A stretch of DNA of 64,000 nt. Origin: Gammaproteobacteria bacterium (GTDB taxonomy: Bacteria; Pseudomonadota; Gammaproteobacteria; Steroidobacterales; SZUA-146). The DNA lies in assembly GCA_045107075.1 (NCBI GenBank), contig JBGCFV010000060.1, positions 9,317-73,316 of the forward strand, read 5' to 3'. A model generated the notes under the pieces. It was not told the origin of the DNA. It ran no database searches and saw only the letters and a program-made list of their open reading frames with translations. Numbering within the stretch: position 1 is the first letter of the stretch; the number at the start of each line of letters is the position of its first letter. The translations under genes and the position numbers were made by a program. Shown piece by piece: positions 1-64,000 of the stretch.

Positions 1-686
1 CCATCACTTCGAGGGGTGATGGAGTGTAGCTGGAAATAGAATGCCAGACAGGCTCGCCGTTGATAATGATGCTATCAAACGAGTATTCCGTGCCGCGCAC
101 GAACTCTTCGAAGAGTGTCGGCCCACCATTGCCCGTTTGTAACTGCGGCAGAATCTGATTCAGGTCTTCCTCTCGATCGATGCGAAAGGTAGCTTTGCCG
201 CCAGCACCGTCAGGTGGTTTGACGACCACCGGGTAACCGACGCGTTCAACAAAGGCTTTGGCAGTAACCGGGTCGTTTACCAATGCGTGACGTGCACAGG
301 GAATACCGGCACCGCGCAACACGTCCTTCATACGGGATTTGTCACGAAAATTTCTGGCCGCTTCGGTTGACAGGCCATCGATTCCAAGGAACTCCCGCGC
401 TTTTGCTAGTGGCACTTGCAGCTGCTCAAGCGTCGCGATGTAGCTGACGGGTTCTCCAAACTGTTTGGAAAGTGCTCGAGCGGCGTCGACAAGTTGTTGC
501 GGATCGAGAGCGTTGTCCACGCGCCAGTGGCCCGCGATTGAAGAGCGCAAGTCGTCCGGCAGACGCAGCGCCGGATCTTGACTGACGACGGTCAGATGTA
601 CGCCCTCAAGATGGGCTGCGCCGCGTAAAAAACGCAGCGTTGCGTCCATAAAGAAGGGCGCGGCGAAGATGACATGATAAGACATG
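1..686 (-). CDS. ATP-grasp domain protein (partial; C-terminus lies beyond window start)
   Basis: Minus-strand translation from ATG (revcomp of 684-686) gives MSYHVIFAAPFFMDATLRFL...VVVKPPDGAGGKATFRIDREEDL. This is typical of an ATP-grasp ligase N/central domain. The open frame runs to the window edge, so it is missing from the ORF track. Confidence 0.55.
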
Positions 687-924
687 GGAGAAGGATAACC
701 TGAAAGATGATGCGGTGGCGTAAAAATTCACATTATTAGTTTGAGGCAGCTATAGAAGCTGCTGCCGTCACTCATCAACGCCTCGGATAGCTGCTTTTGG
801 CTACCGTGCGCTCGATTCGGTGTAGTATAAATTACGTTCAACAGCAGTTGATGCCCTCGAGCTGAATGGCTCTGGGTAGAAATCGCTCGCGATGCTGAAG
901 TAACCGACGTTTGGAGGCGTGGAC

Positions 925-1782
925 ATGACGATTAGAGGGTGTGTTTTATTACTGGTGACGATGCCGGTTTTTGCGTCTTATGCTGGCACGATTGAACTGA
1001 AAAACGACGATTTTGTTTCGGGTGCGACGGCCACCTTTCAAGCGGGTTTCGTTGTTAATGAAGTGGCGGCTGTACGCCTCGTTCCTCCCGTTGCCTGTCC
1101 TTGCACCGTTACCAGCGTCTCGCTTCTGTTTGGAGGCTCAAGCCAAACGCGGCAAATGGGCTTACAAATTTGGGACGACTCGTCGGGCGGGGCTAGCCCC
1201 GGCATTTTGTTGTTTGATGGCGACGTAACGCTAACAGGCTCAAATATCAATTTTCAGCAAATCGATTTATTAACTTCACCGGTTACCGTGAGCGGTCCCT
1301 TTCGAGTTGGCTTGCGGTTTAATCATTCTGGAACGCCAACGGTCGCCACTGATCAGGATGGCACCATTAACGCGACGGCCAATTTTATTCTGGCCAATGT
1401 CGGAGGGCTTGTCTGGTTTCCGTCGGCGCTGCTCGGCGTATCGGGCGACTTCATAATACGGGCGAATATCGAAGGTCTTGGGACCGACAGCGACGGTGAC
1501 GGAATTGGCGATGACCTGGATAACTGCATCGATGTTTCAAACCCGAGCCAACTTGATACCAATGAGGACGAGATTGGCAACGCGTGTGATCCTGATGTAG
1601 CTGAGCCCAACGACTGCATCGTTAACTTTCTGGACTTCAGTGTCTACAGTAATAATTTTCTGAGCACCGGAGATCTGGCAACGGACAACAACGGCGACGG
1701 TGTTACGAACTTCGTTGATCTGGCTGTATTCACCGAGTATTTTTTAAATCCGCCCGGCCCCAGTGCGTTAGGTTGCAATTAG
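925..1782 (+). CDS. secreted Ca-binding repeat protein (thrombospondin type-3 / dockerin-like Asp-rich repeats)
   Basis: The 919..1782 ORF has GGAGG at 913-917 and ATG at 925. The N-terminus is signal-peptide-like (MTIRGCVLLLVTMPVFASYA). Repeats DSDGDGIGDDLDNC, DTNEDEIGNACD and DNNGDGVTNFVDLAVF match DxDxDG-type calcium-binding motifs. Confidence 0.6.
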   Translation: MTIRGCVLLLVTMPVFASYAGTIELKNDDFVSGATATFQAGFVVNEVAAVRLVPPVACPCTVTSVSLLFGGSSQTRQMGLQIWDDSSGGASPGILLFDGDVTLTGSNINFQQIDLLTSPVTVSGPFRVGLRFNHSGTPTVATDQDGTINATANFILANVGGLVWFPSALLGVSGDFIIRANIEGLGTDSDGDGIGDDLDNCIDVSNPSQLDTNEDEIGNACDPDVAEPNDCIVNFLDFSVYSNNFLSTGDLATDNNGDGVTNFVDLAVFTEYFLNPPGPSALGCN

Positions 1783-1948
1783 TAAGGCCAGATGAGGGTG
1801 TTGAACAGGGCCGAGGATCAATTGCAAAGAGAAAATGTACGCTAACTCCATTACGGGTAAAGCGCAGCTCGCGCTATCGTGGATTAGAAATTAAGTCGGA
1901 CAGAAATGACTCTGACCCCATTAAGTGACAGGGAGTTAAAAGGTAATA

Positions 1949-3808
1949 ATGAGTTTTGAAGCAACCGCAGCGAAAGCCGAAGTTCTGGCGCGCGAAAACA
2001 TAGGCGCGTACAAAATCAAACTGTTTCTTTACGCAATATTGGGATATCTGGTCATTTTTGGTCTGCTGGCGGCACTAATTGTTCTTCTTGCCGGTTTGGT
2101 TTTTATCGCTTTTCAATCGGGAGCTGCGTTCTTGGTGCTTCTGAAAACCAAGGTGTTGTTTCTTGTAGTGCCCGTGATTTGGGTTCTGTTAACAGCGCTG
2201 TGGATCAGGCTTGAGCCGCCTCAGGGGTATACAGTTACCGCAGCAGAATTCCCGGAGTTGTTCGGGGCCATTAACAATATTACGAGCCAATTCAAGACCC
2301 CCAAAATTCACGAGGTGCTACTTACCCAAGAGCTTAATGCATCCATTAGTCAAACACCCCGACTCGGAATATTCGGATGGAACAAAAACACATTAACTCT
2401 TGGCGTCGAGCTGTTAATGGTTCTTTCTCCGGCACAGGCTTCTTCTGTTATCGGTCACGAGCTTGGACATTTGTCTGGAAATCATAGTCGCTTTAACGGA
2501 TGGATCTATCGTATTCGCATGTCGTGGTTTCGCATTATGGGGGAGTTCGCGCAGCGCAAGGGTTTCGGTGTCGGCATGATGCGTACCTTCTTTAACTGGT
2601 ATGCACCCAAGTTCTCTGCTTATTCATTCGCGCTGGCGCGGGCTAATGAATATGAGGCTGACGCCATGGCCGCAGAGCTGACAACTAGCAGGACAGCGGG
2701 TGAAGCGCTCATTAATGTTTACGTTACCGGGCAGCATACAGAGGACAACTACTGGCTGAATTTTTTTAAAAAGGCAGATGAAATGCCGGCGCCCGAACAT
2801 CTGCCATGGGCGGGACTAAGCGAGTGGTTGCGCACGGACGAAGCCGCACGCGACGATATTACGCAACGTCTTGAGGACGTATTGAAGATTGAAACGGGCT
2901 ACGAAGACACCCATCCGAGTCTCAAGGACCGACTGGATGCTTTGGAAGTGGAGCCTTTTGTGCCGGAGGCTTCTGCTCAGACAGCTGCGAAAGCGTGGCT
3001 TGGTGAGCAGTATGATGCCGTCGTCGGGAGCTTCGACCAGGAATGGTTGAATGCGGTGGGTGACAGTTGGCAACAACGATTCGAGTACGTGCACTCGTCC
3101 AGGAAAACACTCAAGGAATTGGGCGCGCGTGAAAGAGATGATCTAAATGATGAAGAGCTTTTACAAAAAGCGGGTCTGACCGAAGAGTTTGTAACTCCGG
3201 AAGAAGCTTTGCCCCTGTATCGCGCCTACCAGAAACGCCACCCCGACCACGCCGCAGCCGCGTTTAGCATCGGACGTTTAGTGTTTGAACAGAATGATAA
3301 CGAACTGTTGGCGCAGATGAAGGTGGCAATTAATGATCCGCAGCTCACCATAGCAGCATGTCAGTTTGCCTGTGCGACGCTCGAGAAAGTCGACCGCGTA
3401 GACGAAACGCAGTGGTGGATTGATAAAGCGAATAAGCAAGCGCGCATTAATGAATTGGCGTTTCTGGAGCGGGAGCAATTGACCGTCGACGATGAGCTTG
3501 TGGCTGATGAAATTTCTCAAGATGAGGCCGATGCGCTCGTTGAACTGCTAAGCGCAACTCCAAAAGTTAAACGCGCCTGGATCGCGCAAAAGGTGGTGAA
3601 GCACTTTCCAGAAATGCCCGTCGTGGTTATATCGGTGACCGTCAGGGGATTTATCTTGGATGACCAAGAGTTTGCCAACCAAATTTGTCAGCAAATACGC
3701 TTGAATCCGCGGTTGAGCGGTGAATCAGACTTTCTGTTAGTACCGGCTACCGGCAACTTTAAACCACTGGCCAAGCGCGTAGAGAAAGCGGGACGCCGTA
3801 TACTTTAG
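1949..3808 (+). CDS. M48 family zinc metallopeptidase (HtpX/Ste24-like) with membrane N-terminus and long C-terminal extension
   Basis: The HEXXH motif VIGHELGHLSGNH follows hydrophobic N-terminal helices. The ORF is 619 aa. Confidence 0.75.
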   Translation: MSFEATAAKAEVLARENIGAYKIKLFLYAILGYLVIFGLLAALIVLLAGLVFIAFQSGAAFLVLLKTKVLFLVVPVIWVLLTALWIRLEPPQGYTVTAAEFPELFGAINNITSQFKTPKIHEVLLTQELNASISQTPRLGIFGWNKNTLTLGVELLMVLSPAQASSVIGHELGHLSGNHSRFNGWIYRIRMSWFRIMGEFAQRKGFGVGMMRTFFNWYAPKFSAYSFALARANEYEADAMAAELTTSRTAGEALINVYVTGQHTEDNYWLNFFKKADEMPAPEHLPWAGLSEWLRTDEAARDDITQRLEDVLKIETGYEDTHPSLKDRLDALEVEPFVPEASAQTAAKAWLGEQYDAVVGSFDQEWLNAVGDSWQQRFEYVHSSRKTLKELGARERDDLNDEELLQKAGLTEEFVTPEEALPLYRAYQKRHPDHAAAAFSIGRLVFEQNDNELLAQMKVAINDPQLTIAACQFACATLEKVDRVDETQWWIDKANKQARINELAFLEREQLTVDDELVADEISQDEADALVELLSATPKVKRAWIAQKVVKHFPEMPVVVISVTVRGFILDDQEFANQICQQIRLNPRLSGESDFLLVPATGNFKPLAKRVEKAGRRIL

Positions 3809-3844
3809 TCAATTGACCCGGCATTCTCGATGTCAACGTAGAAA

Positions 3845-3877
3845 CAGCGGCGCCGACTCTAACGGTGAGCGCCGCTG
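3845..3877. terminator. GC-rich hairpin between convergent genes (candidate bidirectional terminator)
   Basis: cagcggcgc...gcgccgctg is a 9-bp perfect inverted repeat in the 92-bp gap between the M48 stop and the pyc stop. Confidence 0.45.
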
Positions 3878-3900
3878 GCTTTATGTTTCGCTGTTAGCCG

Positions 3901-6900
3901 TTACGCTTCGAACTCGATTAGCAAGTCTTTCGCATCGACCTGACTCCCGGCCGGGACGTGGATCATTTTGACAACGGCATCTCGTTCGGCGTGAAGGCCG
4001 GTTTCCATTTTCATGGCTTCCATCGTTAGTAACAGGTCTCCGGCTTTAACCGATTGTCCTTGGGTCGCCAATACGCTGGTGATTACACCGGGCATCGGTG
4101 CACCAATGTGATCTGGATTGTTCTCCTGGGCTTTGGGACGTCTAGCGGTAGTTGCCGAGACTTTGCGGTTTTCTATACGGATAGAGCGAGGTTGTCCATT
4201 GAGTTCGAAAAACACTTTTGCTTCGCCTGCATCATTCGTCTCGCTAATCGCCTGAAGACGAATTTCAAGCGTCTTGCCAGGGTCGATTTCTACCGAAATT
4301 TCTTCACCGGGTGACATGCCGTAAAAGAATGTTTTAGTTGGTAGTGTGCGCACGGGGCCGTAGCGTCGGTGACGACCCATGTAGTCCAGAAATACTTTTG
4401 GATACATCAGATATCCGTTCAAATCTTCTCCATTGACTTGATAGCCTTCCAGTTCTTTCGACAAGTCGGCGCGTACTTGCTCAAGGTCTACCGGCTCCAT
4501 GTGGGCGCCCGGGCGTGTGTTAAACGGCTTTTCGTCTTTAAGTACTTTGGCTTGAATGCCGGCCGGAAAGCCTCCCGGAGGCTGACCGAGATTACCGCGC
4601 ATCATGTCTACGACAGACTCCGGGAACGACACTTCGTTTTCCGGGTCTTCGACTTCGGCGCGTGTGAGACCCTGGGTAACCATCATGAGGGCCATGTCGC
4701 CAACTACCTTCGAGGACGGCGTAACTTTTACAATGTCGCCGAACATTTGATTCACGTCTGCGTACGTTTGAGCTACTTCGCTCCAGCGTTCGTCAATCCC
4801 AAGTGAGCGGGCCTGCGCTTTGAGGTTGGTAAACTGTCCGCCTGGCATTTCGTGCAAATACACTTCTGACGCCGGTGCGGCCAGACCGCTTTCAAAGGCG
4901 CGGTACTGTGAGCGCACGCCTTCCCAATAGTCCGAGATATCACGGATGGCACCAATATCCAGACCCGTTTCGCGCTCAGTGTGGCGCAGTGCTTCTACCA
5001 CTGAGCCCATGCATGGCTGCGAGGTGTTACCCGCGAACGCGTCCATTGCAACGTCGGCGACGTCGACGCCCGCGTTAGATGCAGCCAGTATTGTGGCGCC
5101 CGCAATGCCGGATGTGTCGTGCGTATGGAAGTGGATCGGAAGGCCGACCTCTTCTTTGAGTGCTTTGACAAGTACCGACGCGGCTGCGGGTTTCAGCAGG
5201 CCAGCCATGTCTTTAAGACCCAGCACGTGAGCACCTGCGGCTTTTAGCTGCTTGCCCATTTCAACGTAGTACTTCAGATTGTATTTGGCACGGTCGGGGT
5301 TGAGAATGTCGCCCGTGTAACAAATAGTGCCTTCACAAATTTTGTTGTTTTCTAACACCGCGTCCATCGCAACGCGCATGTTTTCAACCCAGTTCAGGCT
5401 ATCGAACACTCTAAAAACGTCGACACCGTTAACCGCAGCCCGGTGCACAAACTCCTGTACAACGTTGTCCGGATAGTTTGTGTAACCGACTCCGTTCGAT
5501 GCACGCAACAACATTTGCGTCATGATATTCGGCATTCTTGTGCGTAAGTCACGCAGTCGCTGCCAGGGGCACTCCTGCAGGAAACGGTAGGCGACGTCAA
5601 ACGTGGCACCGCCCCAGCATTCAATGGAGAAAAGCTGCGGCAAGTTGTGGGCGTACGCTTCAGCGACATTAATCATGTCGAGCGAACGCATGCGAGTGGC
5701 TAGAAGCGACTGGTGGCCATCGCGCATGGTGGTGTCGGTGAGCAGCAGCTGTTTTTGCGATTGCATCCAGTCGACCACGGCCTGCGGGCCCTTTTCTTCG
5801 AGTAAATTACGCGTGCCGTAGGAGGGGGTGTCAATAGCATGTGAAGGGGCTACGGGTGGTTTGAGGTTGTCATCCGGACGCACTCGGCCAGCAGTCTCAG
5901 GGTGGCCGTTGACCGTGATGTCGGCGATGTAAGTGAGCAGTTTGGTAGCGCGGTCGCGGCGCTTGCTGAATTCGAATAGAGCAGGCGTGTTGTCAATGAA
6001 GTTGGTGGTGTACGCATGACTGATAAACGTTGGGTGTTGTAACAGGTTCTCGACAAACGCGATGTTGGTTGACACACCGCGAATTCGAAACTCGCGAAGC
6101 GCTCTGTCCATGCGTGCGATAGCCGCTTTTTCCGTTGGTGCCCAGGCGGTAAGTTTTTCAAGCAGCGAGTCGTAGTAGCGTGTAATGACCGCTCCGGTGT
6201 AAGCCGTACCACCGTCCAGTCGAATACCCATTCCGGTGGCGGCCCGATAGGCTAACAGTCGTCCGTAATCTGGAATGAAATTGTTCTGTGGATCTTCCGT
6301 GGTAATGCGACACTGCAGCGCGTGGCCGTTCAAGCGAATGTCGGCCTGGGCGTCGGTGCCGGTCGCTTCGGCGAGCGTTGAGCCCTCAGCGATTCGAATT
6401 TGGGCGCTGACAATGTCAATGCCGGTAATTTCTTCTGTTACGGTGTGCTCGACCTGAATGCGCGGATTAACTTCAATGAAGAAAAACTCGTCTGTGTCCA
6501 TGTCCATCAAAAACTCAACGGTACCCGCACATTCGTAGCCTACGTGTGCGCATATTTTCATGCCGAGGTTACAAATGTCTTCGCGTTGCTCTTGCGTCAG
6601 ATACGGAGCTGGTGCTCGCTCCACCACTTTTTGATTGCGGCGTTGCACGGAGCAGTCACGTTCCCATAAATGGTAAATGGACCCGTGGCTGTCGCCCAGA
6701 ATCTGTACTTCAACGTGTCGTGCACGCTGCACCAGTTTCTCAAGATATCCTTCACCGTTACCAAAGGCGGCTTCTGCCTCACGGCGACCTTCGAGTACTT
6801 TTTCTTCGAGTTCATCAGCTGACATGATTGCGCGCATGCCGCGACCACCACCACCCCAGCTGGCTTTGAGCATTAACGGATAGCCGACTTCTTTAGCCAT

Positions 6901-7347
6901 GCGGTGAACTTCTTGCATATCGTCGGGTAAAATATCGGTGGCCGGTACAACTGGAACGCCCGCTTCAATGGCGACCTGTCGCGCCGAGGCTTTGTCTCCA
7001 AGCTGTCGCATCGTCTTCGCTTTAGGGCCAATAAACGCAATGTTGGCGGCTTCGCACGCGTCGACAAAAGATGGGTTTTCAGAGAGTAGTCCATAGCCAG
7101 GGTGAATAGCGTCGGCGCCACACTGTACCGCTACCCGAATGACTTCTTCGATACTCAGATAAGCTTCGACCGGCCCCAGACCCGCGCCAATGCGGTGAGC
7201 CTCGTCAGCTTTGAACCGGTGCAGTCCGAGCTTGTCCTCCTCGGCGTAAACAGCCACTGTTTTCTTGCCCAGCTCGTTGGCTGCCCTCATAACACGAATG
7301 GCGATTTCGCCGCGATTGGCGACCAGGATTTTCTGAAATTCGGACAC
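3901..7347 (-). CDS. pyc: pyruvate carboxylase (single-chain; biotin carboxylase + carboxyltransferase + biotinyl domain)
   Basis: The 1148-aa product starts MSEFQKILVANRGEIAIRV (biotin carboxylase N-term). It has central HMGCR/carboxyltransferase-like TIM-barrel motifs. The C-terminal biotin attachment motif is EAMKME. Confidence 0.9.
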   Translation of the reverse strand: MSEFQKILVANRGEIAIRVMRAANELGKKTVAVYAEEDKLGLHRFKADEAHRIGAGLGPVEAYLSIEEVIRVAVQCGADAIHPGYGLLSENPSFVDACEAANIAFIGPKAKTMRQLGDKASARQVAIEAGVPVVPATDILPDDMQEVHRMAKEVGYPLMLKASWGGGGRGMRAIMSADELEEKVLEGRREAEAAFGNGEGYLEKLVQRARHVEVQILGDSHGSIYHLWERDCSVQRRNQKVVERAPAPYLTQEQREDICNLGMKICAHVGYECAGTVEFLMDMDTDEFFFIEVNPRIQVEHTVTEEITGIDIVSAQIRIAEGSTLAEATGTDAQADIRLNGHALQCRITTEDPQNNFIPDYGRLLAYRAATGMGIRLDGGTAYTGAVITRYYDSLLEKLTAWAPTEKAAIARMDRALREFRIRGVSTNIAFVENLLQHPTFISHAYTTNFIDNTPALFEFSKRRDRATKLLTYIADITVNGHPETAGRVRPDDNLKPPVAPSHAIDTPSYGTRNLLEEKGPQAVVDWMQSQKQLLLTDTTMRDGHQSLLATRMRSLDMINVAEAYAHNLPQLFSIECWGGATFDVAYRFLQECPWQRLRDLRTRMPNIMTQMLLRASNGVGYTNYPDNVVQEFVHRAAVNGVDVFRVFDSLNWVENMRVAMDAVLENNKICEGTICYTGDILNPDRAKYNLKYYVEMGKQLKAAGAHVLGLKDMAGLLKPAAASVLVKALKEEVGLPIHFHTHDTSGIAGATILAASNAGVDVADVAMDAFAGNTSQPCMGSVVEALRHTERETGLDIGAIRDISDYWEGVRSQYRAFESGLAAPASEVYLHEMPGGQFTNLKAQARSLGIDERWSEVAQTYADVNQMFGDIVKVTPSSKVVGDMALMMVTQGLTRAEVEDPENEVSFPESVVDMMRGNLGQPPGGFPAGIQAKVLKDEKPFNTRPGAHMEPVDLEQVRADLSKELEGYQVNGEDLNGYLMYPKVFLDYMGRHRRYGPVRTLPTKTFFYGMSPGEEISVEIDPGKTLEIRLQAISETNDAGEAKVFFELNGQPRSIRIENRKVSATTARRPKAQENNPDHIGAPMPGVITSVLATQGQSVKAGDLLLTMEAMKMETGLHAERDAVVKMIHVPAGSQVDAKDLLIEFEA

Positions 7348-7739
7348 AACTTACCTCAATTGTTTGATAGCGCGTGGTCTGTTTGATCGTTGACGGGAAC
7401 CCGATACGATGTCCTCGCGCTGTAATTACGAGATCTCTATCGTACTGCATAAAGTACCGCATATCATTGCTCTATTTCAGTGCGGTGATGGTCGGATTAA
7501 CCTCAAGAATAGATTACATTCGTTACTAATGCTGTAGAGTAAACACGGATGAAATTGATATCAGCCGAAAGTCGTGACCAAAACTCAGTTGAACGGTTGA
7601 AAATACTGGATTTGGTCATCACGAGTAAGTTGCGCGTTTCTTCTGCTTGGCGTTTGTGGGATCGATCTGCTGGGCCAGAAAAGTGAAGTGACCGGCGTAC
7701 TGTGCGACTATGCCGCACATATGGAACACAGGAAATAAT

Positions 7740-8324
7740 ATGCTGCAAGGGTTGGCCAAAGTTATTTTAAAAGCCGGTGGCTGGACGATGGTGGGTGGTT
7801 TGATCAAAGTGCCCAAAGCTGTTGTGCTTGCGGCGCCTCACACGTCGAACTGGGATGCGTTTTGGGCCATCGTTTATCTGGTGGCTTCCGGTAACAAGGT
7901 CCGTATTTTTGCGAAACACTCTTTGTTCTGGTTTCCGCTTGGAAACCTGCTGCGAGCCTTTGGGTGTCTACCACTAAACCGTTCCAAAGCAAGGTCGGTA
8001 GTAAGACAGGCCGTCGACACGTTCAAGTCGGAGGACTCGTTTTATCTTGGGCTGGCACCGGAAGGTACCCGCAGTCTTGCAACAGGATGGAAATCCGGTT
8101 TCTACCGTATTGCCAGCGACGCTGGTGTGCCTGTCTGTTTCGGTTTTTTGGACTACGGTAAGAAACGACTTGGCATCGTGCCGGGGCTGGAACTTACAGG
8201 CGACAAAGAAGCGGATATGAATGTGTGTGCTGAGTTCTACGCGGACATAGAAGGTCGCGTGCCTGAAAACAAGAGCCCGGTCCAGCTACAGAAAAGACGG
8301 CCAAAAAAGAATTCTACTGACTAG
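7740..8324 (+). CDS. lysophospholipid (1-acyl-sn-glycerol-3-phosphate) acyltransferase family protein
   Basis: The HxxxxD acyltransferase motif is APHTSNWDAF. AGGAA RBS lies 6 nt before ATG 7740. The track ORF begins at 7710 without an RBS. Confidence 0.65.
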   Translation: MLQGLAKVILKAGGWTMVGGLIKVPKAVVLAAPHTSNWDAFWAIVYLVASGNKVRIFAKHSLFWFPLGNLLRAFGCLPLNRSKARSVVRQAVDTFKSEDSFYLGLAPEGTRSLATGWKSGFYRIASDAGVPVCFGFLDYGKKRLGIVPGLELTGDKEADMNVCAEFYADIEGRVPENKSPVQLQKRRPKKNSTD

Positions 8325-8382
8325 GTCTGGAATCAAGTCACTTCTGGTAGAAGAGTGCGTCTGATGGGTTGAATCGTGTGGC

Positions 8383-8835
8383 TCAGGGCTGTCTTACTTC
8401 CACCAGATTGGTAGAGATGCAGCTGAAAACGGTTTGCTCTCTTTGATTAATCAAGCTGTATTCGTACTTCACCACGCCCCGGGTATCATCGCTCTTTGAT
8501 AACCGTTTATCGATACATTTCGCTGTTGCTCTGAGTGTATCGTTTGCTTTTACGGCAACTGGCCAGCGCACGTTGTCCCAGGCGATGCCGCAAATCCAGG
8601 CAATGTCGTGGGCAATATCGTGATCGAGTTGACGCCAAAGCACCATCGTGTATTGACCTGAAGCCACGACTTCACCAAACCTCGAACTCTTGGCGGCTTG
8701 TTTATCGGCATGAAAGTACTGTGGGTCATATTGATTCGCAAACTCGAGCATTTCTTTCTCGTCGACAGTTAACGACGATGATATTTCCAGCTTGCCTATT
8801 ACAAGGTCATCGTAATAACGCTTATGCCTTTTCAC
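8383..8835 (-). CDS. MaoC-like (hot-dog fold) dehydratase
   Basis: 150-aa small hot-dog fold protein with sequence character typical of MaoC/R-hydratase-like proteins. Confidence 0.65.
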   Translation of the reverse strand: MKRHKRYYDDLVIGKLEISSSLTVDEKEMLEFANQYDPQYFHADKQAAKSSRFGEVVASGQYTMVLWRQLDHDIAHDIAWICGIAWDNVRWPVAVKANDTLRATAKCIDKRLSKSDDTRGVVKYEYSLINQREQTVFSCISTNLVEVRQP

Positions 8836-8841
8836 GTTGTA

Positions 8842-9756
8842 TCAGGCGGCTGTGACGCGAAAACCGGCGCGCGGAAAGTGAACGTTTAGCTCCCCGGCTA
8901 CGGGGTCTTGGCGCCGAATTGTAGCGGTGCTCAGAGTCAGCCCAGCTAATTCTCCGTGAACGGGATCGCAACCGTAATCATCGGCCGCGACGTTAACCAT
9001 TTGCCCGTGGTATAGCCCGAGAGGGTTGTCTGCATCGAAAAGAGTACAGTCAGTCGGCGTAGCCTCTTTGGCAATGGTAAGCGCTTCATTCGAGGTCATA
9101 TCAGACGGGCTACCGTGGTCAATTTTGGACATTCTGTCTGACCAGATTTGTAGCTTAGGGAAGGGGGACAAGAGCTTCTGTGCGGTTGGAATATTGGCCA
9201 TTGCCATCCAGACTGGAAACCAGGCGTGGATGTCAGCAAGACCAGGGTTGTCACCTTCGATATAAGCACTGTCTGTAGAAAGTTCGTCCTCGACCAGCTG
9301 GGCTTGCGCTTGAAACTGGGTTCTGCAATGAGGCAGGTCAGCGTCCAAATTATCAAAGTCCATAAAATTGAAAAACGCTTTGCGATCATCAATGACCGCT
9401 TGGGGCACTTGCGGATTCTCACCCATCGACAGAGCCGCACCCGGTTCGAAAAAAGCGGTGTCGCTCCATCGACCGAGCGCGCGAGCCAGTCCTGAACGAC
9501 CATTTGGGTACAGGGTAGGGGTCGGCTCCAGAGATTCAATTAAGTGTGCGATATGGATAGTATCGCAGTAAATGTCGGCGCCAATTTGCAGTACAGGTGT
9601 TTTCCGATAACCGCCTGTTAAGGCTACGAGGTCAGGTTTGGGCATGATCATCGGGATTTGCACGGAACGCCATGCCAGCCTTTTCAGGCCGAAAACCAGT
9701 CGGATTTTTTCGGCGAAGGGTGAAGCGTCGAAATGATGGAGAATGTAGTCAGTCAC
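8842..9756 (-). CDS. glutathione S-transferase family protein
   Basis: The N-terminal thioredoxin-like GST domain reads HHFDASPFAEKIRLVFGLKRL...YRKTPVLQIGADIYCDT. A C-terminal alpha-helical domain follows. Confidence 0.7.
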   Translation of the reverse strand: MTDYILHHFDASPFAEKIRLVFGLKRLAWRSVQIPMIMPKPDLVALTGGYRKTPVLQIGADIYCDTIHIAHLIESLEPTPTLYPNGRSGLARALGRWSDTAFFEPGAALSMGENPQVPQAVIDDRKAFFNFMDFDNLDADLPHCRTQFQAQAQLVEDELSTDSAYIEGDNPGLADIHAWFPVWMAMANIPTAQKLLSPFPKLQIWSDRMSKIDHGSPSDMTSNEALTIAKEATPTDCTLFDADNPLGLYHGQMVNVAADDYGCDPVHGELAGLTLSTATIRRQDPVAGELNVHFPRAGFRVTAA

Positions 9757-9827
9757 AAATTCTTTCCCTTTGTAGTTGAGAGTATTATGGTCTCAGCCGG
9801 TGGCAACGTGTCAAATCAGGGTGGCAG

Positions 9828-11072
9828 ATGCACTTAGAGACGATAGAAAAGACGGATGACATACTCGTGCCCGGGGGCTGTGCTTTTTTGCACGGTACGG
9901 CTACCGAGCCGCGAGCGTTGGTTGAATACTGGTGTAACAGCCCCGAGAGCCTGAGTGGAGTCCGTTTACTGACGAGTTTTATTCCGGGTCTGAATACCGT
10001 CAATCTGGCAGGGCTGGCTCCCGACCAGCATGTTGAGACGTTTATGAATCAGCGTGAGTACGCGGTTTCTGAGCAGAGCAAGCAGCTTACCGCGTTGCGC
10101 TATTCGTACTCAAGAGTACGGCAACATCTTTGTGAGCTGGCTCGCCTGGATGTTGCGTTTGTTCAGCTAGCGCCGTTAAAAAACGGGCGTTATAGCACAG
10201 GCATTACTGGCGGGCTGATTCCAACGGCGATTGAAAAAGCGCATACGGTGTGCGGTATCGTCAATAATCAAATGCCGGTGCCGAAACGTAGTTACACCAT
10301 AGCCGCAAATCGTGTTGACTACACGATTAACGTTTCGCGACCGTTAATCGAGTTTGGCGCTGCAACCGGCGAGGTAAATGACGTTGCTCGTAAGGTGGCG
10401 GCTAACGTTTGTTCTCTAATTAACGACGGAGACACTCTGCAAGCTGGCATTGGCACTATTCCTACAGCGCTGTTTAGAATGTTGGAAGAGCGTCGAAATT
10501 TGAGAGTATTCAGTGGAATGGTCAGCGATTCTTTCGCCCAGCTGACAGCTTCGAGATCGTTAGATAAACGCGCTGAACACGTATTTGGCATGGCGCTTGG
10601 CAGCCAAAAATTCTACCAGTGGTTAAATGAAAGGGACGGATTTCGTGTTGCCGGGGTTGAAGAGACGCACAGTCGGGAACGAATATCGAATATCGACAAA
10701 TTTGTCGCTGTGAACAGCGCGCTGTCCGTTGGATTGGATGGCATAGTCAATGCGGAAAAGATCGGAAGTTATGCGGTAAGTGGGCCAGGAGGTCTCCCGG
10801 ATTTTGCGGCTGGAGCGACCGGATCGGATGGCGGTCGCAGCATTATCGCGTTGGCGTCAACCAATTCAAAAGGCACCGTATCGCGAATAACGCCGAGCAT
10901 TGATGATTTCGCTGCGAAAACAGTTCCTGCAGATCACGTGACGCACGTTGTTACTGAGCACGGCATTGCTGATCTGCGAAACGTTGCCGCTGATGAGCGA
11001 GCTAGCCGGCTGCTTGCAATTGCCGATCCGGCTTTTCGAAGCGACCTCAAGAAGGCGTTTGAGCCTGAGTGA
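9828..11072 (+). CDS. acetyl-CoA hydrolase/transferase family protein (4-hydroxybutyrate CoA-transferase-like)
   Basis: 414 aa with the conserved C-terminal region GSYAVSGPGGLPDFAAGA typical of this family. Confidence 0.75.
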   Translation: MHLETIEKTDDILVPGGCAFLHGTATEPRALVEYWCNSPESLSGVRLLTSFIPGLNTVNLAGLAPDQHVETFMNQREYAVSEQSKQLTALRYSYSRVRQHLCELARLDVAFVQLAPLKNGRYSTGITGGLIPTAIEKAHTVCGIVNNQMPVPKRSYTIAANRVDYTINVSRPLIEFGAATGEVNDVARKVAANVCSLINDGDTLQAGIGTIPTALFRMLEERRNLRVFSGMVSDSFAQLTASRSLDKRAEHVFGMALGSQKFYQWLNERDGFRVAGVEETHSRERISNIDKFVAVNSALSVGLDGIVNAEKIGSYAVSGPGGLPDFAAGATGSDGGRSIIALASTNSKGTVSRITPSIDDFAAKTVPADHVTHVVTEHGIADLRNVAADERASRLLAIADPAFRSDLKKAFEPE

Positions 11073-11081
11073 AAATTGGGT

Positions 11082-11726
11082 TTAGGATTTTGACAGAAGG
11101 TCGCGGATAGAATTCTCAAGAAACTCCAGCAGACGCTCAACTTGTTTTGTCTTCGGCGCGTGGTGTGTCAAGTAGCTGACAGCAACCCCTTCCATAATGT
11201 ACTCAGTCAGGTCGAGCGCAAGATCAAAGGCATCTTTTTTACCCTCCCATTCGGGAAAGAGTTTGAGCGCCTGTTCGTACCAGGCTTTGTCGAATTCGCG
11301 CTGTTTGGGGCGCAGTATCTTCTTCAATTCGTTGTCCGTTCTGGCGGCCACGGCCAATTCAAAGAACGCCACAAACATGGGGTGCTGCACGTGTTCCCAA
11401 TAAGATTCAACGGCAAGCTTCACTCGATCGGCGTCGGCCGGGAGTGCCTTGACGGATCTCCGGAAGGCACTCAGTCGCTTGGCGTGCAGGTGGTCGACGG
11501 CCGCTTTGACGATGTCAATCTTGGAGGGGAAATGATGAAGCATAGCCCCGCGGGACAGGCCTGCGATTTCGGAAATCGAGGTTGTTGTCGTTTTTGCATA
11601 GCCAAGTGAGACAAAGGCAGTAATGGCTGCTTCAACGATCTGGTTGCGAGTTGAGGCGCTTTTTTGCGCCTGCCAACTGTCAGGGTTCGCTGCAGACTTC
11701 TTTTTTTTAGGTGTCGCTTTTGCCAC
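11082..11726 (-). CDS. TetR/AcrR family transcriptional regulator
   Basis: The N-terminal HTH reads TRNQIVEAAITAFVSLGYAKTTTTSISEIAGLSRGAMLHHFPSK. Start is GTG at 11726. Confidence 0.85.
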   Translation of the reverse strand: MAKATPKKKKSAANPDSWQAQKSASTRNQIVEAAITAFVSLGYAKTTTTSISEIAGLSRGAMLHHFPSKIDIVKAAVDHLHAKRLSAFRRSVKALPADADRVKLAVESYWEHVQHPMFVAFFELAVAARTDNELKKILRPKQREFDKAWYEQALKLFPEWEGKKDAFDLALDLTEYIMEGVAVSYLTHHAPKTKQVERLLEFLENSIRDLLSKS

Positions 11727-11854
11727 GAAAATGGGCCTCGGCTATCAGATATAAGCGTCTACAGCATCGCTCTCAGTAAGAAAAAAGTCAAAGCAGATTG
11801 AAACCGGATGGCCTGACTGGTATACAAAGACTCTTTACTGGCGGGAGCAAACTG

Positions 11855-12604
11855 ATGGGACGGGTAGATGGGAAAGTCGTGATCATAACAGGTGCAGCCT
11901 CTGGATTGGGCCGGGCTGACGCACAATTTTTAGCCAAAGAAGGGGCTAAACTCGTACTGACCGATATCGATGACGATGCCGGTACAGCGTTGGTTGACGA
12001 GCTAACAAAAGGCGGTAGTGAGGCAATCTTTCTGAATCACGATGTGCGCGATGAAGCCAGGTGGGCCGAAGTTGTGGCGAAAACGGAAGAGCAGTACGGA
12101 CGTCTTGACGGTCTGGTCAATAACGCGGGTGTGGTGTTGATTGCAACGCCGGAAGATACCACCCTTGAACAGTTTCGTTTCGTAAACTCGGTAATGTCTG
12201 AAGGGGTTTTTCTCGGTTGTAAGGCGGCCTTGCCATTGCTACGTAAAAGCGGCGGCGGTTCAATTGTTAATATGTCTTCTGTCGCTTCTCATTTGGGATA
12301 TCCAGTGTTTTTTGCATACTCGGCCGCCAAAGGCGCTGTGCGCTCCATGACCAAATCGATCGCTGTCACGTGTCAGATGAACAAGGATAACGTGCGCTGT
12401 AACTCGATACACGCGGGCGCTATTGACACGCCTATGATCAAAACAGCAAATGCCGCTTTGGGTATTACACCTGATCCCGAAGACCCCGTTGGCATTGGTG
12501 AGCCCTCGGATGTAGCCAATATGATTTTGTACCTGATTTCTGATGAATCACGCTTTGTAAACGGTGCAGAGCTTGTAATCGATAACGCATTAACCGTGCA
12601 ATAG
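11855..12604 (+). CDS. SDR family oxidoreductase
   Basis: The Rossmann motif is VVIITGAASGLGRA. GGGAG RBS precedes ATG 11855. The track ORF from 11798 adds 19 aa with no support. Confidence 0.8.
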   Translation: MGRVDGKVVIITGAASGLGRADAQFLAKEGAKLVLTDIDDDAGTALVDELTKGGSEAIFLNHDVRDEARWAEVVAKTEEQYGRLDGLVNNAGVVLIATPEDTTLEQFRFVNSVMSEGVFLGCKAALPLLRKSGGGSIVNMSSVASHLGYPVFFAYSAAKGAVRSMTKSIAVTCQMNKDNVRCNSIHAGAIDTPMIKTANAALGITPDPEDPVGIGEPSDVANMILYLISDESRFVNGAELVIDNALTVQ

Positions 12605-12620
12605 CTGAGGGAAGACTGTT

Positions 12621-13382
12621 ATGGATTTGGGACTACGCGACAAACGCGCAATAATTACGGGTGCTACGAAAGGCATTGGCCGTAAAATTCTGGAGCAACT
12701 CATAAGCGAAGGATGCACCGTTGCAACGTGCTCGCGTTCAATCGAAGACGTTGAAGACATTATTGAAAGGTGTTCCACACGCAAGGCTGAAGTCATTGGC
12801 GACGCTTGTGATGTAAAAGACAAAGAAGAATACGAGGCCTGGATTGACAACATGGCTGAGCGCATGGGCGGAGTCGATATTTTTATTCCGAACGTAAGCG
12901 CTGGTGGTGGTATGGACAGCGAGCGTAACTGGTGGAAAAATTTCGAGACCGACGTACTGGGAACTGTTCGCGGTTGCGAAGCGGTCGTTCCACACATGAA
13001 AGAAGGTGGAGGAGGTGCCATAACCATTATGGGCACGACGGCAGCCATTGAAACGTTTGGCGTTCCTCAAGCTTTTAACGCGATGAAAGCATCGCTTATT
13101 ACCTATGCAAAGCAGCTTTCACAGTTCGTGGGGCACGACAATATTCGCGTTAATGCGGTGTCCCCCGGGCCCATCGAGTTTCCGGGTGGTTCTTGGGAAA
13201 TGCTTAAGGACACCATGCCAAAATGGTATGCGAAAGTGGTACGAGATCACCCAACCGCTCGACTGGGTACTCCTGAAGAGGTGGCAAAATGCGTTGCGTT
13301 CTTGTCGAGCCCTGCAGCTCAGTGGGTTAACGGAAGTAACCTGATCGTTGACGGCGGCTTTACCAAGCGAGTGCAGTTTTAA
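12621..13382 (+). CDS. SDR family oxidoreductase
   Basis: The Rossmann motif is AIITGATKGIGRK. Stop TAA at 13380-13382 directly abuts GTG 13383 of the next gene. Confidence 0.8.
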   Translation: MDLGLRDKRAIITGATKGIGRKILEQLISEGCTVATCSRSIEDVEDIIERCSTRKAEVIGDACDVKDKEEYEAWIDNMAERMGGVDIFIPNVSAGGGMDSERNWWKNFETDVLGTVRGCEAVVPHMKEGGGGAITIMGTTAAIETFGVPQAFNAMKASLITYAKQLSQFVGHDNIRVNAVSPGPIEFPGGSWEMLKDTMPKWYAKVVRDHPTARLGTPEEVAKCVAFLSSPAAQWVNGSNLIVDGGFTKRVQF

Positions 13383-14687
13383 GTGTCAAACAAACCCTAC
13401 AAGAATTTCAAGCGTGTAACAGAGGCTGTTAAGAACGGCACGCCAATAGAGCACGCTCCTCCAGATGATTTTGGCTACGAGATGATTCCGAAGGAGCGCT
13501 ATATCTCGGCTGACTACATGGAGCGCGAATGGCACAAAATGTGGAGCAAGGTGTGGCTTCTTGGCGGCTTTGAAAGCGATATGGCGGAGCCGGGCGATTT
13601 CGTCTGTCTTGACGTAGGTCGTGAGTCAGTGATTCTTGTGCGCCAGCCAGACGGCGGTGTGAAAGCGTTTGCCAACGTGTGCATGCACCGTGGTAATCGA
13701 CTGGTCGACGAGGGGGCTGACAACGCCGAGTCCTTTAAGTGTTCCTATCACGGTTGGGAATACGGATTGAATGGGCGGTTTGTCAATATTCCCAATGGTG
13801 AATTATTTCCGCAGGGCAAACCCTGTAGCGGGCTCGCTGAATTACCTTGTAGAGTCTGGAATACGTTTGTCTGGTTCAGTCTTGATAAAAACGTCATGCC
13901 CTTTGAAGAGTATATGGCACCTTTGCTGGGTCACTTCGAGCCCTATCATTTCGAACGTATGACGCTCGTCAGAGATATCACTGTTGAATGGGATTGCAAC
14001 TGGAAAACATCGGTCGACGCTTTTAACGAAACCTACCATGTGGCGGCAACCCATCCGCAGTTACTGTGGTACCTGAATGAAATGGATGTTCAGATAGATT
14101 GCTACGACCGACACTCTCGTTATCTTGTTCCTTTCGGAATGACAAGTCCGCATATCGAGCGCATTCCTGAAATACCGCCACCTCTTAAAAGCATGTTGCA
14201 CGACGCGGGTCTCGACCCGGCCTCGTATCAGGGGCCTGTTGACGGTATCCGGGAGACGGTGCAAAAGCACCTGCGCGAAACGGCTAAAGAAACCGGACGG
14301 GATTTTTCTGACCTCAACGATGATCAATTGACCGATGATTTTAACTACCTGGTTTTTCCCAACCTGACTTTTAATACTCACGCCGATCACCTGATGCTGT
14401 TTCGGCACCGACCTCATCCGACGGACCCGGATCGCATGTTCTTCGACACCTGGACGTTTGAGTACATTGTTGACGAAGACGAGTTGCCGGAAGAGCGGCC
14501 GCGTCACCGTCAATACTCGGGCGGAGAAAAGTCGCTCGGTATGGTCATCGACCAGGATGGTGCCAATTTGCCGAAGGTGCAAAAAGGTATGCACAGTGCC
14601 TCTTACGACGGGCTTTGGCTTGGTGATCTTGAGGTACGGATTCGGCATTTCCACAAGACGCTGGAAAGCTATCTGGATGCCGAATAG
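13383..14687 (+). CDS. Rieske non-heme iron aromatic-ring-hydroxylating oxygenase, alpha subunit (alpha-only / phthalate-family type)
   Basis: The Rieske CxH...CxxH is CMHRGNRL...CSYHGWEY. The mononuclear Fe motif is DAFNETYHVAATH. GTG start is coupled to the upstream stop. No beta subunit follows. Confidence 0.8.
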   Translation: MSNKPYKNFKRVTEAVKNGTPIEHAPPDDFGYEMIPKERYISADYMEREWHKMWSKVWLLGGFESDMAEPGDFVCLDVGRESVILVRQPDGGVKAFANVCMHRGNRLVDEGADNAESFKCSYHGWEYGLNGRFVNIPNGELFPQGKPCSGLAELPCRVWNTFVWFSLDKNVMPFEEYMAPLLGHFEPYHFERMTLVRDITVEWDCNWKTSVDAFNETYHVAATHPQLLWYLNEMDVQIDCYDRHSRYLVPFGMTSPHIERIPEIPPPLKSMLHDAGLDPASYQGPVDGIRETVQKHLRETAKETGRDFSDLNDDQLTDDFNYLVFPNLTFNTHADHLMLFRHRPHPTDPDRMFFDTWTFEYIVDEDELPEERPRHRQYSGGEKSLGMVIDQDGANLPKVQKGMHSASYDGLWLGDLEVRIRHFHKTLESYLDAE

Positions 14688-14721
14688 ACACAAGTAACAT
14701 TTGATCGGGGTCGATACGAAT

Positions 14722-14742
14722 AAAAACAGTCAGTACTGTTTC
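14722..14742. promoter_or_regulatory. palindromic operator-like site (AAACAGTC-AG-TACTGTTT), copy 1 of 4
   Basis: aaaaACAGTCagTACTGTTtc lies 90-110 bp upstream of the E1-alpha start. It shares AACAGTC-NN-GACTGTT half-sites with the sites at 20509, 23690 and 31759. Confidence 0.5.
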
Positions 14743-14829
14743 TTTTATTTGATTAGCTTCGTATACTGGGACAAGCGAAGAGGGCGGGGACCACCGCGCC
14801 ACCAAGCGCCGGACTACAAGGAATTGACT

Positions 14830-15792
14830 ATGAATCAAGAGCAGCTGCTGCAGGCCTATCGGCAAATGAAAACCATCCGGGAATTCGAAGAGCGTCTGCA
14901 TGTCGAGATTGCGACCGGTGCCATTCCCGGTTTCACCCATTTGTACAGCGGCCAGGAAGCGGTTGCAGTTGGCGTCTGCTTAAATCTCGACGTGGATGAT
15001 TACATTGTCAGTACTCACAGAGGTCACGGCCACTGTATTGCGAAAGGATGCGATGTCGTTGGCATGATGAAAGAAATCTACGGTCGTGCGGATGGCTTGT
15101 GCAAAGGTAAGGGCGGCGCAATGCACATCGCCGACTTCGAAAAAGGCATGCTCGGAGCGAACGCTATCGTTGGTGGCGGACCACCCATTGCAACTGGCGC
15201 GGCGATTGCCACCAAGCTCGATGGCAAAGGCAAGGTGACCGTCTCGTTCGGAGGCGATGGCAGTTCTAATCAAGGCACTGTCTTTGAAGCGATGAACCTG
15301 GCGGTAGTGTTAAAACTTCCCACTATTTTCGTTTACGAAGACAATGGCTATGGTGAGCACACCGGCGCGAGCTACGCCGTTGGCAGCGAAGACATCGCCG
15401 CACGTTCAGCTGCGTTTGGAATGCCAGCGCTTAAGGTAGATGGAAGCGATTTGTTTGCGGTTCATGAGGCCATGAGTGAACTGGTGGCGCGGGCCAGAAA
15501 CGGCGAAGGCCCGGCAACACTGGAATGCAAAACCACGCGATTCTACGGTCATTTCGAAGGTGATCCTCAGCGTTATCGGGCAAAAGACGAAGTGGCTGAA
15601 CATCGGGCAACGATGGACTGCCTGACTATTTTTAAACAGCGGGTCACAGAGTCTCAGCAGGTCGATGAGAATGCGTTAGCTCGTATAGATGCCGAAGTCA
15701 GCGCGTTAATTGAACACGCGGTGGAAGCGGCACAAAACGCGCCAGCGCCGACCTTGGAAGATCTGACTACTGACGTGTACGTGACGTATTAG
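14830..15792 (+). CDS. thiamine-diphosphate-dependent 2-oxoacid/acetoin dehydrogenase E1 component, alpha subunit
   Basis: MNQEQLLQAYRQMKTIREFEERLH plus the GDG(x)nN TPP motif FGGDGSSNQGTVFEAMN. AAGGA RBS precedes ATG 14830. The track ORF from 14701 has no support. Confidence 0.85.
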   Translation: MNQEQLLQAYRQMKTIREFEERLHVEIATGAIPGFTHLYSGQEAVAVGVCLNLDVDDYIVSTHRGHGHCIAKGCDVVGMMKEIYGRADGLCKGKGGAMHIADFEKGMLGANAIVGGGPPIATGAAIATKLDGKGKVTVSFGGDGSSNQGTVFEAMNLAVVLKLPTIFVYEDNGYGEHTGASYAVGSEDIAARSAAFGMPALKVDGSDLFAVHEAMSELVARARNGEGPATLECKTTRFYGHFEGDPQRYRAKDEVAEHRATMDCLTIFKQRVTESQQVDENALARIDAEVSALIEHAVEAAQNAPAPTLEDLTTDVYVTY

Positions 15793-15847
15793 AATCCTTG
15801 ATCAATCTGTGTTTTTCACCTGACTATCCAAGACGAAGAGAATTCAT

Positions 15848-16852
15848 ATGCCAGTTAAGTCTATGCGTGACGCATTAAACGAAACGTTGCATCAGGAGAT
15901 GGAACGAGACCCTAAGATAATTGTGCTTGGTGAGGACGTTGCAGGCGGACAGGGTGGTACCGGCGTCGAAGAAGCGGCCGGCGGCATCTTCGGTGTAACC
16001 AGTGGCCTTTACAAGAAGTTCGGTGCCGACCGCGTAATTGATACGCCGATCAGCGAATCCGCTATTGTAGGTGCCGCGGCTGGTGCCGCTCTTGCCGGGT
16101 ATCGGCCGGTTGCTGAGCTCATGTTTGCTGACTTCATCGGTGTTTCGATGGACCAGCTTTACAACCAGATTGCCAAGTTTCGCTATATGTTCGGTGGTAA
16201 AACAAAATGCCCGGCTATCATTCGTATGCCCACCGGTGCCGGCATGAACATGGGGGCGCAGCATTCACAAACAATCTACTCAATTGTGACCAGTGTTCCA
16301 GGCTTAAAGGTGGTGATACCTTCTAACGCCGCCGACGCAAAAGGCATGTTAACCACGGCGTTACGTGAAGACGACCCCGTCGTCTTTTTCGAACACAAGG
16401 CGCTGTACCCTAAAAAATGTGAAGTGCCAGACGGCGACTATCTCGTTCCATTCGGCGAGGCAGCGCTAGTACGAGAAGGCGATGATGTAACGGTAGTCGC
16501 CATAGCGCGGATGGTTCCTTTTGCAGAAAAGGCCATTGATAAACTGGCAAGTGACGGTATTACCTGTGACCTGGTTGACCCGCGCACAACGTCGCCGCTG
16601 GATCTGGAAACGATACTTGAAAGCCTTGAAAACACCGGGCGGCTTGTAGTCGTTGATGAATCAAATCCGCGCTGCAGTACCGCATCAGACATTGCCGGTC
16701 TGGTTGCCGTACACGGATTTCACTCGTTGAAAGCCCCCGTCGAAATGGTCACGGCACCGCATACACCGGTACCATTTGCGCGCGAGCTTGAGCGTGCTTA
16801 CGTACCTAGTCCTGTCGCTATCGAAGCGGCCATTCGCAAAGTTCTGGGTTAA
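15848..16852 (+). CDS. 2-oxoacid/acetoin dehydrogenase E1 component, beta subunit (transketolase-like)
   Basis: 334 aa with typical E1-beta motifs (IVLGEDV..., FGGKTKCPAIIRMPTGAG). Confidence 0.9.
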   Translation: MPVKSMRDALNETLHQEMERDPKIIVLGEDVAGGQGGTGVEEAAGGIFGVTSGLYKKFGADRVIDTPISESAIVGAAAGAALAGYRPVAELMFADFIGVSMDQLYNQIAKFRYMFGGKTKCPAIIRMPTGAGMNMGAQHSQTIYSIVTSVPGLKVVIPSNAADAKGMLTTALREDDPVVFFEHKALYPKKCEVPDGDYLVPFGEAALVREGDDVTVVAIARMVPFAEKAIDKLASDGITCDLVDPRTTSPLDLETILESLENTGRLVVVDESNPRCSTASDIAGLVAVHGFHSLKAPVEMVTAPHTPVPFARELERAYVPSPVAIEAAIRKVLG

Positions 16853-16857
16853 AACAT

Positions 16858-18078
16858 ATGACAATTACGGCAGTGACCATTCCCAAATGGGGAATAGAAA
16901 TGCAGGAGGCTACGTTCTCCGATTGGCATGTTGAGCTTGGTGCTGAAGTGTCAAAAGGTGATGAGCTGGCCGATCTTGAAACCGACAAAATAGTTAACGT
17001 GGCCGAAGCGCCGGCGAGCGGTATTTTACGACGCCGTATCGCTGAAAACGGTGACGTTTATTCGGTGGGCGTTCTGATTGCCGTGATCGCCGATGCCAAT
17101 ATCAGTGACGAGGAGATTGACGCCTTTGTCGACGCCTTTGTTCCCATTGACGCGTCGTTTGATGAAGGTGACACTGAGGTGGCCGTGGCGAGCACAGTTG
17201 AGACAGCTCCAGCACCTTTGTCTGCACCACCTGCCGCGACAGCAACGGGCGCTGTGAGTATTAGCCCAATCGCTCGTCGTCTTGCCGAAAAGCTTGGCGT
17301 TGACTGGAGCGGAATTCAGGGTACCGGCAATAACGGGCGAATTTCTAAACAGGACATCGAGGCGGCCACAGCAGCGGCCAGTAGCGGCAGCGCTGCGGCA
17401 TCCGAGCCGTTGCAGCGTACCGGGTTGCAACGCACTGTTGCAACGCGCATGACCGAAGCCAAGCAGCAGATACCACACTTTTATTTACGTATTGAGGTTG
17501 AGCTTGACCGTGCCGAGACATTGCGCAGTGAGTTCAATGAGCGCCAGAACGCAAAGCTAACTATGAACGATGTGTTGTTAGTTGCTGTTGGCAAAAGCCT
17601 TGAAGAGTCTCCCGCGATAAACGTGCAGTATCGCGACGGCGAAGTGTATTCGATGGCGGGTTCCGACGTTGGCGTGGCTATTGCGTCACAACACGGGCTC
17701 GTGGCACCTGTAATTCGGGATGTGGCTAAGGCTAACATCAGCGCGGTTAGTCATAGTGTGCGAGCACTCAGCGATGCGGCTGATAAGCGGGAACTCAAAG
17801 CGGAGCATTTCGAGGGAGGTGCGACTACGGTGTCGAACCTGGGGAGCTACGGGGTGTCGGATTTCGTTGCTATTATTAACCCGCCGCAAACCTCAATTCT
17901 TGCCGTTGGGCGCGCAGCGCAGAAAGCCGTTGTGCGCGACGGGCAGGTCGGCGTTGCGATTAGCCTGACGTTGAATCTATCGTGCGATCATCGCGCTTTC
18001 GACGGAGCGGCTGGTGCGGGCTTTCTGCGTAACCTCAAGCAGCACCTTGAGCAGCCTGACGTTTTGTTCGGGGTTTAG
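16858..18078 (+). CDS. dihydrolipoamide acyltransferase (E2) component
   Basis: The N-terminal lipoyl domain holds ETDKIVNVAEAP (lipoyl-lysine). It also has a peripheral subunit-binding domain and the C-terminal catalytic motif DHRAFDGA. Confidence 0.85.
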   Translation: MTITAVTIPKWGIEMQEATFSDWHVELGAEVSKGDELADLETDKIVNVAEAPASGILRRRIAENGDVYSVGVLIAVIADANISDEEIDAFVDAFVPIDASFDEGDTEVAVASTVETAPAPLSAPPAATATGAVSISPIARRLAEKLGVDWSGIQGTGNNGRISKQDIEAATAAASSGSAAASEPLQRTGLQRTVATRMTEAKQQIPHFYLRIEVELDRAETLRSEFNERQNAKLTMNDVLLVAVGKSLEESPAINVQYRDGEVYSMAGSDVGVAIASQHGLVAPVIRDVAKANISAVSHSVRALSDAADKRELKAEHFEGGATTVSNLGSYGVSDFVAIINPPQTSILAVGRAAQKAVVRDGQVGVAISLTLNLSCDHRAFDGAAGAGFLRNLKQHLEQPDVLFGV

Positions 18079-18088
18079 TAAACCTGTC

Positions 18089-18114
18089 GAATCCCGGCCA
18101 ACGGGCCGGGATTC
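18089..18114. terminator. perfect 11-bp stem hairpin between convergent genes (bidirectional terminator candidate)
   Basis: gaatcccggcc-aacg-ggccgggattc. Confidence 0.55.
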
Positions 18115-18186
18115 GTTGTCACTGGCGCATGCTTGAATTAACCGAACGTTCGCTCATGTCAATTCAAGTGTTTATCGAAGAGATGA

Positions 18187-18474
18187 TTAAATAGCGTCGA
18201 AAAATTGCAGGTCCATATCTTCTGCAAGACACTCCATTATTCCAGGCACCAGCTCGTCATGAAATTTGCTTTCCATGTGTTCTTTGAACGCGGCTTCGTC
18301 TTTAAACGTTGAATACACAACGTAAGTTCTGGGCTCTTCACGATGTTTGATTACGTCGTAAACCAAAGTATCCGGCTCGTGTTTGTGAGTGAGTCTGGAT
18401 AATTCGCGTTGCAAATCCTCAAAGTCTTTTTCTTTACCTTCTTTTACGACTAGGCGGGCGATGAATGCATTCAT
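18187..18474 (-). CDS. antibiotic-biosynthesis-monooxygenase (ABM) domain protein
   Basis: MNAFIARLVVKEGKEKDFEDL...FKDEAAFKEHMESKFHDEL fits the ABM fold. GGAG RBS precedes ATG at 18474. The longer track ORF to 18618 overlaps the upstream gene. Confidence 0.65.
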   Translation of the reverse strand: MNAFIARLVVKEGKEKDFEDLQRELSRLTHKHEPDTLVYDVIKHREEPRTYVVYSTFKDEAAFKEHMESKFHDELVPGIMECLAEDMDLQFFDAI

Positions 18475-18491
18475 GTTGTTCTCCAAAGTTG

Positions 18492-20147
18492 TTAGCCGAG
18501 TTCTTTTTCGAGCTCGTCGCGTAGTTTGTATTTCTGAATCTTGCTTGTGGACATGGGCCATTCCGTGACGAAGCGGACGTAACGAGGTACTTTGAAGCCC
18601 GCAATTTCGCCTTTGCAAAATGCAATGAGTTCTTCTGCTGTAACAGTCTTGCCGTCAGCCAGTTCTACAAAGGCCGCGGCCACCTCGCCCAAGCGATCAT
18701 CGCTTACGCCGACAACCTGGGCCATTTTCACCGCTTCATGTCTCGCAAGGAACGACTCGATTTCGGCGGCGGCAACGTTTTCGCCACCCACCTTCAGCAT
18801 GTCTTTCGTTCGGCCGTAGAACATGATTTGGCCGTCTGCATTAAAAGCACCGACATCACCCGTGTGATACCAGCCGTCGCTGTCTTTTGCCGAGGCCGTT
18901 TTTTCCGGGTCTTTATAGTAGTAGTCAAACAGGCTGTAACCACGAACAAGAATTTCTCCTCGTTCGTCGACTGGCATTTCTTTACCCGTCTCAAGGCTGA
19001 CTATGCGTACTTCCATCCCAGGTAAGGGTGTTCCCAGTCGACTCACTCGTGTTTCAAGCGGGTCATGTAGTTCACTCGTACAGACAGTACCGGCCGTTTC
19101 CGTCATGCCGAACGTGCCCACCTGTATCGTATTGGGCATTGCTTTTTGCATGGCTTCGGCAATGCCTGGCGGCTGTACGGCAAAATTACTGTTCATCAAC
19201 CGAACTTTGCTCAAGTCGGTCTTTTCAAAATTCGGATGGTGGATCAAGTCGGACATAATGGTAATAAAGCAGGGGTACGTGACTGACGCTTCTTCTCGCT
19301 CAAGCATGTCCAACGCAACACCCGCGTCGAAGTACGACATGGTTAGATACGCGGCGCCGACGTCGAATGAGCTTACGATAGGCAGGATTGCTGCAATGTG
19401 AAACATGGGCAGAGGTGACCAGAAGCGATCATCTTTGGTGAGTTTATATCGCTGTCGGCCTAACGCAATGCTGTTTCGAACCATAGCTTCGTGGCTAATA
19501 ACCGCACCCTTGGGGTTAGCGGTGGTTCCTGATGTGTACAGCATCAAGCCTGGGTCACGTACACGAACCTGCATGCGCCGGCCGTGCACATCGTCGTCAC
19601 TGACCGTTGTTGCAGCCTCGTCGAATTCCGTTTCGCTAAGAAAGCCTGGGGCGCTGCTACTTCCCAGCAGAACAAGGTTGCGCAACATCGGTGCTTCGGT
19701 GAGGTTGGCGTGTCTGGCATCTGTGATTCCAGAAATGCCGGGCAAGCCGCGAGAGAGGCGTTCTACAAAGTTCACCTGTTCGGCAATCTCGTCAGTAGTG
19801 ATAACGGTAACAAGGTCACCGTTTTGCACGACGTAGGTTAATTCGTGAGACTGGTAGCGCGCGTTAATAGGTACCGGCACCGCACCGCAAAGGCTCACTG
19901 CGAAGAAGATTTCCGGGAACTGGTAACAGGTCGGCAGCAGAATACCGACGTGTTCACCCTGTTGCACGCCCAGCGCGAGCAGGCCGCGTGCCCGCTGCAT
20001 GGCTTTGTCTCGCAGTTCAGCGTAGGTCAGGCGAAATTCCGGAAATACGATAGCGGGAGAGTCAGCATGCTCGTCAGCTGCTGACAACAGCAGATCTCCG
20101 AGCGTGGTAACGCGAATGCGGCTGTTCTGGTTGTCTGTTTTACTCAC
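18492..20147 (-). CDS. AMP-dependent acyl-CoA synthetase/ligase (FadD-like)
   Basis: Motifs TSGTTANPKG (AMP-binding) and GWYHTGD. The start is uncertain. GTG at 20147 avoids a 53-nt overlap with the upstream ABM gene. The alternative is ATG at 20210. Confidence 0.75.
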   Translation of the reverse strand: MSKTDNQNSRIRVTTLGDLLLSAADEHADSPAIVFPEFRLTYAELRDKAMQRARGLLALGVQQGEHVGILLPTCYQFPEIFFAVSLCGAVPVPINARYQSHELTYVVQNGDLVTVITTDEIAEQVNFVERLSRGLPGISGITDARHANLTEAPMLRNLVLLGSSSAPGFLSETEFDEAATTVSDDDVHGRRMQVRVRDPGLMLYTSGTTANPKGAVISHEAMVRNSIALGRQRYKLTKDDRFWSPLPMFHIAAILPIVSSFDVGAAYLTMSYFDAGVALDMLEREEASVTYPCFITIMSDLIHHPNFEKTDLSKVRLMNSNFAVQPPGIAEAMQKAMPNTIQVGTFGMTETAGTVCTSELHDPLETRVSRLGTPLPGMEVRIVSLETGKEMPVDERGEILVRGYSLFDYYYKDPEKTASAKDSDGWYHTGDVGAFNADGQIMFYGRTKDMLKVGGENVAAAEIESFLARHEAVKMAQVVGVSDDRLGEVAAAFVELADGKTVTAEELIAFCKGEIAGFKVPRYVRFVTEWPMSTSKIQKYKLRDELEKELG

Positions 20148-20157
20148 GGTGTCAGGC

Positions 20158-20451
20158 TCATTCGAGTGGGTCCAGGTACTCGCGTACGTATGGGCCGTCC
20201 AGGCATTCAATTAATTTGGGTGCTATCTGCTTAAAGTGTTCAGTCTGCTGGTGGGCGTGCTCTGCCTCCTCATTTAAAAAAGATTCGAACACGGCATATG
20301 AGAGAGGCTCACGCAGTTTATAAAACCGAAAGTAGAGCAGCTCGGGTTCGTAAACCACGGCTTTTTCGGTCAGGGTTTTACAGCATTCAATAAACTGCTG
20401 TTCCTTGTCGGCGTGCACCGTCATTCGCGAAAGAAAAGACATTACCGGCAT
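20158..20451 (-). CDS. ABM-domain monooxygenase-like small protein
   Basis: 97 aa, MPVMSFLSRMTVHADKEQQFIECCKTL...; ABM-like beta-alpha-beta pattern. Confidence 0.55.
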   Translation of the reverse strand: MPVMSFLSRMTVHADKEQQFIECCKTLTEKAVVYEPELLYFRFYKLREPLSYAVFESFLNEEAEHAHQQTEHFKQIAPKLIECLDGPYVREYLDPLE

Positions 20452-20508
20452 AACAAAACCCCTCTGACTCGGAAAATTCAGCCTCTAGCATAGCGCTGAC
20501 GCCAATAA

Positions 20509-20530
20509 AAAAACAGTCAGAACTGTTTAT
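20509..20530. promoter_or_regulatory. palindromic operator-like site (AAACAGTC-AG-AACTGTTT), copy 2 of 4
   Basis: aaaaaaACAGTCagaaCTGTttatttttt sits in the divergent region between the ABM gene (minus) and the Rieske ferredoxin gene (plus), about 65 bp from each start. Confidence 0.5.
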
Positions 20531-20584
20531 TTTTTCCGTTTCGAGTTAGATTTGGGTTACGGAAGGGTCTGCAGAGGATGAGGG

Positions 20585-20902
20585 ATGACATCAACGTTTG
20601 TTCTCGACACGAAAGAGGTTGAGGAGGGTGCGACCAAGCCGGTGATTATCGCCGGTCTGCGACTCCTCGTGTGCCACTCGAAGGGCGAGTTCTACGTTAT
20701 TCAAAATCAGTGCTCTCACGCGAAGGCGCGGCTGAAGGGTGGGAAGCTTCGGGGGTGTCGAATCTTCTGTCCACTTCACAGCGCCGCTTTCGATATGCGT
20801 ACTGGCGAAGCGCTTAGCGCTCCGGCAACTGGACCTATAGATGTCTATGCCGTTCATATTGACAACGGTTCGCTCTATATCGATTTGCCTGAGGGTGTTT
20901 AA
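20585..20902 (+). CDS. Rieske [2Fe-2S] ferredoxin (electron-transfer component for Rieske oxygenases)
   Basis: 105 aa with CSHAKARL...CPLHSAAF, which is CxH-(n)-CxxH. Confidence 0.8.
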   Translation: MTSTFVLDTKEVEEGATKPVIIAGLRLLVCHSKGEFYVIQNQCSHAKARLKGGKLRGCRIFCPLHSAAFDMRTGEALSAPATGPIDVYAVHIDNGSLYIDLPEGV

Positions 20903-21078
20903 CCGGATGTGGAAACAGGTGGCGTAGTTAAGAGCAAGGTAAATTCAATTCAAGGTAATTCCAATTGAGACCGGGCTACCGTTAGCACAACAAACAAGCG
21001 AAGACTGGCCTGTTCGACGAGAGCCGTATTGGCACAGAGAAAAATTGTAGATGAGTAATCAATTCAAGAGGTATCAGC

Positions 21079-22440
21079 ATGTCCGTAAACTATAAAGCAC
21101 AGTGGCCCATGAACCTGGGCACAAGCGCACCGTCGCTGGAGGCCAAGCAGCCCGATATTGATAACGGGCTGGATGTGTATGACCCGTCTCGCTATTACTC
21201 TCGGGAGTTTATGGATAAAGAAACGCGAGACCTTTGGCCACGAGTCTGGCTTCTGGCTGGCGTTGCTTCCGATATTCCCGAGGACGGCGACTACTTTGTT
21301 TTTGAAGTCGGCGCGGAACAAATCATTGTGGTTCGGCAGGACGACGATTCCATCGCAGCCTTTTACAACAGCTGTCCGCACCGCGGCAATCGCGTGTGCT
21401 TGAATCACAGCGGTACCGCTGGCAGCTTTACGTGTCCGTTTCACGGTTGGCGTTTTGGTATTGATGGCAAGCTGCAAGAGATCAGTGACGAAAAGACCTT
21501 TGATCCTCGTGTGGTCGCTCACCGGCCAGGGCTAACAGAAGTGCGCTGCGACAGTGTTGGCGGAATTGTGTTTATTAATATGGACGGTAAGGCACCGCCG
21601 CTGGTTGAGTATCTTGGTTTGCCGCCCGGATACATCGAGCAATATGAAGTTGAAAATATGCGCGTTGTGCACCACGTCAAAAGTGCCTGGAAAGCCAATT
21701 GGAAAATTGGTGTAGACGCCTTCTACGAAACGTATCACTTGCCTCACGTACATCCGCAAACTCAAGGGGTGATGGAGGATTTTTCACAAAATGACTTGTA
21801 TCCGAATGGCGCGTCGAGAATGATCGTCCCAATTTGTGTCAAATCGCATCGTATGGAAGATCAAGACTCCGTAGATCCTTATCAGGCGGCCATGATGATT
21901 GAGGCGGGAATGGATCCTGCAACGTTCAGTGGTACGGCGGCCGACGTGCGTGCCGCGGTTCAAGTTGCCAAGCGGGAGAGGGCGAAGAAACTCGGTTTGA
22001 CCCACTACGATAACTTTACCGATGGACAGTTAACCGACAGCTGGGCGACAGGATTGTTTCCCAATGTGCAGATGGGTATGCATCCAGAAGGGGTATTTAT
22101 AATGCGGTTCTTGCCACACTCGCACGACCCGGAGCAGTTCTACTACGAAACCATGATTCTCTATCGTCCGGTTGATGATCCTGATTACAACGTTCCAGCC
22201 TGGATGGGATTGCCCGAAGGCACGGATTGTTCAGGTGAGACGCGGCCCGATGTTATTCATGTGCCCCTTGGCGAAAGCCCTAACCTGGGCGAGGTGCTGG
22301 ACCAGGACGCAGAGCTGCTCCCGGTCCAGCAGCAAGGCGTTCGTTCGCGCGGTTTTCGTGGCGCCCTGTTTGGGGACCAGGAGCAGCGCGTAAGGCACTT
22401 CGAAGCGGAGGTTGAGCGCTACGTTAATGGTGAGAAATAG
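21079..22440 (+). CDS. Rieske non-heme iron oxygenase alpha subunit (alpha-only type), paralog 2
   Basis: CPHRGNRV...CPFHGWRF and DAFYETYHLPHVH. AAGAGG RBS. Confidence 0.85.
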   Translation: MSVNYKAQWPMNLGTSAPSLEAKQPDIDNGLDVYDPSRYYSREFMDKETRDLWPRVWLLAGVASDIPEDGDYFVFEVGAEQIIVVRQDDDSIAAFYNSCPHRGNRVCLNHSGTAGSFTCPFHGWRFGIDGKLQEISDEKTFDPRVVAHRPGLTEVRCDSVGGIVFINMDGKAPPLVEYLGLPPGYIEQYEVENMRVVHHVKSAWKANWKIGVDAFYETYHLPHVHPQTQGVMEDFSQNDLYPNGASRMIVPICVKSHRMEDQDSVDPYQAAMMIEAGMDPATFSGTAADVRAAVQVAKRERAKKLGLTHYDNFTDGQLTDSWATGLFPNVQMGMHPEGVFIMRFLPHSHDPEQFYYETMILYRPVDDPDYNVPAWMGLPEGTDCSGETRPDVIHVPLGESPNLGEVLDQDAELLPVQQQGVRSRGFRGALFGDQEQRVRHFEAEVERYVNGEK

Positions 22441-22462
22441 TCGTTACGCGCCACGCGGGTGA

Positions 22463-23659
22463 TCAAGCGCGCTGGTTGAATCGTCGGCCTATCATTGCGC
22501 TTGTGATATTCGTCTTTTGAATGTCGATTGCGCCGCCGGCAATACCCCAGCCCCATGCGTCACGCATACGTCGCTCCATGCGGTATTCGCACGAGTATCC
22601 GTAGCCGCCCATAAGCTGTACTGCATTGCCGGTTACGGTACGAGCTATTTCGTTGGCGAAGCACTTTGCAATCGATGATTCCTGAATGCTTGGCATACCG
22701 TTTTCGGCATTTGAAATAGCACGATAAATAAGCAAGCGTGCTGCATCCACCTGCATTTGCATTTCGGCGAGACGCAATTGAACGGCTTGAAAGTCGACAA
22801 TGGGTTTGCCGAACTGTCTACGCTCTTGAACATAGGCGAGCGTTTCTTCAAGTGCGCCGGAGGCTTGGCCCAGCGCCATCGTTGCGTTGCCGCAGCGCTC
22901 GAGATCAAACGCCTGCATTAATTTGCCGAAGCCACCCGCATTGACAACCACGTTTTCGAGTGGCAGTTCGACGTTGTCAAAATAGACGTCGGAAGAGGGT
23001 ACGCCACGAAAACCCATTAGCTTTTCTTGCTTGCCAAACGTGATGCCGGGTGTTTCCTTGTCGACGAACACAGCGCCGATGCTTTGGGCTCCCGGTTTTT
23101 CAGCCATACGGCAATACACAAGATAACCGTCGGCATGTCCACCGCCTGAACACCAGCGCTTCATGCCATTAAGGCGCACACTGTCGCTACCGATTTCGGC
23201 GCGGGTGGTTAAGTCGGTCAAAGCCGAGCCTGCATTGGGCTCCGACATGGCGATGGCAACTACCATCTCGCCGCGACATACGGCGGGAATTACTCGTTGC
23301 TGCAACGCAGAGCTGCCGAAGTGTTCGATGGCTTTGACCGGGCCGGTGTAGGATTCGAATATCGGAAACGCAATGGCGGAGGATATTTTTGCAAATTCCT
23401 CCAAGACGATTAACGCATCGAGGCTGGTTTGACCCAGGCCGCCAAATTCTTCAGGAATGTTGATACCGAGAAATCCCATGTCGGCAAACTCGGCAATCAG
23501 TTCTTTCGTAGGTGGTTCCATTGACCGTTCTATTTCATCGGCAATGTCTGGGAGTTTCGACTGTGCGTAGGCGCGTGCTGCGTCGCGCATTTCCTGCTGT
23601 TCCGGCGTAAGGGAGAAATCCATCGAATGTGTTACCTTGTCGAGCGAAAAGAAAGTCAC
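22463..23659 (-). CDS. acyl-CoA dehydrogenase
   Basis: 398-aa ACAD fold; the C-terminus ...YEGTSEIQ-like region reads GGYGYSCEYRMERRMRDAWGW. Confidence 0.85.
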   Translation of the reverse strand: MTFFSLDKVTHSMDFSLTPEQQEMRDAARAYAQSKLPDIADEIERSMEPPTKELIAEFADMGFLGINIPEEFGGLGQTSLDALIVLEEFAKISSAIAFPIFESYTGPVKAIEHFGSSALQQRVIPAVCRGEMVVAIAMSEPNAGSALTDLTTRAEIGSDSVRLNGMKRWCSGGGHADGYLVYCRMAEKPGAQSIGAVFVDKETPGITFGKQEKLMGFRGVPSSDVYFDNVELPLENVVVNAGGFGKLMQAFDLERCGNATMALGQASGALEETLAYVQERRQFGKPIVDFQAVQLRLAEMQMQVDAARLLIYRAISNAENGMPSIQESSIAKCFANEIARTVTGNAVQLMGGYGYSCEYRMERRMRDAWGWGIAGGAIDIQKTNITSAMIGRRFNQRA

Positions 23660-23689
23660 TTCACGCGATTATTGCAGCATTCGCTTAAA

Positions 23690-23711
23690 AAAAACAGTCA
23701 AGACTGTTTAT
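23690..23711. promoter_or_regulatory. palindromic operator-like site (AAACAGTC-AA-GACTGTTT, perfect 18-bp palindrome), copy 3 of 4
   Basis: The site lies in the divergent promoter region between the ACAD gene (minus, about 40 bp) and Rieske oxygenase 3 (plus, about 85 bp). Confidence 0.5.
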
Positions 23712-23787
23712 TTTGTTAGATATTAAACCTATACTTCTGGGTCATAAGTCGAAAACGACTTTGCTATTCGTGCTCACATCACGATGA

Positions 23788-25017
23788 ATGCTGGAGGGAT
23801 TAGTGGACAAGGCGACGATTGAACGGATTCTCTCAGGAATGAAGTTTGAGGCTGAGCGAGAGAGCCCTCCAGAAAACTTTCCGCGAATGCCCGATATTCC
23901 GGGCGGGCGGTACGTCGACCCGGCTTTCAATACATTAGAACATAAGCATTTGTGGCACAAAGCCTGGCTGTACGCCGCGCATATTGACGAGTTTCCTAAA
24001 GTCGGCAGTTTCAAAATGTTTACTCGAACGGGTGCCCCGATTTTCCTGATTCGAGGAAAAGACGATGAGATTCGCGCGTTTTACAACACCTGCCAACACC
24101 GTGGTGGTCCCTTGGTCAAGACGGACGCCGGTTCCGTTCGCAATCTTGTTTGCGGCTATCATGGTTGGTCCTATGATTTTACCGGCAAGCTGATAAACCT
24201 GCGTGATAAACGGGACTTTGTCGACCTAGATATGAACTGTCGTTCTCTCAAGGGTATCCGCTGTGAACGTTTTGGCAACTGGATCTTTGTGAGTGAAGAC
24301 CGTGATGCCGCACCTCTCCTTGAATCTTTAGGTCCGATTCCCAGTCATCTTGAGCCGTTTCAACTTGAGTCTCTCAGGCTCGTGGATTCCGCGTCTTATA
24401 CCGTCGACTGCAATGTCAAAATAATTCAAGACGCGTTTCTCGAGGTTTACCACCTCAAGTCGATACACCTGAAAACAGTTGATCGTTTTCTTGACCACAG
24501 AGGTACTACCATCTCTCTGTACGAAGGTGGGCATTCACTTATGGTCACTCCCAATCGTCGTGAAGGCTGGGTCGACCCGGGCACAATTGGTATGCCGGAC
24601 ACAGAGACAGTTCCCGATATCGTTCGCAATAATAATTTTTCCTACAATATGTACCCGAACATCGTGAGCCCAGTGGCTCATAACGGCATGCCCTTTATCG
24701 TGTTTTGGCCAAAGACTCACAACACGATGGTATTGGATGTCCATTGGTTTGCTCCAGACTGGGGCGGCGGAGAAAGAAACCCGCTGTGGGATAAACGAAT
24801 TGAAAATTTCGATCGAATTCTTGAAGAAGACACGCAGTTTGCACCTCAAATTCAGGCGTCGGTCGAGTCGCCTGGTTTTAAAGGGGTGCCACTGAACTAT
24901 CAGGAGAGACGCATCTATCACTGGCACGAAGAGCTTGATCGTCGCATCGGATCAGACAATATTAAACCCGATTTACGTGTAGATCCTGTGCTAAAAGATT
25001 TCGTGAGTCGCACTTAG
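23788..25017 (+). CDS. Rieske non-heme iron oxygenase alpha subunit (alpha-only type), paralog 3
   Basis: CQHRGGPL...CGYHGWSY and DAFLEVYHLKSIH. An alternative GTG start at 23803 follows a GGAGGG RBS. Confidence 0.8.
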   Translation: MLEGLVDKATIERILSGMKFEAERESPPENFPRMPDIPGGRYVDPAFNTLEHKHLWHKAWLYAAHIDEFPKVGSFKMFTRTGAPIFLIRGKDDEIRAFYNTCQHRGGPLVKTDAGSVRNLVCGYHGWSYDFTGKLINLRDKRDFVDLDMNCRSLKGIRCERFGNWIFVSEDRDAAPLLESLGPIPSHLEPFQLESLRLVDSASYTVDCNVKIIQDAFLEVYHLKSIHLKTVDRFLDHRGTTISLYEGGHSLMVTPNRREGWVDPGTIGMPDTETVPDIVRNNNFSYNMYPNIVSPVAHNGMPFIVFWPKTHNTMVLDVHWFAPDWGGGERNPLWDKRIENFDRILEEDTQFAPQIQASVESPGFKGVPLNYQERRIYHWHEELDRRIGSDNIKPDLRVDPVLKDFVSRT

Positions 25018-26444
25018 TGATAGGCATTGCAAGAATAGGCGTCTACTTACCGCAGTTACGACTGCGTCGTGACGCCATTGCATCAGCTCACGCATGGGGC
25101 GTACCCGCTTTAAAAGCACATGCGAAAGGCACGGTCGCTACCAGCAACTGGGATGAAGATGCGGTCACTATGGCGCACGAGGCGGCAAGGGAGATAGTCG
25201 TTACATCCGAATCCGACATCTCGGGCTTAAGCTTTTGCTCTACAAGTATGCCTTTTGCTGATCGTTCTCATGCAACCTTGCTGTGCGAAGCGCTAGGCTT
25301 GCAAACGAATATTCCCGTGCAAGACATAGCCGCTTCTCAGCGCGCCGGTACCTCAACTTTAATGGCTGCACTTCAAGGCCAAAGATCAGGCGAGCTGGTG
25401 ATTGCTTCTGAGCGACGTAAAGCACAGCCTGCCAGTGTGCAAGAAATGACGTATGGAGATGCGGCGGTCGCGCTTACCACAGGCGTCAGTAATCTGCTGG
25501 CAGAGTTCGTCGCGGCTACGTCTGTCAATGCTGATTTTGTTGATCACTATCGCTCCGCAGACAGCCAGTTTGACTACGCGTTCGAGCCGCGTTGGGTGCG
25601 CGATGAAGGCCAGCTTAAGCTCATAGCGGAAGCCATCGAAAGTGTGCTTGCAAAAGCAAAATGCGGAGCGTTGAGTGTCAATAGGCTGGTGATCAATGCG
25701 CCAACACGGGTAGCTGCGAAGCTGGCTAAAGCGACCGGTCTTGATAACGCCAACAGTGCATCAGTTATCGCCCAGCAAATCGGTCTGTCCGGCTGCGCAT
25801 CTCCACTAATGGCTTTGGCTGAATCCCTCGAGACCGCGCGTGAGGGCCAGTTAGTACTGTGTATCGGATTTGGGCAGGGTGCTGACGCGATGTTATTCCG
25901 TGCGGGACCAGCTGCCGGTAAACCTGAGGCTTTTTCTGCCGCGCTTTCCAAGGGCGTCGAAGATACGAATTATCTCAGATTTTTAAGTAATCGGAATTTG
26001 ATTGACATGGACTGGGGCATGCGAGCTGAACGGGATGTGCGCACCGCGCAGAGTGCGTACTATCGCGAACGAAATCAGATCACGGCGATGGTTGGCGGGC
26101 TGTGTTCGGCGTGTGGAACAGTGCAGTTTCCAAGAACCAAAAGTTGTGTCAATCCAGCGTGTCGTGAGCTGGGCGAGCAAGGTGAGTATTCGTTCGCAGG
26201 TAAACATGGTCGAGTTAAATCGTTTACCGAAGACTGGCAGGCGTACTCGCCTTCGCCGCCACTGACGTATGGCAACATCGAATTCGAAGGCGGGGCCAAC
26301 ATCATGATGCAGTTTACCGATACAAGAGCAGGAGATACGCAAATTGGTACTGAGGTTTCAATGCACTTTCGAATTAAAGACATTGACCGGCACCGAAATT
26401 TTCGCCGTTATTTTTGGAAAGCTATAGCGGCAGAGGCACTATAG
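25017..26444 (+). CDS. fusion protein: HMG-CoA-synthase-like thiolase-fold domain + DUF35 (Zn-ribbon/OB-fold) domain
   Basis: The N-terminal ~310 aa have the HMGCS/KAS-III-like fold (IGIARIGVYLPQLRL...). The C-terminal part has a 4-Cys zinc ribbon, CSACGTVQF...CVNPAC, followed by an OB-fold. This is characteristic of DUF35 proteins that partner SCP-x thiolases. GTG start overlaps the upstream stop (TAGTG). Confidence 0.7.
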   Translation: MIGIARIGVYLPQLRLRRDAIASAHAWGVPALKAHAKGTVATSNWDEDAVTMAHEAAREIVVTSESDISGLSFCSTSMPFADRSHATLLCEALGLQTNIPVQDIAASQRAGTSTLMAALQGQRSGELVIASERRKAQPASVQEMTYGDAAVALTTGVSNLLAEFVAATSVNADFVDHYRSADSQFDYAFEPRWVRDEGQLKLIAEAIESVLAKAKCGALSVNRLVINAPTRVAAKLAKATGLDNANSASVIAQQIGLSGCASPLMALAESLETAREGQLVLCIGFGQGADAMLFRAGPAAGKPEAFSAALSKGVEDTNYLRFLSNRNLIDMDWGMRAERDVRTAQSAYYRERNQITAMVGGLCSACGTVQFPRTKSCVNPACRELGEQGEYSFAGKHGRVKSFTEDWQAYSPSPPLTYGNIEFEGGANIMMQFTDTRAGDTQIGTEVSMHFRIKDIDRHRNFRRYFWKAIAAEAL

Positions 26445-27640
26445 TGGCCGAGGGGATTCGGGACAAAGTCGCTATTCTTGGCATGGGTTGCTCCCGTTTT
26501 GGCGAGCGTTGGGATATGAGTGCCGCAGACTTAATGGTAGAAGCGTTCACTGAGTGCGTTAGTGATGCCGGTATTGAGCGTGACGACATTGAAGCGGCAT
26601 GGCTCGGCGTTTTTTTTGACGAACAAAGTATCGGCAAGTCAGCGATACCGCTAAGTAACGCACTTCGACTCAATAATATTCCGGTTACGCGGGTAGAGAA
26701 TTTGTGCGCAACCGGCACTGAATCCTTTCGCGGAGCCGTGTACGCAGTTGCATCAGGGGCGTGCGATATTGCGCTGGCCATGGGTGTTGAGAAACTTAAA
26801 GATACCGGGTTCGCCGGTTTGCCCGAACGCACCAACGGCCCTTTCGACGATATGTGGTTACCTAATTCAACGGCTCCCGGTGCGTTCGCCCAGTTGGCGA
26901 GCGCCTACGGTCACCGACACGGTATTGATGTTTCGGACCTAAAGCGAGCCATGGCCCACGTGTCGGTTAAAAGTCATCGCAACGGTTTGCTGAACGACAA
27001 GGCGCACCTGCGCCGGGAAATAACCATGGAGCAAGTGCTTAATGCTCCGCCAGTAGCCTATCCGTTGGGCGTTCTGGATTGCTGTGGAGTAAGTGACGGT
27101 GCGGCGTGCGCTATTGTGGCCCGACCCGAGATTGCCCGTCAGCTCGGCAAGATCGACCTGGTAAGTGTAAAAGCACTTCAGCTGTCAATTAGTAATGGAG
27201 TTGAGTCTTCCCATAGCTCTTGGGACGGCTCTTACACGGCGACAACTCAACGGGCCTCGCGCAAGGCCTATGAAGAGGCTGGTATCAGCAACCCGGCCAG
27301 CGATCTGGATATGATTGAAGTGCATGATTGCTTTTCAATTACAGAACTGGTTTTGATGGAAGATCTCGGATTGTCCAAAGCAGGTCGGGCACCAGCGGAT
27401 GTTCTGGATGGGAGGTTTGACGCGGGAGGCGATATTCCGTGTCAGATTGACGGCGGTCTAAAGTGTTTTGGTCATCCTATAGGTGCCTCGGGCCTCAGAA
27501 TGATTTACGAAATGTACTTGCAGCTATCGGGCAGAGCAGGGCCCAGACAGCTTGAGAACCCTGAGTTTGGACTAACTCATAATCTTGGCGGAATCCCGAA
27601 TCGAAACGTCGCCAGCATTTCTATAATTGGAAGAATGTAA
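26444..27640 (+). CDS. thiolase-like SCP-x / lipid-transfer-protein-type 3-ketoacyl-CoA thiolase
   Basis: (M)AEGIRDKVAILGMGCSRFGERW... is the typical N-terminus of the non-specific lipid-transfer/SCP-x thiolase family. GTG start overlaps the upstream stop (TAGTG) and has an AGAGG RBS. Confidence 0.7.
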   Translation: MAEGIRDKVAILGMGCSRFGERWDMSAADLMVEAFTECVSDAGIERDDIEAAWLGVFFDEQSIGKSAIPLSNALRLNNIPVTRVENLCATGTESFRGAVYAVASGACDIALAMGVEKLKDTGFAGLPERTNGPFDDMWLPNSTAPGAFAQLASAYGHRHGIDVSDLKRAMAHVSVKSHRNGLLNDKAHLRREITMEQVLNAPPVAYPLGVLDCCGVSDGAACAIVARPEIARQLGKIDLVSVKALQLSISNGVESSHSSWDGSYTATTQRASRKAYEEAGISNPASDLDMIEVHDCFSITELVLMEDLGLSKAGRAPADVLDGRFDAGGDIPCQIDGGLKCFGHPIGASGLRMIYEMYLQLSGRAGPRQLENPEFGLTHNLGGIPNRNVASISIIGRM

Positions 27641-28513
27641 GTGACCATAAATAAACAATCAAACTTCGGGTTCAGCGACGAAGAGCTTAGCCAATTACCT
27701 TTGGTTTTTGCCGACAATTTGTTTGAAGGCAAGGTGTTTTTAATATCGGGTGGCGGTAGCGGGATAGGTAAGGCAACTGCGTTCGTCCTCACCCGGCTAG
27801 GTGCGAAAGTTATGATTTGCGGCCGCACTGAAGCAAAGCTCGTGGCGACGGCAAACAGTATTAAGAAAATGCTGGGTAAAGATATCGCTTATCACGCTAT
27901 GACTATTCGTGATCCGGAACAAGTTGACGCACTTATGGCCGATACGTGGGAGCGCTTTGGTGGCCTGGACGTTCTGGTTAATAACGGCGGCGGGCAGTTT
28001 CCGCAGGACGCAATTGATTTTAGTGTCAAAGGTTGGAATGCCGTCATTGATACCAATTTAAACGGCACGTGGTACATGATGCAAAGCGCCGCACAGCGAT
28101 GGCGCGATGAAAAAAAACCCGGGAACATTATTAACGTAGTTGCGGTTATCAACAGAGGGATGCCGCAAGTTGCACATACCTGTGCAGCTCGTGCCGGAGT
28201 CGTCTATTTATCCAAGACGGTTTCTACTGAATGGGCGCCTCTGAAAATCAGAGTGAACTGCGTGGCGCCGGGCTCTATCAGTACCGAAGGACTTGACGTA
28301 TACGAACCGGAAGTGGCCAGAATGTTTCAGTATGCGAACCCGATGCACGAGCTCGGTGACGTAGCGGATATATCTCAAGCTATTGCCTATCTTGCCGCAC
28401 CATCAGGCAAGTTCATTACTGGCGAAGTACTGACCGTAGACGGGGGTGCACAGCAATTCGGAGTGAATTGGTCTGCTGGCATACCGGACTATTTCAAAGT
28501 GAACGGGCGGTAG
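27641..28513 (+). CDS. SDR family oxidoreductase (2,4-dienoyl-CoA/enoyl reductase-like)
   Basis: GKVFLISGGGSGIGKA. GTG start is immediately after the upstream TAA. Confidence 0.75.
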   Translation: MTINKQSNFGFSDEELSQLPLVFADNLFEGKVFLISGGGSGIGKATAFVLTRLGAKVMICGRTEAKLVATANSIKKMLGKDIAYHAMTIRDPEQVDALMADTWERFGGLDVLVNNGGGQFPQDAIDFSVKGWNAVIDTNLNGTWYMMQSAAQRWRDEKKPGNIINVVAVINRGMPQVAHTCAARAGVVYLSKTVSTEWAPLKIRVNCVAPGSISTEGLDVYEPEVARMFQYANPMHELGDVADISQAIAYLAAPSGKFITGEVLTVDGGAQQFGVNWSAGIPDYFKVNGR

Positions 28514-28516
28514 ACT

Positions 28517-29047
28517 ATGAGGCTCCCAACGGGTAGAACACCGTTTCAACAAGCGTGGGTGGTTAACGACATAGAGCAAACGGCCCGGAGTTGGTCGGCC
28601 AGCTTAAACATAGGCCCATTTTATATCGCTGAATACACTCCGGACATGTTCGAATTCATTGACTACCGTGGGGGAGCGGGCAGCTTGCATATGAAAACGG
28701 CGATTGCGTACTCTGGCGACTCTCAAATTGAGTTGGTCGAGCCACTGGGGACCGCACCCAGTATCTATCGCGATGTGTATGAAAATGGACAGACCGGATT
28801 TCATCATCTGTGTTTCTGGAGTGACGAGTTTGAGCGTGATCTCGAACATCATGTGAGCCAGGGCCACGTCATTGCCAATGAGGGGAAAATGAAACGGGGG
28901 CCGCGATTTGCATACGTTGACGCAACGGAGACGTTGAACTGTGTTATCGAGGTGCTCGAGAGGCGACCGGCGCTCGTTGCGTTGTTTGACGAATGGCGCG
29001 AAGCCGCGAAAAGTTGGGACGGGAAGCGACCCGTAGTGAAGTTATAA
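28517..29047 (+). CDS. VOC (glyoxalase/bleomycin-resistance/extradiol dioxygenase) family protein
   Basis: 176 aa. A paired beta-alpha-beta-beta-beta module pattern is typical of the VOC superfamily. Confidence 0.55.
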   Translation: MRLPTGRTPFQQAWVVNDIEQTARSWSASLNIGPFYIAEYTPDMFEFIDYRGGAGSLHMKTAIAYSGDSQIELVEPLGTAPSIYRDVYENGQTGFHHLCFWSDEFERDLEHHVSQGHVIANEGKMKRGPRFAYVDATETLNCVIEVLERRPALVALFDEWREAAKSWDGKRPVVKL

Positions 29048-29095
29048 AACTCCAGAATTTACAAACGGGTCTAAACTGGTTCGAGCTTGGGTTAG

Positions 29096-29833
29096 CTAGA
29101 TTAGATTGGTGCTCCACTTAATGCCTCGTCTCAATAGCTCGTAGTAGGTTGGAAGCTCCCAGCTACAGCGCTCCACTACCGGGTAGTGATCCATAAGCGG
29201 TTTCATGTCGTCGTGGCCGCGACAGTGGCCCAGCGTCAAATACAAAACCTGACCTTCACCATATGGGTGTAAGTACATTACCGGTTGAGCCACGTCGCCG
29301 TCCCATTCTGTGGTTTCGAATTCGGGGGTCGAACCGCTGAAATGGCAGTGTAAAAGAGACGTGTGCTCGCCGATCATACGAGTCATATACAGTTCGTCGT
29401 TGGTTTCAAATGCCTCAATACCTTCAACCAGCGGATGTTCGGGTGCACTGACTTCAACACGAAAATCGCAAATAGGTGGGTGAGCTTCAAACTGGCTTCC
29501 GAGCATGCCCATAAACTCAGGCGCTTCATCCGGTGTGCCAATTTTGAGAGGTTTATAGCTTATCCAGCGAATGATTGAGTTCGTACCATGCAGTGCGAAC
29601 CAACGCTTGCCATCAGCCAGCCATGAAGACAACGCGTGCTGCTGTGCTTCAGTGGGAACAAGATCACACGTGTAGGTGATCAGGATGTCGGTGTCGGGGA
29701 GTTGGGCGGCGACGTCATAGTCTTCGGATACCGTGACGCTGAGGTTCTCTGATTCGTTAAGCAAGCCAAGAATCTCATCGCGAGCAAAGGCGAAGTCGTG
29801 GTAGTTCCCGCCACAGATAAGTAGCACGTTCAC
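29096..29833 (-). CDS. ThuA-like (class-I glutamine-amidotransferase-like) domain protein
   Basis: MNVLLICGGNYHDFAF... motif. Confidence 0.5.
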   Translation of the reverse strand: MNVLLICGGNYHDFAFARDEILGLLNESENLSVTVSEDYDVAAQLPDTDILITYTCDLVPTEAQQHALSSWLADGKRWFALHGTNSIIRWISYKPLKIGTPDEAPEFMGMLGSQFEAHPPICDFRVEVSAPEHPLVEGIEAFETNDELYMTRMIGEHTSLLHCHFSGSTPEFETTEWDGDVAQPVMYLHPYGEGQVLYLTLGHCRGHDDMKPLMDHYPVVERCSWELPTYYELLRRGIKWSTNLI

Positions 29834-31704
29834 TATTTTGCCGTTTTAAAAGCGAGAAGAACGTTGCCAGGCATGTGGAAATACACCCCGTACCCCGAAT
29901 TACTCAGCAGGTATCCGTTAGCTACAACGGGACCTGCACCACCAATTGAGCCTCCAAACGCGGTTGTACCCGCTTCATCATCGAAGCGGCGAGCCGTATC
30001 GTATTCCCATAGAACATGCCCGGTATCGGCGGCGTAAGTGCGCAACCGACCATCCATGTGTCCAGCGATTACCGCTCCCGGAATGGCCGTCACAGCGGCC
30101 GAAATACCCGGCTCGCAAAACTCTCTTCCGCGACAGACGTTGTTCGCAGGAGAAGTCCACATAATGGAACCGTCCAGTGCATTAACAGCCGAGATTCCCG
30201 GCTCTGCTGCGGACGTATACTCGGCGCCAGTATCCATATCTGAGATTGGAACGTATACCTTGCCCGATGCGGCGGCCATGCCGAAGTGTATGCCACCCTG
30301 AATACCGCCTCGACCTATTTGTGTTCGCCAGAGTGATTGTCCGGTATCCGGGTTAATGCCATGAACGGTACCGGACTTTTGACCGGCGACCAGGACTTGA
30401 GTGTCACCTGCGTTTACGAGTATGGCTGATGATCCAAAGTCATAGTCGGGGCCATCTTCAATCGGGCAGTTACTCTTGTCCTCGAGCATGCACGCTACAT
30501 TCCAGGCGTCACCACGGGTGGCCTGGTAGGTCCAAACACGTTCGCCTGTGTCTATATTAACGGCAATGATGGCGTCGCTGTTGTGGTCAGCCGGTGACGA
30601 GTAGTTCTCACCTGTGCCGCTGTATATTTGACGACGTTTTAAATCGATAGTTGGGCTATTCCATATGGGGGCGCCGGACGGGCCCAGGACAGGGGTGCCA
30701 ACTGCGGTCTTACTGTGTTGCTTGGGCGCGTTCTCTATGGTGTAGCTGCGCCAGACTTCGCTGCCGTCGTGAATGGACAGGGCGAGCAGCGAACCGCGGA
30801 AACTGCAGCACGGATAGTCCGGTGCAGCAGCTGAGGTGACCTCCAGCGATGACACAGGAACAATGAGTTTGTCTTCAACAAGACTGGGCGTACCTGTGAT
30901 GGTTGCATTGGGGTGGCTGTCAGCTTTTGTGCTCCAAAGTATTTCGCCGGAGGTTGCATTTACCGCGTATGCGCGTGCGAGCAGATCGCCAAAGAACAAT
31001 GTGGGGATGGGTCCCTCTTTGGCGACTATGGCCGTGCGTATTTCAGCGCCCACGTCTATTTTCCAGTGCATGCAGCCCGATCCAAGGTCGAGTGCATAAA
31101 GTGCCCCGTCCTGCGATCCGACAAACACGGTATTGCCGAAGACGGCGGGTTGAGAACGTGCTCGTAGTGCGCCGGGATAGGCGAACACCCAGGCGAGTTC
31201 CAGATCAGGTAAATCCGCTGCGGTCAGGCCGCCAGGTTGTTGAGGTTGTGAGCGAGTGTTGCGTGAGTCAAAGCCCCAGCCCGAGGCGACAACTCCCTGA
31301 CCAAGGTCGAACTTGTTTTCCTTGCTCGCGCATTGACGTGGCTCGGGAACCGCCAGGCTGGCAGCAAGAGTTGTGCCTGAAAGATACTCGGCAATCGCAA
31401 GGCGCTCTTTATCGGAAAGGCGTGAGGCCTGTTGCTGCATCAATCCATTTTGCATTGCACTATGAATCGATGCCGTAGGCATCATTTCAAGAAACATTTT
31501 GTGCGGTGCTTTTTGCACTCCACCTTCGTGACAGACGGCGCAATGGGTCTCGTACAATTTCGCTCCGTCAGGAGACATGTCGCTCGACTTGGAGATAGCC
31601 GCTTTGGTGTCAGCCATTTGGGTGTCCCGCGAGGGTGTTTGCACGCCGGATGTGCATCCCCACAAGGTTAGTAGAATGCTCAGAGTGATAGTCCTGATTA
31701 CCAT
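29833..31704 (-). CDS. lipoprotein with N-terminal c-type cytochrome domain (CAVCH) fused to PQQ-like beta-propeller
   Basis: The lipobox is LTLWGC. The heme site is CAVCHEG. Repeated PQQ-like beta-propeller segments follow (ALDLGSGCMHWK, AVNATSGEILW, INPDTGQSLW). Confidence 0.55.
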   Translation of the reverse strand: MVIRTITLSILLTLWGCTSGVQTPSRDTQMADTKAAISKSSDMSPDGAKLYETHCAVCHEGGVQKAPHKMFLEMMPTASIHSAMQNGLMQQQASRLSDKERLAIAEYLSGTTLAASLAVPEPRQCASKENKFDLGQGVVASGWGFDSRNTRSQPQQPGGLTAADLPDLELAWVFAYPGALRARSQPAVFGNTVFVGSQDGALYALDLGSGCMHWKIDVGAEIRTAIVAKEGPIPTLFFGDLLARAYAVNATSGEILWSTKADSHPNATITGTPSLVEDKLIVPVSSLEVTSAAAPDYPCCSFRGSLLALSIHDGSEVWRSYTIENAPKQHSKTAVGTPVLGPSGAPIWNSPTIDLKRRQIYSGTGENYSSPADHNSDAIIAVNIDTGERVWTYQATRGDAWNVACMLEDKSNCPIEDGPDYDFGSSAILVNAGDTQVLVAGQKSGTVHGINPDTGQSLWRTQIGRGGIQGGIHFGMAAASGKVYVPISDMDTGAEYTSAAEPGISAVNALDGSIMWTSPANNVCRGREFCEPGISAAVTAIPGAVIAGHMDGRLRTYAADTGHVLWEYDTARRFDDEAGTTAFGGSIGGAGPVVANGYLLSNSGYGVYFHMPGNVLLAFKTAK

Positions 31705-31758
31705 GTTTTTTCCGCTCTAATTTAGATGTCTGGGTACACTCAAATACTACCACGTAAA

Positions 31759-31780
31759 AAAAACAGTCCGACTTGTTTTT
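31759..31780. promoter_or_regulatory. palindromic operator-like site (AAACAGTC-CG-ACTTGTTT, degenerate), copy 4 of 4
   Basis: The site is in the divergent region between the cyt-c/PQQ lipoprotein gene and the TonB-dependent receptor gene. Confidence 0.4.
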
Positions 31781-31899
31781 TTATTTTAGGCGGGCTAAGG
31801 TTCTTAGGAGTTATCTCGCCGCCGAATTGTCCGCAAATATGCACTCTCGCGAATCTGAAGACATTGAAGCGTAAATCGAATGTTGTGAGGGGGTTTGAA

Positions 31900-34293
31900 A
31901 TGCAAAGTGGAATGCGAACACTGCAAAGAGTAAGCATGATTGTTGTAACGCTTTGGGTCGGAGCGTTTGTACCGGGAATGGCCAATGCTCAAGTACTTGA
32001 AGAAGTCACGGTAACGGCTACTCGCCGCGGAGATACCGATATTCTGACAACTCCAGTGGCGGTTACGGCGCTTACCGGTGAACAGATTGAAACGTTCGGT
32101 ATTCGTGACCTTAACGACATTGCCGTCTCGGTGCCTGGGTTGTCGGGCGGAACGGTTGCTGCTTTTAAATCAGCTCAGTTTGCTCTGCGCGGTGTTTCCG
32201 AGACGACTATCATTGTTTATAAAGAATCGCCGATTGGTGTAATCATCGATGATTTCGTAGTGCCTCACATCCAAAGTTCCAATCTCGAAATGTTCGACGT
32301 TGAAGCAATCGAAGTCTTACGCGGCCCTCAGGGTACGTTGTTCGGTAAGAATACAACGGGTGGCGTTATTAACGTGCGCACCAAACGTCCGGTCATTAAC
32401 GACAAGAGTGTGGACCTGCGATTAAAGCTGGGTGACTTTGGCACCCAACAATTGCAGACTGCCATCAACGTTCCATTTGGTGACAACTGGGCCTTTCGTT
32501 TCGCCGGCATGAAATTAGAGTCCGATGGATATTATAAGAACAACGCGACCTTTGGCCCACTAGGCGCTGGCCCGGCTCCTGTTGATCCGACTTATGCTGG
32601 CTTATCCGGACAAGGTGATGGTCGAGATCTCGGCGGAGACGATGTGTTTTCAGCCCGAGCGAAACTGCTGTGGGAGCCCAGCGATAACTTTAATATGCTC
32701 TTCCAATACGAAATTATTCGCGACAAGGGTGATACTCCACCAATTGTTGCTGAATCGGGTGAAGGCTATCTTTTTCCGGTTTGGGGTTACCCTGCCGCTA
32801 CCGGCGATCCACTAGATAATGCCGGCAACACGCTTCGAGATGACTTGCTGTTGAATCTGACCAGCGGACACCGTGTCGATATTGACGGTTTCTACCTGAG
32901 CGCTGAGTGGGACCTTGGAAACTATTCCATTCTGGCCAACACAGGGATACGTGAGCAGGAATCGCGTTTGCCCAGTTCGTATGCCGGCTCTCCCGGGCCT
33001 GTCTCGTTGTTTGACGCCACCCGCGACGACAATCGTGAAACCAGCCAGTTTGAGATTCGTCTGGTATCTGATTTGGACGGTCCCTGGAATTTTGTTGCCG
33101 GTGCCTTTACGCAAAGCGACGATACTGAATTTTGCGTGTTGCAGGTTGTTGGCTTTCTGGACAATTTTTTCCTCGGTACGCCACCTGCATTTTTCAATAA
33201 CAATCCTCTGATCCTGTGCAATGCTCAGGAAGCAAGCGCAATAGCGGGGTTTGTTGATGGAACATGGGACATTACCGATCGCGCTCACCTCACGCTGGGG
33301 CTTCGATATACGAAAGAGGAAAAGAGCTGGGCCGGACGTCCGCGTATTAATGTATTTGCACTCGACGGCGCGCCAACGCTGGCAGAACTCGGAACGCCAC
33401 TTAATGCTGTCGATTTCGACCGCTTCCCTTCTCTGGTCGTGCGGGACTCTGAGACGTGGGAGGAACCCACATACCGGGTCAATTTCGCATACGACTTTAA
33501 CGACGACTGGTTTGGTTATGCGAATTACTCTCGCGGCTTTAAGAGTGGTGGCTATAACGATCAGATTGGAACGCAGCTAAATCCGATTACGCCTTTGGCA
33601 GCGCGACCTACCGATCCTGAAATAGCCGATTCATTTGAAGCGGGTGTTCGCGCAAGCATTTTGGGTGGGTCAGCCTCATTTGGTGCGACGTTGTTTCATG
33701 TTAAATATACCGATGCTCAGCGAACACTCAACGCAACGTTCCCTACGGGACAAGAAACACTGTTCTTTAACGCCGCTGAACTCACTACACAGGGTTTGGA
33801 GTTGGACGGTAGTTGGGCTGCTACAGAACGCCTGACGTTCTCCGGCAACTTGGCCTGGACCGATGCCGAGTTTGACACGTTTGAAGCGGATACTAATTTT
33901 GACGGTGTTAACGACGTTGATTTTAGCAATCAGCCTGTAACGCGAGCGCCGGAACTCATGTACACGATTGACGCCAAGTACAGGCAGGAGTTGCCCCGAT
34001 ACGGTGATTTGGACTGGAACGTGCGAGTGGCCTATGAAGATGAATCGGTTGCCAGCTACTCGGACGTGGCTCCTGAATTCAATGCGTTTCTGAACGAAAG
34101 GACGCTGGTCGATGCAAGCGTTACGTTTACTGACAAGAACGATAATTATTTCGTCAGATTGTTTGGTAAGAACCTCACAGATGAACGTTATCGAACGGGC
34201 TCTTTGTCTGTCGCGACGCTTTGGATCATGTCAGCCTACGGACCACCTCGCTGGTTCGGCGTTGAGTTTGGCGCTAACTTCGATTTTAATTAA
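31900..34293 (+). CDS. TonB-dependent outer-membrane receptor
   Basis: GAGGGGG RBS precedes ATG 31900. There is a signal peptide, a TonB-box-like EEVTVTATR, a plug domain and a 22-strand barrel. The C-terminal residue is aromatic (...FDFN). Confidence 0.85.
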   Translation: MQSGMRTLQRVSMIVVTLWVGAFVPGMANAQVLEEVTVTATRRGDTDILTTPVAVTALTGEQIETFGIRDLNDIAVSVPGLSGGTVAAFKSAQFALRGVSETTIIVYKESPIGVIIDDFVVPHIQSSNLEMFDVEAIEVLRGPQGTLFGKNTTGGVINVRTKRPVINDKSVDLRLKLGDFGTQQLQTAINVPFGDNWAFRFAGMKLESDGYYKNNATFGPLGAGPAPVDPTYAGLSGQGDGRDLGGDDVFSARAKLLWEPSDNFNMLFQYEIIRDKGDTPPIVAESGEGYLFPVWGYPAATGDPLDNAGNTLRDDLLLNLTSGHRVDIDGFYLSAEWDLGNYSILANTGIREQESRLPSSYAGSPGPVSLFDATRDDNRETSQFEIRLVSDLDGPWNFVAGAFTQSDDTEFCVLQVVGFLDNFFLGTPPAFFNNNPLILCNAQEASAIAGFVDGTWDITDRAHLTLGLRYTKEEKSWAGRPRINVFALDGAPTLAELGTPLNAVDFDRFPSLVVRDSETWEEPTYRVNFAYDFNDDWFGYANYSRGFKSGGYNDQIGTQLNPITPLAARPTDPEIADSFEAGVRASILGGSASFGATLFHVKYTDAQRTLNATFPTGQETLFFNAAELTTQGLELDGSWAATERLTFSGNLAWTDAEFDTFEADTNFDGVNDVDFSNQPVTRAPELMYTIDAKYRQELPRYGDLDWNVRVAYEDESVASYSDVAPEFNAFLNERTLVDASVTFTDKNDNYFVRLFGKNLTDERYRTGSLSVATLWIMSAYGPPRWFGVEFGANFDFN

Positions 34294-34362
34294 ATCGTTT
34301 TAGTAAAAAAGCTTTAACTAAATTGAGTAGCTAGCCAATTACTATGTAATTTGTAAGCATGA

Positions 34363-34390
34363 AAAGGGCCGGTTTATCCGGCCTTTTTTA
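34363..34390 (+). terminator. rho-independent terminator
   Basis: gggccgg-tttat-ccggcc followed by tttttta. Confidence 0.65.
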
Positions 34391-34422
34391 TTTCCGCTTT
34401 AGACAAACCGGGTTCTGTCATT

Positions 34423-36681
34423 ATGCGAATAATAAAAACAGCCATTGGTATCGCGTTTCTGGGAGCTGCAGTTGTTGGAATGTACGTGACCGGTATTATG
34501 CAGGGCTGGTACGGTCAGCTTGAAGAGAGCGGGTCAATTGCCGCTATTGAACCCAGGCCGCCCGAGTTGCACGAGGCCCGGTTGAAGCCACAGGGTGTCA
34601 CCTCAGTCACCGGAAATGAACCCAAACAAATCCTGTTTGGCGATTTGCACGTGCACACGACGTTTTCATCTGACGCGTTTCGAATGTCGCTGCCGATGGT
34701 GCAAGGCGACGGTACGCATCCGCCAGCAGACGCCTGCGATTTCGCCCGCGTTTGCGCCAACCTCGATTTTTGGGCGCTCACCGATCACGCTGAAAGTTTG
34801 CCACCGGAACTGTGGAAAAAGTCAGTTGCCAGTGTGCAACGATGTAATGAAATTGCTGGAGATCCGGCTAATCCGGATATGGTTACGTTCATGGGCTACG
34901 AGTGGACGCAGTCAAACCCGCAACCTGAGCAGCATTACGGACACAAGAACATCATTTTCAAGGGCGTCACCGACGCGGAGCTTCCAACTCGGCCCATTGC
35001 GTCTCCTGTTCGGGGTGGCACGTTCGCCAGCATTCCGGTAAAGCTGCGAGTGTTACCGCCTCTTCGTGACTTGGCCGAGCGTAAACGTTATTACGATTTT
35101 GGCCGACTAATTAACGAAATAGCTGACACACCCGTATGTGCCGACAACGTGAACAGTCGCGAGCTATCGCCGGGGTGTGCTGAAATAGCTGCTACGCCTG
35201 CTGACTTGTTTCGAAAACTTGATGAGCTGAGTCTTCCGTCGATTGTTATTCCGCACGGCACAGCCTGGGGGATTTATTCGCCGCCGGGAACAACGCTCGA
35301 CAAGCAGCTTACAGGCGACATGCATGACCCGAACAGGCAAACGCTAATTGAAGTCTACTCGGGGCATGGCGCCTCTGAAGTCTATCGCGATTGGCGTGCT
35401 GTCCGGTTTGACGACGATGGTATGGCGGTGTGCCCAGAACCAACGCCCGGGTATTTGCCGTCGTGTTGGCGAGCAGGAGAAATCATTAAAGAAAGGTGTC
35501 TTAAAGAGGGTGCTGATACGACCGAATGTGATTCCCGAGCCAGGGATACTCGTGAACGCTATGTGCAATACGGACTACCTGGGTGGCACGTGGTGCCGGG
35601 CACTCAGCTTGACGATTGGTTAAACGCAGGGCAATGCGAAGACTGTTTTCTACCGGCGTTCAACTATCGGCCTGGCGGATCAGCTCAATACGGTCTTGCA
35701 ATAGGCGGTTTCGACGAGAGTGAGGAACCTAAACGTTTCAGGTTTGGCTTTATCGCCTCAAGTGATAATCATTCTGCGCGACCGGGTACGGGTTATAAAG
35801 AGTACAAAAGAGATCCTGTAACCGACTGGTGGGGCTATAAAGACAGCGCGTCGCGAGAATTGTATTCCACCGACCGTGGCGATTCTTCATCGTCGTCACC
35901 CAGAGATGTAGATGTGTCTCAAATAGATCTTTTTAATATCCTGGAGCTTGAGCGGCAATCCAGTTTTTTTTCAACTGGTGGACTTGTGGCAGTTCATTCT
36001 GCCGGGCGAGATCGGGAGTCGATATGGGAAGCGTTGCAAGCCAAGGAAGTTTATGGAACGTCGGGAGAGCGGATTTTGTTGTGGTTTGAAATGATGAGTT
36101 CCGCAGATAACGGCCGCGAGCTATCGACGCCGATGGGCGGGGAGGCCGAGCTCTCGGAGAACCCTCGTTTTAAAGTGCAAGCCATGGGGTCGTTTGCCCA
36201 AAAGCCTGGCTGCACTGACTACGCACGGACCGCGCTTAATGCCGAACGTCTCGAACTGCTGTGTCGCGGTGAATGTTATAACCCTTCCAGTGTTCGCAGA
36301 CCCATCGAGCGAATCGAGATTGTACGAATCATGCCGCAGCGTTTCGAGAAAGAAAACATCGCACCGCTAATAACAGACCCATGGAAGGTTATCGAGTGTG
36401 ACCAAACGGGTTCAGGATGCAGCGGTGAATTCGAAGACGAGGGCTTTGTCCAAGGCGCTCGCGACGTTGTTTACTACGCTCGGGCGATACAGCAGTCCAG
36501 GTCAACTATTAACGCGAACGGTCTGCGATGCGACCGCGACGAGAAGGGGCAGTGTGTTTCTGTGAATGCCTGTTTTGGTGATGACCGAACTTCGCCGTCC
36601 GACAACTGTGCCGAAGATCTTGTCAGCATGGCCTGGTCCTCGCCAATCTTTGTGGACTTCGCGGCAACTGAACTAAACTGA
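34423..36681 (+). CDS. PHP-like/DUF3604-like metal-dependent hydrolase-fold protein, N-terminal membrane anchor
   Basis: GDLHVHTTFSSDAF is a PHP-type His motif; the N-terminal TM helix is followed by a large 750-aa periplasmic domain. Confidence 0.5.
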   Translation: MRIIKTAIGIAFLGAAVVGMYVTGIMQGWYGQLEESGSIAAIEPRPPELHEARLKPQGVTSVTGNEPKQILFGDLHVHTTFSSDAFRMSLPMVQGDGTHPPADACDFARVCANLDFWALTDHAESLPPELWKKSVASVQRCNEIAGDPANPDMVTFMGYEWTQSNPQPEQHYGHKNIIFKGVTDAELPTRPIASPVRGGTFASIPVKLRVLPPLRDLAERKRYYDFGRLINEIADTPVCADNVNSRELSPGCAEIAATPADLFRKLDELSLPSIVIPHGTAWGIYSPPGTTLDKQLTGDMHDPNRQTLIEVYSGHGASEVYRDWRAVRFDDDGMAVCPEPTPGYLPSCWRAGEIIKERCLKEGADTTECDSRARDTRERYVQYGLPGWHVVPGTQLDDWLNAGQCEDCFLPAFNYRPGGSAQYGLAIGGFDESEEPKRFRFGFIASSDNHSARPGTGYKEYKRDPVTDWWGYKDSASRELYSTDRGDSSSSSPRDVDVSQIDLFNILELERQSSFFSTGGLVAVHSAGRDRESIWEALQAKEVYGTSGERILLWFEMMSSADNGRELSTPMGGEAELSENPRFKVQAMGSFAQKPGCTDYARTALNAERLELLCRGECYNPSSVRRPIERIEIVRIMPQRFEKENIAPLITDPWKVIECDQTGSGCSGEFEDEGFVQGARDVVYYARAIQQSRSTINANGLRCDRDEKGQCVSVNACFGDDRTSPSDNCAEDLVSMAWSSPIFVDFAATELN

Positions 36682-36685
36682 TCCG

Positions 36686-37573
36686 GTGAGTCTTTTTAGC
36701 GACAATTCGGCTTCGCTTCGACATGGACTGCTCTTGATCTGTGCGCTCGCAGGTGCGGGCCTTGCCCTCAACGATATTCTGGTTCCGACGGCTCGCCGCA
36801 CTTCCAATGAGTTGCAACCGGGTACTGTTGCCCAGGTGGGGAGTACGCAAATTTCATGGCGTCGGTATCGTGACGTGCTTTCTGATATGGAAGCCGACCG
36901 ACGTGAGCCGTTGACACGTAAGGAAAAGAACTTTGCGCTTCAACGTCTGATCGACGAGCAGCTTTTAGTTGATCGCGCATTGGAACTGAATCTGGATGCA
37001 GCCGTGCCGACAGTGCGAAAGTCATTGGCATCCGCTGCTATTGCTCACGTAGCGGCTGAATCAGTTTCGGTATCCGCAAGCGAGACTGATCTGCGCACAC
37101 TCTATGAAGAAGAAGCTGCCTTTTTTTCGCAGCCTCCGCGTTACATAGTTCGTTGGTACCAAAGCTCAACGCTCGATGTTAACGACGAGCAAACGGCTTT
37201 GGAGTGGCAGAAAATGTTACGTCAGGATGCGGCTGGTTACGTTTTGAATGAGTCCACCGGCTATACACTGATGCACCGCTTGCCAGCGGAGCCAATGCCG
37301 ACTTCCACATTGTCAAATTATCTTGGCTCATCTTTAACCGATTCTGTTGAAGCACTTGCGCCCGGCGAATACTCAACTCCAATTTATCAAAATGCAGTGT
37401 GGCATGTGCTGTTTCTGCAAGAGTTCCTTCCTTCAACGATAGCTGATTTCGAGAGTCTGAAGCCGGTGTTGCAAGCGGAGTTCAAGCGCCGCAGCGCTGA
37501 CACCGCATTGCAAGAATATTTGCAATGGCTTGCCCAAAGGGCTGACATCAAGGTAGATGCAGAATTTGAATAA
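36686..37573 (+). CDS. periplasmic hypothetical protein (SurA-N/PpiD-like chaperone fold suspected)
   Basis: A signal peptide follows the GTG start. The remaining composition is only weakly suggestive. Confidence 0.4.
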   Translation: MSLFSDNSASLRHGLLLICALAGAGLALNDILVPTARRTSNELQPGTVAQVGSTQISWRRYRDVLSDMEADRREPLTRKEKNFALQRLIDEQLLVDRALELNLDAAVPTVRKSLASAAIAHVAAESVSVSASETDLRTLYEEEAAFFSQPPRYIVRWYQSSTLDVNDEQTALEWQKMLRQDAAGYVLNESTGYTLMHRLPAEPMPTSTLSNYLGSSLTDSVEALAPGEYSTPIYQNAVWHVLFLQEFLPSTIADFESLKPVLQAEFKRRSADTALQEYLQWLAQRADIKVDAEFE

Positions 37574-38756
37574 GAGTTTACTCTTGCTGTTCTGTGCGCT
37601 GCTGCACACTGTCGGTGTTTCCGCACACACGCCTAGCGAATCGTTTAGTGTCTGGGCTTTACAGGATGGCGTATTAACCGTGCAGTTTACGGTGAGCGCA
37701 CGTGAGGCATCCCGCCTTTCGGGTTTCGGTACAGTTGGCAACTCTACAAACATGCTAGCTGATTATTTTAGCCATTCTGTCTTTCCAGATGAACGCAGAT
37801 GCTCTTTGTTAGAGAGTGGCCGATCGCTGGCATCCCAGCCGGGCTGGTTTCGACTTGAATCTCGCTGGCAGTGTAATGGTCAGCCCGATACGCTGACTGC
37901 GAAGGCTTTCTTTAATATAGCCGCAGAACATACTCACTACGCTACTTACTTAGTTGATAATCTGGTTCGTCAAAACGTGTTCACGCAAGACCAAACGGAA
38001 TGGGATCTAACGCTCGAAACTGCAACCGGGAATCCCTCGAGGCAAATACTCTGGTTTGGCGTAAGAGGTTTTAAGCATGTTATCGCTGGTGTTGATCATT
38101 TAGTGTTCTTGCTAGCCTTGCTTTTGACTCTTCGAAGCACTCGGGACATTGTTCTAGCCGTAACCGGATTTACACTAGGACACACGCTGGCATTGGCCGC
38201 GATTGGTTTTGGGAATATTGCGATCAAAACGGGTGCGATTGAATCGCTGATTGGATTGAGCGTATGTGTCGTGTGTGTTGAGTATCTGTTTCAACGCGAG
38301 AGTATGCGGGCTATCGGTTACAGCTTGTTGTTTAGTGCAATTGGCCTCGCATTTTTTTTGAAATTGTTCCTGTTAACGGTGCTGAGCTGTAGTGCACTTA
38401 TTGGTGTATCTCTGATGTTCATTTGCTATTTGGAGTTTTCCCGATTTGCTTCACAGCCTGCTGCCTGGCGATTGCTCGTTACATTGGTGTTCGGGCTGAC
38501 TCATGGTGCCGGCTTCGCCACTGGATTTACCGCGGCCGGCGCGTCCAAAGAGGGCCTCCTTCCTGCTCTGGCAAGTTTTAACCTGGGGGTCGAAATCGGG
38601 CAGTTGGCGTTTATAGCAGGCGTGGCGGGAGTGATTCACCTTTGTAAGGTGAAGCGTATAGGCGTACTTTCTGACTGTGTGGTTGCTTTACTATTTGGAG
38701 TTGGTATCTACTGGTTTTTAGGGCGCGGGTTTCAGATTAATAGCTTGAGCCTATAG
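37557..38756 (+). CDS. HupE/UreJ-family-like membrane protein with N-terminal periplasmic domain
   Basis: A signal peptide and a ~170-aa soluble domain precede six TM helices. GFTLGHTLA and LTHGAGFATGF motifs resemble HupE/UreJ metal transporters. Confidence 0.45.
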   Translation: MQNLNKSLLLLFCALLHTVGVSAHTPSESFSVWALQDGVLTVQFTVSAREASRLSGFGTVGNSTNMLADYFSHSVFPDERRCSLLESGRSLASQPGWFRLESRWQCNGQPDTLTAKAFFNIAAEHTHYATYLVDNLVRQNVFTQDQTEWDLTLETATGNPSRQILWFGVRGFKHVIAGVDHLVFLLALLLTLRSTRDIVLAVTGFTLGHTLALAAIGFGNIAIKTGAIESLIGLSVCVVCVEYLFQRESMRAIGYSLLFSAIGLAFFLKLFLLTVLSCSALIGVSLMFICYLEFSRFASQPAAWRLLVTLVFGLTHGAGFATGFTAAGASKEGLLPALASFNLGVEIGQLAFIAGVAGVIHLCKVKRIGVLSDCVVALLFGVGIYWFLGRGFQINSLSL

Positions 38757-38937
38757 TCTTGACCTGTACCTTTCATCCTGTTCCTGAACGTCTCATAGGT
38801 GCAAGTCGTAAGAAACGGCAGCCTTGTTTTGCTGAATGCAAAGCGCATGCCTGTACATGAATACCGTATATTTCTGCGCACGAGTGCTATAGTGATACGT
38901 GGCCACTTGCCGCAGCTGATCATTTGAGGGCCCATTT

Positions 38938-40515
38938 TTGGCTAATAATTCCGCGCTACCCGATTCAACCCTTCCCTATGTCGATTTGCTGAAAGGGCGA
39001 GTGGATCAGGTTCGCGCCGCTGGCGTTTGTTTGCACATTACTGCGCTGCCCGGTGATCATGGTATTGGCAGTCTCGGGGAGCAGGCCTTAAAGTTCGTCG
39101 ATAGTTTGTCCGCGATGGGGATGAGCGTCTGGCAGTTTCTGCCCTTGGGTCCCACGGCTTACGCCGATTCGCCTTATCAGCCTTTGTCGATTTACGCGGG
39201 TAACCCGATGTTAATCGACCTTGAGCTCTTGCACCAAGACGGCCTTGTTACGACAGAACAACTCGAACCGTTTACGCACCTCGCCCGATCACGGGTTGAT
39301 TTTTCACGCTTGATACCGTTGAAAAAAAGACTGTTGGACGACGTGTCGATTGATTTTGCCAGTCGTGCGAGTGCATCTCTTCGACTCGAGTGGGAAGCCT
39401 TTTTAGCCAAACACGAGACTCAGTGGCTTAACGACTTTGCTTCTTTTCAGGTACTCAAAAGCCAGCATGAAGGGCTACCGTGGCCTCAGTGGCCTGACCG
39501 ATTTCGACGCCGCACTCCGGCTGCAATGCAAGCGCTTCAGCAATCAGCGGCAAAGGAATTACACAGCGTAAAACTATCGCAGTTTTTGTTTTACCGACAG
39601 TGGCTAAAAATCCGTGAGTACGCCAACTCAAAAGGTATTGCCATGTTTGGCGATATTCCAATTTATTTGGCGCTCGACAGCGCTGATGTGTGGCAGCAGC
39701 CCGAGCTGGTGCAAATTGATTGTGATGGCAAACCTGACCAGGTGGCGGGCGTCCCGCCAGACTACTTTAGTGAACATGGGCAGCTTTGGGGAAACCCTGT
39801 TTACGATTGGAGCTACCACCAGGCGCAGAACTACCAATGGTGGATTGAACGCATTCGTCAGCAGCTCACGCAGGTAGATATTGTTCGTCTTGATCATTTT
39901 CGTGCGTTCGAATCGTATTGGTCGATTCCGGAAGGAGCGGAAACGGCCAAAGAAGGCGACTGGATGAAAGGGCCGGGCGACGAGTTGTTCACCTCGTTGA
40001 AAGGCGCGTTGGGTCAACTACCACTCGTTGCCGAGGATTTAGGTCTGATTACCGACGACGTCAGAGCGCTTTTGTCGCGTCTGGGCTTCCCCGGCATGCA
40101 GGTATTACAGTTTATGGTGGATCAACCTGGTTTCGACTGTAATCAAATTCTGGCCAACAGCGTTTGCTACTCCGGTACACATGACAACGACACTACGCGT
40201 GGTTGGTACGACGAGCGTCGTCAGGAAGAGGGGGGCGGCGATTTTGAACGTATGGTGTTGGGCAACATCGGAGGATCAGCCGATAACGTCGTTGACACCT
40301 TAATTCGCCTCGCTTACGACTCAGAGGCGCAGCTGGTTATCACGCCAATGCAGGACGTTCTAGGCTTGGGATCCGAGGCTCGTTACAACACACCAGGTAC
40401 GACCCAGGGTAATTGGCAGTGGCGAATGACAGCGGATGAGTTAACTGAACCCGCTATTGAACGGATGCGAGAACATGCAATAAGAACCGGTCGGGCGTCC
40501 TCACAGGTGTTATAA
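38938..40515 (+). CDS. malQ: 4-alpha-glucanotransferase (amylomaltase, GH77)
   Basis: [20 protein letters not shown]...WQFLPLGPT is the GH77 N-terminal signature. The start is ambiguous: TTG 38938, or GTG 39001 with an AAGGG RBS. Confidence 0.85.
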
Positions 40516-40555
40516 TTCCGGAAATACAGTCTTAAAAGAATACAGGGGCACAATT

Positions 40556-41839
40556 TTGAGCGGAAATAACACTAGAGATGACGGTCGATCGGTTAGTCGG
40601 CTAACGCGAGAAACTCTGGCCTTGATACTGGCAGGAGGTCAGGGTTCGCGATTGCACGAGCTCACGCAGTGGCGCGCAAAACCGTCGCTCTACTTCGGCG
40701 GTAAATTTCGCATCATCGACTTTCCTTTGTCCAACTGCATGAACTCCGGTGTCCGGCGAGTTGGCGTGCTCACTCAGTACAAAGCGCACTCGCTCATTCG
40801 TCACCTGGTACATGGCTGGACCAATTTTCGCGCTGACCAAAACGAGTTTGTTGAAATTTTACCGGCTTCACAGCGAACCGGTGGTGACTGGTATCGCGGG
40901 ACAGCCGACGCGGTGTATCAGAACCTCGACATTATTCGAACCCACAGCCCGCGTCTGGTACTTATTCTGGCGGGCGACCACGTGTACAAAATGGATTACG
41001 GTCCGTTGCTTGCAAAACATGCCGATACAGCAGCCGACATGACCGTTTGCTGCATTGAAGTGCCGGTAGCTGAAGCTGCTGGTGCACTGGGCGTTATGAC
41101 CGTCGACGAGTCAGGCCGTGTTATCGCGTTTGACGAGAAGCCCGAACATCCGACTGAAATTCCGGGCAAGCCCGGTTACTGTCTCGCTTCCATGGGGAAC
41201 TACGTTTTTAATACGGCGTTTCTGTACGAGCAGGTTATCAAGGACGCCGATGACCCAAACACAAGTTTCGATTTTGGTAAGGACATCATTCCTTCGGCCA
41301 TAGAAAAATATCGCGTGCAGGCGTTTCCGTTCCGTAACTCGGATAACACCAATGAAACTTACTGGCGTGATGTCGGTACGCTCGATGCCTTTTACGAGGC
41401 CAATATGGAGTTGGTTTCCTTAACGCCACAGCTCAATCTGTACGATTCCCAGTGGCCGATTTTGACCGACCAACCGCAGTTGCCGCCCGCTAAATTCATC
41501 TTCGACGACGACGATCGTCGCGGAGTTGCTATTGACTCCATGGTGTCAGGTGGTTGTTTGATTTCCGGTGCGCGTATCAAGCGTTCACTGTTGTTCTCTA
41601 AAGTAACCGTGCATTCATATTCTTTGGTGAAAGACTCGGTCATTCTTCCGGACGTCGACATTGGTGAGCACTGTCGTATTAATCGCGCCATCATCGACCG
41701 GGGTGCGCATGTTCCTGACAACACGGTTATTGGTGAAGATCACGAGGCCGACAAGGCCCGAGGTTTTCGTGTAACCGACAGCGGGCTCACGCTTGTGACG
41801 CCCGACATGTTGGGGCAGGACCTGCACTTCACGCGTTAG
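40556..41839 (+). CDS. glgC: glucose-1-phosphate adenylyltransferase
   Basis: [17 protein letters not shown]...[15 protein letters not shown] start with an AGGGG RBS. The N-terminus aligns with E. coli GlgC. Confidence 0.9.
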
Positions 41840-41877
41840 CTAAACGAAAAGAGAACGACATTTCTAAACAGCGAATA

Positions 41878-43473
41878 ATGTTTGTAGCGGCCGAGAACGG
41901 CGCGCTACCCGGCGGAAAAGTGGGCGGCATCGGCGATGTTATTCACTATTTGGCTATTGCACTCGGCGAGCGTGGGTGGGACGTGACCGTGGTAACTCCC
42001 GGGTACGGTGTTTTTCAGACGCTACCGGGTGCGCAGGCCGTTGGTGATGTTTCTTTCCCGTTTGCTGGCGACCGTCATATTGCTCAGTTGAGTTCGATTC
42101 CTGGTGCTCATAAAAACGTTCAACATATTGCTATTGAGCATGAGTTGTTCGCACCTCACGGTCCAGGGCAAATCTACTACGACGACGGCTCTGACGCACC
42201 GTTTGCAACGGACGCGCACAAGTTTGCCGCGTTCTCGAGTGCGGCGGCGTCTTTTGTTTTAGAAGCGGACAAGCAACCTGACGTCGTGCATCTGCACGAC
42301 TGGCACACGGCGTGCTACCTCATGCTACGTGCATACGACGCCCGGTTTGCGGCACTTAAGAACATTCCAGCCGTGTACACCATTCATAATCTGGCACTGC
42401 AAGGTACGCGGCCATTGCGCAACCACTTATCTTCGCTCGAAAGCTGGTTTCCGAATCTGAATTTCTCTCACTACCAAGTGTCTGACCCGCGTTACGCCGA
42501 CTGCGTAAATCCAATGGCTACGGCAATTCGCCTGGCGGACAGGGTCAACACCGTGTCGCCGACTTACGCTCAGGAAATATTGAAGCCCAATGATCCGTCA
42601 GTTGGCTTTCACGGAGGTGAAGGCTTGGAAGAAGATCTGCAAACGGTTGAAGATGAAGGGCGTCTAATTGGCGTGTTAAACGGCTGCAACTACTCCGATT
42701 CATCCGCCAGAAAGGCGGCTAAACCAAAAGTTCTCGCTCGCAGGCCTGCCTGGACCGGTTTTCAAAAGTTGGCCAACCGCGCCATTGATGCATGGATGGT
42801 GAAGGACCTTTATGTGGCCTCAAGTCAGCTTATGGCCAGATCGCGTTTAGCCTCTATTCCAAAGCGCAGACCAGCTACATTGTTAACCAGTATTGGTCGG
42901 CTCACGGCGCAAAAAGTAGCGTTGTTCATGGCGACAACCAGCAATGGCAAAACGGCTCTGGAGAATATTCTCGACCGTTTGGGCAACAGCGGCGTATTCG
43001 TCTTGCTCGGCAGCGGCGATAGAATGCTCGAGCAGCGAATGGCACAGCTGTCTCAGCGCTACGACAACTTTCTTTTTTTATGTGGCTACTCCGAAGAGCT
43101 GTCCGATTTCCTGTTTAAGTCTGGCGACCTGTTTTTGATGCCCAGTAGTTTCGAACCCTGCGGTATTAGTCAGCTGTTTGCCATGCGTGCTGGTCAACCC
43201 TGCGTTGTGCACGCGGTCGGCGGTCTGAAAGATACCGTGGTTGACGGACACACCGGATTTGTTTTCTCCGGAAAATCTGTATCCGAGCAGGCTGATAATT
43301 TCGTCTCAAGTGTCGACCAGGCACTGACGATGAAAACTGATCATCCTGAAGAATGGCGGGCGTTACGCTTGAAAGCCGCTGCCCAGCGATTCGGCTGGGC
43401 CGTTTCTGCTGAGCTTTACGAGAGAGAGTTCTATGAGCCGGAACTTTCTGAAACGGAACACGATGAACACTAA
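41878..43473 (+). CDS. glgA: glycogen synthase (ADP-glucose type)
   Basis: MFVAAENGALPGGKVGGIGDV is the KxGGL-type motif. Confidence 0.9.
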   Translation: MFVAAENGALPGGKVGGIGDVIHYLAIALGERGWDVTVVTPGYGVFQTLPGAQAVGDVSFPFAGDRHIAQLSSIPGAHKNVQHIAIEHELFAPHGPGQIYYDDGSDAPFATDAHKFAAFSSAAASFVLEADKQPDVVHLHDWHTACYLMLRAYDARFAALKNIPAVYTIHNLALQGTRPLRNHLSSLESWFPNLNFSHYQVSDPRYADCVNPMATAIRLADRVNTVSPTYAQEILKPNDPSVGFHGGEGLEEDLQTVEDEGRLIGVLNGCNYSDSSARKAAKPKVLARRPAWTGFQKLANRAIDAWMVKDLYVASSQLMARSRLASIPKRRPATLLTSIGRLTAQKVALFMATTSNGKTALENILDRLGNSGVFVLLGSGDRMLEQRMAQLSQRYDNFLFLCGYSEELSDFLFKSGDLFLMPSSFEPCGISQLFAMRAGQPCVVHAVGGLKDTVVDGHTGFVFSGKSVSEQADNFVSSVDQALTMKTDHPEEWRALRLKAAAQRFGWAVSAELYEREFYEPELSETEHDEH

Positions 43474-45691
43474 TTTCACAGGCGACAAATCAACGATGCC
43501 GGCGGAAGCTGTTTCGCAAGATCTGTTAGAGGAGTGGCAGGCTGCCGCTGCTGGCATTCACCGTAATCCGTTTGCGGTTTTTGGTCCTCACTCTTTTGGT
43601 GACTGCACCGTTGTAACAACGCTGCAGTCGTACGCCAAACAGGTGAGCGTAGTCGATAGCAAAGGACGGGAGCAGGCGTGTAAAACACACGCTATGGCAA
43701 ACGGAATCTTCTACGCTGTTTTCGACAGCCCTGTCGGAGCCTATCGTCTTAAGCTGACTGATTCTTCCGGCAGCGCTCAGTTGATTGACGATCCGTACAG
43801 GTTTAGCACATCGTTAACTGATCTTGAACTTCATCTTTTAGGCGAAGGGACGCATCAGTTTATTTACGAGTCGCTCGGCGCACATGTGGTGACCCATGAG
43901 GGCGTAGAGGGCGTGCGTTTCGCGGTGTGGGCGCCTAATGCGCATCGTGTAAGCGTTGTGGGCGACTTCAACCGGTGGAACGGCTTGAGTCACGTGATGC
44001 GTCTTCACCCATCAATTGGTGTGTGGGAAATATTTGTACCAAATGTCGATGTAGGAGCCCATTACAAATTTGAATTACTGGACCAGAACCAGCGGTTATT
44101 GCCGTTAAAAACCGATCCGCTAGGACAACGGTTTGAGTCACCGCCCGGTAACGCCTCCATCGTCTACGCAGACAACTACTCGTGGTCAGACGAAGCGTGG
44201 ATGCAAAAACGCCAGCAGGAAATGCCCGGCTTGGATCGTCCAGTCAGTATTTACGAAATTCACGCCGGGTCGTGGCGGCGCAAGCCTGACGAAGATAACC
44301 GCCCTTTGAGCTATCGCGAATTGGCTGACGAGCTGCTGCCTTACATAAAATACATGGGCTTTACCCATATCGAATTCATGCCGTTGAGCGAGCATCCGTT
44401 TGATGGCTCCTGGGGCTATCAACCTATCGGTATGTTTGCGTCCACTTTCCGATTCGGCACCCCCGACGATTTTCGCTACTTCGTAGACCAATGCCACAAG
44501 GCGGACATCAGTGTCATTGTAGATTGGGTGCCCGCACATTTTCCGCGCGATGAACACGGATTAGTGAATTTTGACGGCACGGCATTGTACGAACATGAAG
44601 ATCCGCGTAAAGGTGCGCATGCCGATTGGGGTACCTTGATTTTCAACTACGGTCGTCGTGAAGTGGTTAACTATCTAATCGGCAGTGCGCTGTACTGGAT
44701 CAAAGAATTTCATATTGACGGACTTCGAGTAGATGCCGTCGCGTCCATGCTTTATCTGGATTACTCGCGAGAGCCCGGTGAATGGATACCTAACGAGCAC
44801 GGTGGCAACGAGAACTTCGAGGCGGTCGAATTCTTGCGTCGACTAAACGAAGAGGTTCACGAACACGGCGCGGTCACTTATGCTGAAGAATCTACGGCCT
44901 GGCCCGGAGTTTCAAGACCAACCTACTCAGGTGGTCTTGGGTTTACCTTCAAGTGGAATATGGGCTGGATGAATGACACGTTGGCGTACATCGGTGAAGA
45001 CTCATTACACCGACAGCACCACCACGGTAAAATGACGTTTGGCCTGGTCTACGCCTTTAACGAGAACTTTGTCCTGCCGCTTTCTCATGACGAAGTCGTG
45101 CACGGCAAGCGTTCGCTTATAGGACGAATGCCCGGTGACGCGTGGCAGCGATTTGCAAACTTGCGTACGTACTTCGGTGCGATGTACTCGCATCCGGGTA
45201 AAAAGCTGATGTTCATGGGTAGTGAGTTTGGCCAGCTTAACGAGTGGAATCACAGCGCCTCCCTCGATTGGCATTTGGTAGAGCAAAACAATCATCGTGG
45301 GGTGCAGTTACTGGTTCGCGACCTGAACAAGGTGTACCGGTCACATCCGGCTCTTTATGAAAACGATTTTGAGAATGACGGTTTTGAGTGGATTGACTGG
45401 GAAGACAGCGCCAACAGTGTGCTGAGCTGGATACGCTACGCGCGCGACCGCAGTTTTGTGATCTCAGTATCCAATTTTACGCCTGTAATTCGTTACGATT
45501 ATCAAATTGGTGTGCCCAAAGCAGGCCAATATTCGGAAATCTTGAATACGGACGCCGAACGTTACGGCGGCAGCAATGTACATAACGCCGGAGCGCTATC
45601 TGCGTCCGAGGTCGAATATCAGGGCCGACCGGCGGTTTTGTCGCTTACCTTGCCGCCTTTAGCGACCGTGTATTTAACACTCAACAAGTAA
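43463..45691 (+). CDS. glgB: 1,4-alpha-glucan branching enzyme
   Basis: IDDPYRF, GH13 catalytic motifs and a CBM48. The start is at 43463 (MNTNF) or 43496. Confidence 0.9.
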   Translation: MNTNFTGDKSTMPAEAVSQDLLEEWQAAAAGIHRNPFAVFGPHSFGDCTVVTTLQSYAKQVSVVDSKGREQACKTHAMANGIFYAVFDSPVGAYRLKLTDSSGSAQLIDDPYRFSTSLTDLELHLLGEGTHQFIYESLGAHVVTHEGVEGVRFAVWAPNAHRVSVVGDFNRWNGLSHVMRLHPSIGVWEIFVPNVDVGAHYKFELLDQNQRLLPLKTDPLGQRFESPPGNASIVYADNYSWSDEAWMQKRQQEMPGLDRPVSIYEIHAGSWRRKPDEDNRPLSYRELADELLPYIKYMGFTHIEFMPLSEHPFDGSWGYQPIGMFASTFRFGTPDDFRYFVDQCHKADISVIVDWVPAHFPRDEHGLVNFDGTALYEHEDPRKGAHADWGTLIFNYGRREVVNYLIGSALYWIKEFHIDGLRVDAVASMLYLDYSREPGEWIPNEHGGNENFEAVEFLRRLNEEVHEHGAVTYAEESTAWPGVSRPTYSGGLGFTFKWNMGWMNDTLAYIGEDSLHRQHHHGKMTFGLVYAFNENFVLPLSHDEVVHGKRSLIGRMPGDAWQRFANLRTYFGAMYSHPGKKLMFMGSEFGQLNEWNHSASLDWHLVEQNNHRGVQLLVRDLNKVYRSHPALYENDFENDGFEWIDWEDSANSVLSWIRYARDRSFVISVSNFTPVIRYDYQIGVPKAGQYSEILNTDAERYGGSNVHNAGALSASEVEYQGRPAVLSLTLPPLATVYLTLNK

Positions 45692-45729
45692 TAAACCACA
45701 GTGCGATCTGCCTGTGACGGAGTAACACT

Positions 45730-48225
45730 ATGAGCGCTAAGGCTAGCGACACAAATTTAAAGAAGCTGTTTGATACGCCACCATTGGGAATGGATGCAGA
45801 CGCTTTGCTAAAAGACTTTTCTCATTACTACGCCCGAATGCTGGGTCGCGGTACGCTGCAAGCGCGCTCGCCTTTTGTTTATCAGGCGTTGGTTTATGCT
45901 GCGCGTGATCGCCTTATGGAGCGTTGGAAAAATACGGAGCAGGTTGTCAGGAACACGGACGGACGTCGAGTGGCTTACTTGTCTCTTGAATTTCTTATGG
46001 GCCGTTTGTTGCACAACTCGCTGCTCAATTTGGGAATTGAAAACGACGCCGAAAAAGCGCTCAAGCGAATTGGTTTGCAGCTGGAAGAAGTAGAAACACT
46101 CGAGCGCGACGCGGGTTTGGGTAACGGTGGACTTGGACGTCTCGCGGCCTGCTTTCTGGATAGCTGTGCGACGTTAAGCTTACCCGTTACTGGCTACGGT
46201 ATTCGCTACAACTACGGTATGTTCCACCAAAAAATTGTCGATGGTCGCCAGGTTGAAGAACCGGATCTTTGGTTGCGTGAGGGCTTCCCTTGGGAAATTG
46301 AGCGTATTGAGCACGCCCAAACCATTCGCTTCGGAGGGTTTCGGGAAATTTATAAAGACGCTGAAGGACGAGAGCGGTATCGGCTGTGCAACACCAGCGA
46401 CGTGCTCGCCATACCGTTCGACGTGCCAGTGCCGGGTTATAAAAATGAAGTCGTAAATACGTTACGGCTTTGGTCGGCTGCGGCCACTGAAGAGTTTGAC
46501 CTGAGTGAATTTAATGCAGGCAGTTATTCTGACGCGGTAGCGTCGAAAAATGCGGCGGAAAACATCACGATGGTGTTGTACCCCAACGCCACGACCGAAA
46601 ACGGCCAAGAGCTTCGTTTGCGTCAACAGTATTTCCTGGCGTCGGCCAGTTTGCAGGATATTTTACGCGACTGGTGCGAAACCCACGGTAGCCTGGACGA
46701 GTTTGCCGAGAAGCATTGTTTCCAGCTGAACGATACTCATCCGGCCGTGTCGGTGGCTGAGTTAATGCGCCTGTTACTCGACGAACATCTGCTTGACTGG
46801 GACAGCGCTTGGTCGATTGTGCAAAAGACCATGGCTTATACCAACCATACGCTGCTGCCTGAGGCACTCGAGCTATGGCCTGTCGACATGTTTCAGAATT
46901 TGTTGCCGCGTATAACAGACATTATTTTTGAAATTAACGCACGCTTTATTCGCGAGCTACGACAGAAGTGGCCGGGTGACATTGAACGTGTTCGCCGTAT
47001 GTCGCTTATTCAGGAAGGTTCAGCGCCGCAGATTCGAATGGCTTATCTGGCCATTGTTGGCAGCTTCTCGGTTAATGGCGTTGCGCAGTTACATTCCGAC
47101 TTGCTTACCCAGGGTCTGTTTAAAGACTTCTATGAACTGTGGCCTGAAAAATTCAACAATAAAACGAATGGTGTTACGCAACGTCGTTGGTTGGCTGCGT
47201 GTAATCCCGATTTGGCAACACTCGTGTCGAGTAAAATAGGCGATGAATGGGTCACAGACCTGCCTCAGCTCGAAAAATTAAAGGCCTTTGTCGGTGATGC
47301 TTCGTTTGCCGAAAAATGGCGTGCGATCAAGTTGCAAAACAAACAGCGCCTCGCGGAAGATATTAAGTATCGCGCTGGCGTGACACTCAGTACCGATATG
47401 CTGTTTGACGTGCAGGTCAAACGAATTCACGAATACAAGCGTCAGCTCCTGAATGTGCTTCATGCTATTCACTTGTATGACCGTATTTCGCGTGGTGAGG
47501 GTGACGACCTGGTACCTCGAGCCATTATTATTGGTGGCAAGGCCGCGCCGGGCTACGTGATGGCCAAAGACATCATTAAATTTATTAACAATGTTGCCGA
47601 AGTGATCAATAACGACCCCGCTATGGACGGTCGGTTGAAGCTCGTGTTCTACGCAGACTACAACGTATCGGCAATGGAGATCATTTGTCCTGCTGCGGAG
47701 CTGTCAGAGCAGGTGTCTACTGCAGGCAAAGAGGCTTCCGGTACGGGCAACATGAAATTCATGATGAACGGTGCGCTCACCATTGGAACACTGGACGGTG
47801 CCAACGTTGAAATTCGCGAAGCTGTAGGCCCGGACAATTTTTTCTTGTTCGGGCTGACGGTAGAAGAAGTTGCCGAAATTCGAGGTCAGTATAACCCGCA
47901 GGAATATATTGATGGAGATAGCGATTTTTCACGCGTGATGCACTTGATTGAAACAGATCATTTCAATGCGAATGAGCCTGGTATTAATCACTCAATTATT
48001 AACGCCATTCGCAGCCCACGGGACAACTGGATGACCGCCGCTGACTTTAGAAGTTATGTCGATGCGCAAGAACGAGTTAATGAACTGTATAAAGACCAGT
48101 CTGCGTGGACGGCGATGAGCATTCTCAATACGGCGTCTTCGGGCCGGTTCTCAACGGATCGCACGATGCAAGACTACAACAACGATATCTGGCGTTTGAC
48201 CCCGCTTGAGATTAACGCGGACTGA
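45730..48225 (+). CDS. glgP: glycogen/maltodextrin phosphorylase
   Basis: PLP-site motif EASGTGNMKFMMNGALTIGTLDGANVE. Confidence 0.9.
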   Translation: MSAKASDTNLKKLFDTPPLGMDADALLKDFSHYYARMLGRGTLQARSPFVYQALVYAARDRLMERWKNTEQVVRNTDGRRVAYLSLEFLMGRLLHNSLLNLGIENDAEKALKRIGLQLEEVETLERDAGLGNGGLGRLAACFLDSCATLSLPVTGYGIRYNYGMFHQKIVDGRQVEEPDLWLREGFPWEIERIEHAQTIRFGGFREIYKDAEGRERYRLCNTSDVLAIPFDVPVPGYKNEVVNTLRLWSAAATEEFDLSEFNAGSYSDAVASKNAAENITMVLYPNATTENGQELRLRQQYFLASASLQDILRDWCETHGSLDEFAEKHCFQLNDTHPAVSVAELMRLLLDEHLLDWDSAWSIVQKTMAYTNHTLLPEALELWPVDMFQNLLPRITDIIFEINARFIRELRQKWPGDIERVRRMSLIQEGSAPQIRMAYLAIVGSFSVNGVAQLHSDLLTQGLFKDFYELWPEKFNNKTNGVTQRRWLAACNPDLATLVSSKIGDEWVTDLPQLEKLKAFVGDASFAEKWRAIKLQNKQRLAEDIKYRAGVTLSTDMLFDVQVKRIHEYKRQLLNVLHAIHLYDRISRGEGDDLVPRAIIIGGKAAPGYVMAKDIIKFINNVAEVINNDPAMDGRLKLVFYADYNVSAMEIICPAAELSEQVSTAGKEASGTGNMKFMMNGALTIGTLDGANVEIREAVGPDNFFLFGLTVEEVAEIRGQYNPQEYIDGDSDFSRVMHLIETDHFNANEPGINHSIINAIRSPRDNWMTAADFRSYVDAQERVNELYKDQSAWTAMSILNTASSGRFSTDRTMQDYNNDIWRLTPLEINAD

Positions 48226-48227
48226 AC

Positions 48228-50312
48228 ATGTTGGAGCGAGGATCACCGGCACCGCAGGGTGCCACGGCCGATGCGAAAGGTGTTAATTTCGCCATTTATT
48301 CCGAACAGGCCGAAGCGGTAGAGCTGTGCTTGTTCGATGAAGCGGGCAACGAAACCGTTCGACATCAGCTCAATAGTACGACCAGCAACGTCTGGTGCGG
48401 ATATCTTCCTGGTTGCAAGGTAGGTCAGCACTATGGCTATCGCGTGCATGGTCCTTACGCTCCCCAGAGAGGACTGAGGTTTAATCCGCACAAGCTTTTG
48501 CTTGATCCTTACGCTAAACAGTTAAGCGCGCCACTAATATGGTCCCCCGAGTTATTTGCTTATGGCCATGCTCAACCTGACCATCCGGCGGCCATGAGCA
48601 AAACGGATAGCAGCGCCTACATGCCCAAGGGAGTAGTGGTTGGCGCGAGCTTGCCTGCTTACAGCCCTACCAATCAGCGTCCGTGGTCAGAGTCGGTAAT
48701 ATATGAGGCAAACGTGCGCGGCTACACCATGCAGCATCCTGACGTACCGACTGAAGATCGGGGTACGTTTCGTGGTATGACCAATGGCAACGTGCTCGAT
48801 TATATAGTGGCTCTGGGAATAACTTCGGTTGAACTTCTTCCGGTACACGAATTTGTTGACGAACATTTTCTGGTTGAGAAAGAACTGAAGAATTTTTGGG
48901 GTTACAACACGCTGAACTACTTCTCTCCGTCCAGTCGCTATCTTGACGGCGGTAGTCGTGAACAGTTTCGTGCCATGACAGACGCAATACATGATCGAGG
49001 TTTGGAGGTCATTATTGACGTGGTGTATAACCACACGGCGGAAGGTAACGCATACGGTCCCTCTTTGAGTTTTCGCGGTATCGATAACCTGACGTACTAC
49101 CGCACGCTGCCGCACGACGGCGCAACGTACATAAACGATACGGGCTGCGGTAACACGCTAAACATCGATCACCCGCAGGTTCAAAACCTGGTGCTCGACA
49201 GTTTGCGTTACTGGCATCAGGAAATGGGCGTGGACGGTTTTCGCTTCGATTTGGCACCGATACTCGGGCGCACACCTCACGGGTACACCAAAGAACATCC
49301 ATTCTTCAAAAGTCTGGATCAAGACCCTGTGCTGAAGTCAGCTAAGATGATTGCCGAGCCGTGGGACATTGGTCCGGGTGGTTATCAGCTGGGTAATTTT
49401 CCGGTGCGTTGGTCGGACTGGAACGACCAGTACAGAGATACGTTAAGAAGTTTTTGGCGAGGTGACCATCACCAGGCGGCCAATTTTGCAAGGCGTGTTC
49501 ACGGTTCGGCCGATATCTTTGAGTCGAGCGGTCGAGGGCCCACAGCGAGCGTTAATTTTATCACTAGCCACGATGGTTTTACGCTTCAGGATTTAGTCAC
49601 CTATGAATCCCGACACAATCTTGATAACGGCGAAGACAACCGCGACGGTCATCAGCATAACTACAGCTGTAACTACGGAGTGGAAGGCCCTACGCACGAT
49701 CTTGAAATAAATCTCATGCGCCGCCGTCATCGTCTGAACATGTTGGCCACGCTGGTGTTTTCTCAAGGAGTGCCCATGCTGCTAGCCGGTGACGAGCTGG
49801 GTAATTCACAGGGCGGCAATAACAACGCCTATGCGCAGGACAATTCAATCGGATGGGTTGACTGGGAGGGCTTGCAGCGCGACCCTGAATTCACCGACAT
49901 CGTCAGAAAGCTGATCGGGTTTCGACGTGGACACTCGCTGTTAAGACAAGAAGACTATAGTCACGGTGTTACCCGAAGTCGTGAAGGGTTGTCGAACATT
50001 CACTGGCTAATGCCAAACGGCAAGACCGCTACCGAAGAGGAGTGGCAGATGACTCAGGCACTGGCGGTGGTGCTAACGGATATGCCCAAGAACGAATCGC
50101 GGCGCGTCGATTCCGCCCTTATTGACGATGCTATTGCCGTTTTGTTTAACGCCTCTGACTCCGAGTTAAACTTTCATTTGCCGGACATCAAACGGAATGT
50201 ACGCTGGCGCCTGTTGTTCAGCACCGGTCCGCTTCGACCCGGCAAGCAGCGTATCAATAACTGGTTGACCGAATCCAAGTCGGTGACCGTTCTGACGTGG
50301 TCGGAAGACTAA
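48228..50312 (+). CDS. glgX: glycogen debranching enzyme
   Basis: The N-terminal CBM48 (GVNFAIYSEQAEAVELCLFD) and GH13 motifs align with GlgX. Confidence 0.9.
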   Translation: MLERGSPAPQGATADAKGVNFAIYSEQAEAVELCLFDEAGNETVRHQLNSTTSNVWCGYLPGCKVGQHYGYRVHGPYAPQRGLRFNPHKLLLDPYAKQLSAPLIWSPELFAYGHAQPDHPAAMSKTDSSAYMPKGVVVGASLPAYSPTNQRPWSESVIYEANVRGYTMQHPDVPTEDRGTFRGMTNGNVLDYIVALGITSVELLPVHEFVDEHFLVEKELKNFWGYNTLNYFSPSSRYLDGGSREQFRAMTDAIHDRGLEVIIDVVYNHTAEGNAYGPSLSFRGIDNLTYYRTLPHDGATYINDTGCGNTLNIDHPQVQNLVLDSLRYWHQEMGVDGFRFDLAPILGRTPHGYTKEHPFFKSLDQDPVLKSAKMIAEPWDIGPGGYQLGNFPVRWSDWNDQYRDTLRSFWRGDHHQAANFARRVHGSADIFESSGRGPTASVNFITSHDGFTLQDLVTYESRHNLDNGEDNRDGHQHNYSCNYGVEGPTHDLEINLMRRRHRLNMLATLVFSQGVPMLLAGDELGNSQGGNNNAYAQDNSIGWVDWEGLQRDPEFTDIVRKLIGFRRGHSLLRQEDYSHGVTRSREGLSNIHWLMPNGKTATEEEWQMTQALAVVLTDMPKNESRRVDSALIDDAIAVLFNASDSELNFHLPDIKRNVRWRLLFSTGPLRPGKQRINNWLTESKSVTVLTWSED

Positions 50313-50339
50313 CTCCTTAAAACTGAAATCGGATAATTT

Positions 50340-50361
50340 GAGCTCCGGTAACTGATTTTTA
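50340..50361 (+). terminator. hairpin after glgX (weak terminator candidate)
   Basis: gtaactgat-tttt-atcagttac is a perfect 9-bp stem with no following T tract. Confidence 0.3.
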
Positions 50362-50674
50362 TCAGTTACGCCTCGGCCTGTATTGATATTCAAAATGTTG
50401 AGCGGCCACCGGTAGCATACTCGCGCGAAATCAGTCGGAAGCAGGCAAATTGTCGTTTTTTGTAATAATGAGCTGTACTTTCTAAAACGGACCAAACGGT
50501 AAGGTTTACTGGGTCTCGGCTTCGATATCGTATATTTATCAGGTGTCTAGGTGTCTTCTTACTGATTGTGCTCAGCCAAATTTATACGCCGACAACGGTC
50601 ATACGACTTGTTCTGCAGCGGTGTGGCTTTATGTATACAGCTTTGTTCAGGTTGCCGTTCGGTATAATTTTGCA

Positions 50675-51355
50675 ATGCAAGAAAATCCAAAACATAGAGT
50701 GGTTTATCCGATCAGGTTAGCGGTGCTCGTGCTCTGTTTCAGTATGACCATTAGTGCGTCTGGGCAGGGAGAAGCCGAACAAATAGTAGCCAGAGACGAT
50801 GATCGTTTGGTCACGATAAGCACGGCGGCCAAATCAGATCCTCCCGCGGTCTTCGGGTGGTTAGAAAAAATCATCCTCTCTCCCGAACTGCGTTGGAAAC
50901 TCGATGCCAAGCTGGATACAGGAGCTGACACGTCGTCACTGGACGCTATTAAAATTCGACGAGTTCGAGTTAAAGGTAAACGTTACGTTCGGTTTTCTGT
51001 CAGGAATCCGGAAACCGGCGAAACCGTTTCGTTGCGCAGACCTTATGTTCGAACGGTGCGAATAAGGCAGCACAGCGGGGATCATCAGAAGCGATATGTG
51101 GTGCTCATGGAAGTGTGTCTTGGTGACGCCGAGCGAATGATTGAAGTAACGCTGACGAACAGGGAAGACTTCGATTATCCCGTGCTACTCGGTCGTAGTG
51201 CTCTCGCTGGGCTTGCGGTTGTTAACTCGTCTTCAACTTATACAAGCGAGCCAGGCTGTCGTAATACTTTCGGGCCCACAATTGAAACCGTTGAAGAGAA
51301 CCGGCCCGTAGCGCCTGAAAATGCAGAGTCTGCAAGCGATTCGTTTGCGCAATAA
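50675..51355 (+). CDS. ATP-dependent zinc protease-like (DUF785, retropepsin-like) protein
   Basis: KLDTGADTSSLDA is a retropepsin-like D-T-G motif. There is a signal peptide after M at 50675. The track ORF begins at 50543. Confidence 0.55.
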   Translation: MQENPKHRVVYPIRLAVLVLCFSMTISASGQGEAEQIVARDDDRLVTISTAAKSDPPAVFGWLEKIILSPELRWKLDAKLDTGADTSSLDAIKIRRVRVKGKRYVRFSVRNPETGETVSLRRPYVRTVRIRQHSGDHQKRYVVLMEVCLGDAERMIEVTLTNREDFDYPVLLGRSALAGLAVVNSSSTYTSEPGCRNTFGPTIETVEENRPVAPENAESASDSFAQ

Positions 51356-51560
51356 AAAGGAATTTAAATGCGAAACACTTCAGCTTTGCTGTCCGTCACT
51401 GGACGTAGAAGACTTGATGCTCTGTCATGCACCTGCCAGCGCGCGAGCAGTATACGCGGTTCATTCAGACCGGACATACACTCAGTGGTAGCGGTGCTTT
51501 GCGTTGGCGCTGGTTCAAGTTTGCTCGAATCCATTTGTGCAGTATCAAAATGTGGCGTGC

Positions 51561-53093
51561 ATGTTCGTGCGTAGACAGGTCATTATTTTGGCCACGTTGC
51601 TGGCAGCCGTTGGCATCAGCCTGTTTTTGTACAAAGCCTTTCAGCTTGGTATTCCTCTTGAGCAAAACGCGAGTTCTGAAGTGTGGACAGTTGAGGCTCG
51701 TCTGGCATTTAGAGGCCAGGGCGGACCGGTAAAAGCGCAAATGTTAATTCCCGGTAATTCGCCAGGTTTGGGTATTCTCAACGAGAATTTCGTGTCGCGC
51801 GGTTTTGGTCTTAGTACTCAGGAAAATGAGAGCGGGGAGAGGTTGGCGTCCTGGTCTTTGCGTCGGGCACGCGGCCCACAGGCGGTTTACTACCGGCTGT
51901 CTGTTTTTCAGGAAGCCAAATCGCCAAGCGGCCGACCCGTACCCGATTTCCCACAGGTTCCCGTACTGGAAGAACCCTTCACGACGGCATTGCAAGACCT
52001 CGTGGCCGACGCGCGCGAACGCTCTGCCGATATAGCTTCTTTTACAACTCAAATGCTTCGGCGCATTAATAGCCCAACCCCCGACGAAAATGTAAGTCTG
52101 TTCCTGAATGCCACGACCAGCACGATGGAGAAGGCAAGGTTGACGCAAACATTGTTAGCCGGTGCACGTATTCCCACCCAGATCGCGAATGGCTTTGAGT
52201 TAAAAGACGAGCCGCATGTGGAGATGATCAAGCCCTGGCTTGAGGTTCACAATGGCGAGGAATGGTTATCGTTTAATCTCGAAACAGGCGAGCAGTTTTC
52301 TCCTGACCGATATTTAACGTGGTTCTATGGTGACAAATCGTTCGTTACAGTAACCGGTGCGCGTAACATTGAGACGGAGGTTTTTCTTCGCAAAGAAGTT
52401 GTAGACAGTATTGCCGTGGCTGAACATCGGGCAATGAATCAGGGTTCTCATGCAATGGAGTTTTCGTTATTCAACCTGCCGATTCGAACTCAGGCGGTTT
52501 ACGGAGTGCTGCTCATGATTCCGATTGGAGCGCTGGTAATGGTGCTTATGAGAAACGTTATTGGTGTGCCAACGTTTGGCACCTTTACACCAATTCTCGT
52601 CGCATTGGCTTTCCGGGAGACACAGCTCGTTTATGGCATTGTTCTGTTCACGCTCGTCGTGGCATTGGGTTTGCTGGTGCGCTTTTATTTTGAAAAGCTG
52701 CGACTGCTGCTGGTGCCAAGACTCGCGGCGGTGCTCACGGTAGTAGTCTTGCTCCTGATTGTAATCAGTATATTCAGTAATCGGCTTGACCTAGAAACCG
52801 GTCTGTCCGTGGCGCTGTTTCCCATGGTTATTCTCACGATGGTTATCGAGCGAATGTCTATAGTGTGGGAAGAGCGCGGCTCTGGTGCGGCGCTGTCGGA
52901 AGGTTTTGGCAGTCTGATTGTTGCCACCGCAGCGTATCTTGTGATGAGCGTAGAGCAGTTACAGTATTTGCTATTTGCGTTTCCAGAACTGTTGCTTATT
53001 GTGCTCGGCGTCTGTTTACTGCTGGGTCGTTACACCGGGTTCCGAATTTCTGAATTAGTCCGCTTCAGAACGCTGGCCAAGCCTCAAGCATGA
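51561..53093 (+). CDS. 7TM membrane protein with inactive transglutaminase-like domain (UUP1 family)
   Basis: An N-terminal TM helix and a large soluble domain are followed by about 7 C-terminal TM helices. The protein is encoded immediately upstream of the RimK-like ligase, as in the known conserved triad. Confidence 0.55.
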   Translation: MFVRRQVIILATLLAAVGISLFLYKAFQLGIPLEQNASSEVWTVEARLAFRGQGGPVKAQMLIPGNSPGLGILNENFVSRGFGLSTQENESGERLASWSLRRARGPQAVYYRLSVFQEAKSPSGRPVPDFPQVPVLEEPFTTALQDLVADARERSADIASFTTQMLRRINSPTPDENVSLFLNATTSTMEKARLTQTLLAGARIPTQIANGFELKDEPHVEMIKPWLEVHNGEEWLSFNLETGEQFSPDRYLTWFYGDKSFVTVTGARNIETEVFLRKEVVDSIAVAEHRAMNQGSHAMEFSLFNLPIRTQAVYGVLLMIPIGALVMVLMRNVIGVPTFGTFTPILVALAFRETQLVYGIVLFTLVVALGLLVRFYFEKLRLLLVPRLAAVLTVVVLLLIVISIFSNRLDLETGLSVALFPMVILTMVIERMSIVWEERGSGAALSEGFGSLIVATAAYLVMSVEQLQYLLFAFPELLLIVLGVCLLLGRYTGFRISELVRFRTLAKPQA

Positions 53094-53103
53094 GGATGCT
53101 CAC

Positions 53104-54057
53104 GTGTTTATAGCGACTCCAGCTCAACTGCGGCGTGCAGGTGTAGTCGGAATTAACAAACGCAATGCTGATTGTATTATGCAGTACAACCAGCGGCGCC
53201 TTTATCCGCTTGTCGATAACAAAATATTAACCAAGAATTTGGCGCAAGAAGCCGGTATGGGTGTGCCCGAGTTGTACGCTGTAATTGAAACGCAGCGCGA
53301 CGTATCGCGTTTACAAGACATTCTTATCAAGCACGAGCAGTTTGTCATGAAGCCCGCACATGGCAGCGGCGGTGACGGTATTTTAGTCATAGAAAATGTG
53401 ACAGAGCGTGGTCTCCTTCGGCACGATGGCACCAATCTCAGCTTCGACGAAGCCCGTTACCACGCGTCAACGACGCTGAGTGGCCAATACAGTCTTGGCG
53501 GGCTTCCAGACAAGCTGATGGTGGAGTACCGCGTTCTGTTCGATCCTCTTTTCGAAAAAATCTCGTATCAGGGTGTGCCGGACATTCGCGTAATCGTTTT
53601 TCAGGGTTACCCAATCATGTCTATGGTGAGACTGCCTACGCGTGCGTCAGGTGGCAAAGCAAATCTTCATCAGGGGGCGATTGGTGTTGGTATCGACATT
53701 GCCACTGGCGTAACCAACACGGCTTCAATAGGAAACGATGTGATAGATGCACATCCGGATACCGGGCATCCGATTGCCGATTTGGAAATACCCGGCTGGA
53801 ACGACATACTCGTATTGGCCGCGCGCTGTTTCGACATCACTGGCCTGGGTTACCTGGGAGTTGATATTGTATTGGACAAAGATCGCGGGGCGCTGATTCT
53901 TGAACTAAACGCACGTCCGGGTTTGAATATTCAGGTGGCCAACTCGACGGGGCTTGGGAAACGCATTGAGGCCATTGAGGCGTTTAGAACAAAAGACGTG
54001 AAGGCTGAACTAAGGGTTTCACGATCTCGCGAATTGTTTTCTGCTGGTAGCCGGTAG
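53104..54057 (+). CDS. alpha-L-glutamate ligase-like protein (RimK-family ATP-grasp)
   Basis: VMKPAHGSGGDGILVI and the ATP-grasp C-terminal motif LELNARPGL. Confidence 0.8.
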   Translation: MFIATPAQLRRAGVVGINKRNADCIMQYNQRRLYPLVDNKILTKNLAQEAGMGVPELYAVIETQRDVSRLQDILIKHEQFVMKPAHGSGGDGILVIENVTERGLLRHDGTNLSFDEARYHASTTLSGQYSLGGLPDKLMVEYRVLFDPLFEKISYQGVPDIRVIVFQGYPIMSMVRLPTRASGGKANLHQGAIGVGIDIATGVTNTASIGNDVIDAHPDTGHPIADLEIPGWNDILVLAARCFDITGLGYLGVDIVLDKDRGALILELNARPGLNIQVANSTGLGKRIEAIEAFRTKDVKAELRVSRSRELFSAGSR

Positions 54058-54533
54058 CCGTTTTTGGGCGCTGCCCTCTTGAGTCAGGCAGGTCGATACG
54101 CCAATCGCGGCGGGAAATCGCTCCTACAACTGCCCCGTATGTGCGTAGAGTCGTATCTTGTAGCGACGACGGGCCCGTTGATGTCCAGGAGCGGCATCTT
54201 GCCGCGATGAAATACGCTGAGTCTTTGAGAACTGAAAACAGCTCTCGCCGCAGCCAGCTCAGCCTGCAGGGCTAAGCAAGAAATCACCTTAGGGTGTTCT
54301 TGAGCCTGATTTGGAACTTAAGAGCCGTACCATCCAATACTGTCATCGTTCGTCATTAAGCTGCTATTTTCTTTAGCATTGCTACTCAGCCGCACTTCGA
54401 ACAGTTCATTTGAAAACCAACAGTGAGCGAAATTCGCGTCATATTATGAAACCATTTTTCGCTTTGAGGCATCATATTGATTGGGGATGTAAACGCGGCG
54501 CCGCCTGCCATTCAATCAACGGGGATTAAAACC

Positions 54534-55433
54534 ATGCTTGAGCTCAAAAACGTTACTCATGTCTATCCAAATGGGACCAGAGCGTTGGATCACGTGACTC
54601 TGTCTGTGCCAAAAGGCATGTTTGGACTTCTGGGGCCTAACGGCGCAGGCAAGTCCACTCTGATGAGAACGGTTGCGACGCTTCAAACGCCGACCGAAGG
54701 CTCAATAACGTTTGGTGATATTGACGTTTTAAACAGTCCCGAGAGTCTTCGTGAACAGCTTGGTTACCTGCCCCAGGACTTTGGCGTGTACCCCAGAGTG
54801 TCAGCTTATGACATGCTCGATCACATGGCTGTGTTGAAGGGCATTGCGAGCAAAGCCGATCGCAAAGCCACTGTCGAAACCTTACTGAATCAAACCAATT
54901 TGTGGGAGGTGCGTAAAAAAGCCATCGCCGGTTTTTCAGGTGGCATGCGTCAAAGATTTGGTATTGCTCAGGCTCTTATTGGTAACCCCAAGCTGATCAT
55001 CGTCGATGAACCCACGGCCGGACTCGATCCGGAAGAGCGCAATCGGTTTTTGAATTTGCTGGCCGAGATTGGTGAGAACGTGGTCATTATACTTTCGACG
55101 CATATCGTTGAAGACGTATCTGACCTGTGTCCCAATATGGCGGTATTGGCAAACGGCCGCATTCAGCTAGAGGGTGTTCCGCAAGACTTGATTGAACAAA
55201 CCAAGGGCACTATTTGGTCCAAGATTATCAAGCGGGATGAACTCTCTCGCTATCAACAAGACTACGAGGTCATTTCAACCCGGCTTTTCGCTGGCTCTAC
55301 CATTATCAATGTGCTCAGCCCAGACGACCCCGGTGCGGGATTCGCTTTGGCCGATGGTGGTTTGGAAGACGTCTATTTCTCTACGCTGACAAAGACGCGA
55401 CGCAACTCAGCTGCCAGTTCAGCAGCGGCGTAG
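54534..55433 (+). CDS. ABC transporter ATP-binding protein
   Basis: Walker A GPNGAGKST, signature FSGGMRQRFGIAQAL, Walker B LIIVDEPTAGLD. The start is at MLELKNV with a GGGGA RBS. Confidence 0.85.
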   Translation: MLELKNVTHVYPNGTRALDHVTLSVPKGMFGLLGPNGAGKSTLMRTVATLQTPTEGSITFGDIDVLNSPESLREQLGYLPQDFGVYPRVSAYDMLDHMAVLKGIASKADRKATVETLLNQTNLWEVRKKAIAGFSGGMRQRFGIAQALIGNPKLIIVDEPTAGLDPEERNRFLNLLAEIGENVVIILSTHIVEDVSDLCPNMAVLANGRIQLEGVPQDLIEQTKGTIWSKIIKRDELSRYQQDYEVISTRLFAGSTIINVLSPDDPGAGFALADGGLEDVYFSTLTKTRRNSAASSAAA

Positions 55434-55446
55434 GGCGGGGCTTAGC

Positions 55447-58400
55447 GTGTTTGCAAAAATTGCTGCGTTTGAGTTGCGCTATCAACTTAGGAACCCGGTT
55501 TTTTGGGTCGTCTCAATTTTGTTTTTCCTGCTGACGTTCGGATCCGTAGTATCAGAGAACTTAAGTATTGGCAGTGGCGGAAATGTTAACGCGAACAGTC
55601 CGGCCGCACTGGCCGAAATCACCATTATACTAACCATCTTTTTCATGTTCGTGACGACTGCTTTTGTCGCCAACGTCATTGTTCGTGATGACGAAAGTGG
55701 TTTCGGTCCAATGGTTCGGTCGACTCGCGTGAGTAAGTTTGACTACCTGTTGGGACGTTTTACGGGTGCGTTTGGTATATCAGCTGTAGCGTTCCTTGCG
55801 GTGCCGTTTGCCATTTGGTTAGGCTCGCTAATGCCGTGGATCGATCCGGAAACATTGGGTCCAAACAGATTGAAGCACTTTCTCTACGCCTACTTCATTC
55901 TGGCTTTACCTGGACTTTTTTTAACGTCAGCCTTGTTCTTCGCCGTTGCGACCATAACACGATCAATGATGGCGAGTTACGTGGGCGTTGTTCTGTTTTT
56001 GGTGCTGTATCTCATTTTCAGCGCGGCGACAGAATTTAACCCAGACTATCTATTGGCAGGTGCCTACCTTGAGCCTTTTGGGGGTGCTGCCTATAGCTAT
56101 CTGACGCGCTATTGGACGGCCACAGAAAGCAACAGCATGATGGCTCCGATTGGCGGTGTGCTGCTTATTAATCGTTTGATTTGGCTGGTTGTGTCTTTGC
56201 TGGCGCTTTGGTTTGCGTACGCGAAATTTTCGTTCGCAGAACGCGGCCTGTCAAAGCGTGGGCTGGCCAAGCAGCAAAAACAGGCGGCAAGACTTGCCAA
56301 GGTAGCGCCGGCTGTTGTTGATGCGTTGCCCGATGCGGAAGGAAGTTCTTCGTGGGCCCGTCTGGTTACACGGTCGCGACACGAGATGCGCCAGGTATTC
56401 AGAAGCCCAGCCTTTTTTGTGTTGATTCTGATTGGCTTGTTCAACGCGGTTGCCGCGCTCTCTTTCGCTCCGGGTCTTTATGGCACACCGGGCTATCCGC
56501 GCACGTTCACAGTCATCGGCGTTCTGGAAGGCGCGTTCACAATCATTCCTCTAATTATTGCCATTTTCTACGGCGGTGAGCTCGTGTGGCGCGACCGTGA
56601 TATGAAAATGCATGAAATCATTGACTCCAGTTCATTGCCGAACTGGGCTTTTATGGTTCCCAAAACGCTCGCTGTTGTTGGCGTGCTACTCGGCACCGTC
56701 GTCATTTCGACCATCGGCGCGCTGCTCGTTCAGCTGGCGGGTGGCTACACGGAGTTTGAGCTGGGTAAATACATAAGCTGGTACATTCTCCCGTCTACAG
56801 TCGAAATGTTTTCGCTCGCTATCCTGTCGGTGTTCGTGCAAGCGCTCAGCCCAAACAAATACATCGGCTGGGGCATCATGATGTTGTACATGGTGGCGAT
56901 GATTACGTTTAATATTCTCGGCTTTCAACACCCGCTGTATTTATTTGGTCGTGGCATCGGAGTGCCGCTTTCTGACATGAACGGCGCAAACGTGGGCGAA
57001 ACCGGTGCGTGGTGGCTGCGTCTCTACTGGGGTGCGTTTTCGATCATGCTGGCGACCTTTGCTCATTTGCTGTGGAGGCGTGGTACTGCGGTGAGTGTTA
57101 AAGCGCAGTTCAAACAGCTGCCGGCACGCATATCGGCGGGCGCTGGGGCCGTGCTCGGCGCGGCGGCACTGGTATTTGTGAGCAGTGGTTTGTACATATA
57201 CAACAACATCAATCGTATTAATCCCTACCAGAATCGTTTGTTTGCGGACGAGCAGTTGGCCGAGTACGAAAAGAAATACTTGCCTTACGAGAGTATCAAA
57301 CAGCCGTCATTTACGGCCATTACGTTGAACATTGATTTGTATCCGGAACAACAGCTAATGAACGTTGAAGGCTCCGCCAAAATTGTCAACGATACGGGGG
57401 CGCCTGTAGAGGTGCTGCACGTGCGCTTTGAGGACACGGTCGTCAAAGTCGAAGAGGTGACAATTCCTGATGCGACTCTCGAAATGAATGACGAAGAGAT
57501 GCGTTATCGCATTTATCGCTTCGACCAGCCAATGCAGGTCGGTGAAACCCGGGATATCGCGTTTCGCACGTCGCGCGAGCAGAGAGGCTTCAAAGCTCGC
57601 GAGAACGATACGCGGCTGGTTCAAAACGGTACGTTCGTAAACAATTTGGAGTTTGCTCCGAGTCTGGGAATGAGTCGTAACGGGCTGTTAACCGATCGCG
57701 CTACCAGACGTAAATACGATCTGCCTGCCGAGCTGCGGTGGCCCAAACTCGAGGACGAGTCCGCCCGGCAGCAAAACTACGTGGGTAATATTGACTGGGT
57801 AATGTCCGATATCACCGTAACCACGAGTGCCGACCAGACCCCGATTGCGCCAGGCAGCCGGGTTTCCGACGAAGTTATTGGCGAGCGACGCACGGCCCGA
57901 TTTGTGTCGAAAAGTCCTATTTTGGCTTTCTTCTCTGTCCAGTCTGCAAACTACGACGTGGTTCAGCGCTCGGTAGACGGTGTAAACATGGAGGTGTACC
58001 ACCACCCGGAGCACGATATTAATGTTGACAGAATGCTGGATGCGACCGAAACCTCACTCGACTATTACAAGAAGAATTTTGGACCGTATCAGTTTGGCTA
58101 CGCGCGCATCATTGAGTTTCCGGGCTACGCCCAATTTGCACAGGCGTTTGCCGGTACCGTTCCTTATTCAGAGCGGTTGGGCTTTATTGCAAACCTCAGT
58201 GATGAGGAAGACATTGACTATGTGACGTATGTGACGGCTCATGAATTTGGCCATCAGTACTGGGCCCATCAGTTAATCAGTTCGTTCCAACAAGGCGGTA
58301 CCATGCTGGTCGAAACCATGGCGCAGTATTCAGCGCTTATGGTAATGAAAGAATTATATGGTGAAGAAAAGATACGCCGGTTTTTGAAATACGAGCTGGA

Positions 58401-59028
58401 TAGCTATCTCAATGCTCGTGGCAGTGAAGCGGTTGAGGAGCTCCCATTATACAGAGTGGAAGATCAGGGCTATATTCACTATCGCAAGGGCGCTGTCGTC
58501 ATGTATCTATTGCAAGACAGGCTTGGTGAGGACAGGGTTAACGCTATGTTGTCTGCGCTGCTTGATCGTTACAGGTTTAAGAGTCAGCCTTACGCTTCAT
58601 CTACCGATTTAGTTGACGGTTTCAAGAGCCTTGCGAGAGACGACGCCGAGAAACAGCTGGTGATTGATCTGCTCGAAAAAATTACGGTGTACGACCTGAA
58701 AGCGGACAACGCCACGGTACGAGTGTTGGACAACGGTCGTTTCGAGACAACGCTTACCATTGAGACGGCCAAGTTTTATGCCGACGGAGAAGGGAAAGAA
58801 ACGGCTGCCGAGTTGGCAGATTCGATTGAGTTCGGTTTGTTCACCGTAAAGCCGGGGCTTGGCAGTTTCGATAAGGAAAGTGTTATCCGCCTGGAGCGTC
58901 AGTCTGTAACGGGTGGCGAGCAAACGATTCAATTCTTGTCAGATGCCCGACCGGAATACGTTGGTATTGACCCCTACAATAAATATATTGATCGCAACAG
59001 CGACGACAATGTGATTGCAGTGGATTAA
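55447..59028 (+). CDS. fusion: ABC-2-type transporter permease (multiple TM) + M1-family (gluzincin) aminopeptidase-like domain
   Basis: 1193 aa. The N-terminal ~560 aa is polytopic membrane. The C-terminal region holds HEFGHQYWAH, an HExxH with downstream Glu typical of peptidase M1. Confidence 0.75.
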   Translation: MFAKIAAFELRYQLRNPVFWVVSILFFLLTFGSVVSENLSIGSGGNVNANSPAALAEITIILTIFFMFVTTAFVANVIVRDDESGFGPMVRSTRVSKFDYLLGRFTGAFGISAVAFLAVPFAIWLGSLMPWIDPETLGPNRLKHFLYAYFILALPGLFLTSALFFAVATITRSMMASYVGVVLFLVLYLIFSAATEFNPDYLLAGAYLEPFGGAAYSYLTRYWTATESNSMMAPIGGVLLINRLIWLVVSLLALWFAYAKFSFAERGLSKRGLAKQQKQAARLAKVAPAVVDALPDAEGSSSWARLVTRSRHEMRQVFRSPAFFVLILIGLFNAVAALSFAPGLYGTPGYPRTFTVIGVLEGAFTIIPLIIAIFYGGELVWRDRDMKMHEIIDSSSLPNWAFMVPKTLAVVGVLLGTVVISTIGALLVQLAGGYTEFELGKYISWYILPSTVEMFSLAILSVFVQALSPNKYIGWGIMMLYMVAMITFNILGFQHPLYLFGRGIGVPLSDMNGANVGETGAWWLRLYWGAFSIMLATFAHLLWRRGTAVSVKAQFKQLPARISAGAGAVLGAAALVFVSSGLYIYNNINRINPYQNRLFADEQLAEYEKKYLPYESIKQPSFTAITLNIDLYPEQQLMNVEGSAKIVNDTGAPVEVLHVRFEDTVVKVEEVTIPDATLEMNDEEMRYRIYRFDQPMQVGETRDIAFRTSREQRGFKARENDTRLVQNGTFVNNLEFAPSLGMSRNGLLTDRATRRKYDLPAELRWPKLEDESARQQNYVGNIDWVMSDITVTTSADQTPIAPGSRVSDEVIGERRTARFVSKSPILAFFSVQSANYDVVQRSVDGVNMEVYHHPEHDINVDRMLDATETSLDYYKKNFGPYQFGYARIIEFPGYAQFAQAFAGTVPYSERLGFIANLSDEEDIDYVTYVTAHEFGHQYWAHQLISSFQQGGTMLVETMAQYSALMVMKELYGEEKIRRFLKYELDSYLNARGSEAVEELPLYRVEDQGYIHYRKGAVVMYLLQDRLGEDRVNAMLSALLDRYRFKSQPYASSTDLVDGFKSLARDDAEKQLVIDLLEKITVYDLKADNATVRVLDNGRFETTLTIETAKFYADGEGKETAAELADSIEFGLFTVKPGLGSFDKESVIRLERQSVTGGEQTIQFLSDARPEYVGIDPYNKYIDRNSDDNVIAVD

Positions 59029-59041
59029 AGTTTGCTCTTTT

Positions 59042-59581
59042 TTAGTAAGTAAGATTCCCGTTTGAGCGCGTGCCCCAAGGGCACTCCCAAGCTTGGCACA
59101 GTGTGCCAAGTAGAGTTCGTACCCCAAGGGCACTTCCAAGCTTGGCACTGTGTTTTGCCACAGCGCTGGTCAGTTGGTCGATATCGGCGGCCAGGTCATT
59201 GTTGCCGTTAATTGGTTGTACTTCTGACGTGCACATAGGACGCGCATACTCAGGAGTGCCGCCTTCGCTCGCCAGTTTTTCCAGAAAGTCTGGAAACAAT
59301 TTGAGATCTTGTGGCGCGTTGCGGGGGCTGTCTCCGGAAAAACCGGTGTATCTGTCTTTTACGCAGGTGGCGTATGAAATCTTGGATGTTTCACCATCTG
59401 ACACAATGTCTATGCCAGCCTCTACTTGTTTCGCTACGGTGATGTCGACGTTCTTGCGCATGGTCTCGTCGAACTGATTTCGGTCAAACAGCTCGCCGGT
59501 CTCGCGTTTGAAAATGAAGTCAACGACTTCCTGGACACGCGGTAGTGATCCTACGTGAGTGGTAAGAATTTTATTAGCCAT
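59042..59581 (-). pseudogene. truncated cobalamin-independent methionine-synthase-II-like (MetE C-terminal-domain family) gene fragment
   Basis: MANKILTTHVGSLPRVQEV... is a typical N-terminus of ~340-380-aa family members. Only ~150 native residues remain before the frame runs into the REP-like repeats (59070-59152). The gene abuts the stop of the neighbouring gene. Confidence 0.45.
59070..59152. repeat. REP-like tandem palindromic repeat (2 copies of ~34 bp)
   Basis: Copy 1 at 59070-59103 is gtgccccaagggcactcccaagcttggcacagtg. Copy 2 at 59119-59152 is gtaccccaagggcacttccaagcttggcactgtg. Each contains the self-complementary core CCAAGCTTGG and the near-palindrome CTTGGCACAGTGTGCCAAG. Confidence 0.6.
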
Positions 59582-59746
59582 GACATTCCGAAGTAGATTC
59601 AGGGGCAGCACACGGTGCGCGGCCGGTTTCTTATTCTATGGTGAGACAGGCTTTAAAACTACCGAAAGACGGCGAATTGGGGTGTGGTTACGGTTCATTT
59701 AAGTGGCTACTAAACTGCGAAATACACTCTTGATTTACAACTTGGC

Positions 59747-59781
59747 GCAGCCCGTCGAAAACGGTTGTTTCGACGGGCTGC
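59747..59781 (-). terminator. 14-bp perfect stem hairpin just downstream of the HNH gene stop
   Basis: gcagcccgtcgaaa-acggttg-tttcgacgggctgc. Confidence 0.45.
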
Positions 59782-59787
59782 CTGGCA

Positions 59788-60348
59788 CTACGTTCGACGA
59801 TTGTGACCAACGCGAAGCTTTAAATACGCCATCTGATCAGTGAGGATTGTTCTGTTTGCTAGCAGCAACCCTTCAGCGCGATTAGGTGCGTAAGGAATAG
59901 CAAGCAAGGGCATGCCAATCTCACTAATTAAGCGATTATCTTTTCGTTGATTACAAGCGCGACACGCTGACACCACGTTTTCCCAGGTGTCTTTTCCGCC
60001 CCTCGATACGGGTGTGACGTGGTCACGGGTCAACTGTGCACGAGGTAGCTTCTCACCGCAGTAGAGGCATAGGTGCTTGTCTCGCTGAAACAGTCTTGCG
60101 TTAGTAAGCGCGGGAACTTTTTCTCTCTCGTGACCACTTCGATCAATGGCGCGGGTAGCAATAATTGTGTTTAGCTCCAGCTTAGACTGTTGACCCGTAA
60201 GGCGAGAGTTGCCGCCACGCAGAGTGATAGAGTGTTCACCGGCTTCCCACGCGACAAGATCGCGACAGTAAAGCAGGGCGCATTCCTGGCTTGAAATCCA
60301 GTCTACGGGCTGGCCTGCAATATCCAGCCTTAGAATTAAAGGGTCCAT
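59788..60348 (-). CDS. HNH endonuclease
   Basis: CLYCGEKL...DHVTPVSRGGKDTWENVVSACRACNQRK is the HNH motif with Zn-binding Cys pairs. GGAGTG RBS sits 6 nt before ATG 60348. Confidence 0.75.
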   Translation of the reverse strand: MDPLILRLDIAGQPVDWISSQECALLYCRDLVAWEAGEHSITLRGGNSRLTGQQSKLELNTIIATRAIDRSGHEREKVPALTNARLFQRDKHLCLYCGEKLPRAQLTRDHVTPVSRGGKDTWENVVSACRACNQRKDNRLISEIGMPLLAIPYAPNRAEGLLLANRTILTDQMAYLKLRVGHNRRT

Positions 60349-60534
60349 TTTTTTCACTCCGAGTGAATGCGTGGTAACAACTTCAATTGTGTGAAAAGTG
60401 ATTTTAGACCGTTACACGCATTCGAAAAAAACGTATCCGTGGGAGTTATTATTAGCTGTTTTCTTATAGTGATAGACGAGTTGATAACCGGGCGGGTTAA
60501 AAGGGTACCCGCCCGGTTAGCGGGTGCGGCCGAC

Positions 60535-61674
60535 CTACTGCTTCAGTTGAACCAGTCCGTTCAGCACGCCGTCGAGACCCCCGTATACGGAAAGGGAGCC
60601 GACTTTTTCGGTGACCTTTTCAAGAGTCTCCAATTCTTTAAGACGCAAAGCAACCTGATTACTCTCCATGACTTTCGCCGTGTTAAGCAATGAACGGGTT
60701 GCATTGGTCTCTTCACGTCGACGAATGACGTTCGCCTGCGCGATTTTCTCGGCTTCAACCACTTTGCCAAGCATTTCTTTCATGTCACCTGGCAAGATGA
60801 TGTCCTTGACGCCGATGCTTCGTACCTGAATGCCTATTTGGGAAAACGCCTCGCCCAGCCACTCAACGACTACTCTGTCGATTGCTGATTTGTCCTCGAG
60901 TAGTGCATCGAGCGTACGCGTGCCGACGGCAGCGCGTAGACCGAACTGGATTTCCTTGTACAGGTGGTCCAGTGGATCCTTGGCGCTGCGAGTCGCTTTT
61001 AACGCATCCGTGAAACGGAATACCGCAGTAAGATTGATACGAAGATTGACTTTGTCACGTGTCAGTATCTCTTGGCCTGTCACTTCCAGAGTTCTGACTC
61101 GCATGTCAATCAACTCTACGCTCACGTCGTTCTGATAGCGCCAGAAAGCGTGCGTACCAGCGGCCAGAGTTTCCGTTATTACGCCGTCAACGTACAGCAT
61201 GCCTTCGTGCCCATCGGGTACAACGAAAACGCTGACAGCGTCACCGGCACGCTTTACGACGTTGGCGTTTTTGGTGTCGAAAATCTGCCGGGCCATGCGG
61301 TTGTCGATTTTTCCGGAAAGGCTTAAATCGAACCGTTCAACGCGGGTTGTGACCAGGCCTTTCCAGTAAAATCGACGTTCGGATGGACCGAGCAGTTCAC
61401 GAGCCCGTTCGTTATGAAACACCAACGCCGCTTCGTCCTGTCCTGTTTCAACGATGTCGAACATACGACTGAGTTGTTCAGATTCGTTTGTAACGAAGTA
61501 GTCGATCAAGGAGTGAGAAAAGGCTGGTTTGGCCATGTCGAATAGCTCAAACGTGTAGCGTGAACGAGGGTCGAAGAAGCTGTACACCCCAGGCTCGAGA
61601 AACTGTTGATAGTCGCGATCTTTATAGAGGAGACCGCGTTCGTGCTTGCGCACGAGTATTTTTGTGTAGAACAT
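60535..61674 (-). CDS. SPFH/band-7 (stomatin-prohibitin-flotillin) domain protein
   Basis: MFYTKILVRKHERGLLYKDRDYQQ... N-terminus, an SPFH core and a coiled-coil C-terminus. AAAAGGAGAA RBS precedes ATG 61674. The track ORF extends to 61836 without support. Confidence 0.7.
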   Translation of the reverse strand: MFYTKILVRKHERGLLYKDRDYQQFLEPGVYSFFDPRSRYTFELFDMAKPAFSHSLIDYFVTNESEQLSRMFDIVETGQDEAALVFHNERARELLGPSERRFYWKGLVTTRVERFDLSLSGKIDNRMARQIFDTKNANVVKRAGDAVSVFVVPDGHEGMLYVDGVITETLAAGTHAFWRYQNDVSVELIDMRVRTLEVTGQEILTRDKVNLRINLTAVFRFTDALKATRSAKDPLDHLYKEIQFGLRAAVGTRTLDALLEDKSAIDRVVVEWLGEAFSQIGIQVRSIGVKDIILPGDMKEMLGKVVEAEKIAQANVIRRREETNATRSLLNTAKVMESNQVALRLKELETLEKVTEKVGSLSVYGGLDGVLNGLVQLKQ

Positions 61675-62118
61675 TTTACGTTCTCCTTTTACTGATGAGT
61701 CACCATCGTTTGGTGAAAATGAATGAGTTGCTGCGCTATTCGATGAGATTTTCCGAGACTGACATTTAGTACTATGTGCCGTACGTTGTGCTCGAATCTT
61801 GTTTTCTGCTTCTGCTAATTGTTTTAAGCCAGTCATGGATTACCTCCTTTATTTTGGTTAAGAGAGAGGCACTGATTGCCCCGTTTGAAATATGAGTTGC
61901 ACCGGGCCCCGCAAGACAAACGCGGACTCGTGGCGCTGCTCGCTTAACCATTTGACGTACGCATTACCGAGCTATCTCTACAAAACTCGTGAGGCAGCTG
62001 GGTGCAGAGTAGGTCAAGAATCAAAAGAGCAGTCGGGTCACTTGCCGGAGAGAGCGTTGCTGCCGTGGTGAGGCAAACGGAAACTGAGTTTGCGTAACCC
62101 TGGCTGGGACCAGGTGCG

Positions 62119-62195
62119 TTGGAGGCGAAACCTTCGCCGGGAACGGATTCGAACCGTAAGTCGTTAGACTCTAACCAGGTTGCCGTGTGAGGGCT
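62119..62195 (-). ncRNA. tRNA-like module (D-loop-like TGGTTAGAG + T-arm ACGGTTCGAATCCGT) that does not fold into a complete cloverleaf; candidate Y-RNA-like/tRNA-derived ncRNA
   Basis: The minus-strand sequence is ...CTGGTTAGAGTCTAACGACTTACGGTTCGAATCCGTTCCCGGCGAAGGTTTCGCC. It has no matching 5' acceptor strand, no CCA and no anticodon arm. Confidence 0.3.
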
Positions 62196-62270
62196 TGGAT
62201 AGGAATATCGGATTTGAACCGATCTACTTCAGATTAATATCCTGATGCTCAACCGCTGAGCTAATTCCTG
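62196..62270 (-). tRNA. atypical tRNA (75 nt, CCA encoded) with anticodon loop AUAUUAA (nominal anticodon AUU) and a C1*A72 acceptor mismatch; possibly pseudo/mobile-element tRNA
   Basis: Hand-folded cloverleaf: acceptor CAGGAAT/ATTCCTA, U8 A9, D-stem GCTC/GAGC with GG in the loop, AC stem TCAGG/TCTGA, T-arm ATCGG-TTCAAAT-CCGAT, discriminator U, CCA. Confidence 0.45.
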
Positions 62271-62376
62271 CTGAATGGGAGCCCCTTTGTCGGTACACAC
62301 CTTGCAATTAAGCTTAAGTGCGCCAGGCAGGATTCAAAGAACCTGCTCCACTGACATAAGTGGCAATCCCGATCAT

Positions 62377-62451
62377 TGGTTGTCCGAGATGGAGTTGAAC
62401 CATCAACCGATGCCTTATGAGGACACTGCTCTGCCTTTGAGCTATCGGACA
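62377..62451 (-). tRNA. tRNA with CAU anticodon (Met/Ile2-type), atypical AT-rich acceptor stem (U1-A72)
   Basis: Hand-folded: acceptor TGTCCGA/TCGGACA, U8 A9, D-arm GCTC-AAAGGCA-GAGC, AC stem GTGTC/GGCAT (two G*U pairs), loop CUCAUAA, variable CGGTT, T-arm GATGG-TTCAACT-CCATC, discriminator A, CCA. Confidence 0.65.
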
Positions 62452-62671
62452 TGTGTTGGCAAGAGTATGAAGCCAGTCGTCAATCAGACAACATTGTTGG
62501 GTCATACACTTGGTTAAAATAATGGTCCGCCCTGAAAGAGTTGAACTTTCGTCTACGGCTTAAGAGGCCGCTGCACCACCGCTATGCCAAGGACGGGAAA
62601 TGCCGGGCAAAGGGGGAGGATGCCCGGACTTTTTGGCTGTGGGCAGATGAGGAGATCTGCCAAGGTCAGCC

Positions 62672-63868
62672 CTAACCTTTTACGCACAGAATTTGTTTCA
62701 GTGTATGTACCACGTCAACAAGTTCTGATTGTGCGGCCATTACGGCGTCAATGTCTTTGTAGGCCGCAGGTGATTCATCGATCACACCTTTGTCCTTGCG
62801 ACACTCAACGCCTTTGGTCGCCTTAACGTGCTGCTCAACGCTAATGACCGATTTGGCCTTACTACGTGACATGACTCGACCGGCGCCGTGCGAGCAAGAG
62901 TTGAACGATTGCTCGTTGCCCTTACCGCGAACGATAAAGCTACGGGCACCCATTGAGCCCGGGATAATTCCGAGCTCACCCTCTTTGGCCGAAACGGCGC
63001 CTTTACGAGTTAGCCAAACATCTTCGTCAAAGTGATGTTCTTTTTGCACGTAGTTGTGATGGCAGTTAATCGCCTCACGGGTCGGTTTGAAAGCTGGCAA
63101 CAACGGCATCATCGCCTTCAGTACCAGTCGCATCATCTCGCGCCGATTGACCATCGCGTAATCCTGCGCCCAGCTCACTGCTTCGATGTAATCATCAAAA
63201 TGCTGCGAGCCTTCCTCAAAATACGCCAGATCCTTATCCGGCAAACGACCGAGCATATTGCCCATGTCCTTCTTGGCTTTGGTGATAAAATAACGGCCAA
63301 TGGCATTACCAATCCCGCGACTGCCGGAATGCAGCATCACCCAAACGTCATCATTTTCATCCAGACATAGCTCGATAAAATGGTTTCCGCCGCCCAGCGT
63401 GCCAAGCTGACGACCCCACACACGGTGGAAGTCGCGCATCATCTTGATCAGGCCGGGATGCTTATCGGTAATGGGCTGCAGGTGGTAATCCATCTGTTTT
63501 AACGTGGCGGCCTGAATGGCTTCGCGTTTATGCCACTCAAAACCCACCGGTACTTTGGCCTCAATCGCTGAGCGCAGGCGCAGCAAGGTATCCGGTAAAT
63601 CATGAGCTTTCAGCGATAAACGCACGGCATTCATACCGCAGCCAATATCGACACCTACTGCTGCCGGAATAATCGCCCCCTTACTGGGGATGACTGAACC
63701 GACGGTGGCACCGATACCGGCGTGTACATCGGGCATCGCCGCGATGTGACTGTGAATAAATGGCATCTGCGACAAATTACCCAACTGATCCAGCGAAGCG
63801 CTGTCTACGTCAGTGGTGTAAATCTTTACAGGCACCCTGCCTTTGTTTAATTGAAATTGAACAGGCAT
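62672..63868 (-). CDS. rtcB: RNA 3'-phosphate/2',3'-cyclic-phosphate RNA ligase RtcB
   Basis: 398 aa with RtcB metal-binding His/Cys pattern and the active-site motif SCSHGAGRVMSR. AAGAGG RBS. Confidence 0.9.
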   Translation of the reverse strand: MPVQFQLNKGRVPVKIYTTDVDSASLDQLGNLSQMPFIHSHIAAMPDVHAGIGATVGSVIPSKGAIIPAAVGVDIGCGMNAVRLSLKAHDLPDTLLRLRSAIEAKVPVGFEWHKREAIQAATLKQMDYHLQPITDKHPGLIKMMRDFHRVWGRQLGTLGGGNHFIELCLDENDDVWVMLHSGSRGIGNAIGRYFITKAKKDMGNMLGRLPDKDLAYFEEGSQHFDDYIEAVSWAQDYAMVNRREMMRLVLKAMMPLLPAFKPTREAINCHHNYVQKEHHFDEDVWLTRKGAVSAKEGELGIIPGSMGARSFIVRGKGNEQSFNSCSHGAGRVMSRSKAKSVISVEQHVKATKGVECRKDKGVIDESPAAYKDIDAVMAAQSELVDVVHTLKQILCVKG

Positions 63869-63909
63869 TTTCCTAACCTCTTTCTTATATTTTTTCCGAG
63901 GCTACAACG

Positions 63910-63946
63910 AAAAAACCCCGGAGACTGTCGTCATCCGGGGTTTTCT
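63910..63946. terminator. bidirectional rho-independent terminator-like hairpin flanked by A and T tracts
   Basis: aaaaaa-ccccgga-gactgtcgtca-tccgggg-ttttct lies upstream of the rtcB start. It probably terminates a minus-strand gene beyond the window end. Confidence 0.5.
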
Positions 63947-64000
63947 ACATACGGCAATTATGCTGTATTTTCTGACCAGACGACGTTCTTCCGTCCCCTG

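Follow-up and report, generated by a model that had tools for sequence, protein, structure and literature searches.

One gene in the window, the 64,000-nucleotide stretch of a gammaproteobacterial contig analysed here, joins an HMG-CoA synthase (HMGS)-like domain to a DUF35 module and is followed by the gene of an SCP2-type thiolase, which raises the question of whether the pair condenses an acyl-CoA or cleaves it. We favor cleavage and, with a probability of about 0.72, read the two genes as encoding a two-subunit bacterial 'ACAT/HMGS-DUF35' thiolase complex, in which the thiolase would catalyze thiolytic cleavage and the dead HMGS would serve as a scaffold.

Architecture, junctions and spread of the fusion gene

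The HMGS-like and DUF35 parts were originally predicted to lie in one polypeptide of 475 residues, and the reading frame, the domain matches and hundreds of homologues bear this out (Table 1). In phmmer searches against the PDB, the fusion protein matched PhlA (1e-17) and the archaeal HMGS chain 6esq_I (5e-14), and its residues 353-457 matched the archaeal DUF35 chain 6esq_E (4e-5). The Pfam family ACP_syn_III_C scored 27.2 bits, barely over its cut-off, while zf-ChsH2 (22.1 bits, cut-off 23.2) and OB_ChsH2_C (25.3 bits, cut-off 27.1) stayed just under theirs; together with the 6esq_E match, the two ChsH2 families support the predicted DUF35 identity of the C-terminal region, with a four-cysteine zinc ribbon and an OB fold. 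The four cysteines never vary among 62 sequences and are retained by 99-106 of 112 diverse relatives, which are representatives of clusters at 50% identity. A motif, Y..R.L....D.G.RAERD.RTA, is conserved in the preceding tail and linker. The AF2 model of the fusion protein has a pLDDT of 91.8 and a pTM of 0.92, and its only lower-confidence stretch is residues 331-350 (pLDDT blocks 57 and 69). The best Foldseek matches of the modeled N-terminal domain are PhlA, archaeal HMGS and MucA, with target-normalised TM scores of 0.81-0.85, and bacterial mvaS HMGS (about 0.70-0.73) and FabH rank below them. Judged by sequence and predicted fold, the domain belongs to the archaeal-HMGS/PhlA/MucA lineage.

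Table 1. Features of the locus, in positions of the window
Feature	Position	Strand	Basis
Acyl-CoA dehydrogenase (ACAD), divergently transcribed	22463..23659	-	Pfam, all four ACAD domains
Alpha-only Rieske non-haem-iron oxygenase ('oxygenase-3'), first chained gene	23788..25017	+	Pfam Rieske and Ring_hydroxyl_A
TAGTG stop/start overlap, Rieske gene to fusion gene	25015..25019	+	Sequence read directly
Fusion gene, GTG start, 475 aa	25017..26444	+	ORF listing and direct sequence reading
Residues 1-300, catalytically dead HMGS-like (PhlA/MucA-like) thiolase-fold domain	25017..25916	+	phmmer, tetrad mapping, AF2, Foldseek
Residues 301-355, HMGS C-terminal tail and linker	25917..26081	+	Conservation, pLDDT blocks
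Residues 356-386, DUF35 rubredoxin-like zinc ribbon (Cys363, Cys366, Cys377, Cys382)	26082..26174	+	Pfam zf-ChsH2, conservation
Residues 387-475, DUF35 OB-fold domain	26175..26441	+	Pfam OB_ChsH2_C, 6esq_E alignment, AF2 all-beta
TAGTG stop/start overlap, fusion gene to thiolase gene	26442..26446	+	Sequence read directly
SCP2-type thiolase, 398 aa	26444..27640	+	NF004810, PDB match, invariant motifs
TAAGTG, thiolase stop abutting SDR start	27638..27643	+	Sequence read directly
SDR oxidoreductase, PECR/DECR/AtuB group	27641..28513	+	Pfam adh_short
VOC/glyoxalase-fold protein, last of same-strand run	28517..29047	+	Pfam Glyoxalase_4

Both TAGTG overlaps by which the fusion gene was said to be chained to the oxygenase-3 and SCP-x-type thiolase genes were found as predicted. 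At the first, the Rieske alpha stop TAG (25015-25017) and the fusion start GTG (25017-25019) share 1 nt; at the second, the fusion stop TAG (26442-26444) runs into a GTG (26444-26446) in the reading frame of the thiolase. The ORF listing opens the thiolase at TTG 26414, the earliest candidate; GTG 26444 is the likely start because residues 1-397 of the GTG-started protein align to positions 1-397 of the 400 in the NCBIfam profile NF004810 and a Shine-Dalgarno sequence, AGAGG (26432-26436), lies 7 nt upstream. The SDR gene starts, at GTG 27641, directly after the TAA stop of the thiolase gene (27638-27640), and beyond the SDR gene the VOC gene begins 3 nt further on. The exact TAGTG pentamer is peculiar to the window's locus, and relatives have ATGA-type or short-gap junctions.

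Because the family comprises at least 932 full-length homologues, 344 genome loci and 391 clusters at 50% identity (E<=1e-30), the fusion is evidently no assembly artefact. Nor is the architecture unusual: the family is large and already annotated in RefSeq, where the pair is labeled 'OB-fold domain-containing protein' adjoining 'acetyl-CoA acetyltransferase'. Of 80 genome loci, 60 have the thiolase gene downstream of the fusion gene on the same strand at a distance of no more than 126 nt, and in about 35 this distance is no more than 13 nt. The two-gene module is widespread in bacteria and was published in 2026 (PMC12960953), the window's pair being a further case. What we add is the block of ACAD and Rieske-fusion-thiolase(-SDR) genes, conserved in the window's clade, and family members to which an MFE-2-type dehydrogenase and/or an SCP2 domain is additionally fused.

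The partner thiolase and its catabolic neighborhood

The catalytic set of the thiolase is intact. Cys88 (26705-26707), His294-Asp-Cys-Phe297 (27323-27334) and Gly343-His-Pro345 (27470-27478) are all in place and invariant in 57 of 57 partner thiolases. The protein scores 668 bits on NF004810 (cut-off 403) and 146 bits on the BbsB model (cut-off 750), and its best PDB match is the archaeal acetoacetyl-CoA thiolase 6esq_A (8e-59). Mean pairwise identity is 0.76 for the thiolase versus 0.50 for the fusion, within which it falls from 0.63 in the zinc ribbon to 0.57 in the OB fold and 0.46 in the N-terminal domain. This unequal constraint fits the pattern expected of an enzyme and an interface-constrained scaffold.

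The ACAD and the Rieske-fusion-thiolase block are conserved in all six near-clade loci (L082-L087), with the ACAD, whose NCBIfam matches are all under cut-off, divergent at the same position in each; in L087, one CoA-transferase gene separates it from the Rieske gene. A Rieske gene lies immediately 5' of the fusion gene in L001, L029, L066 and L082-L087. The best PDB relatives of oxygenase-3 are Stc2 (3vca) and CntA (6y8j), with only its N-terminal half matched. The SDR gene is directly 3' of the thiolase gene in five of the six near-clade loci, and its product, with 1yxm (PECR) and 6lln (AtuB) as best PDB matches, is a candidate acyl-CoA oxidoreductase partner. Membership of the VOC gene in the module is uncertain: the gene is not adjacent in most relatives, a CMD-family gene takes its position in L084-L087, and in L086 a VOC gene is found elsewhere within the locus. 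Synteny between L086 and the window extends from the E1/E2 genes through the TonB receptor. Besides the pair, the island codes for a TonB-dependent receptor, a CoA ligase, an ACAD, several SDRs, and a Rieske ferredoxin with three alpha-only Rieske oxygenases. The conserved module is without an enoyl-CoA hydratase, so that the pathway departs from the textbook beta-oxidation cycle. As a separate observation, the adjacent SDR is PECR/AtuB-like, unlike a classical 3-hydroxyacyl-CoA dehydrogenase, which counts against the reading that we favor.

Two members of the fusion family, P0155 (911 aa) and P0176 (800 aa), carry an extra SDR domain that by sequence resembles the (3R)-hydroxyacyl-CoA dehydrogenase of peroxisomal MFE-2, and P0155 and P0148 have additional SCP2 domains. 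Of 80 loci, at least 20 have free-standing homologues of this SDR beside the fusion-thiolase pair. These 'Rosetta stone' fusions and the conserved clade block point to a beta-oxidation-like cleavage complex. The pair might instead be an evolutionary relic, an 'intermediate not yet recruited' that acts as a redundant general acetoacetyl-CoA thiolase without a dedicated pathway. The fused complex of P. fluorescens was proposed to be such an intermediate, with no pathway recruitment yet (PMC12960953); acetoacetyl-CoA thiolysis is the sole measured activity of the architecture, the NCBI name of the thiolase family is 'acetyl-CoA acetyltransferase', and the neighboring genes vary among lineages. 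We consider this unlikely, since the full-length fusion is kept across hundreds of 50%-identity clusters with interface-type residues invariant, sits in the clade in a conserved operon of overlapping or closely spaced genes with a Rieske oxygenase, an ACAD and an SDR, and elsewhere has an MFE-2-type dehydrogenase and SCP2 in its own chain or next to it. Operon conservation, fusion partners and family-wide upkeep together argue for recruitment into specific acyl-CoA catabolic routes.

A Rieske gene that overlaps the fusion gene and keeps this place in the clade, together with the lack of a hydratase in the module, would also suit a DUF35-dependent retro-aldol lyase (Ltp2-ChsH2, Sal-Shy) or an IpfDE-like side-chain remover, which would cleave a Rieske-hydroxylated acyl-CoA without a 3-oxo intermediate. 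A precedent exists in ibuprofen degradation, where a CoA thioester is the substrate of a Rieske dioxygenase and the ipfDE 'thiolase' follows (PMC9195938). However, the steroid aldolases have Gly in place of the nucleophile Cys and YDHF or YDCY in place of HDCF (PMC12329534), whereas the window's thiolase keeps Cys88 and HDCF, and DUF35 in those systems is on its own or joined to a MaoC hydratase, not to an HMGS-like domain. An enzyme of either kind is improbable here.

Loss of the HMGS catalytic tetrad

The HMGS tetrad Glu/Cys/His/Asn is replaced in full in the N-terminal domain. In M. thermolithotrophicus numbering, which was checked, E82 corresponds to T76 (codon 25242-25244), C114 to Q108 (codon 25338-25340), H238 to N227 and N270 to L257. 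None of 120 close homologues has a Cys in the nucleophile column, and the respective tetrad columns of the 112 diverse relatives hold no Cys, one His and one Glu, with Glu and Cys together in none. On the archaeal HMGS equivalog profile, the fusion scores 131 bits against a cut-off of 244 bits. Since the domain lacks all HMGS catalytic residues and scores below the equivalog cut-off, its sequence rules out that it condenses as an HMG-CoA synthase does, and the idea of channelling from one active site to another does not apply to the window's pair. The original prediction had made its reading of the domain depend on HMGS catalytic residues, and all four of the tetrad proved to be replaced. It had also offered SFCSTSMPF (residues 72-80) as a candidate active-site Cys region, which we reject: Cys74 lies two residues before the lost catalytic Glu position, is not the nucleophile, and is replaced by Ala in 92 of the 112 diverse relatives. 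Outside the tetrad, D46-E47-D48, E143, D173, D176, R179, Y187, E190, R192 and W193 are invariant in the domain, and most of them are common to true HMGS. The tetrad-less pocket may have a ligand-binding or regulatory role.

The tetrad is likewise lost in PhlA and MucA, and PhlA is the best match of the N-terminal domain in both sequence and fold, as would befit a PhlACB/MucABC-type Friedel-Crafts C-acyltransferase that uses acetyl-CoA to acetylate, or else deacetylates, a small phenolic or enolic product of the neighboring oxygenases; the oxygenases of the island could yield polyhydroxylated rings. This reading is very unlikely, as HDCF is intact in the window's thiolase and invariant in the family, PhlA, PhlB and PhlC are not fused to one another, the gene context showed neither a type III PKS nor an NRPS-PKS, and the fused P. 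fluorescens complex acts as a thiolase, not an acylase (PMC12960953). We give almost no credence to an active, biosynthetic HMGS-type fusion that pulls the thiolase condensation forward by channelling 3-oxoacyl-CoA as in archaea: archaeal HMGS is among the closest homologues, the best PDB match of the thiolase comes from the same channelling complex and the HMGS-like, DUF35 and thiolase modules are all present, but the replaced tetrad, the nucleophile Cys in 0/112 and 0/120 relatives and the low equivalog score oppose it, neither the archaeal quadruple tetrad mutant nor the natural P. fluorescens fused complex yields HMG-CoA (PMC12960953), no mevalonate-pathway genes lie nearby, and the context is catabolic.

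The proposed complex and known systems

In the thiolase complex that we favor, the thiolase would be the sole catalyst, with Cys88 as the acyl-accepting nucleophile; the acid/base and oxyanion residues of an SCP2 thiolase would be the HDCF His, the HDCF Cys and the GHP His. The 475-residue protein would be a pseudoenzyme, a tetrad-less HMGS-derived domain permanently joined to a DUF35 zinc-ribbon/OB module, which probably helps the thiolase dimer to assemble and keeps it soluble, and which may supply half of a shared CoA-binding chamber. Most likely the complex would split a 3-oxoacyl-CoA thiolytically with CoA and so complete a beta-oxidation-like sequence in the catabolic island. That the two proteins form a complex, that the reaction runs toward cleavage and that the fusion protein is a scaffold are our inferences. 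In the archaeal, PhlACB and MucABC complexes, whose structures have been solved, it is the DUF35 module that links the HMGS-like subunit to the thiolase subunit. When isolated, the thiolase-like subunit of MucABC is insoluble and inactive (PMC12960953). Of the predicted stoichiometric complex that condenses or cleaves an acyl-CoA, the complex stands by analogy as the best reading, because of the homology to these three complexes and the P. fluorescens complex (PMC12960953), and HMG-CoA-synthase condensation falls with the tetrad.

The peroxisomal MFE-2 (HSD17B4)/SCPx system and, as proposed, an archaeal thiolase/DUF35/SDR/MaoC fatty-acid synthase complex (bioRxiv 10.1101/2024.07.05.601840) each bring an SCP2-type thiolase into physical association with SCP2 domains and an SDR acyl-CoA oxidoreductase, and some fusion-family members likewise carry SDR and SCP2 in one chain. 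The window's protein differs in having no extra SDR or SCP2 domains, and any association with the neighboring PECR/AtuB-like SDR is presumed. BbsAB benzoylsuccinyl-CoA thiolase (PDB 7PXP), Ltp2-ChsH2, Sal-Shy and IpfDE (compared by description) share a DUF35 module and an SCP2-fold enzyme cleaving a bulky acyl-CoA, and BbsB is a true thiolase that keeps HDxF. Unlike the window's pair, they have no HMGS-like domain, DUF35 being alone or MaoC-hydratase-fused, and the Ltp2-ChsH2 and Sal-Shy aldolases lack the Cys nucleophile.

PhlACB (P. protegens, PDB 5M3K/5MG5) and MucABC (S. macacae, PDB 9VBO/9VBT) contain the tetrad-less PhlA and MucA, the best matches of the N-terminal domain; catalysis resides in the thiolase-like subunit, and activity needs assembly. 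In contrast to the window's pair, PhlC and MucB have lost HDxF and transfer acyl groups to small molecules in PKS or NRPS clusters, and the subunits are unfused. The modules of the archaeal HMGS/thiolase/DUF35 complex are homologous to those of the window (thiolase 8e-59, HMGS 5e-14, DUF35 4e-5), and the window's thiolase retains its HDCF and GHP. The archaeal complex consists of three separate polypeptides with an active HMGS and channels acetoacetyl-CoA to mevalonate synthesis, whereas the window's pair lacks the tetrad, has its DUF35 fused and lies in a catabolic setting.

The closest parallel is the fused HMGS-DUF35 and ACAT of P. fluorescens (Nat Commun 2026;17:2196, PMC12960953), in which the tetrad is absent and Cys, HDxF and GHx are kept. 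That complex cleaves acetoacetyl-CoA, an in vitro activity that is no proof of the physiological substrate, and forms neither acetoacetyl-CoA nor HMG-CoA; the mutation H294Y abolished its activity (PMC12960953). Both pairs place a fused HMGS-like-DUF35 protein beside an ACAT/SCP2-type thiolase, have lost the tetrad but kept the thiolase motifs, number the HDxF His as residue 294, and have no PKS or NRPS nearby. Architecture, motifs and the matching His294 number would put the two in the same subfamily. Likened to it through motifs and architecture, the window's pair differs from the P. fluorescens pair in being chained into a Rieske oxygenase/ACAD/SDR catabolic operon.

Gene run and domain architecture of the fusion protein

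The ORF listing and the raw sequence resolve a same-strand run of five genes (23788–29047) that contains the gene for the fusion protein, with a divergent acyl-CoA dehydrogenase (ACAD) gene upstream. The Rieske oxygenase stop TAG (25015–25017) overlaps the fusion start GTG (25017–25019), and the fusion stop TAG (26442–26444) overlaps the thiolase start GTG (26444–26446), which bears out the ORF and the TAGTG stop/start junctions of the original prediction. The GTG start of the SDR gene at 27641 in turn abuts the thiolase stop TAA (27638–27640). The listed TTG at 26414 is unlikely to be the true thiolase start because the GTG-started 398-aa protein matches NCBIfam model NF004810 end to end (1–397 of 400); an AGAGG is located 7 nt upstream of this GTG. 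A promoter/terminator consensus scan of 22300–29900 found no more sites than shuffled controls (in fact fewer) and was uninformative, although its result is compatible with one operon.

Positions of the genes and gene blocks discussed in the text
Feature	Position	Strand	Remark
Pyruvate-carboxylase-type biotin enzyme	3901–7347	−	1148 aa; housekeeping
Rieske oxygenase alpha subunit	13383–14687		
E1alpha/E1beta/E2 set	14827–18078		TPP-dependent; pyruvate- or acetoin-dehydrogenase-like, below cut-offs
Rieske ferredoxin	20585–20902		
Rieske oxygenase alpha subunit	21079–22440		
Acyl-CoA dehydrogenase (ACAD)	22463–23659	−	Upstream, divergent
Rieske oxygenase alpha subunit (Rieske-3)	23788–25017	+	First of the five-gene run
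Fusion ORF	25017–26444	+	475 aa; GTG start
Thiolase	26414–27640 (listed ORF)	+	Probable GTG start at 26444
SDR	27641–28513	+	After the thiolase
VOC-fold protein	28517–29047	+	End of the run
Glycogen block	38938–50312		Housekeeping: 4-alpha-glucanotransferase, nucleotidyl transferase (glucose-1-phosphate adenylyltransferase-like), starch/glycogen synthase-type glycosyltransferase, branching-enzyme-like protein, phosphorylase, debranching-type enzyme
Three-gene set	50543–54057		Putative ATP-dependent zinc protease (PF05618), inactive transglutaminase–7-TM fusion (PF14400/PF14402), sugar-transfer-associated ATP-grasp (PF14397); unrelated to the fusion/thiolase finding

Pfam gave three marginal matches for the fusion protein, ACP_syn_III_C (213–289), zf-ChsH2 (359–383) and OB_ChsH2_C (394–452). 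Only the first is above its cut-off, while zf-ChsH2 (PF12172) and OB_ChsH2_C (PF01796) are slightly below their gathering cut-offs, at 22.1 versus 23.2 and 25.3 versus 27.1, respectively. When residues 2–300 were searched against the PDB with phmmer, the only matches were PhlA of the PhlACB acyltransferase (1e-17), MucA, the HMGS-like (PhlA-type) subunit of the MucABC complex (9VBO, 6e-16), and 6esq_I, the HMG-CoA synthase (HMGS) of the archaeal thiolase/HMGS/DUF35 complex (5e-14). Residues 353–457 matched 6esq_E, the DUF35 chain of the same archaeal complex, at 4e-5. An AlphaFold2 model of the fusion protein, made with 62 homologues, reached a pLDDT of 91.8 and a pTM of 0.92, with lower values only at residues 331–350. 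With this model, Foldseek ranked PhlA, the archaeal HMGS and MucA at the top with target-normalised TM scores of 0.81–0.85, followed by bacterial mvaS-type HMGS at approximately 0.70–0.73 and, below that, FabH. The HMGS/PhlA/MucA lineage is nearest both in sequence and in predicted fold, placing the N-terminal domain (N-domain) closer to HMGS and PhlA than to KAS III. A KAS III (FabH) identity, prompted by the ACP_syn_III_C match, was rejected on the lower rank of FabH in the sequence and fold searches and on the absence of the Cys/His/Asn triad from the N-domain.

In the C-terminal part, the zinc-ribbon residues C363, C366, C377 and C382 are invariant in the 62-sequence alignment and the predicted model is all-beta across residues 389–471, corresponding to the 4-Cys rubredoxin-like zinc ribbon followed by an OB fold that is typical of DUF35. 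The earlier description of an HMGS-like domain fused to DUF35, including the assignment of the 4-Cys region, thus stands as a statement of descent and fold, with the Pfam scores of that region remaining below cut-off.

Catalytic residues of the N-domain and the partner thiolase

The catalytic tetrad of the M. thermolithotrophicus HMGS is E82/C114/H238/N270 (PMC12960953), a numbering that was confirmed by rebuilding residues 4–307 of 6esq_I from the HMMER alignment. When aligned by MAFFT together with 119 homologues, the window protein carries T76, Q108, N227 and L257 at the tetrad columns, so that the HMGCS catalytic residues, whose absence the original prediction had named as refuting it, are absent, as is the tetrad of a functional HMG-CoA synthase. 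Throughout this 120-sequence alignment, the Glu column is occupied by Thr in 119 sequences and the Cys column by Gln, Leu, Ala, Arg or Met, with Cys in none. The comparison was repeated with 112 full-length sequences, each representing a 50%-identity cluster, with identities as low as approximately 29%. Not one of these 112 has Cys at the nucleophile column or combines Glu with Cys, and a single His and a single Glu were seen at the respective tetrad columns. The fusion protein also scores far below the cut-offs of all the HMGS equivalog models (NF003274, 131 versus 244 bits; TIGR00748, 79 versus 353 bits; TIGR01835, 37.5 versus 360 bits). Judged by its residues, the N-domain is predicted to be catalytically dead, and the sequence contradicts the model of an active, channelling HMGS.

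The motif SFCSTSMPF (residues 72–80), once proposed as the active-site Cys region, corresponds in the alignment to the archaeal VGSESHPY segment, the motif of the Glu instead of the Cys, and the column of its Cys74 is Ala in 92 of the 112 representatives. Cys74, being not conserved, was also rejected as a nearby Cys that could replace the nucleophile. Approximately 15 of the 112 representatives, all distant members (e.g. P0140, P0144, P0161, P0172 and P0252 in our numbering of homologues), have a Cys in an RCGT motif two columns beyond the canonical position, for which the archaeal counterpart is CKAGT. This Cys is missing in the window protein and its carriers have neither the tetrad Glu nor the tetrad His; it is probably not catalytic.

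The partner thiolase scores 668 bits with NF004810 (PRK06157) against a cut-off of 403 and bears the HDCF signature, identifying it as an SCP2/SCP-x-type thiolase. Its best PDB relative is 6esq_A (8e-59), which is the acetoacetyl-CoA thiolase from the archaeal complex; SCP2-type thiolases and BbsB rank next. The motifs Cys88, His294-Asp-Cys-Phe297 and Gly343-His-Pro345 are invariant in all 57 full-length thiolases that adjoin fusion genes elsewhere. The mean pairwise identity is 0.76 among these thiolases versus 0.50 among the fusion proteins, and inside the fusion it is 0.63 for the zinc ribbon, 0.57 for the OB fold and 0.46 for the N-domain. This pattern of conservation fits an enzyme paired with a putative scaffold constrained mainly at its interfaces.

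Distribution, synteny and additional domain fusions

A word-indexed search returned at least 932 full-length homologues, and an exhaustive representative search (E ≤ 1e-30) gave 391 clusters at 50% identity, the best 150 of which are mostly 460–500 aa long and cover the whole query. The genome scan found 344 loci in Alpha-, Beta- and Gammaproteobacteria. The fusion is also present on plasmids of Novosphingobium, Sphingobium, Variovorax, Azoarcus, Paraburkholderia and Mycobacterium; Rhodococcus plasmids match as well, with the coverage of those matches not listed. Plasmid annotations call the gene product "OB-fold domain-containing protein" or "KAS III C-terminal domain-containing protein", and that of its neighbour "acetyl-CoA acetyltransferase". 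Among the 80 best genome loci, 60 have a thiolase gene downstream on the same strand within 126 nt.

The six closest homologues on long contigs (loci L082–L087, 47–60% identity) all share the divergent ACAD gene followed by the Rieske alpha, fusion and thiolase genes. A 4-nt overlap joins the Rieske gene to the fusion gene in four of the six loci and the thiolase gene to the SDR gene in L082–L084; in five, the SDR gene comes directly after the thiolase gene. Because this block is set among unrelated genes in four of these loci, it behaves as a unit. Linkage of a Rieske gene to the fusion was also found in three further loci (L001, L029 and L066), and the neighbours beyond the clade of the window are mostly ACADs, SDRs and CoA ligases. 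A small gene of the carboxymuconolactone-decarboxylase family (PF02627) lies directly after the thiolase or SDR gene in L084–L087, where the window has the VOC gene; the last gene of the operon is variable.

By Pfam, the island at 8.8–34.3 kb of the window encodes a GST, a CoA transferase, a TetR regulator, three SDRs, three alpha-only Rieske oxygenases, a Rieske ferredoxin, the TPP-dependent E1alpha/E1beta/E2 set, an ABM mono-oxygenase, a CoA ligase, an ACAD, a ThuA-like protein, a PQQ quinohaemoprotein and a TonB receptor. This island (8842–34293) is syntenic with L086, a contig of a different MAG, while the two fusion proteins are just 49% identical. The gene order in L086 is E1beta–E2–ABM–CoA ligase–ABM–Rieske ferredoxin–Rieske–ACAD–Rieske–fusion–thiolase–SDR, followed by a TonB receptor, a PQQ/cytochrome c dehydrogenase and a VOC gene. 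The E1/E2 set, which is kept with the island in L086 and in another locus (L065), suggests a 2-oxo-acid or alpha-diketone cleavage step of the same pathway. With the ATG at 14827 as its start, it agrees with the Pfam E1_dh profile from position 1 onward, and the approximately 40 residues added by the listed TTG start at 14701 are probably not translated.

No Rieske beta subunit or reductase gene was seen near the Rieske genes at 13383–25017. The three Rieske alpha subunits score far under all NCBIfam equivalog cut-offs, the top model being GbcA (113–134 bits versus 670), and no NCBIfam cut-off was reached by the Rieske proteins, the SDRs, the CoA ligase, the ACAD, E1alpha/E2, the CoA transferase or the VOC protein. 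The PDB relatives of Rieske-3, Stc2 and CntA, align with its Rieske half only, and a quaternary-amine substrate was therefore not drawn from them. Neither an enoyl-CoA hydratase nor a MaoC domain was found in the scanned ORFs of the window (most of at least 200 aa, some shorter).

Some homologues carry further domains on the same chain: the dead HMGS and DUF35 are joined to an SDR and an SCP2 domain in P0155 (911 aa), to an SDR in P0176 (800 aa) and to two SCP2 domains in P0148 (722 aa). The SDR segment of P0155 and P0176, compared by eye, is one that we take to resemble the (3R)-hydroxyacyl-CoA dehydrogenase domain of peroxisomal MFE-2. At least 20 of the 80 genome loci contain a free-standing homologue of the P0155-type SDR (39–52% identity), located either just ahead of the fusion gene or close to the thiolase gene. 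Together with the fusions, these neighbours link the putative scaffold with a dehydrogenase/thiolase pair and with SCP2 domains, which bind lipids, and so point to the beta-oxidation of bulky acyl-CoAs. The window SDR is of another type (PECR/DECR/AtuB-like) and gave no match to the P0155 SDR at E < 1e-20.

Proposed role and comparison with known systems

We favor, at a probability of roughly 0.7, a thiolase dimer that is supported by the dead-HMGS/DUF35 protein and performs CoA-dependent thiolysis of a 3-oxoacyl-CoA. The dead-HMGS/DUF35 protein would assemble and stabilize the dimer, and the thiolase would cleave, in a CoA-dependent manner, a 3-oxoacyl-CoA supplied by the ACAD, oxygenase and SDR enzymes of the island. 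Beyond the observed gene structure, residue content, fold, conservation, synteny and domain fusions, we infer the physical complex, the scaffold role and the reaction direction from homologous solved complexes and from the biochemistry of the P. fluorescens system.

A more specific proposal, which we regard as improbable, is that the scaffold in this marine clade organizes an oxygenase-dependent, hydratase-free variant of beta-oxidation as a metabolon. The overlapping Rieske mono-oxygenase would place a hydroxyl group on an acyl-CoA not amenable to hydration, e.g. one with a branched, quaternary or alicyclic carbon, the adjoining SDR would turn the hydroxyl into a ketone, and the scaffold-bound thiolase would then cleave the product, while the former HMGS pocket or a shared CoA chamber would hold CoA as the acyl group moves between enzymes. 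If true, the family members whose chain includes SDR and SCP2 domains would represent this metabolon in covalently linked form.

Cleavage of the IpfDE type following Rieske oxygenation of a CoA ester is, by analogy, a minor possibility. A C-acyltransferase of the Phl/Muc type, whose PhlA and MucA subunits are among the nearest relatives of the N-domain, is unlikely, as the thiolase-like subunit in the Friedel-Crafts acyltransferases PhlACB and MucABC lacks HDxF (PMC12960953) whereas HDCF is intact in the window thiolase and a PKS is absent; Pfam detected no PKS/NRPS in the window ORFs of at least 200 aa outside 55447–59028, 60535–61836 and 62672–63868. An aldolase like Ltp2/Sal, which act on steroid side chains with DUF35 partners, is likewise unlikely: those enzymes have no Cys nucleophile, bear YDHF or YDCY in place of HDCF and have their DUF35 carried by a MaoC hydratase (PMC12329534), whereas the window combines Cys88 and HDCF with a DUF35 on an HMGS-like domain. 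The conserved operon and the domain fusions are difficult to reconcile with a redundant relic thiolase.

Returning to the thiolase with its proposed dead-HMGS/DUF35 scaffold, the practical gain lies in correcting the labels "HMG-CoA synthase", "KAS III C-terminal domain protein", "OB-fold protein" and "zinc ribbon protein". These widespread genes probably encode non-catalytic partners of SCP2-type thiolases and should not be taken as enzymes of mevalonate or fatty-acid synthesis. The marine island, with its TonB receptor, CoA ligase, three Rieske oxygenases, E1/E2 set and putative thiolase complex, gives a defined starting point for identifying the substrate. Current understanding is not overturned by these findings. 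The fusion, the tetrad loss and the thiolase partnership have been described before, and the family has many members that already carry annotations.

Among the known systems, the benzoylsuccinyl-CoA thiolase BbsAB differs in that the window thiolase reaches 146 bits with the BbsB equivalog model NF053628 versus a cut-off of 750 and in that the DUF35 of BbsA is stand-alone whereas that of the window is fused. According to a preprint (bioRxiv 10.1101/2024.07.05.601840), an SDR and a MaoC dehydratase are brought into a single complex by an archaeal thiolase/DUF35 pair, an independent precedent for SDR recruitment via DUF35. In the P. fluorescens ACAT/HMGS-DUF35 complex, the fused HMGS-DUF35 has no tetrad and the ACAT retains Cys/HDxF/GHx; the complex converts acetyl-CoA to neither acetoacetyl-CoA nor HMG-CoA, cleaves acetoacetyl-CoA and is inactivated by H294Y, and the MucABC thiolase-like subunit by itself is insoluble and inactive (PMC12960953). 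The same 2026 study regards most HMGS/ACAT/DUF35 loci, those outside BGCs, as an evolutionary intermediate that has not been recruited. The window agrees with the P. fluorescens complex in having the HMGS-like domain and DUF35 on one chain with the tetrad lost, an adjoining thiolase with the catalytic Cys, HDxF (its His numbered 294 in both) and GHx, and no PKS/NRPS machinery in the scanned neighbouring ORFs. Three aspects are new here: in this clade specifically, the fusion is chained to a Rieske oxygenase inside a conserved marine catabolic island; the difference in constraint between the thiolase and its putative scaffold has been quantified; and some homologues carry fused SDR/SCP2 domains. 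Taken together, they argue against the view of an unrecruited intermediate. The synteny and domain-fusion data, with the Rieske/ACAD/SDR operon here and the MFE-2-type dehydrogenase/SCP2 fusions or neighbours elsewhere, point instead to dedicated acyl-CoA catabolism in at least some lineages.

Follow-up and report, generated by a model that had tools for sequence, protein, structure and literature searches.

A conserved, structured RNA of about 540 nucleotides spans the interval from a tRNA gene into a slipin gene in an rtcB cassette

An rtcB, tRNA, slipin and HNH cassette

The window analysed here is a stretch of 64,000 nucleotides from a gammaproteobacterial contig (JBGCFV010000060.1). Its minus strand carries a cassette that combines an RNA ligase, tRNA genes, a slipin and an HNH endonuclease. 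The first cassette gene in the window is rtcB; its 3' end lies 477 nt upstream of the stretch of interest (62195 to 61837) and on the same strand, in agreement with the distance of about 500 bp given in an initial annotation made from the sequence. Only two ordinary tRNAs belong to the window's cassette. The genes, with the two elements that follow the tRNAs, are as follows.

62672 to 63868, minus strand: rtcB, RNA 3'-phosphate/5'-OH ligase (Pfam RtcB, E 1.7e-126)
62523 to 62596, minus strand: tRNA-Lys(CTT), canonical, CCA encoded (ARAGORN; Rfam tRNA, 61.2 bits)
62377 to 62451, minus strand: tRNA-Met(CAT), canonical, CCA encoded (ARAGORN; Rfam tRNA, 62.5 bits)
62271 to 62376, minus strand: pre-element between tRNA-Met and the b7a-tRNA (aligns in 25 of 25 loci)
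62196 to 62270, minus strand: b7a-tRNA, the Band-7-associated tRNA-like gene (ARAGORN, tRNA-Asn(ATT); Rfam tRNA, 52.5 bits)
60535 to 61836, minus strand: SPFH/Band-7 (slipin) gene (Pfam Band_7, E 1.4e-22)
59788 to 60357, minus strand: HNH endonuclease gene, last in the cassette (Pfam HNH_5 and HNH)

The SPFH protein has 7892 homologues, for which NCBI uses the name 'slipin family protein', and its fold, which includes a long coiled coil, resembles that of stomatin. The reading frame used here starts at 61836. An alternative core start, the internal methionine at 61674, is preceded by a second Shine-Dalgarno element (SD2, 61689 to 61680) and is the start chosen in the NCBI annotation of the same MAG.

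Around this gene the company varies. Of 80 genome loci, 44 have an RtcB gene and 21 an HNH gene no more than 6 kb away from SPFH, in varying gene orders; in Pseudomonas-type loci, RtcB is downstream of SPFH. The RtcB neighbours fall into two clades (57-66% and 27-32% identity). Relatives of the locus have up to 28 tRNA genes around slipin, together with HNH and RtcB. No PADLOC model matches the SPFH protein or RtcB, and the HNH protein draws generic HNH matches only. A megablast search of E. coli genomes returned no match, and blastn against phages matched rtcB alone. Since the SPFH protein has a single relative among viral contigs, we conclude that this is not a phage system.

How is the cassette transcribed? 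Between rtcB and the SPFH gene, scans of this strand revealed neither a sigma-70-like promoter nor a terminator. We also considered the pre-element sequence TGGCGCAC...TTGCA as a sigma-54 promoter and rejected it: the GG-to-GC spacing is 10 or 18-19, not 11.

A tRNA-like gene and its 3' continuation

The 'tRNA' at 62270-62196 passes the 29-bit threshold of the Rfam tRNA family (RF00005), and its Rfam match contains a C1-A72 mismatch, that is, a non-canonical 1-72 pair. It is the tRNA-like RNA of the Band-7 system itself. A same-strand tRNA or tRNA-like gene stands within 700 nt before SPFH in 105 of 130 homologous loci; in those 105, the median distance from its end to the SPFH core start is 322 nt, and 46 different 'anticodons' occur. 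In the window the b7a-tRNA lies 359 nt upstream of the Band_7 reading frame.

Conservation begins before this gene, directly 3' of the CCA of the preceding tRNA. The pre-element consists of a T-arm-like hairpin, CAGG-TTCTTTGAAT-CCTG, followed by CTGGCGCAC...TTGCA...GGTGTGTACCGA. Across the 25 loci it has 25 invariant columns, compensatory changes in 9 of 20 predicted pairs, and G.U pairs that are kept. Loci of Burkholderiales and Pseudomonas also have a motif resembling it, upstream of their tandem tRNA-like genes.

The 359 nt between the b7a-tRNA and the slipin reading frame were described in the initial annotation as a 280-bp gap free of reading frames. The length was understated, and two mechanically called 59-aa ORFs overlap the region; the pattern of covariation nevertheless favours RNA over coding. 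We find that the stretch encodes a genuine folded RNA, conserved among relatives, which extends the b7a-tRNA RNA in the 3' direction, and that all 359 nt, not only a 77-nt module at the 5' end, form one structured RNA. The first part of the stretch is a second tRNA-like module that is not a cloverleaf. Listed from 5' to 3', its elements are these.

62182 to 62194, minus strand: H1, hairpin GCC-CTCACAC-GGC, with a 7-nt anticodon-loop-like loop
62171 to 62181, minus strand: linker AACCTGGTTAG with a near-invariant GG, the D-loop-like element of the initial annotation
62158 to 62171, minus strand: H2, hairpin GAGTC-TAAC-GACTT, abutting the T-arm, with covariation
62143 to 62157, minus strand: canonical T-arm ACGG-TTCGAAT-CCGT (ACGGTTCGAATCCGT), a perfect arm
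62124 to 62138, minus strand: H3, hairpin GGCGAA-GGT-TTCGCC, with covariation

The T-arm and the D-loop-like string (CTGGTTAG / CTGGTTAGAG, about 62178-62169) had both been recognized on the minus strand of 62119-62195, and they are present there. The stable hairpin that had been read on the plus strand as GGCGAA-ACC-TTCGCC is H3; the element contains two further hairpins, H1 among them. The initial annotation was also right that the module has no acceptor stem, cloverleaf or CCA: ARAGORN calls three tRNAs (62596-62523, 62451-62377 and 62270-62196) and nothing in 62195-61837, and a scan of 61600-62700 against Rfam, both at the gathering threshold and at E<=10, returned the same three tRNAs only; the outcome for the relative L002 was alike. 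RF00005 at E<=10 does not match 62195-62119, which thus falls outside the tRNA family. The accompanying statement that no anticodon arm can form needs a minor correction: H1 presents a 7-nt anticodon-like loop.

We examined by eye whether the 5' CGG of the module could form an acceptor-like pairing with the CCG after the T-arm, and whether CACGG and CCGTG form a closing helix; neither pairing is kept across sequences, and the 5' CGGC is part of H1. Nor did the b7a anticodon and the H1 loop reveal any consistent complementarity by eye.

The second part of the stretch is a rod-shaped domain of about 210 nt, closed by a 12-bp long-range helix (P1) and followed by a hairpin and a Shine-Dalgarno element.

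62106 to 62117, minus strand: P1, 5' strand, GCACCTGGTCCC, pairing with 61910-61899
61911 to 62104, minus strand: rod interior (P2 and P3), mapped from covarying helices
62104-62102 with 62064-62062, minus strand: base of the P2 side hairpin, whose apical hairpin is 62093-62073
62060 to 61911, minus strand: P3, a long irregular helix with its apex near 61998 and 61971 and conserved GCAGCA and TTGYGG islands
61899 to 61910, minus strand: P1, 3' strand, GGGGCCCGGTGC, pairing with the 5' strand
61866 to 61882, minus strand: P4, hairpin GGGGCA-ATCAG-TGCCTC, about 14 nt 3' of P1
61837 to 61850, minus strand: SD1, AAAGGAGGTAATCC, an extended Shine-Dalgarno element preceding the ATG at 61836

A hairpin in our first model of this region, H4 (83% paired), was dropped in favour of P1, which covaries far better. 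Together, pre-element, b7a-tRNA, module and rod make up a conserved, structured, sense-strand non-coding RNA of about 540 nt, which begins after the last ordinary tRNA and leads into slipin with no promoter or terminator detected. As a separate observation, the initial annotation had recognized neither 62270-62196 as a tRNA-like RNA nor the whole 359 nt as a single structured RNA.

Conservation and covariation

A covariance model of the module (R1) found it 26 times in 25 loci (E<1e-4), with one match in the 64-kb window; 14 of the 26 matches, in 13 loci, were absent from the seed. All matches are in sense orientation, preceded by a tRNA-like gene and followed by an SPFH homologue, and the SPFH proteins of these 25 loci are about 54-64% identical to that of the window. 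The b7a-tRNA scaffold is directly 5' of the module in all 26 cases, with at least 12 different anticodons.

Pairing within the module is strongly maintained. In the alignment, 93.6% of cells are paired, vs 31-47% when the partners are slid; compensatory changes occur in 15 of 20 pairs, and the observed values were reached in 0 of 500 shuffles. An independent run of MAFFT and RNAalifold recovered the same helices. Compensatory changes are seen in 4 of 4 pairs of H1 (93% of cells paired), 4 of 4 of H2 (92%) and 4 of 5 of H3 (96%). The T-arm is paired in 100% of cells, and its loop, TTCGA(A/C/G)T, is near-invariant among the 26 sequences. The GG of the linker is invariant or near-invariant in one alignment (A2) and present in 23 of 26 sequences in another (A3). 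The H1 loop follows the pattern Y-U-NNN-A-C, with a middle that is hypervariable across sequences.

The T-loop itself is unlikely to be a chance occurrence. The motif GGTTCRAWTCC is found twice in the 64 kb, once in the module and once in the neighbouring tRNA-like gene, vs 0.11 expected, and 0 of 100 shuffles reach two; the full 15-mer T-arm with up to two mismatches is found once in the window vs 0.14 expected. Two or more sense-strand T-loop motifs lie upstream in 91 of 130 loci, and the antisense strand has none in 124 of the 130.

The rod is maintained equally clearly, with 88.8% of cells paired vs 30-42% when slid and compensatory changes in 46 of 53 pairs. P1 accounts for 10 of its 12 pairs (94.7% of cells paired), and rod interior helices 2-6 for 36 of 41 (84-93%). 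A 364-nt stretch folds better than its shuffled versions (z = -3.2, 0 of 100 as good). Conserved G.U pairs, such as the GU at columns 95/290 in 17 of 22 sequences, fix the transcribed strand. Leaders from Burkholderiales and Pseudomonas have diverged too far for global alignment to yield a workable consensus; all that can be seen in them is a P1-like 12-bp helix, CGCCGAUCCGCC with GGCGGAUCGGCG.

The T-loop version of the module is confined to one subclade, and four relatives (L004, L006, L011 and L012) have ACGG-CTGATAA-CCGT in place of the T-arm. Because these close relatives lack the T-loop and keep the rod, the T-loop is dispensable for whatever the rod does.

The initial annotation had proposed a functional tRNA-like or tRNA-derived non-coding RNA, with conservation and covariation in related genomes as a test, and the element is both conserved and covarying there. 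It had also suggested that the module might be a decayed tRNA serving as an integration target. Such a functionless pseudogene or integration-site remnant could be suspected from a location in a run of tRNA genes and from the retention of only a T-arm and a D-loop-like string. Against this, the position of the element is the same in 25 loci with diverged SPFH proteins, all four helices show compensatory changes beside an invariant T-loop, neither the element nor a tRNA 3' end recurs as a direct repeat in 58500-64000, and no integrase is found among the cassette genes scanned. We give this explanation almost no credence. The further suggestion of a tmRNA-like gene fails on the same strong covariation; neither ARAGORN nor Rfam calls a tmRNA in this region of the window, and in one relative, L002, there is only a 9-bit match to a T-arm fragment.

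What the RNA may do

A large RNA fixed upstream of a single gene raises two questions: does it act on that gene, or with its product? The anatomy permits both. The RNA lies immediately 5' of the SPFH start, with P4 between the rod and the Shine-Dalgarno element, so a cis-regulatory leader fits this arrangement equally well. In such a leader, the tRNA-like modules and rod would serve as a riboswitch, T-box or attenuator-type sensor in the slipin 5' UTR: damaged, uncharged or fragmented tRNA would set expression of slipin, and of HNH or RtcB downstream, through P4 and the Shine-Dalgarno element. The RNA is always sense and directly upstream of SPFH, even where rtcB and HNH move, and RtcB, where it follows SPFH in the Pseudomonas-type loci, would be co-controlled. 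A GC-rich hairpin occurs at the offset of P4, fixed relative to P1, in most of 22 leaders (clear in about 18), and in L014, L089, L095 and L045 a terminator-like U-tract follows it. SD1 is unusually long: 13 of its 14 positions are identical to AAAGGAGGTGATCC, which is complementary to the 3' tail that 16S rRNA usually has. At least 12 of the 14 positions are matched in 13 of 25 leaders, all 13 of which carry the N-terminal extension of the reading frame. There is also a precedent, in that damaged tRNAs regulate enteric rtc operons through RtcR (PMC7790460).

Several observations speak against a leader. In the window itself P4 lacks a clear U-tract, and scanning this strand for terminators gave nothing here; no alternative antiterminator pairing was identified; T-box and other cis-regulatory Rfam families stay at noise level in the window, in L002 and in L021; and some 540 nt with a complete tRNA-like gene embedded far exceeds known leaders. 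We consider a leader a serious possibility, but on balance unlikely.

The RNA could instead be nothing but processing punctuation, its tRNA-like modules marking where RNase P or RNase Z cuts, stabilizing the structure and dividing the slipin mRNA from the transcript of the tRNA array. The conserved block directly follows a tRNA CCA, no promoter-like site precedes it, and its elements are T-arms and adjacent helices, which is what tRNA-processing enzymes recognize. Yet a rod of 210 nt, in which 46 pairs show compensatory change and some sequence islands are invariant, goes far beyond the needs of a cleavage signal, as does the conserved pre-element, and the rod is kept in relatives that lack the T-loop. 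We regard punctuation alone as improbable.

The mechanism that we favour is a tRNA-mimicking RNA partner or leader of slipin. In its specific form, to which we assign a probability of about 0.45, the flagged stretch is the continuation of the b7a RNA and a tRNA-mimicking partner of slipin, acting as bait or adaptor for tRNA-handling enzymes. The block of about 540 nt would be co-transcribed with the tRNA genes and slipin as part of a stress cassette of RtcB, HNH and a tRNA array. Its tRNA-like parts would not serve in decoding; they would display surfaces typical of tRNA, namely two T-loops or elbows and a pair of anticodon-like loops free to vary. As the dedicated partner of a cage-forming stomatin-like protein, the RNA might then bring RtcB, RNase P or tRNA-cutting nucleases to the slipin scaffold. 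That the RNA stays with the SPFH gene despite shuffled gene orders and two RtcB clades is consistent with such a partnership. On the other side, the hypervariable loops may be unconstrained and not baits, and the confinement of the T-loop version to one subclade and the lack of a PADLOC model for SPFH or RtcB also weigh against this reading.

Whichever role applies, the conserved RNA is large, strongly covarying and multi-domain, not a lone tRNA look-alike; it has two T-loop modules in most loci in addition to the rod domain, and it is absent from Rfam 15. A predicted RNA-repair RNA thereby becomes much larger and directly testable, with boundaries, a secondary structure and a covariance model now given. 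Cultured carriers include Pseudomonas (P. citronellolis, P. peli), Burkholderia (B. diffusa LMG 24065), Ralstonia (R. pickettii RAL3), Azonexus (A. caeni), Dechloromonas (sp. ARDL1) and Chitiniphilus (C. shinanonensis DSM 23277). The RNA offers a route to RtcB-dependent RNA repair in bacteria without Ro60, and to the roles of cytoplasmic SPFH proteins. It also carries a warning for annotation: 'tRNAs' with odd anticodons (A34, or anticodons of 2 or 4 nt) beside slipin genes are not decoding tRNAs.

Comparison with known systems

The closest described system is that of the b7a-tRNA, predicted beside Band-7 and RtcB by Burroughs and Aravind (Nucleic Acids Res 2016), according to the account in bioRxiv 10.1101/312249. 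That account states that the b7a-tRNA lacks experimental validation. The present locus shares its genomic surroundings, a tRNA-like gene beside a Band-7/SPFH gene and an association with RtcB (rtcB, 63868-62672), and the flagged element is contiguous with the b7a-tRNA. It differs in that 62195-61837 is not a cloverleaf but a rearranged tRNA-like module plus a 210-nt rod; with the pre-element included, the RNA grows from about 75 nt to about 540 nt. We believe the 3' continuation to be undescribed, although the 2016 paper, known to us through bioRxiv 10.1101/312249, may already note parts of it.

A second comparison is with YrlA (Rfam RF02553), encoded in the rsr-yrlBA-rtcBA operon of Salmonella. 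The initial annotation had proposed a Y RNA of this type, which would bind Ro60 (Rsr). As an analogy the proposal is apt: in bioRxiv 10.1101/312249, RtcB, a Band-7 protein and a tRNA-like RNA form a system parallel to Ro60/YrlA, and the b7a-tRNA is proposed to be redundant with YrlA. Both RNAs are non-coding and encoded beside rtcB, both have a T-arm, a D-like element containing GG and, beside the T-arm, a closed hairpin, and both are proposed to serve a protein that forms a ring or cage as its adaptor or decoy, as has been suggested for YrlA with Ro60. The junction between two tandem tRNA-like units in Pseudomonas-type relatives gives a 34.9-bit match to YrlA (E 3e-6).

As an identification the proposal does not stand. 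That match is below the gathering score of 69 bits and spans model positions 28-81 of 114, without the terminal parts that hold the Ro-binding stem. RF02553 is unmatched at E<=10 in 61600-62700 of the window and also unmatched in L002, and a scan of 62195-61837 with the YrlA, tmRNA and tRNA models of Rfam, as the initial annotation had recommended, gave no match. A scan of 20 ORFs of about 400-850 aa in 1949-53093 revealed no TROVE/Ro60 protein, and the conserved neighbour is SPFH, not Rsr, in every locus. The flagged RNA has no Ro-binding stem, and its partner would be SPFH; its GG linker is 5' of the T-arm, whereas the D-arm of YrlA is 3'; and it is several times larger. A true YrlA-type Y RNA is therefore very improbable here.

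The cassette itself has parallels. HNH and rtcB recur as neighbours of long tRNA arrays (PMC8421152), and in Anabaena joint de-repression is reported for a slipin gene, rtcB, an HNH gene and a tRNA array; the same Anabaena genes are reported to be upregulated under chloramphenicol. The Anabaena cassette has the same components as ours, and alr0740 and the present SPFH family are likened by gene context only. Term searches of these two papers gave no mention of a tRNA-like RNA, and those of the long-array paper (PMC8421152) no mention of a slipin or SPFH gene.

A different kind of precedent comes from outside RNA repair. It concerns the placement of the RNA relative to its protein. The HEARO or omega RNA of IscB is a large structured RNA encoded directly upstream of its protein partner. 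Like it, the present RNA is large, covarying and fixed 5' of one gene family, and could by sequence be mistaken for a leader. The likeness ends there, as the two share no sequence or Rfam relationship, the protein family is another one, and nothing suggests a guide function.

The last comparison is with vaults. Slipin and major vault protein have a domain order in common: beta-repeats, an SPFH shoulder and a coiled coil. By analogy, the composite RNA might be the dedicated RNA subunit of a stomatin-like cage that senses or sequesters tRNA-cutting nucleases and recruits RtcB for tRNA repair, with the two variable anticodon-like loops as bait. We consider this extended proposal doubtful. Were it true, the slipin and its RNA would constitute a bacterial RNP comparable to the particle of Ro60 and Y RNA, or to vaults and their vault RNA.

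Layout of the locus

The initial annotation had drawn attention to a tRNA-like D-loop and T-arm in the non-coding interval downstream of rtcB, and its observation holds. The strings it quoted are present (ACGGTTCGAATCCGT at 62157-62143 and CTGGTTAGAG immediately upstream), as is its hairpin, GGCGAA-GGT-TTCGCC at 62138-62124 on the minus strand. The Rfam search it called for gave no match in 62195-61837 even at E<=10, and ARAGORN likewise found nothing there.

Features of the cassette, in the direction of transcription of the slipin gene
63868-62672, minus: rtcB
62596-62523, minus: tRNA-Lys(CTT), ARAGORN
62451-62377, minus: tRNA-Met(CAT), ARAGORN
62376-62271, minus: pre-element, the 106 nt that separate tRNA-Met from the b7a-tRNA, conserved in 25/25 loci
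62270-62196, minus: tRNA-Asn(ATT) according to ARAGORN, a putative Band-7-associated tRNA-like RNA (b7a-tRNA)
62195-61837, minus: 359 nt without a called gene, the flagged stretch
62117-62106 with 61910-61899, minus: P1, a 12-bp long-range helix within the flagged stretch
61836-60535, minus: SPFH/Band_7 (slipin) ORF
60357-59788, minus: HNH endonuclease gene

Two copies of GGTTCRAWTCC, a T-loop motif, are present in the 64 kb where 0.11 would be expected, and a 364-nt stretch here folds more stably than its shuffles (z = -3.2). On the minus strand from rtcB to the SPFH gene, a search for signals gave neither a sigma-70-like promoter nor a terminator.

Elsewhere the window is unexceptional. Positions 1-58000 encode ordinary chromosomal metabolism (Rieske ring-hydroxylating dioxygenases, acyl-CoA enzymes and a glycogen cluster of glgB, glgC, glgA, glgP and a malQ-like gene) along with a 1193-aa ORF, and none of the ORFs scanned looked like Ro60, RtcR or an integrase. 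Adjoining the HNH gene, the ORF at 59042-59611 aligns with the catalytic domain of cobalamin-independent methionine synthase over its first 60 positions alone and may be a truncated gene. Inside it, a 41-nt sequence is repeated in tandem (59064-59104 and 59113-59153). The two copies are 88% identical and contain internal palindromes, and they may be the border of an inserted cassette.

A conserved, covarying RNA

About 480 nt of the sequence upstream of the SPFH gene can be aligned with a dozen loci by nhmmer and MAFFT. For 62202-62100 (103 nt), RNAalifold on an independent 12-sequence MAFFT alignment predicts hairpin H1, hairpin H2, a T-arm, hairpin H3 and, fifth, a weak hairpin. The covariance model of this module, built from the 12 sequences, finds 26 matches in 25 loci at E<1e-4, 14 of them (in 13 loci) outside the seed and only one in the 64-kb window. 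Every match has the orientation of the SPFH gene and falls between it and a tRNA-like gene. Across the 26 sequences 93.6% of pair cells are canonical (31-47% in slid controls), both sides have changed at 15 of 20 pairs, and none of 500 shuffles reaches the covariation score. Two stretches of sequence are near-invariant: TTCGA(A/C/G)T in the T-loop, and a GG in the linker (retained in 23/26). H1 carries an anticodon-like loop of 7 nt, Y-U-NNN-A-C, whose middle triplet changes from locus to locus. The initial annotation had asked whether related genomes would show covariation, and had allowed for a decayed tRNA; because the module is conserved and covarying, a decaying pseudogene is excluded for practical purposes, keeping a very small probability.

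The flagged stretch does not end with this module. When 22 leaders were aligned and folded, the weak fifth hairpin was dropped in favour of P1, which encloses a side hairpin, P2, and a long irregular helix, P3. Compensatory change is seen at 46 of the 53 pairs predicted in this rod; 88.8% of its cells are paired (30-42% in slid controls), and 0/500 shuffles reach the observed values. G.U pairs are conserved, one position having G.U in 17 of the 22 sequences, and this places the RNA on the SPFH strand. The rod is followed, at an offset that does not vary, by P4, a GC-rich hairpin that has a U-tract in some relatives but not clearly in the window. A profile search recovers the rod in L004, L006, L011, L012, L091 and L101 as well. 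The first four, those we read, have ACGG-CTGATAA-CCGT at the T-arm site, so the T-loop version is specific to a subclade.

Conservation extends upstream too. In 26 of 26 cases the gene directly 5' of the module shares one scaffold (GGGAAATTAGCTCAGTGGGTAGAGCATCAGAC...), with anticodons as diverse as ATT, CAT, TGT, GAT, CAA, TGA, TCT, GTT, GAG, ATA, AAT and CGT, besides loops of abnormal length. The window's copy, 62270-62196, has a C-A mismatch at the 1-72 pair; annotation would make it a decoding tRNA whose anticodon has A34, but it is the b7a-type tRNA-like RNA. In the pre-element a T-arm-like hairpin precedes CTGGCGCAC...TTGCA...GGTGTGTACCGA; the element has 25 invariant columns, compensatory change at 9 of 20 predicted pairs and conserved G.U pairs across 25 loci. 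Its likeness to a sigma-54 promoter does not extend to the GG-to-GC spacing, which is wrong for one, and we rejected that assignment. Loci of Burkholderiales and Pseudomonas carry a related motif ahead of their tandem tRNA-like genes. Since the b7a-tRNA and pre-element are conserved alongside the flagged stretch, the conserved non-coding block spans about 540 nt, 62376-61837.

Association with slipin, RtcB and tRNA genes

The SPFH protein has thousands of homologues, named "slipin family protein" by NCBI; an identical protein comes from a Gammaproteobacteria MAG. We collected 80 loci from reference genomes, 80 from metagenomes and the one relative on a viral contig. As this was the only one among 2.9 million viral contigs, the system is cellular rather than phage-borne. 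tRNA genes surround or adjoin the SPFH gene across loci, up to 28 in L002. Within 6 kb of it lie RtcB in 44/80 genome loci, in variable gene order and from two RtcB clades, and an HNH gene in 21/80. Among the 130 loci with enough upstream sequence, 105 have a same-strand tRNA or tRNA-like gene upstream, and the median distance from its end to the SPFH core start is 322 nt. Among the 46 different "anticodons" of these genes are some with A34 and some of 2 or 4 nt. In 91/130 loci the 550 nt upstream contain two or more T-loop motifs on the sense strand, and the antisense strand of that interval has none in 124/130. One metagenomic contig (L089) holds two module copies, at 294-397, and at 2481-2589, one 5' of the SPFH gene and the other downstream near the contig end, an arrangement that suggests tandem cassettes.

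The RNA is thus a conserved structure of established strand and anatomy, fixed to the slipin gene and associated in genomes with RtcB, HNH and tRNA genes. A position fixed 5' of the slipin gene is what one would predict for a cis-regulatory leader of that gene and for a ribonucleoprotein partner of its product alike; we regard the leader as a possible but rather unlikely explanation.

The slipin has a stomatin-like core. Its AlphaFold model (mean pLDDT 74.8) shows three beta-rich N-terminal repeats, the SPFH domain and a long coiled coil. The long ORF is preceded by a Shine-Dalgarno element, AAAGGAGGTGATCC, which the window's 61850-61837 (minus) matches at 13/14 positions and which 13 of 25 leaders match at 12 or more of 14 (L002, L003, L005, L013, L014, L081 and others have the site). 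Over 13-14 nt it is complementary to the 3' tail usual for 16S rRNA, a long match by the standards of Proteobacteria. It deserves notice because that tail is a known ribotoxin target and a known RtcB repair substrate. In a subset of homologues the N-terminal extension (61836-61674, minus, 54 codons) stays open and shows partial conservation (MAGLxRLAEVERRI...); the NCBI annotation of the same MAG has the short form. Just before a second Shine-Dalgarno sequence lies a covarying hairpin, 61716-61700 (TCACCA-AACG-ATGGTGA; CCGTC-NNNN-GACGG in relatives). The two starts may yield two isoforms.

Function and relation to known systems

What might such an RNA do? We propose that one transcript would cover it, the slipin gene and the tRNA genes, that the RNA's tRNA-like parts would imitate tRNA toward proteins that handle or cut tRNA, and that the RNA may work with the slipin as YrlA, the bacterial Y RNA, is proposed to work with Ro60. 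We give this whole reading a tentative probability of about 0.45. That the RNA is processing punctuation and nothing else seems to us improbable, more so than the leader.

The initial annotation proposed a Y-RNA-like or tRNA-derived regulatory RNA and compared it with YrlA. Membership of YrlA fails, because Rfam RF02553 has no match in the window or in L002 and no TROVE/Ro60 protein was found among 20 ORFs (~400-850 aa) scanned in 1949-53093; we now consider it very improbable. A functional analogy with YrlA is reasonable. At a Pseudomonas citronellolis locus, across the junction of two tandem tRNA-like genes, RF02553 scores 34.9 bits (E 3e-6; threshold 69), its positions 28-81 covering T-arm, closed acceptor-like hairpin and D-arm. 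Although below threshold, this match is a hint of common origin in junctions between tandem tRNAs. In Pseudomonas-type loci (L021 5796-5847; L024, L027, L030, L035, L043, L048, L053) two complete tRNA-like genes abut ahead of the leader, and it is their junction that gives the sub-threshold YrlA match; a tetraloop often replaces the anticodon loop of the first gene.

Two other described systems are relevant. Work on Anabaena reports that HNH and rtcB genes repeatedly lie beside long tRNA arrays, with which they are induced under translational stress (PMC8421152); when the repressor TrcR is removed, the tRNA array is de-repressed together with rtcB, an HNH gene and the slipin alr0740 (PMC10272220). 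The slipin name is what alr0740 has in common with the window's SPFH protein. The Band-7-associated tRNA-like RNA of Burroughs and Aravind (2016) was proposed to be functionally redundant with YrlA, as summarised in the Wolin laboratory's YrlA-structure paper (bioRxiv 10.1101/312249), whose summary calls it unvalidated; full-text literature searches found no other description. The window's 62270-62196 agrees with the published description and, as far as can be told from that citing paper's account, the flagged element is a previously undescribed continuation of the b7a-tRNA. The RNA is more substantial than was first recognised and is relevant to specialists in RNA repair and structured RNA. 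It is best filed as a much-enlarged anatomy of the Band-7-associated tRNA-like RNA of RtcB systems.
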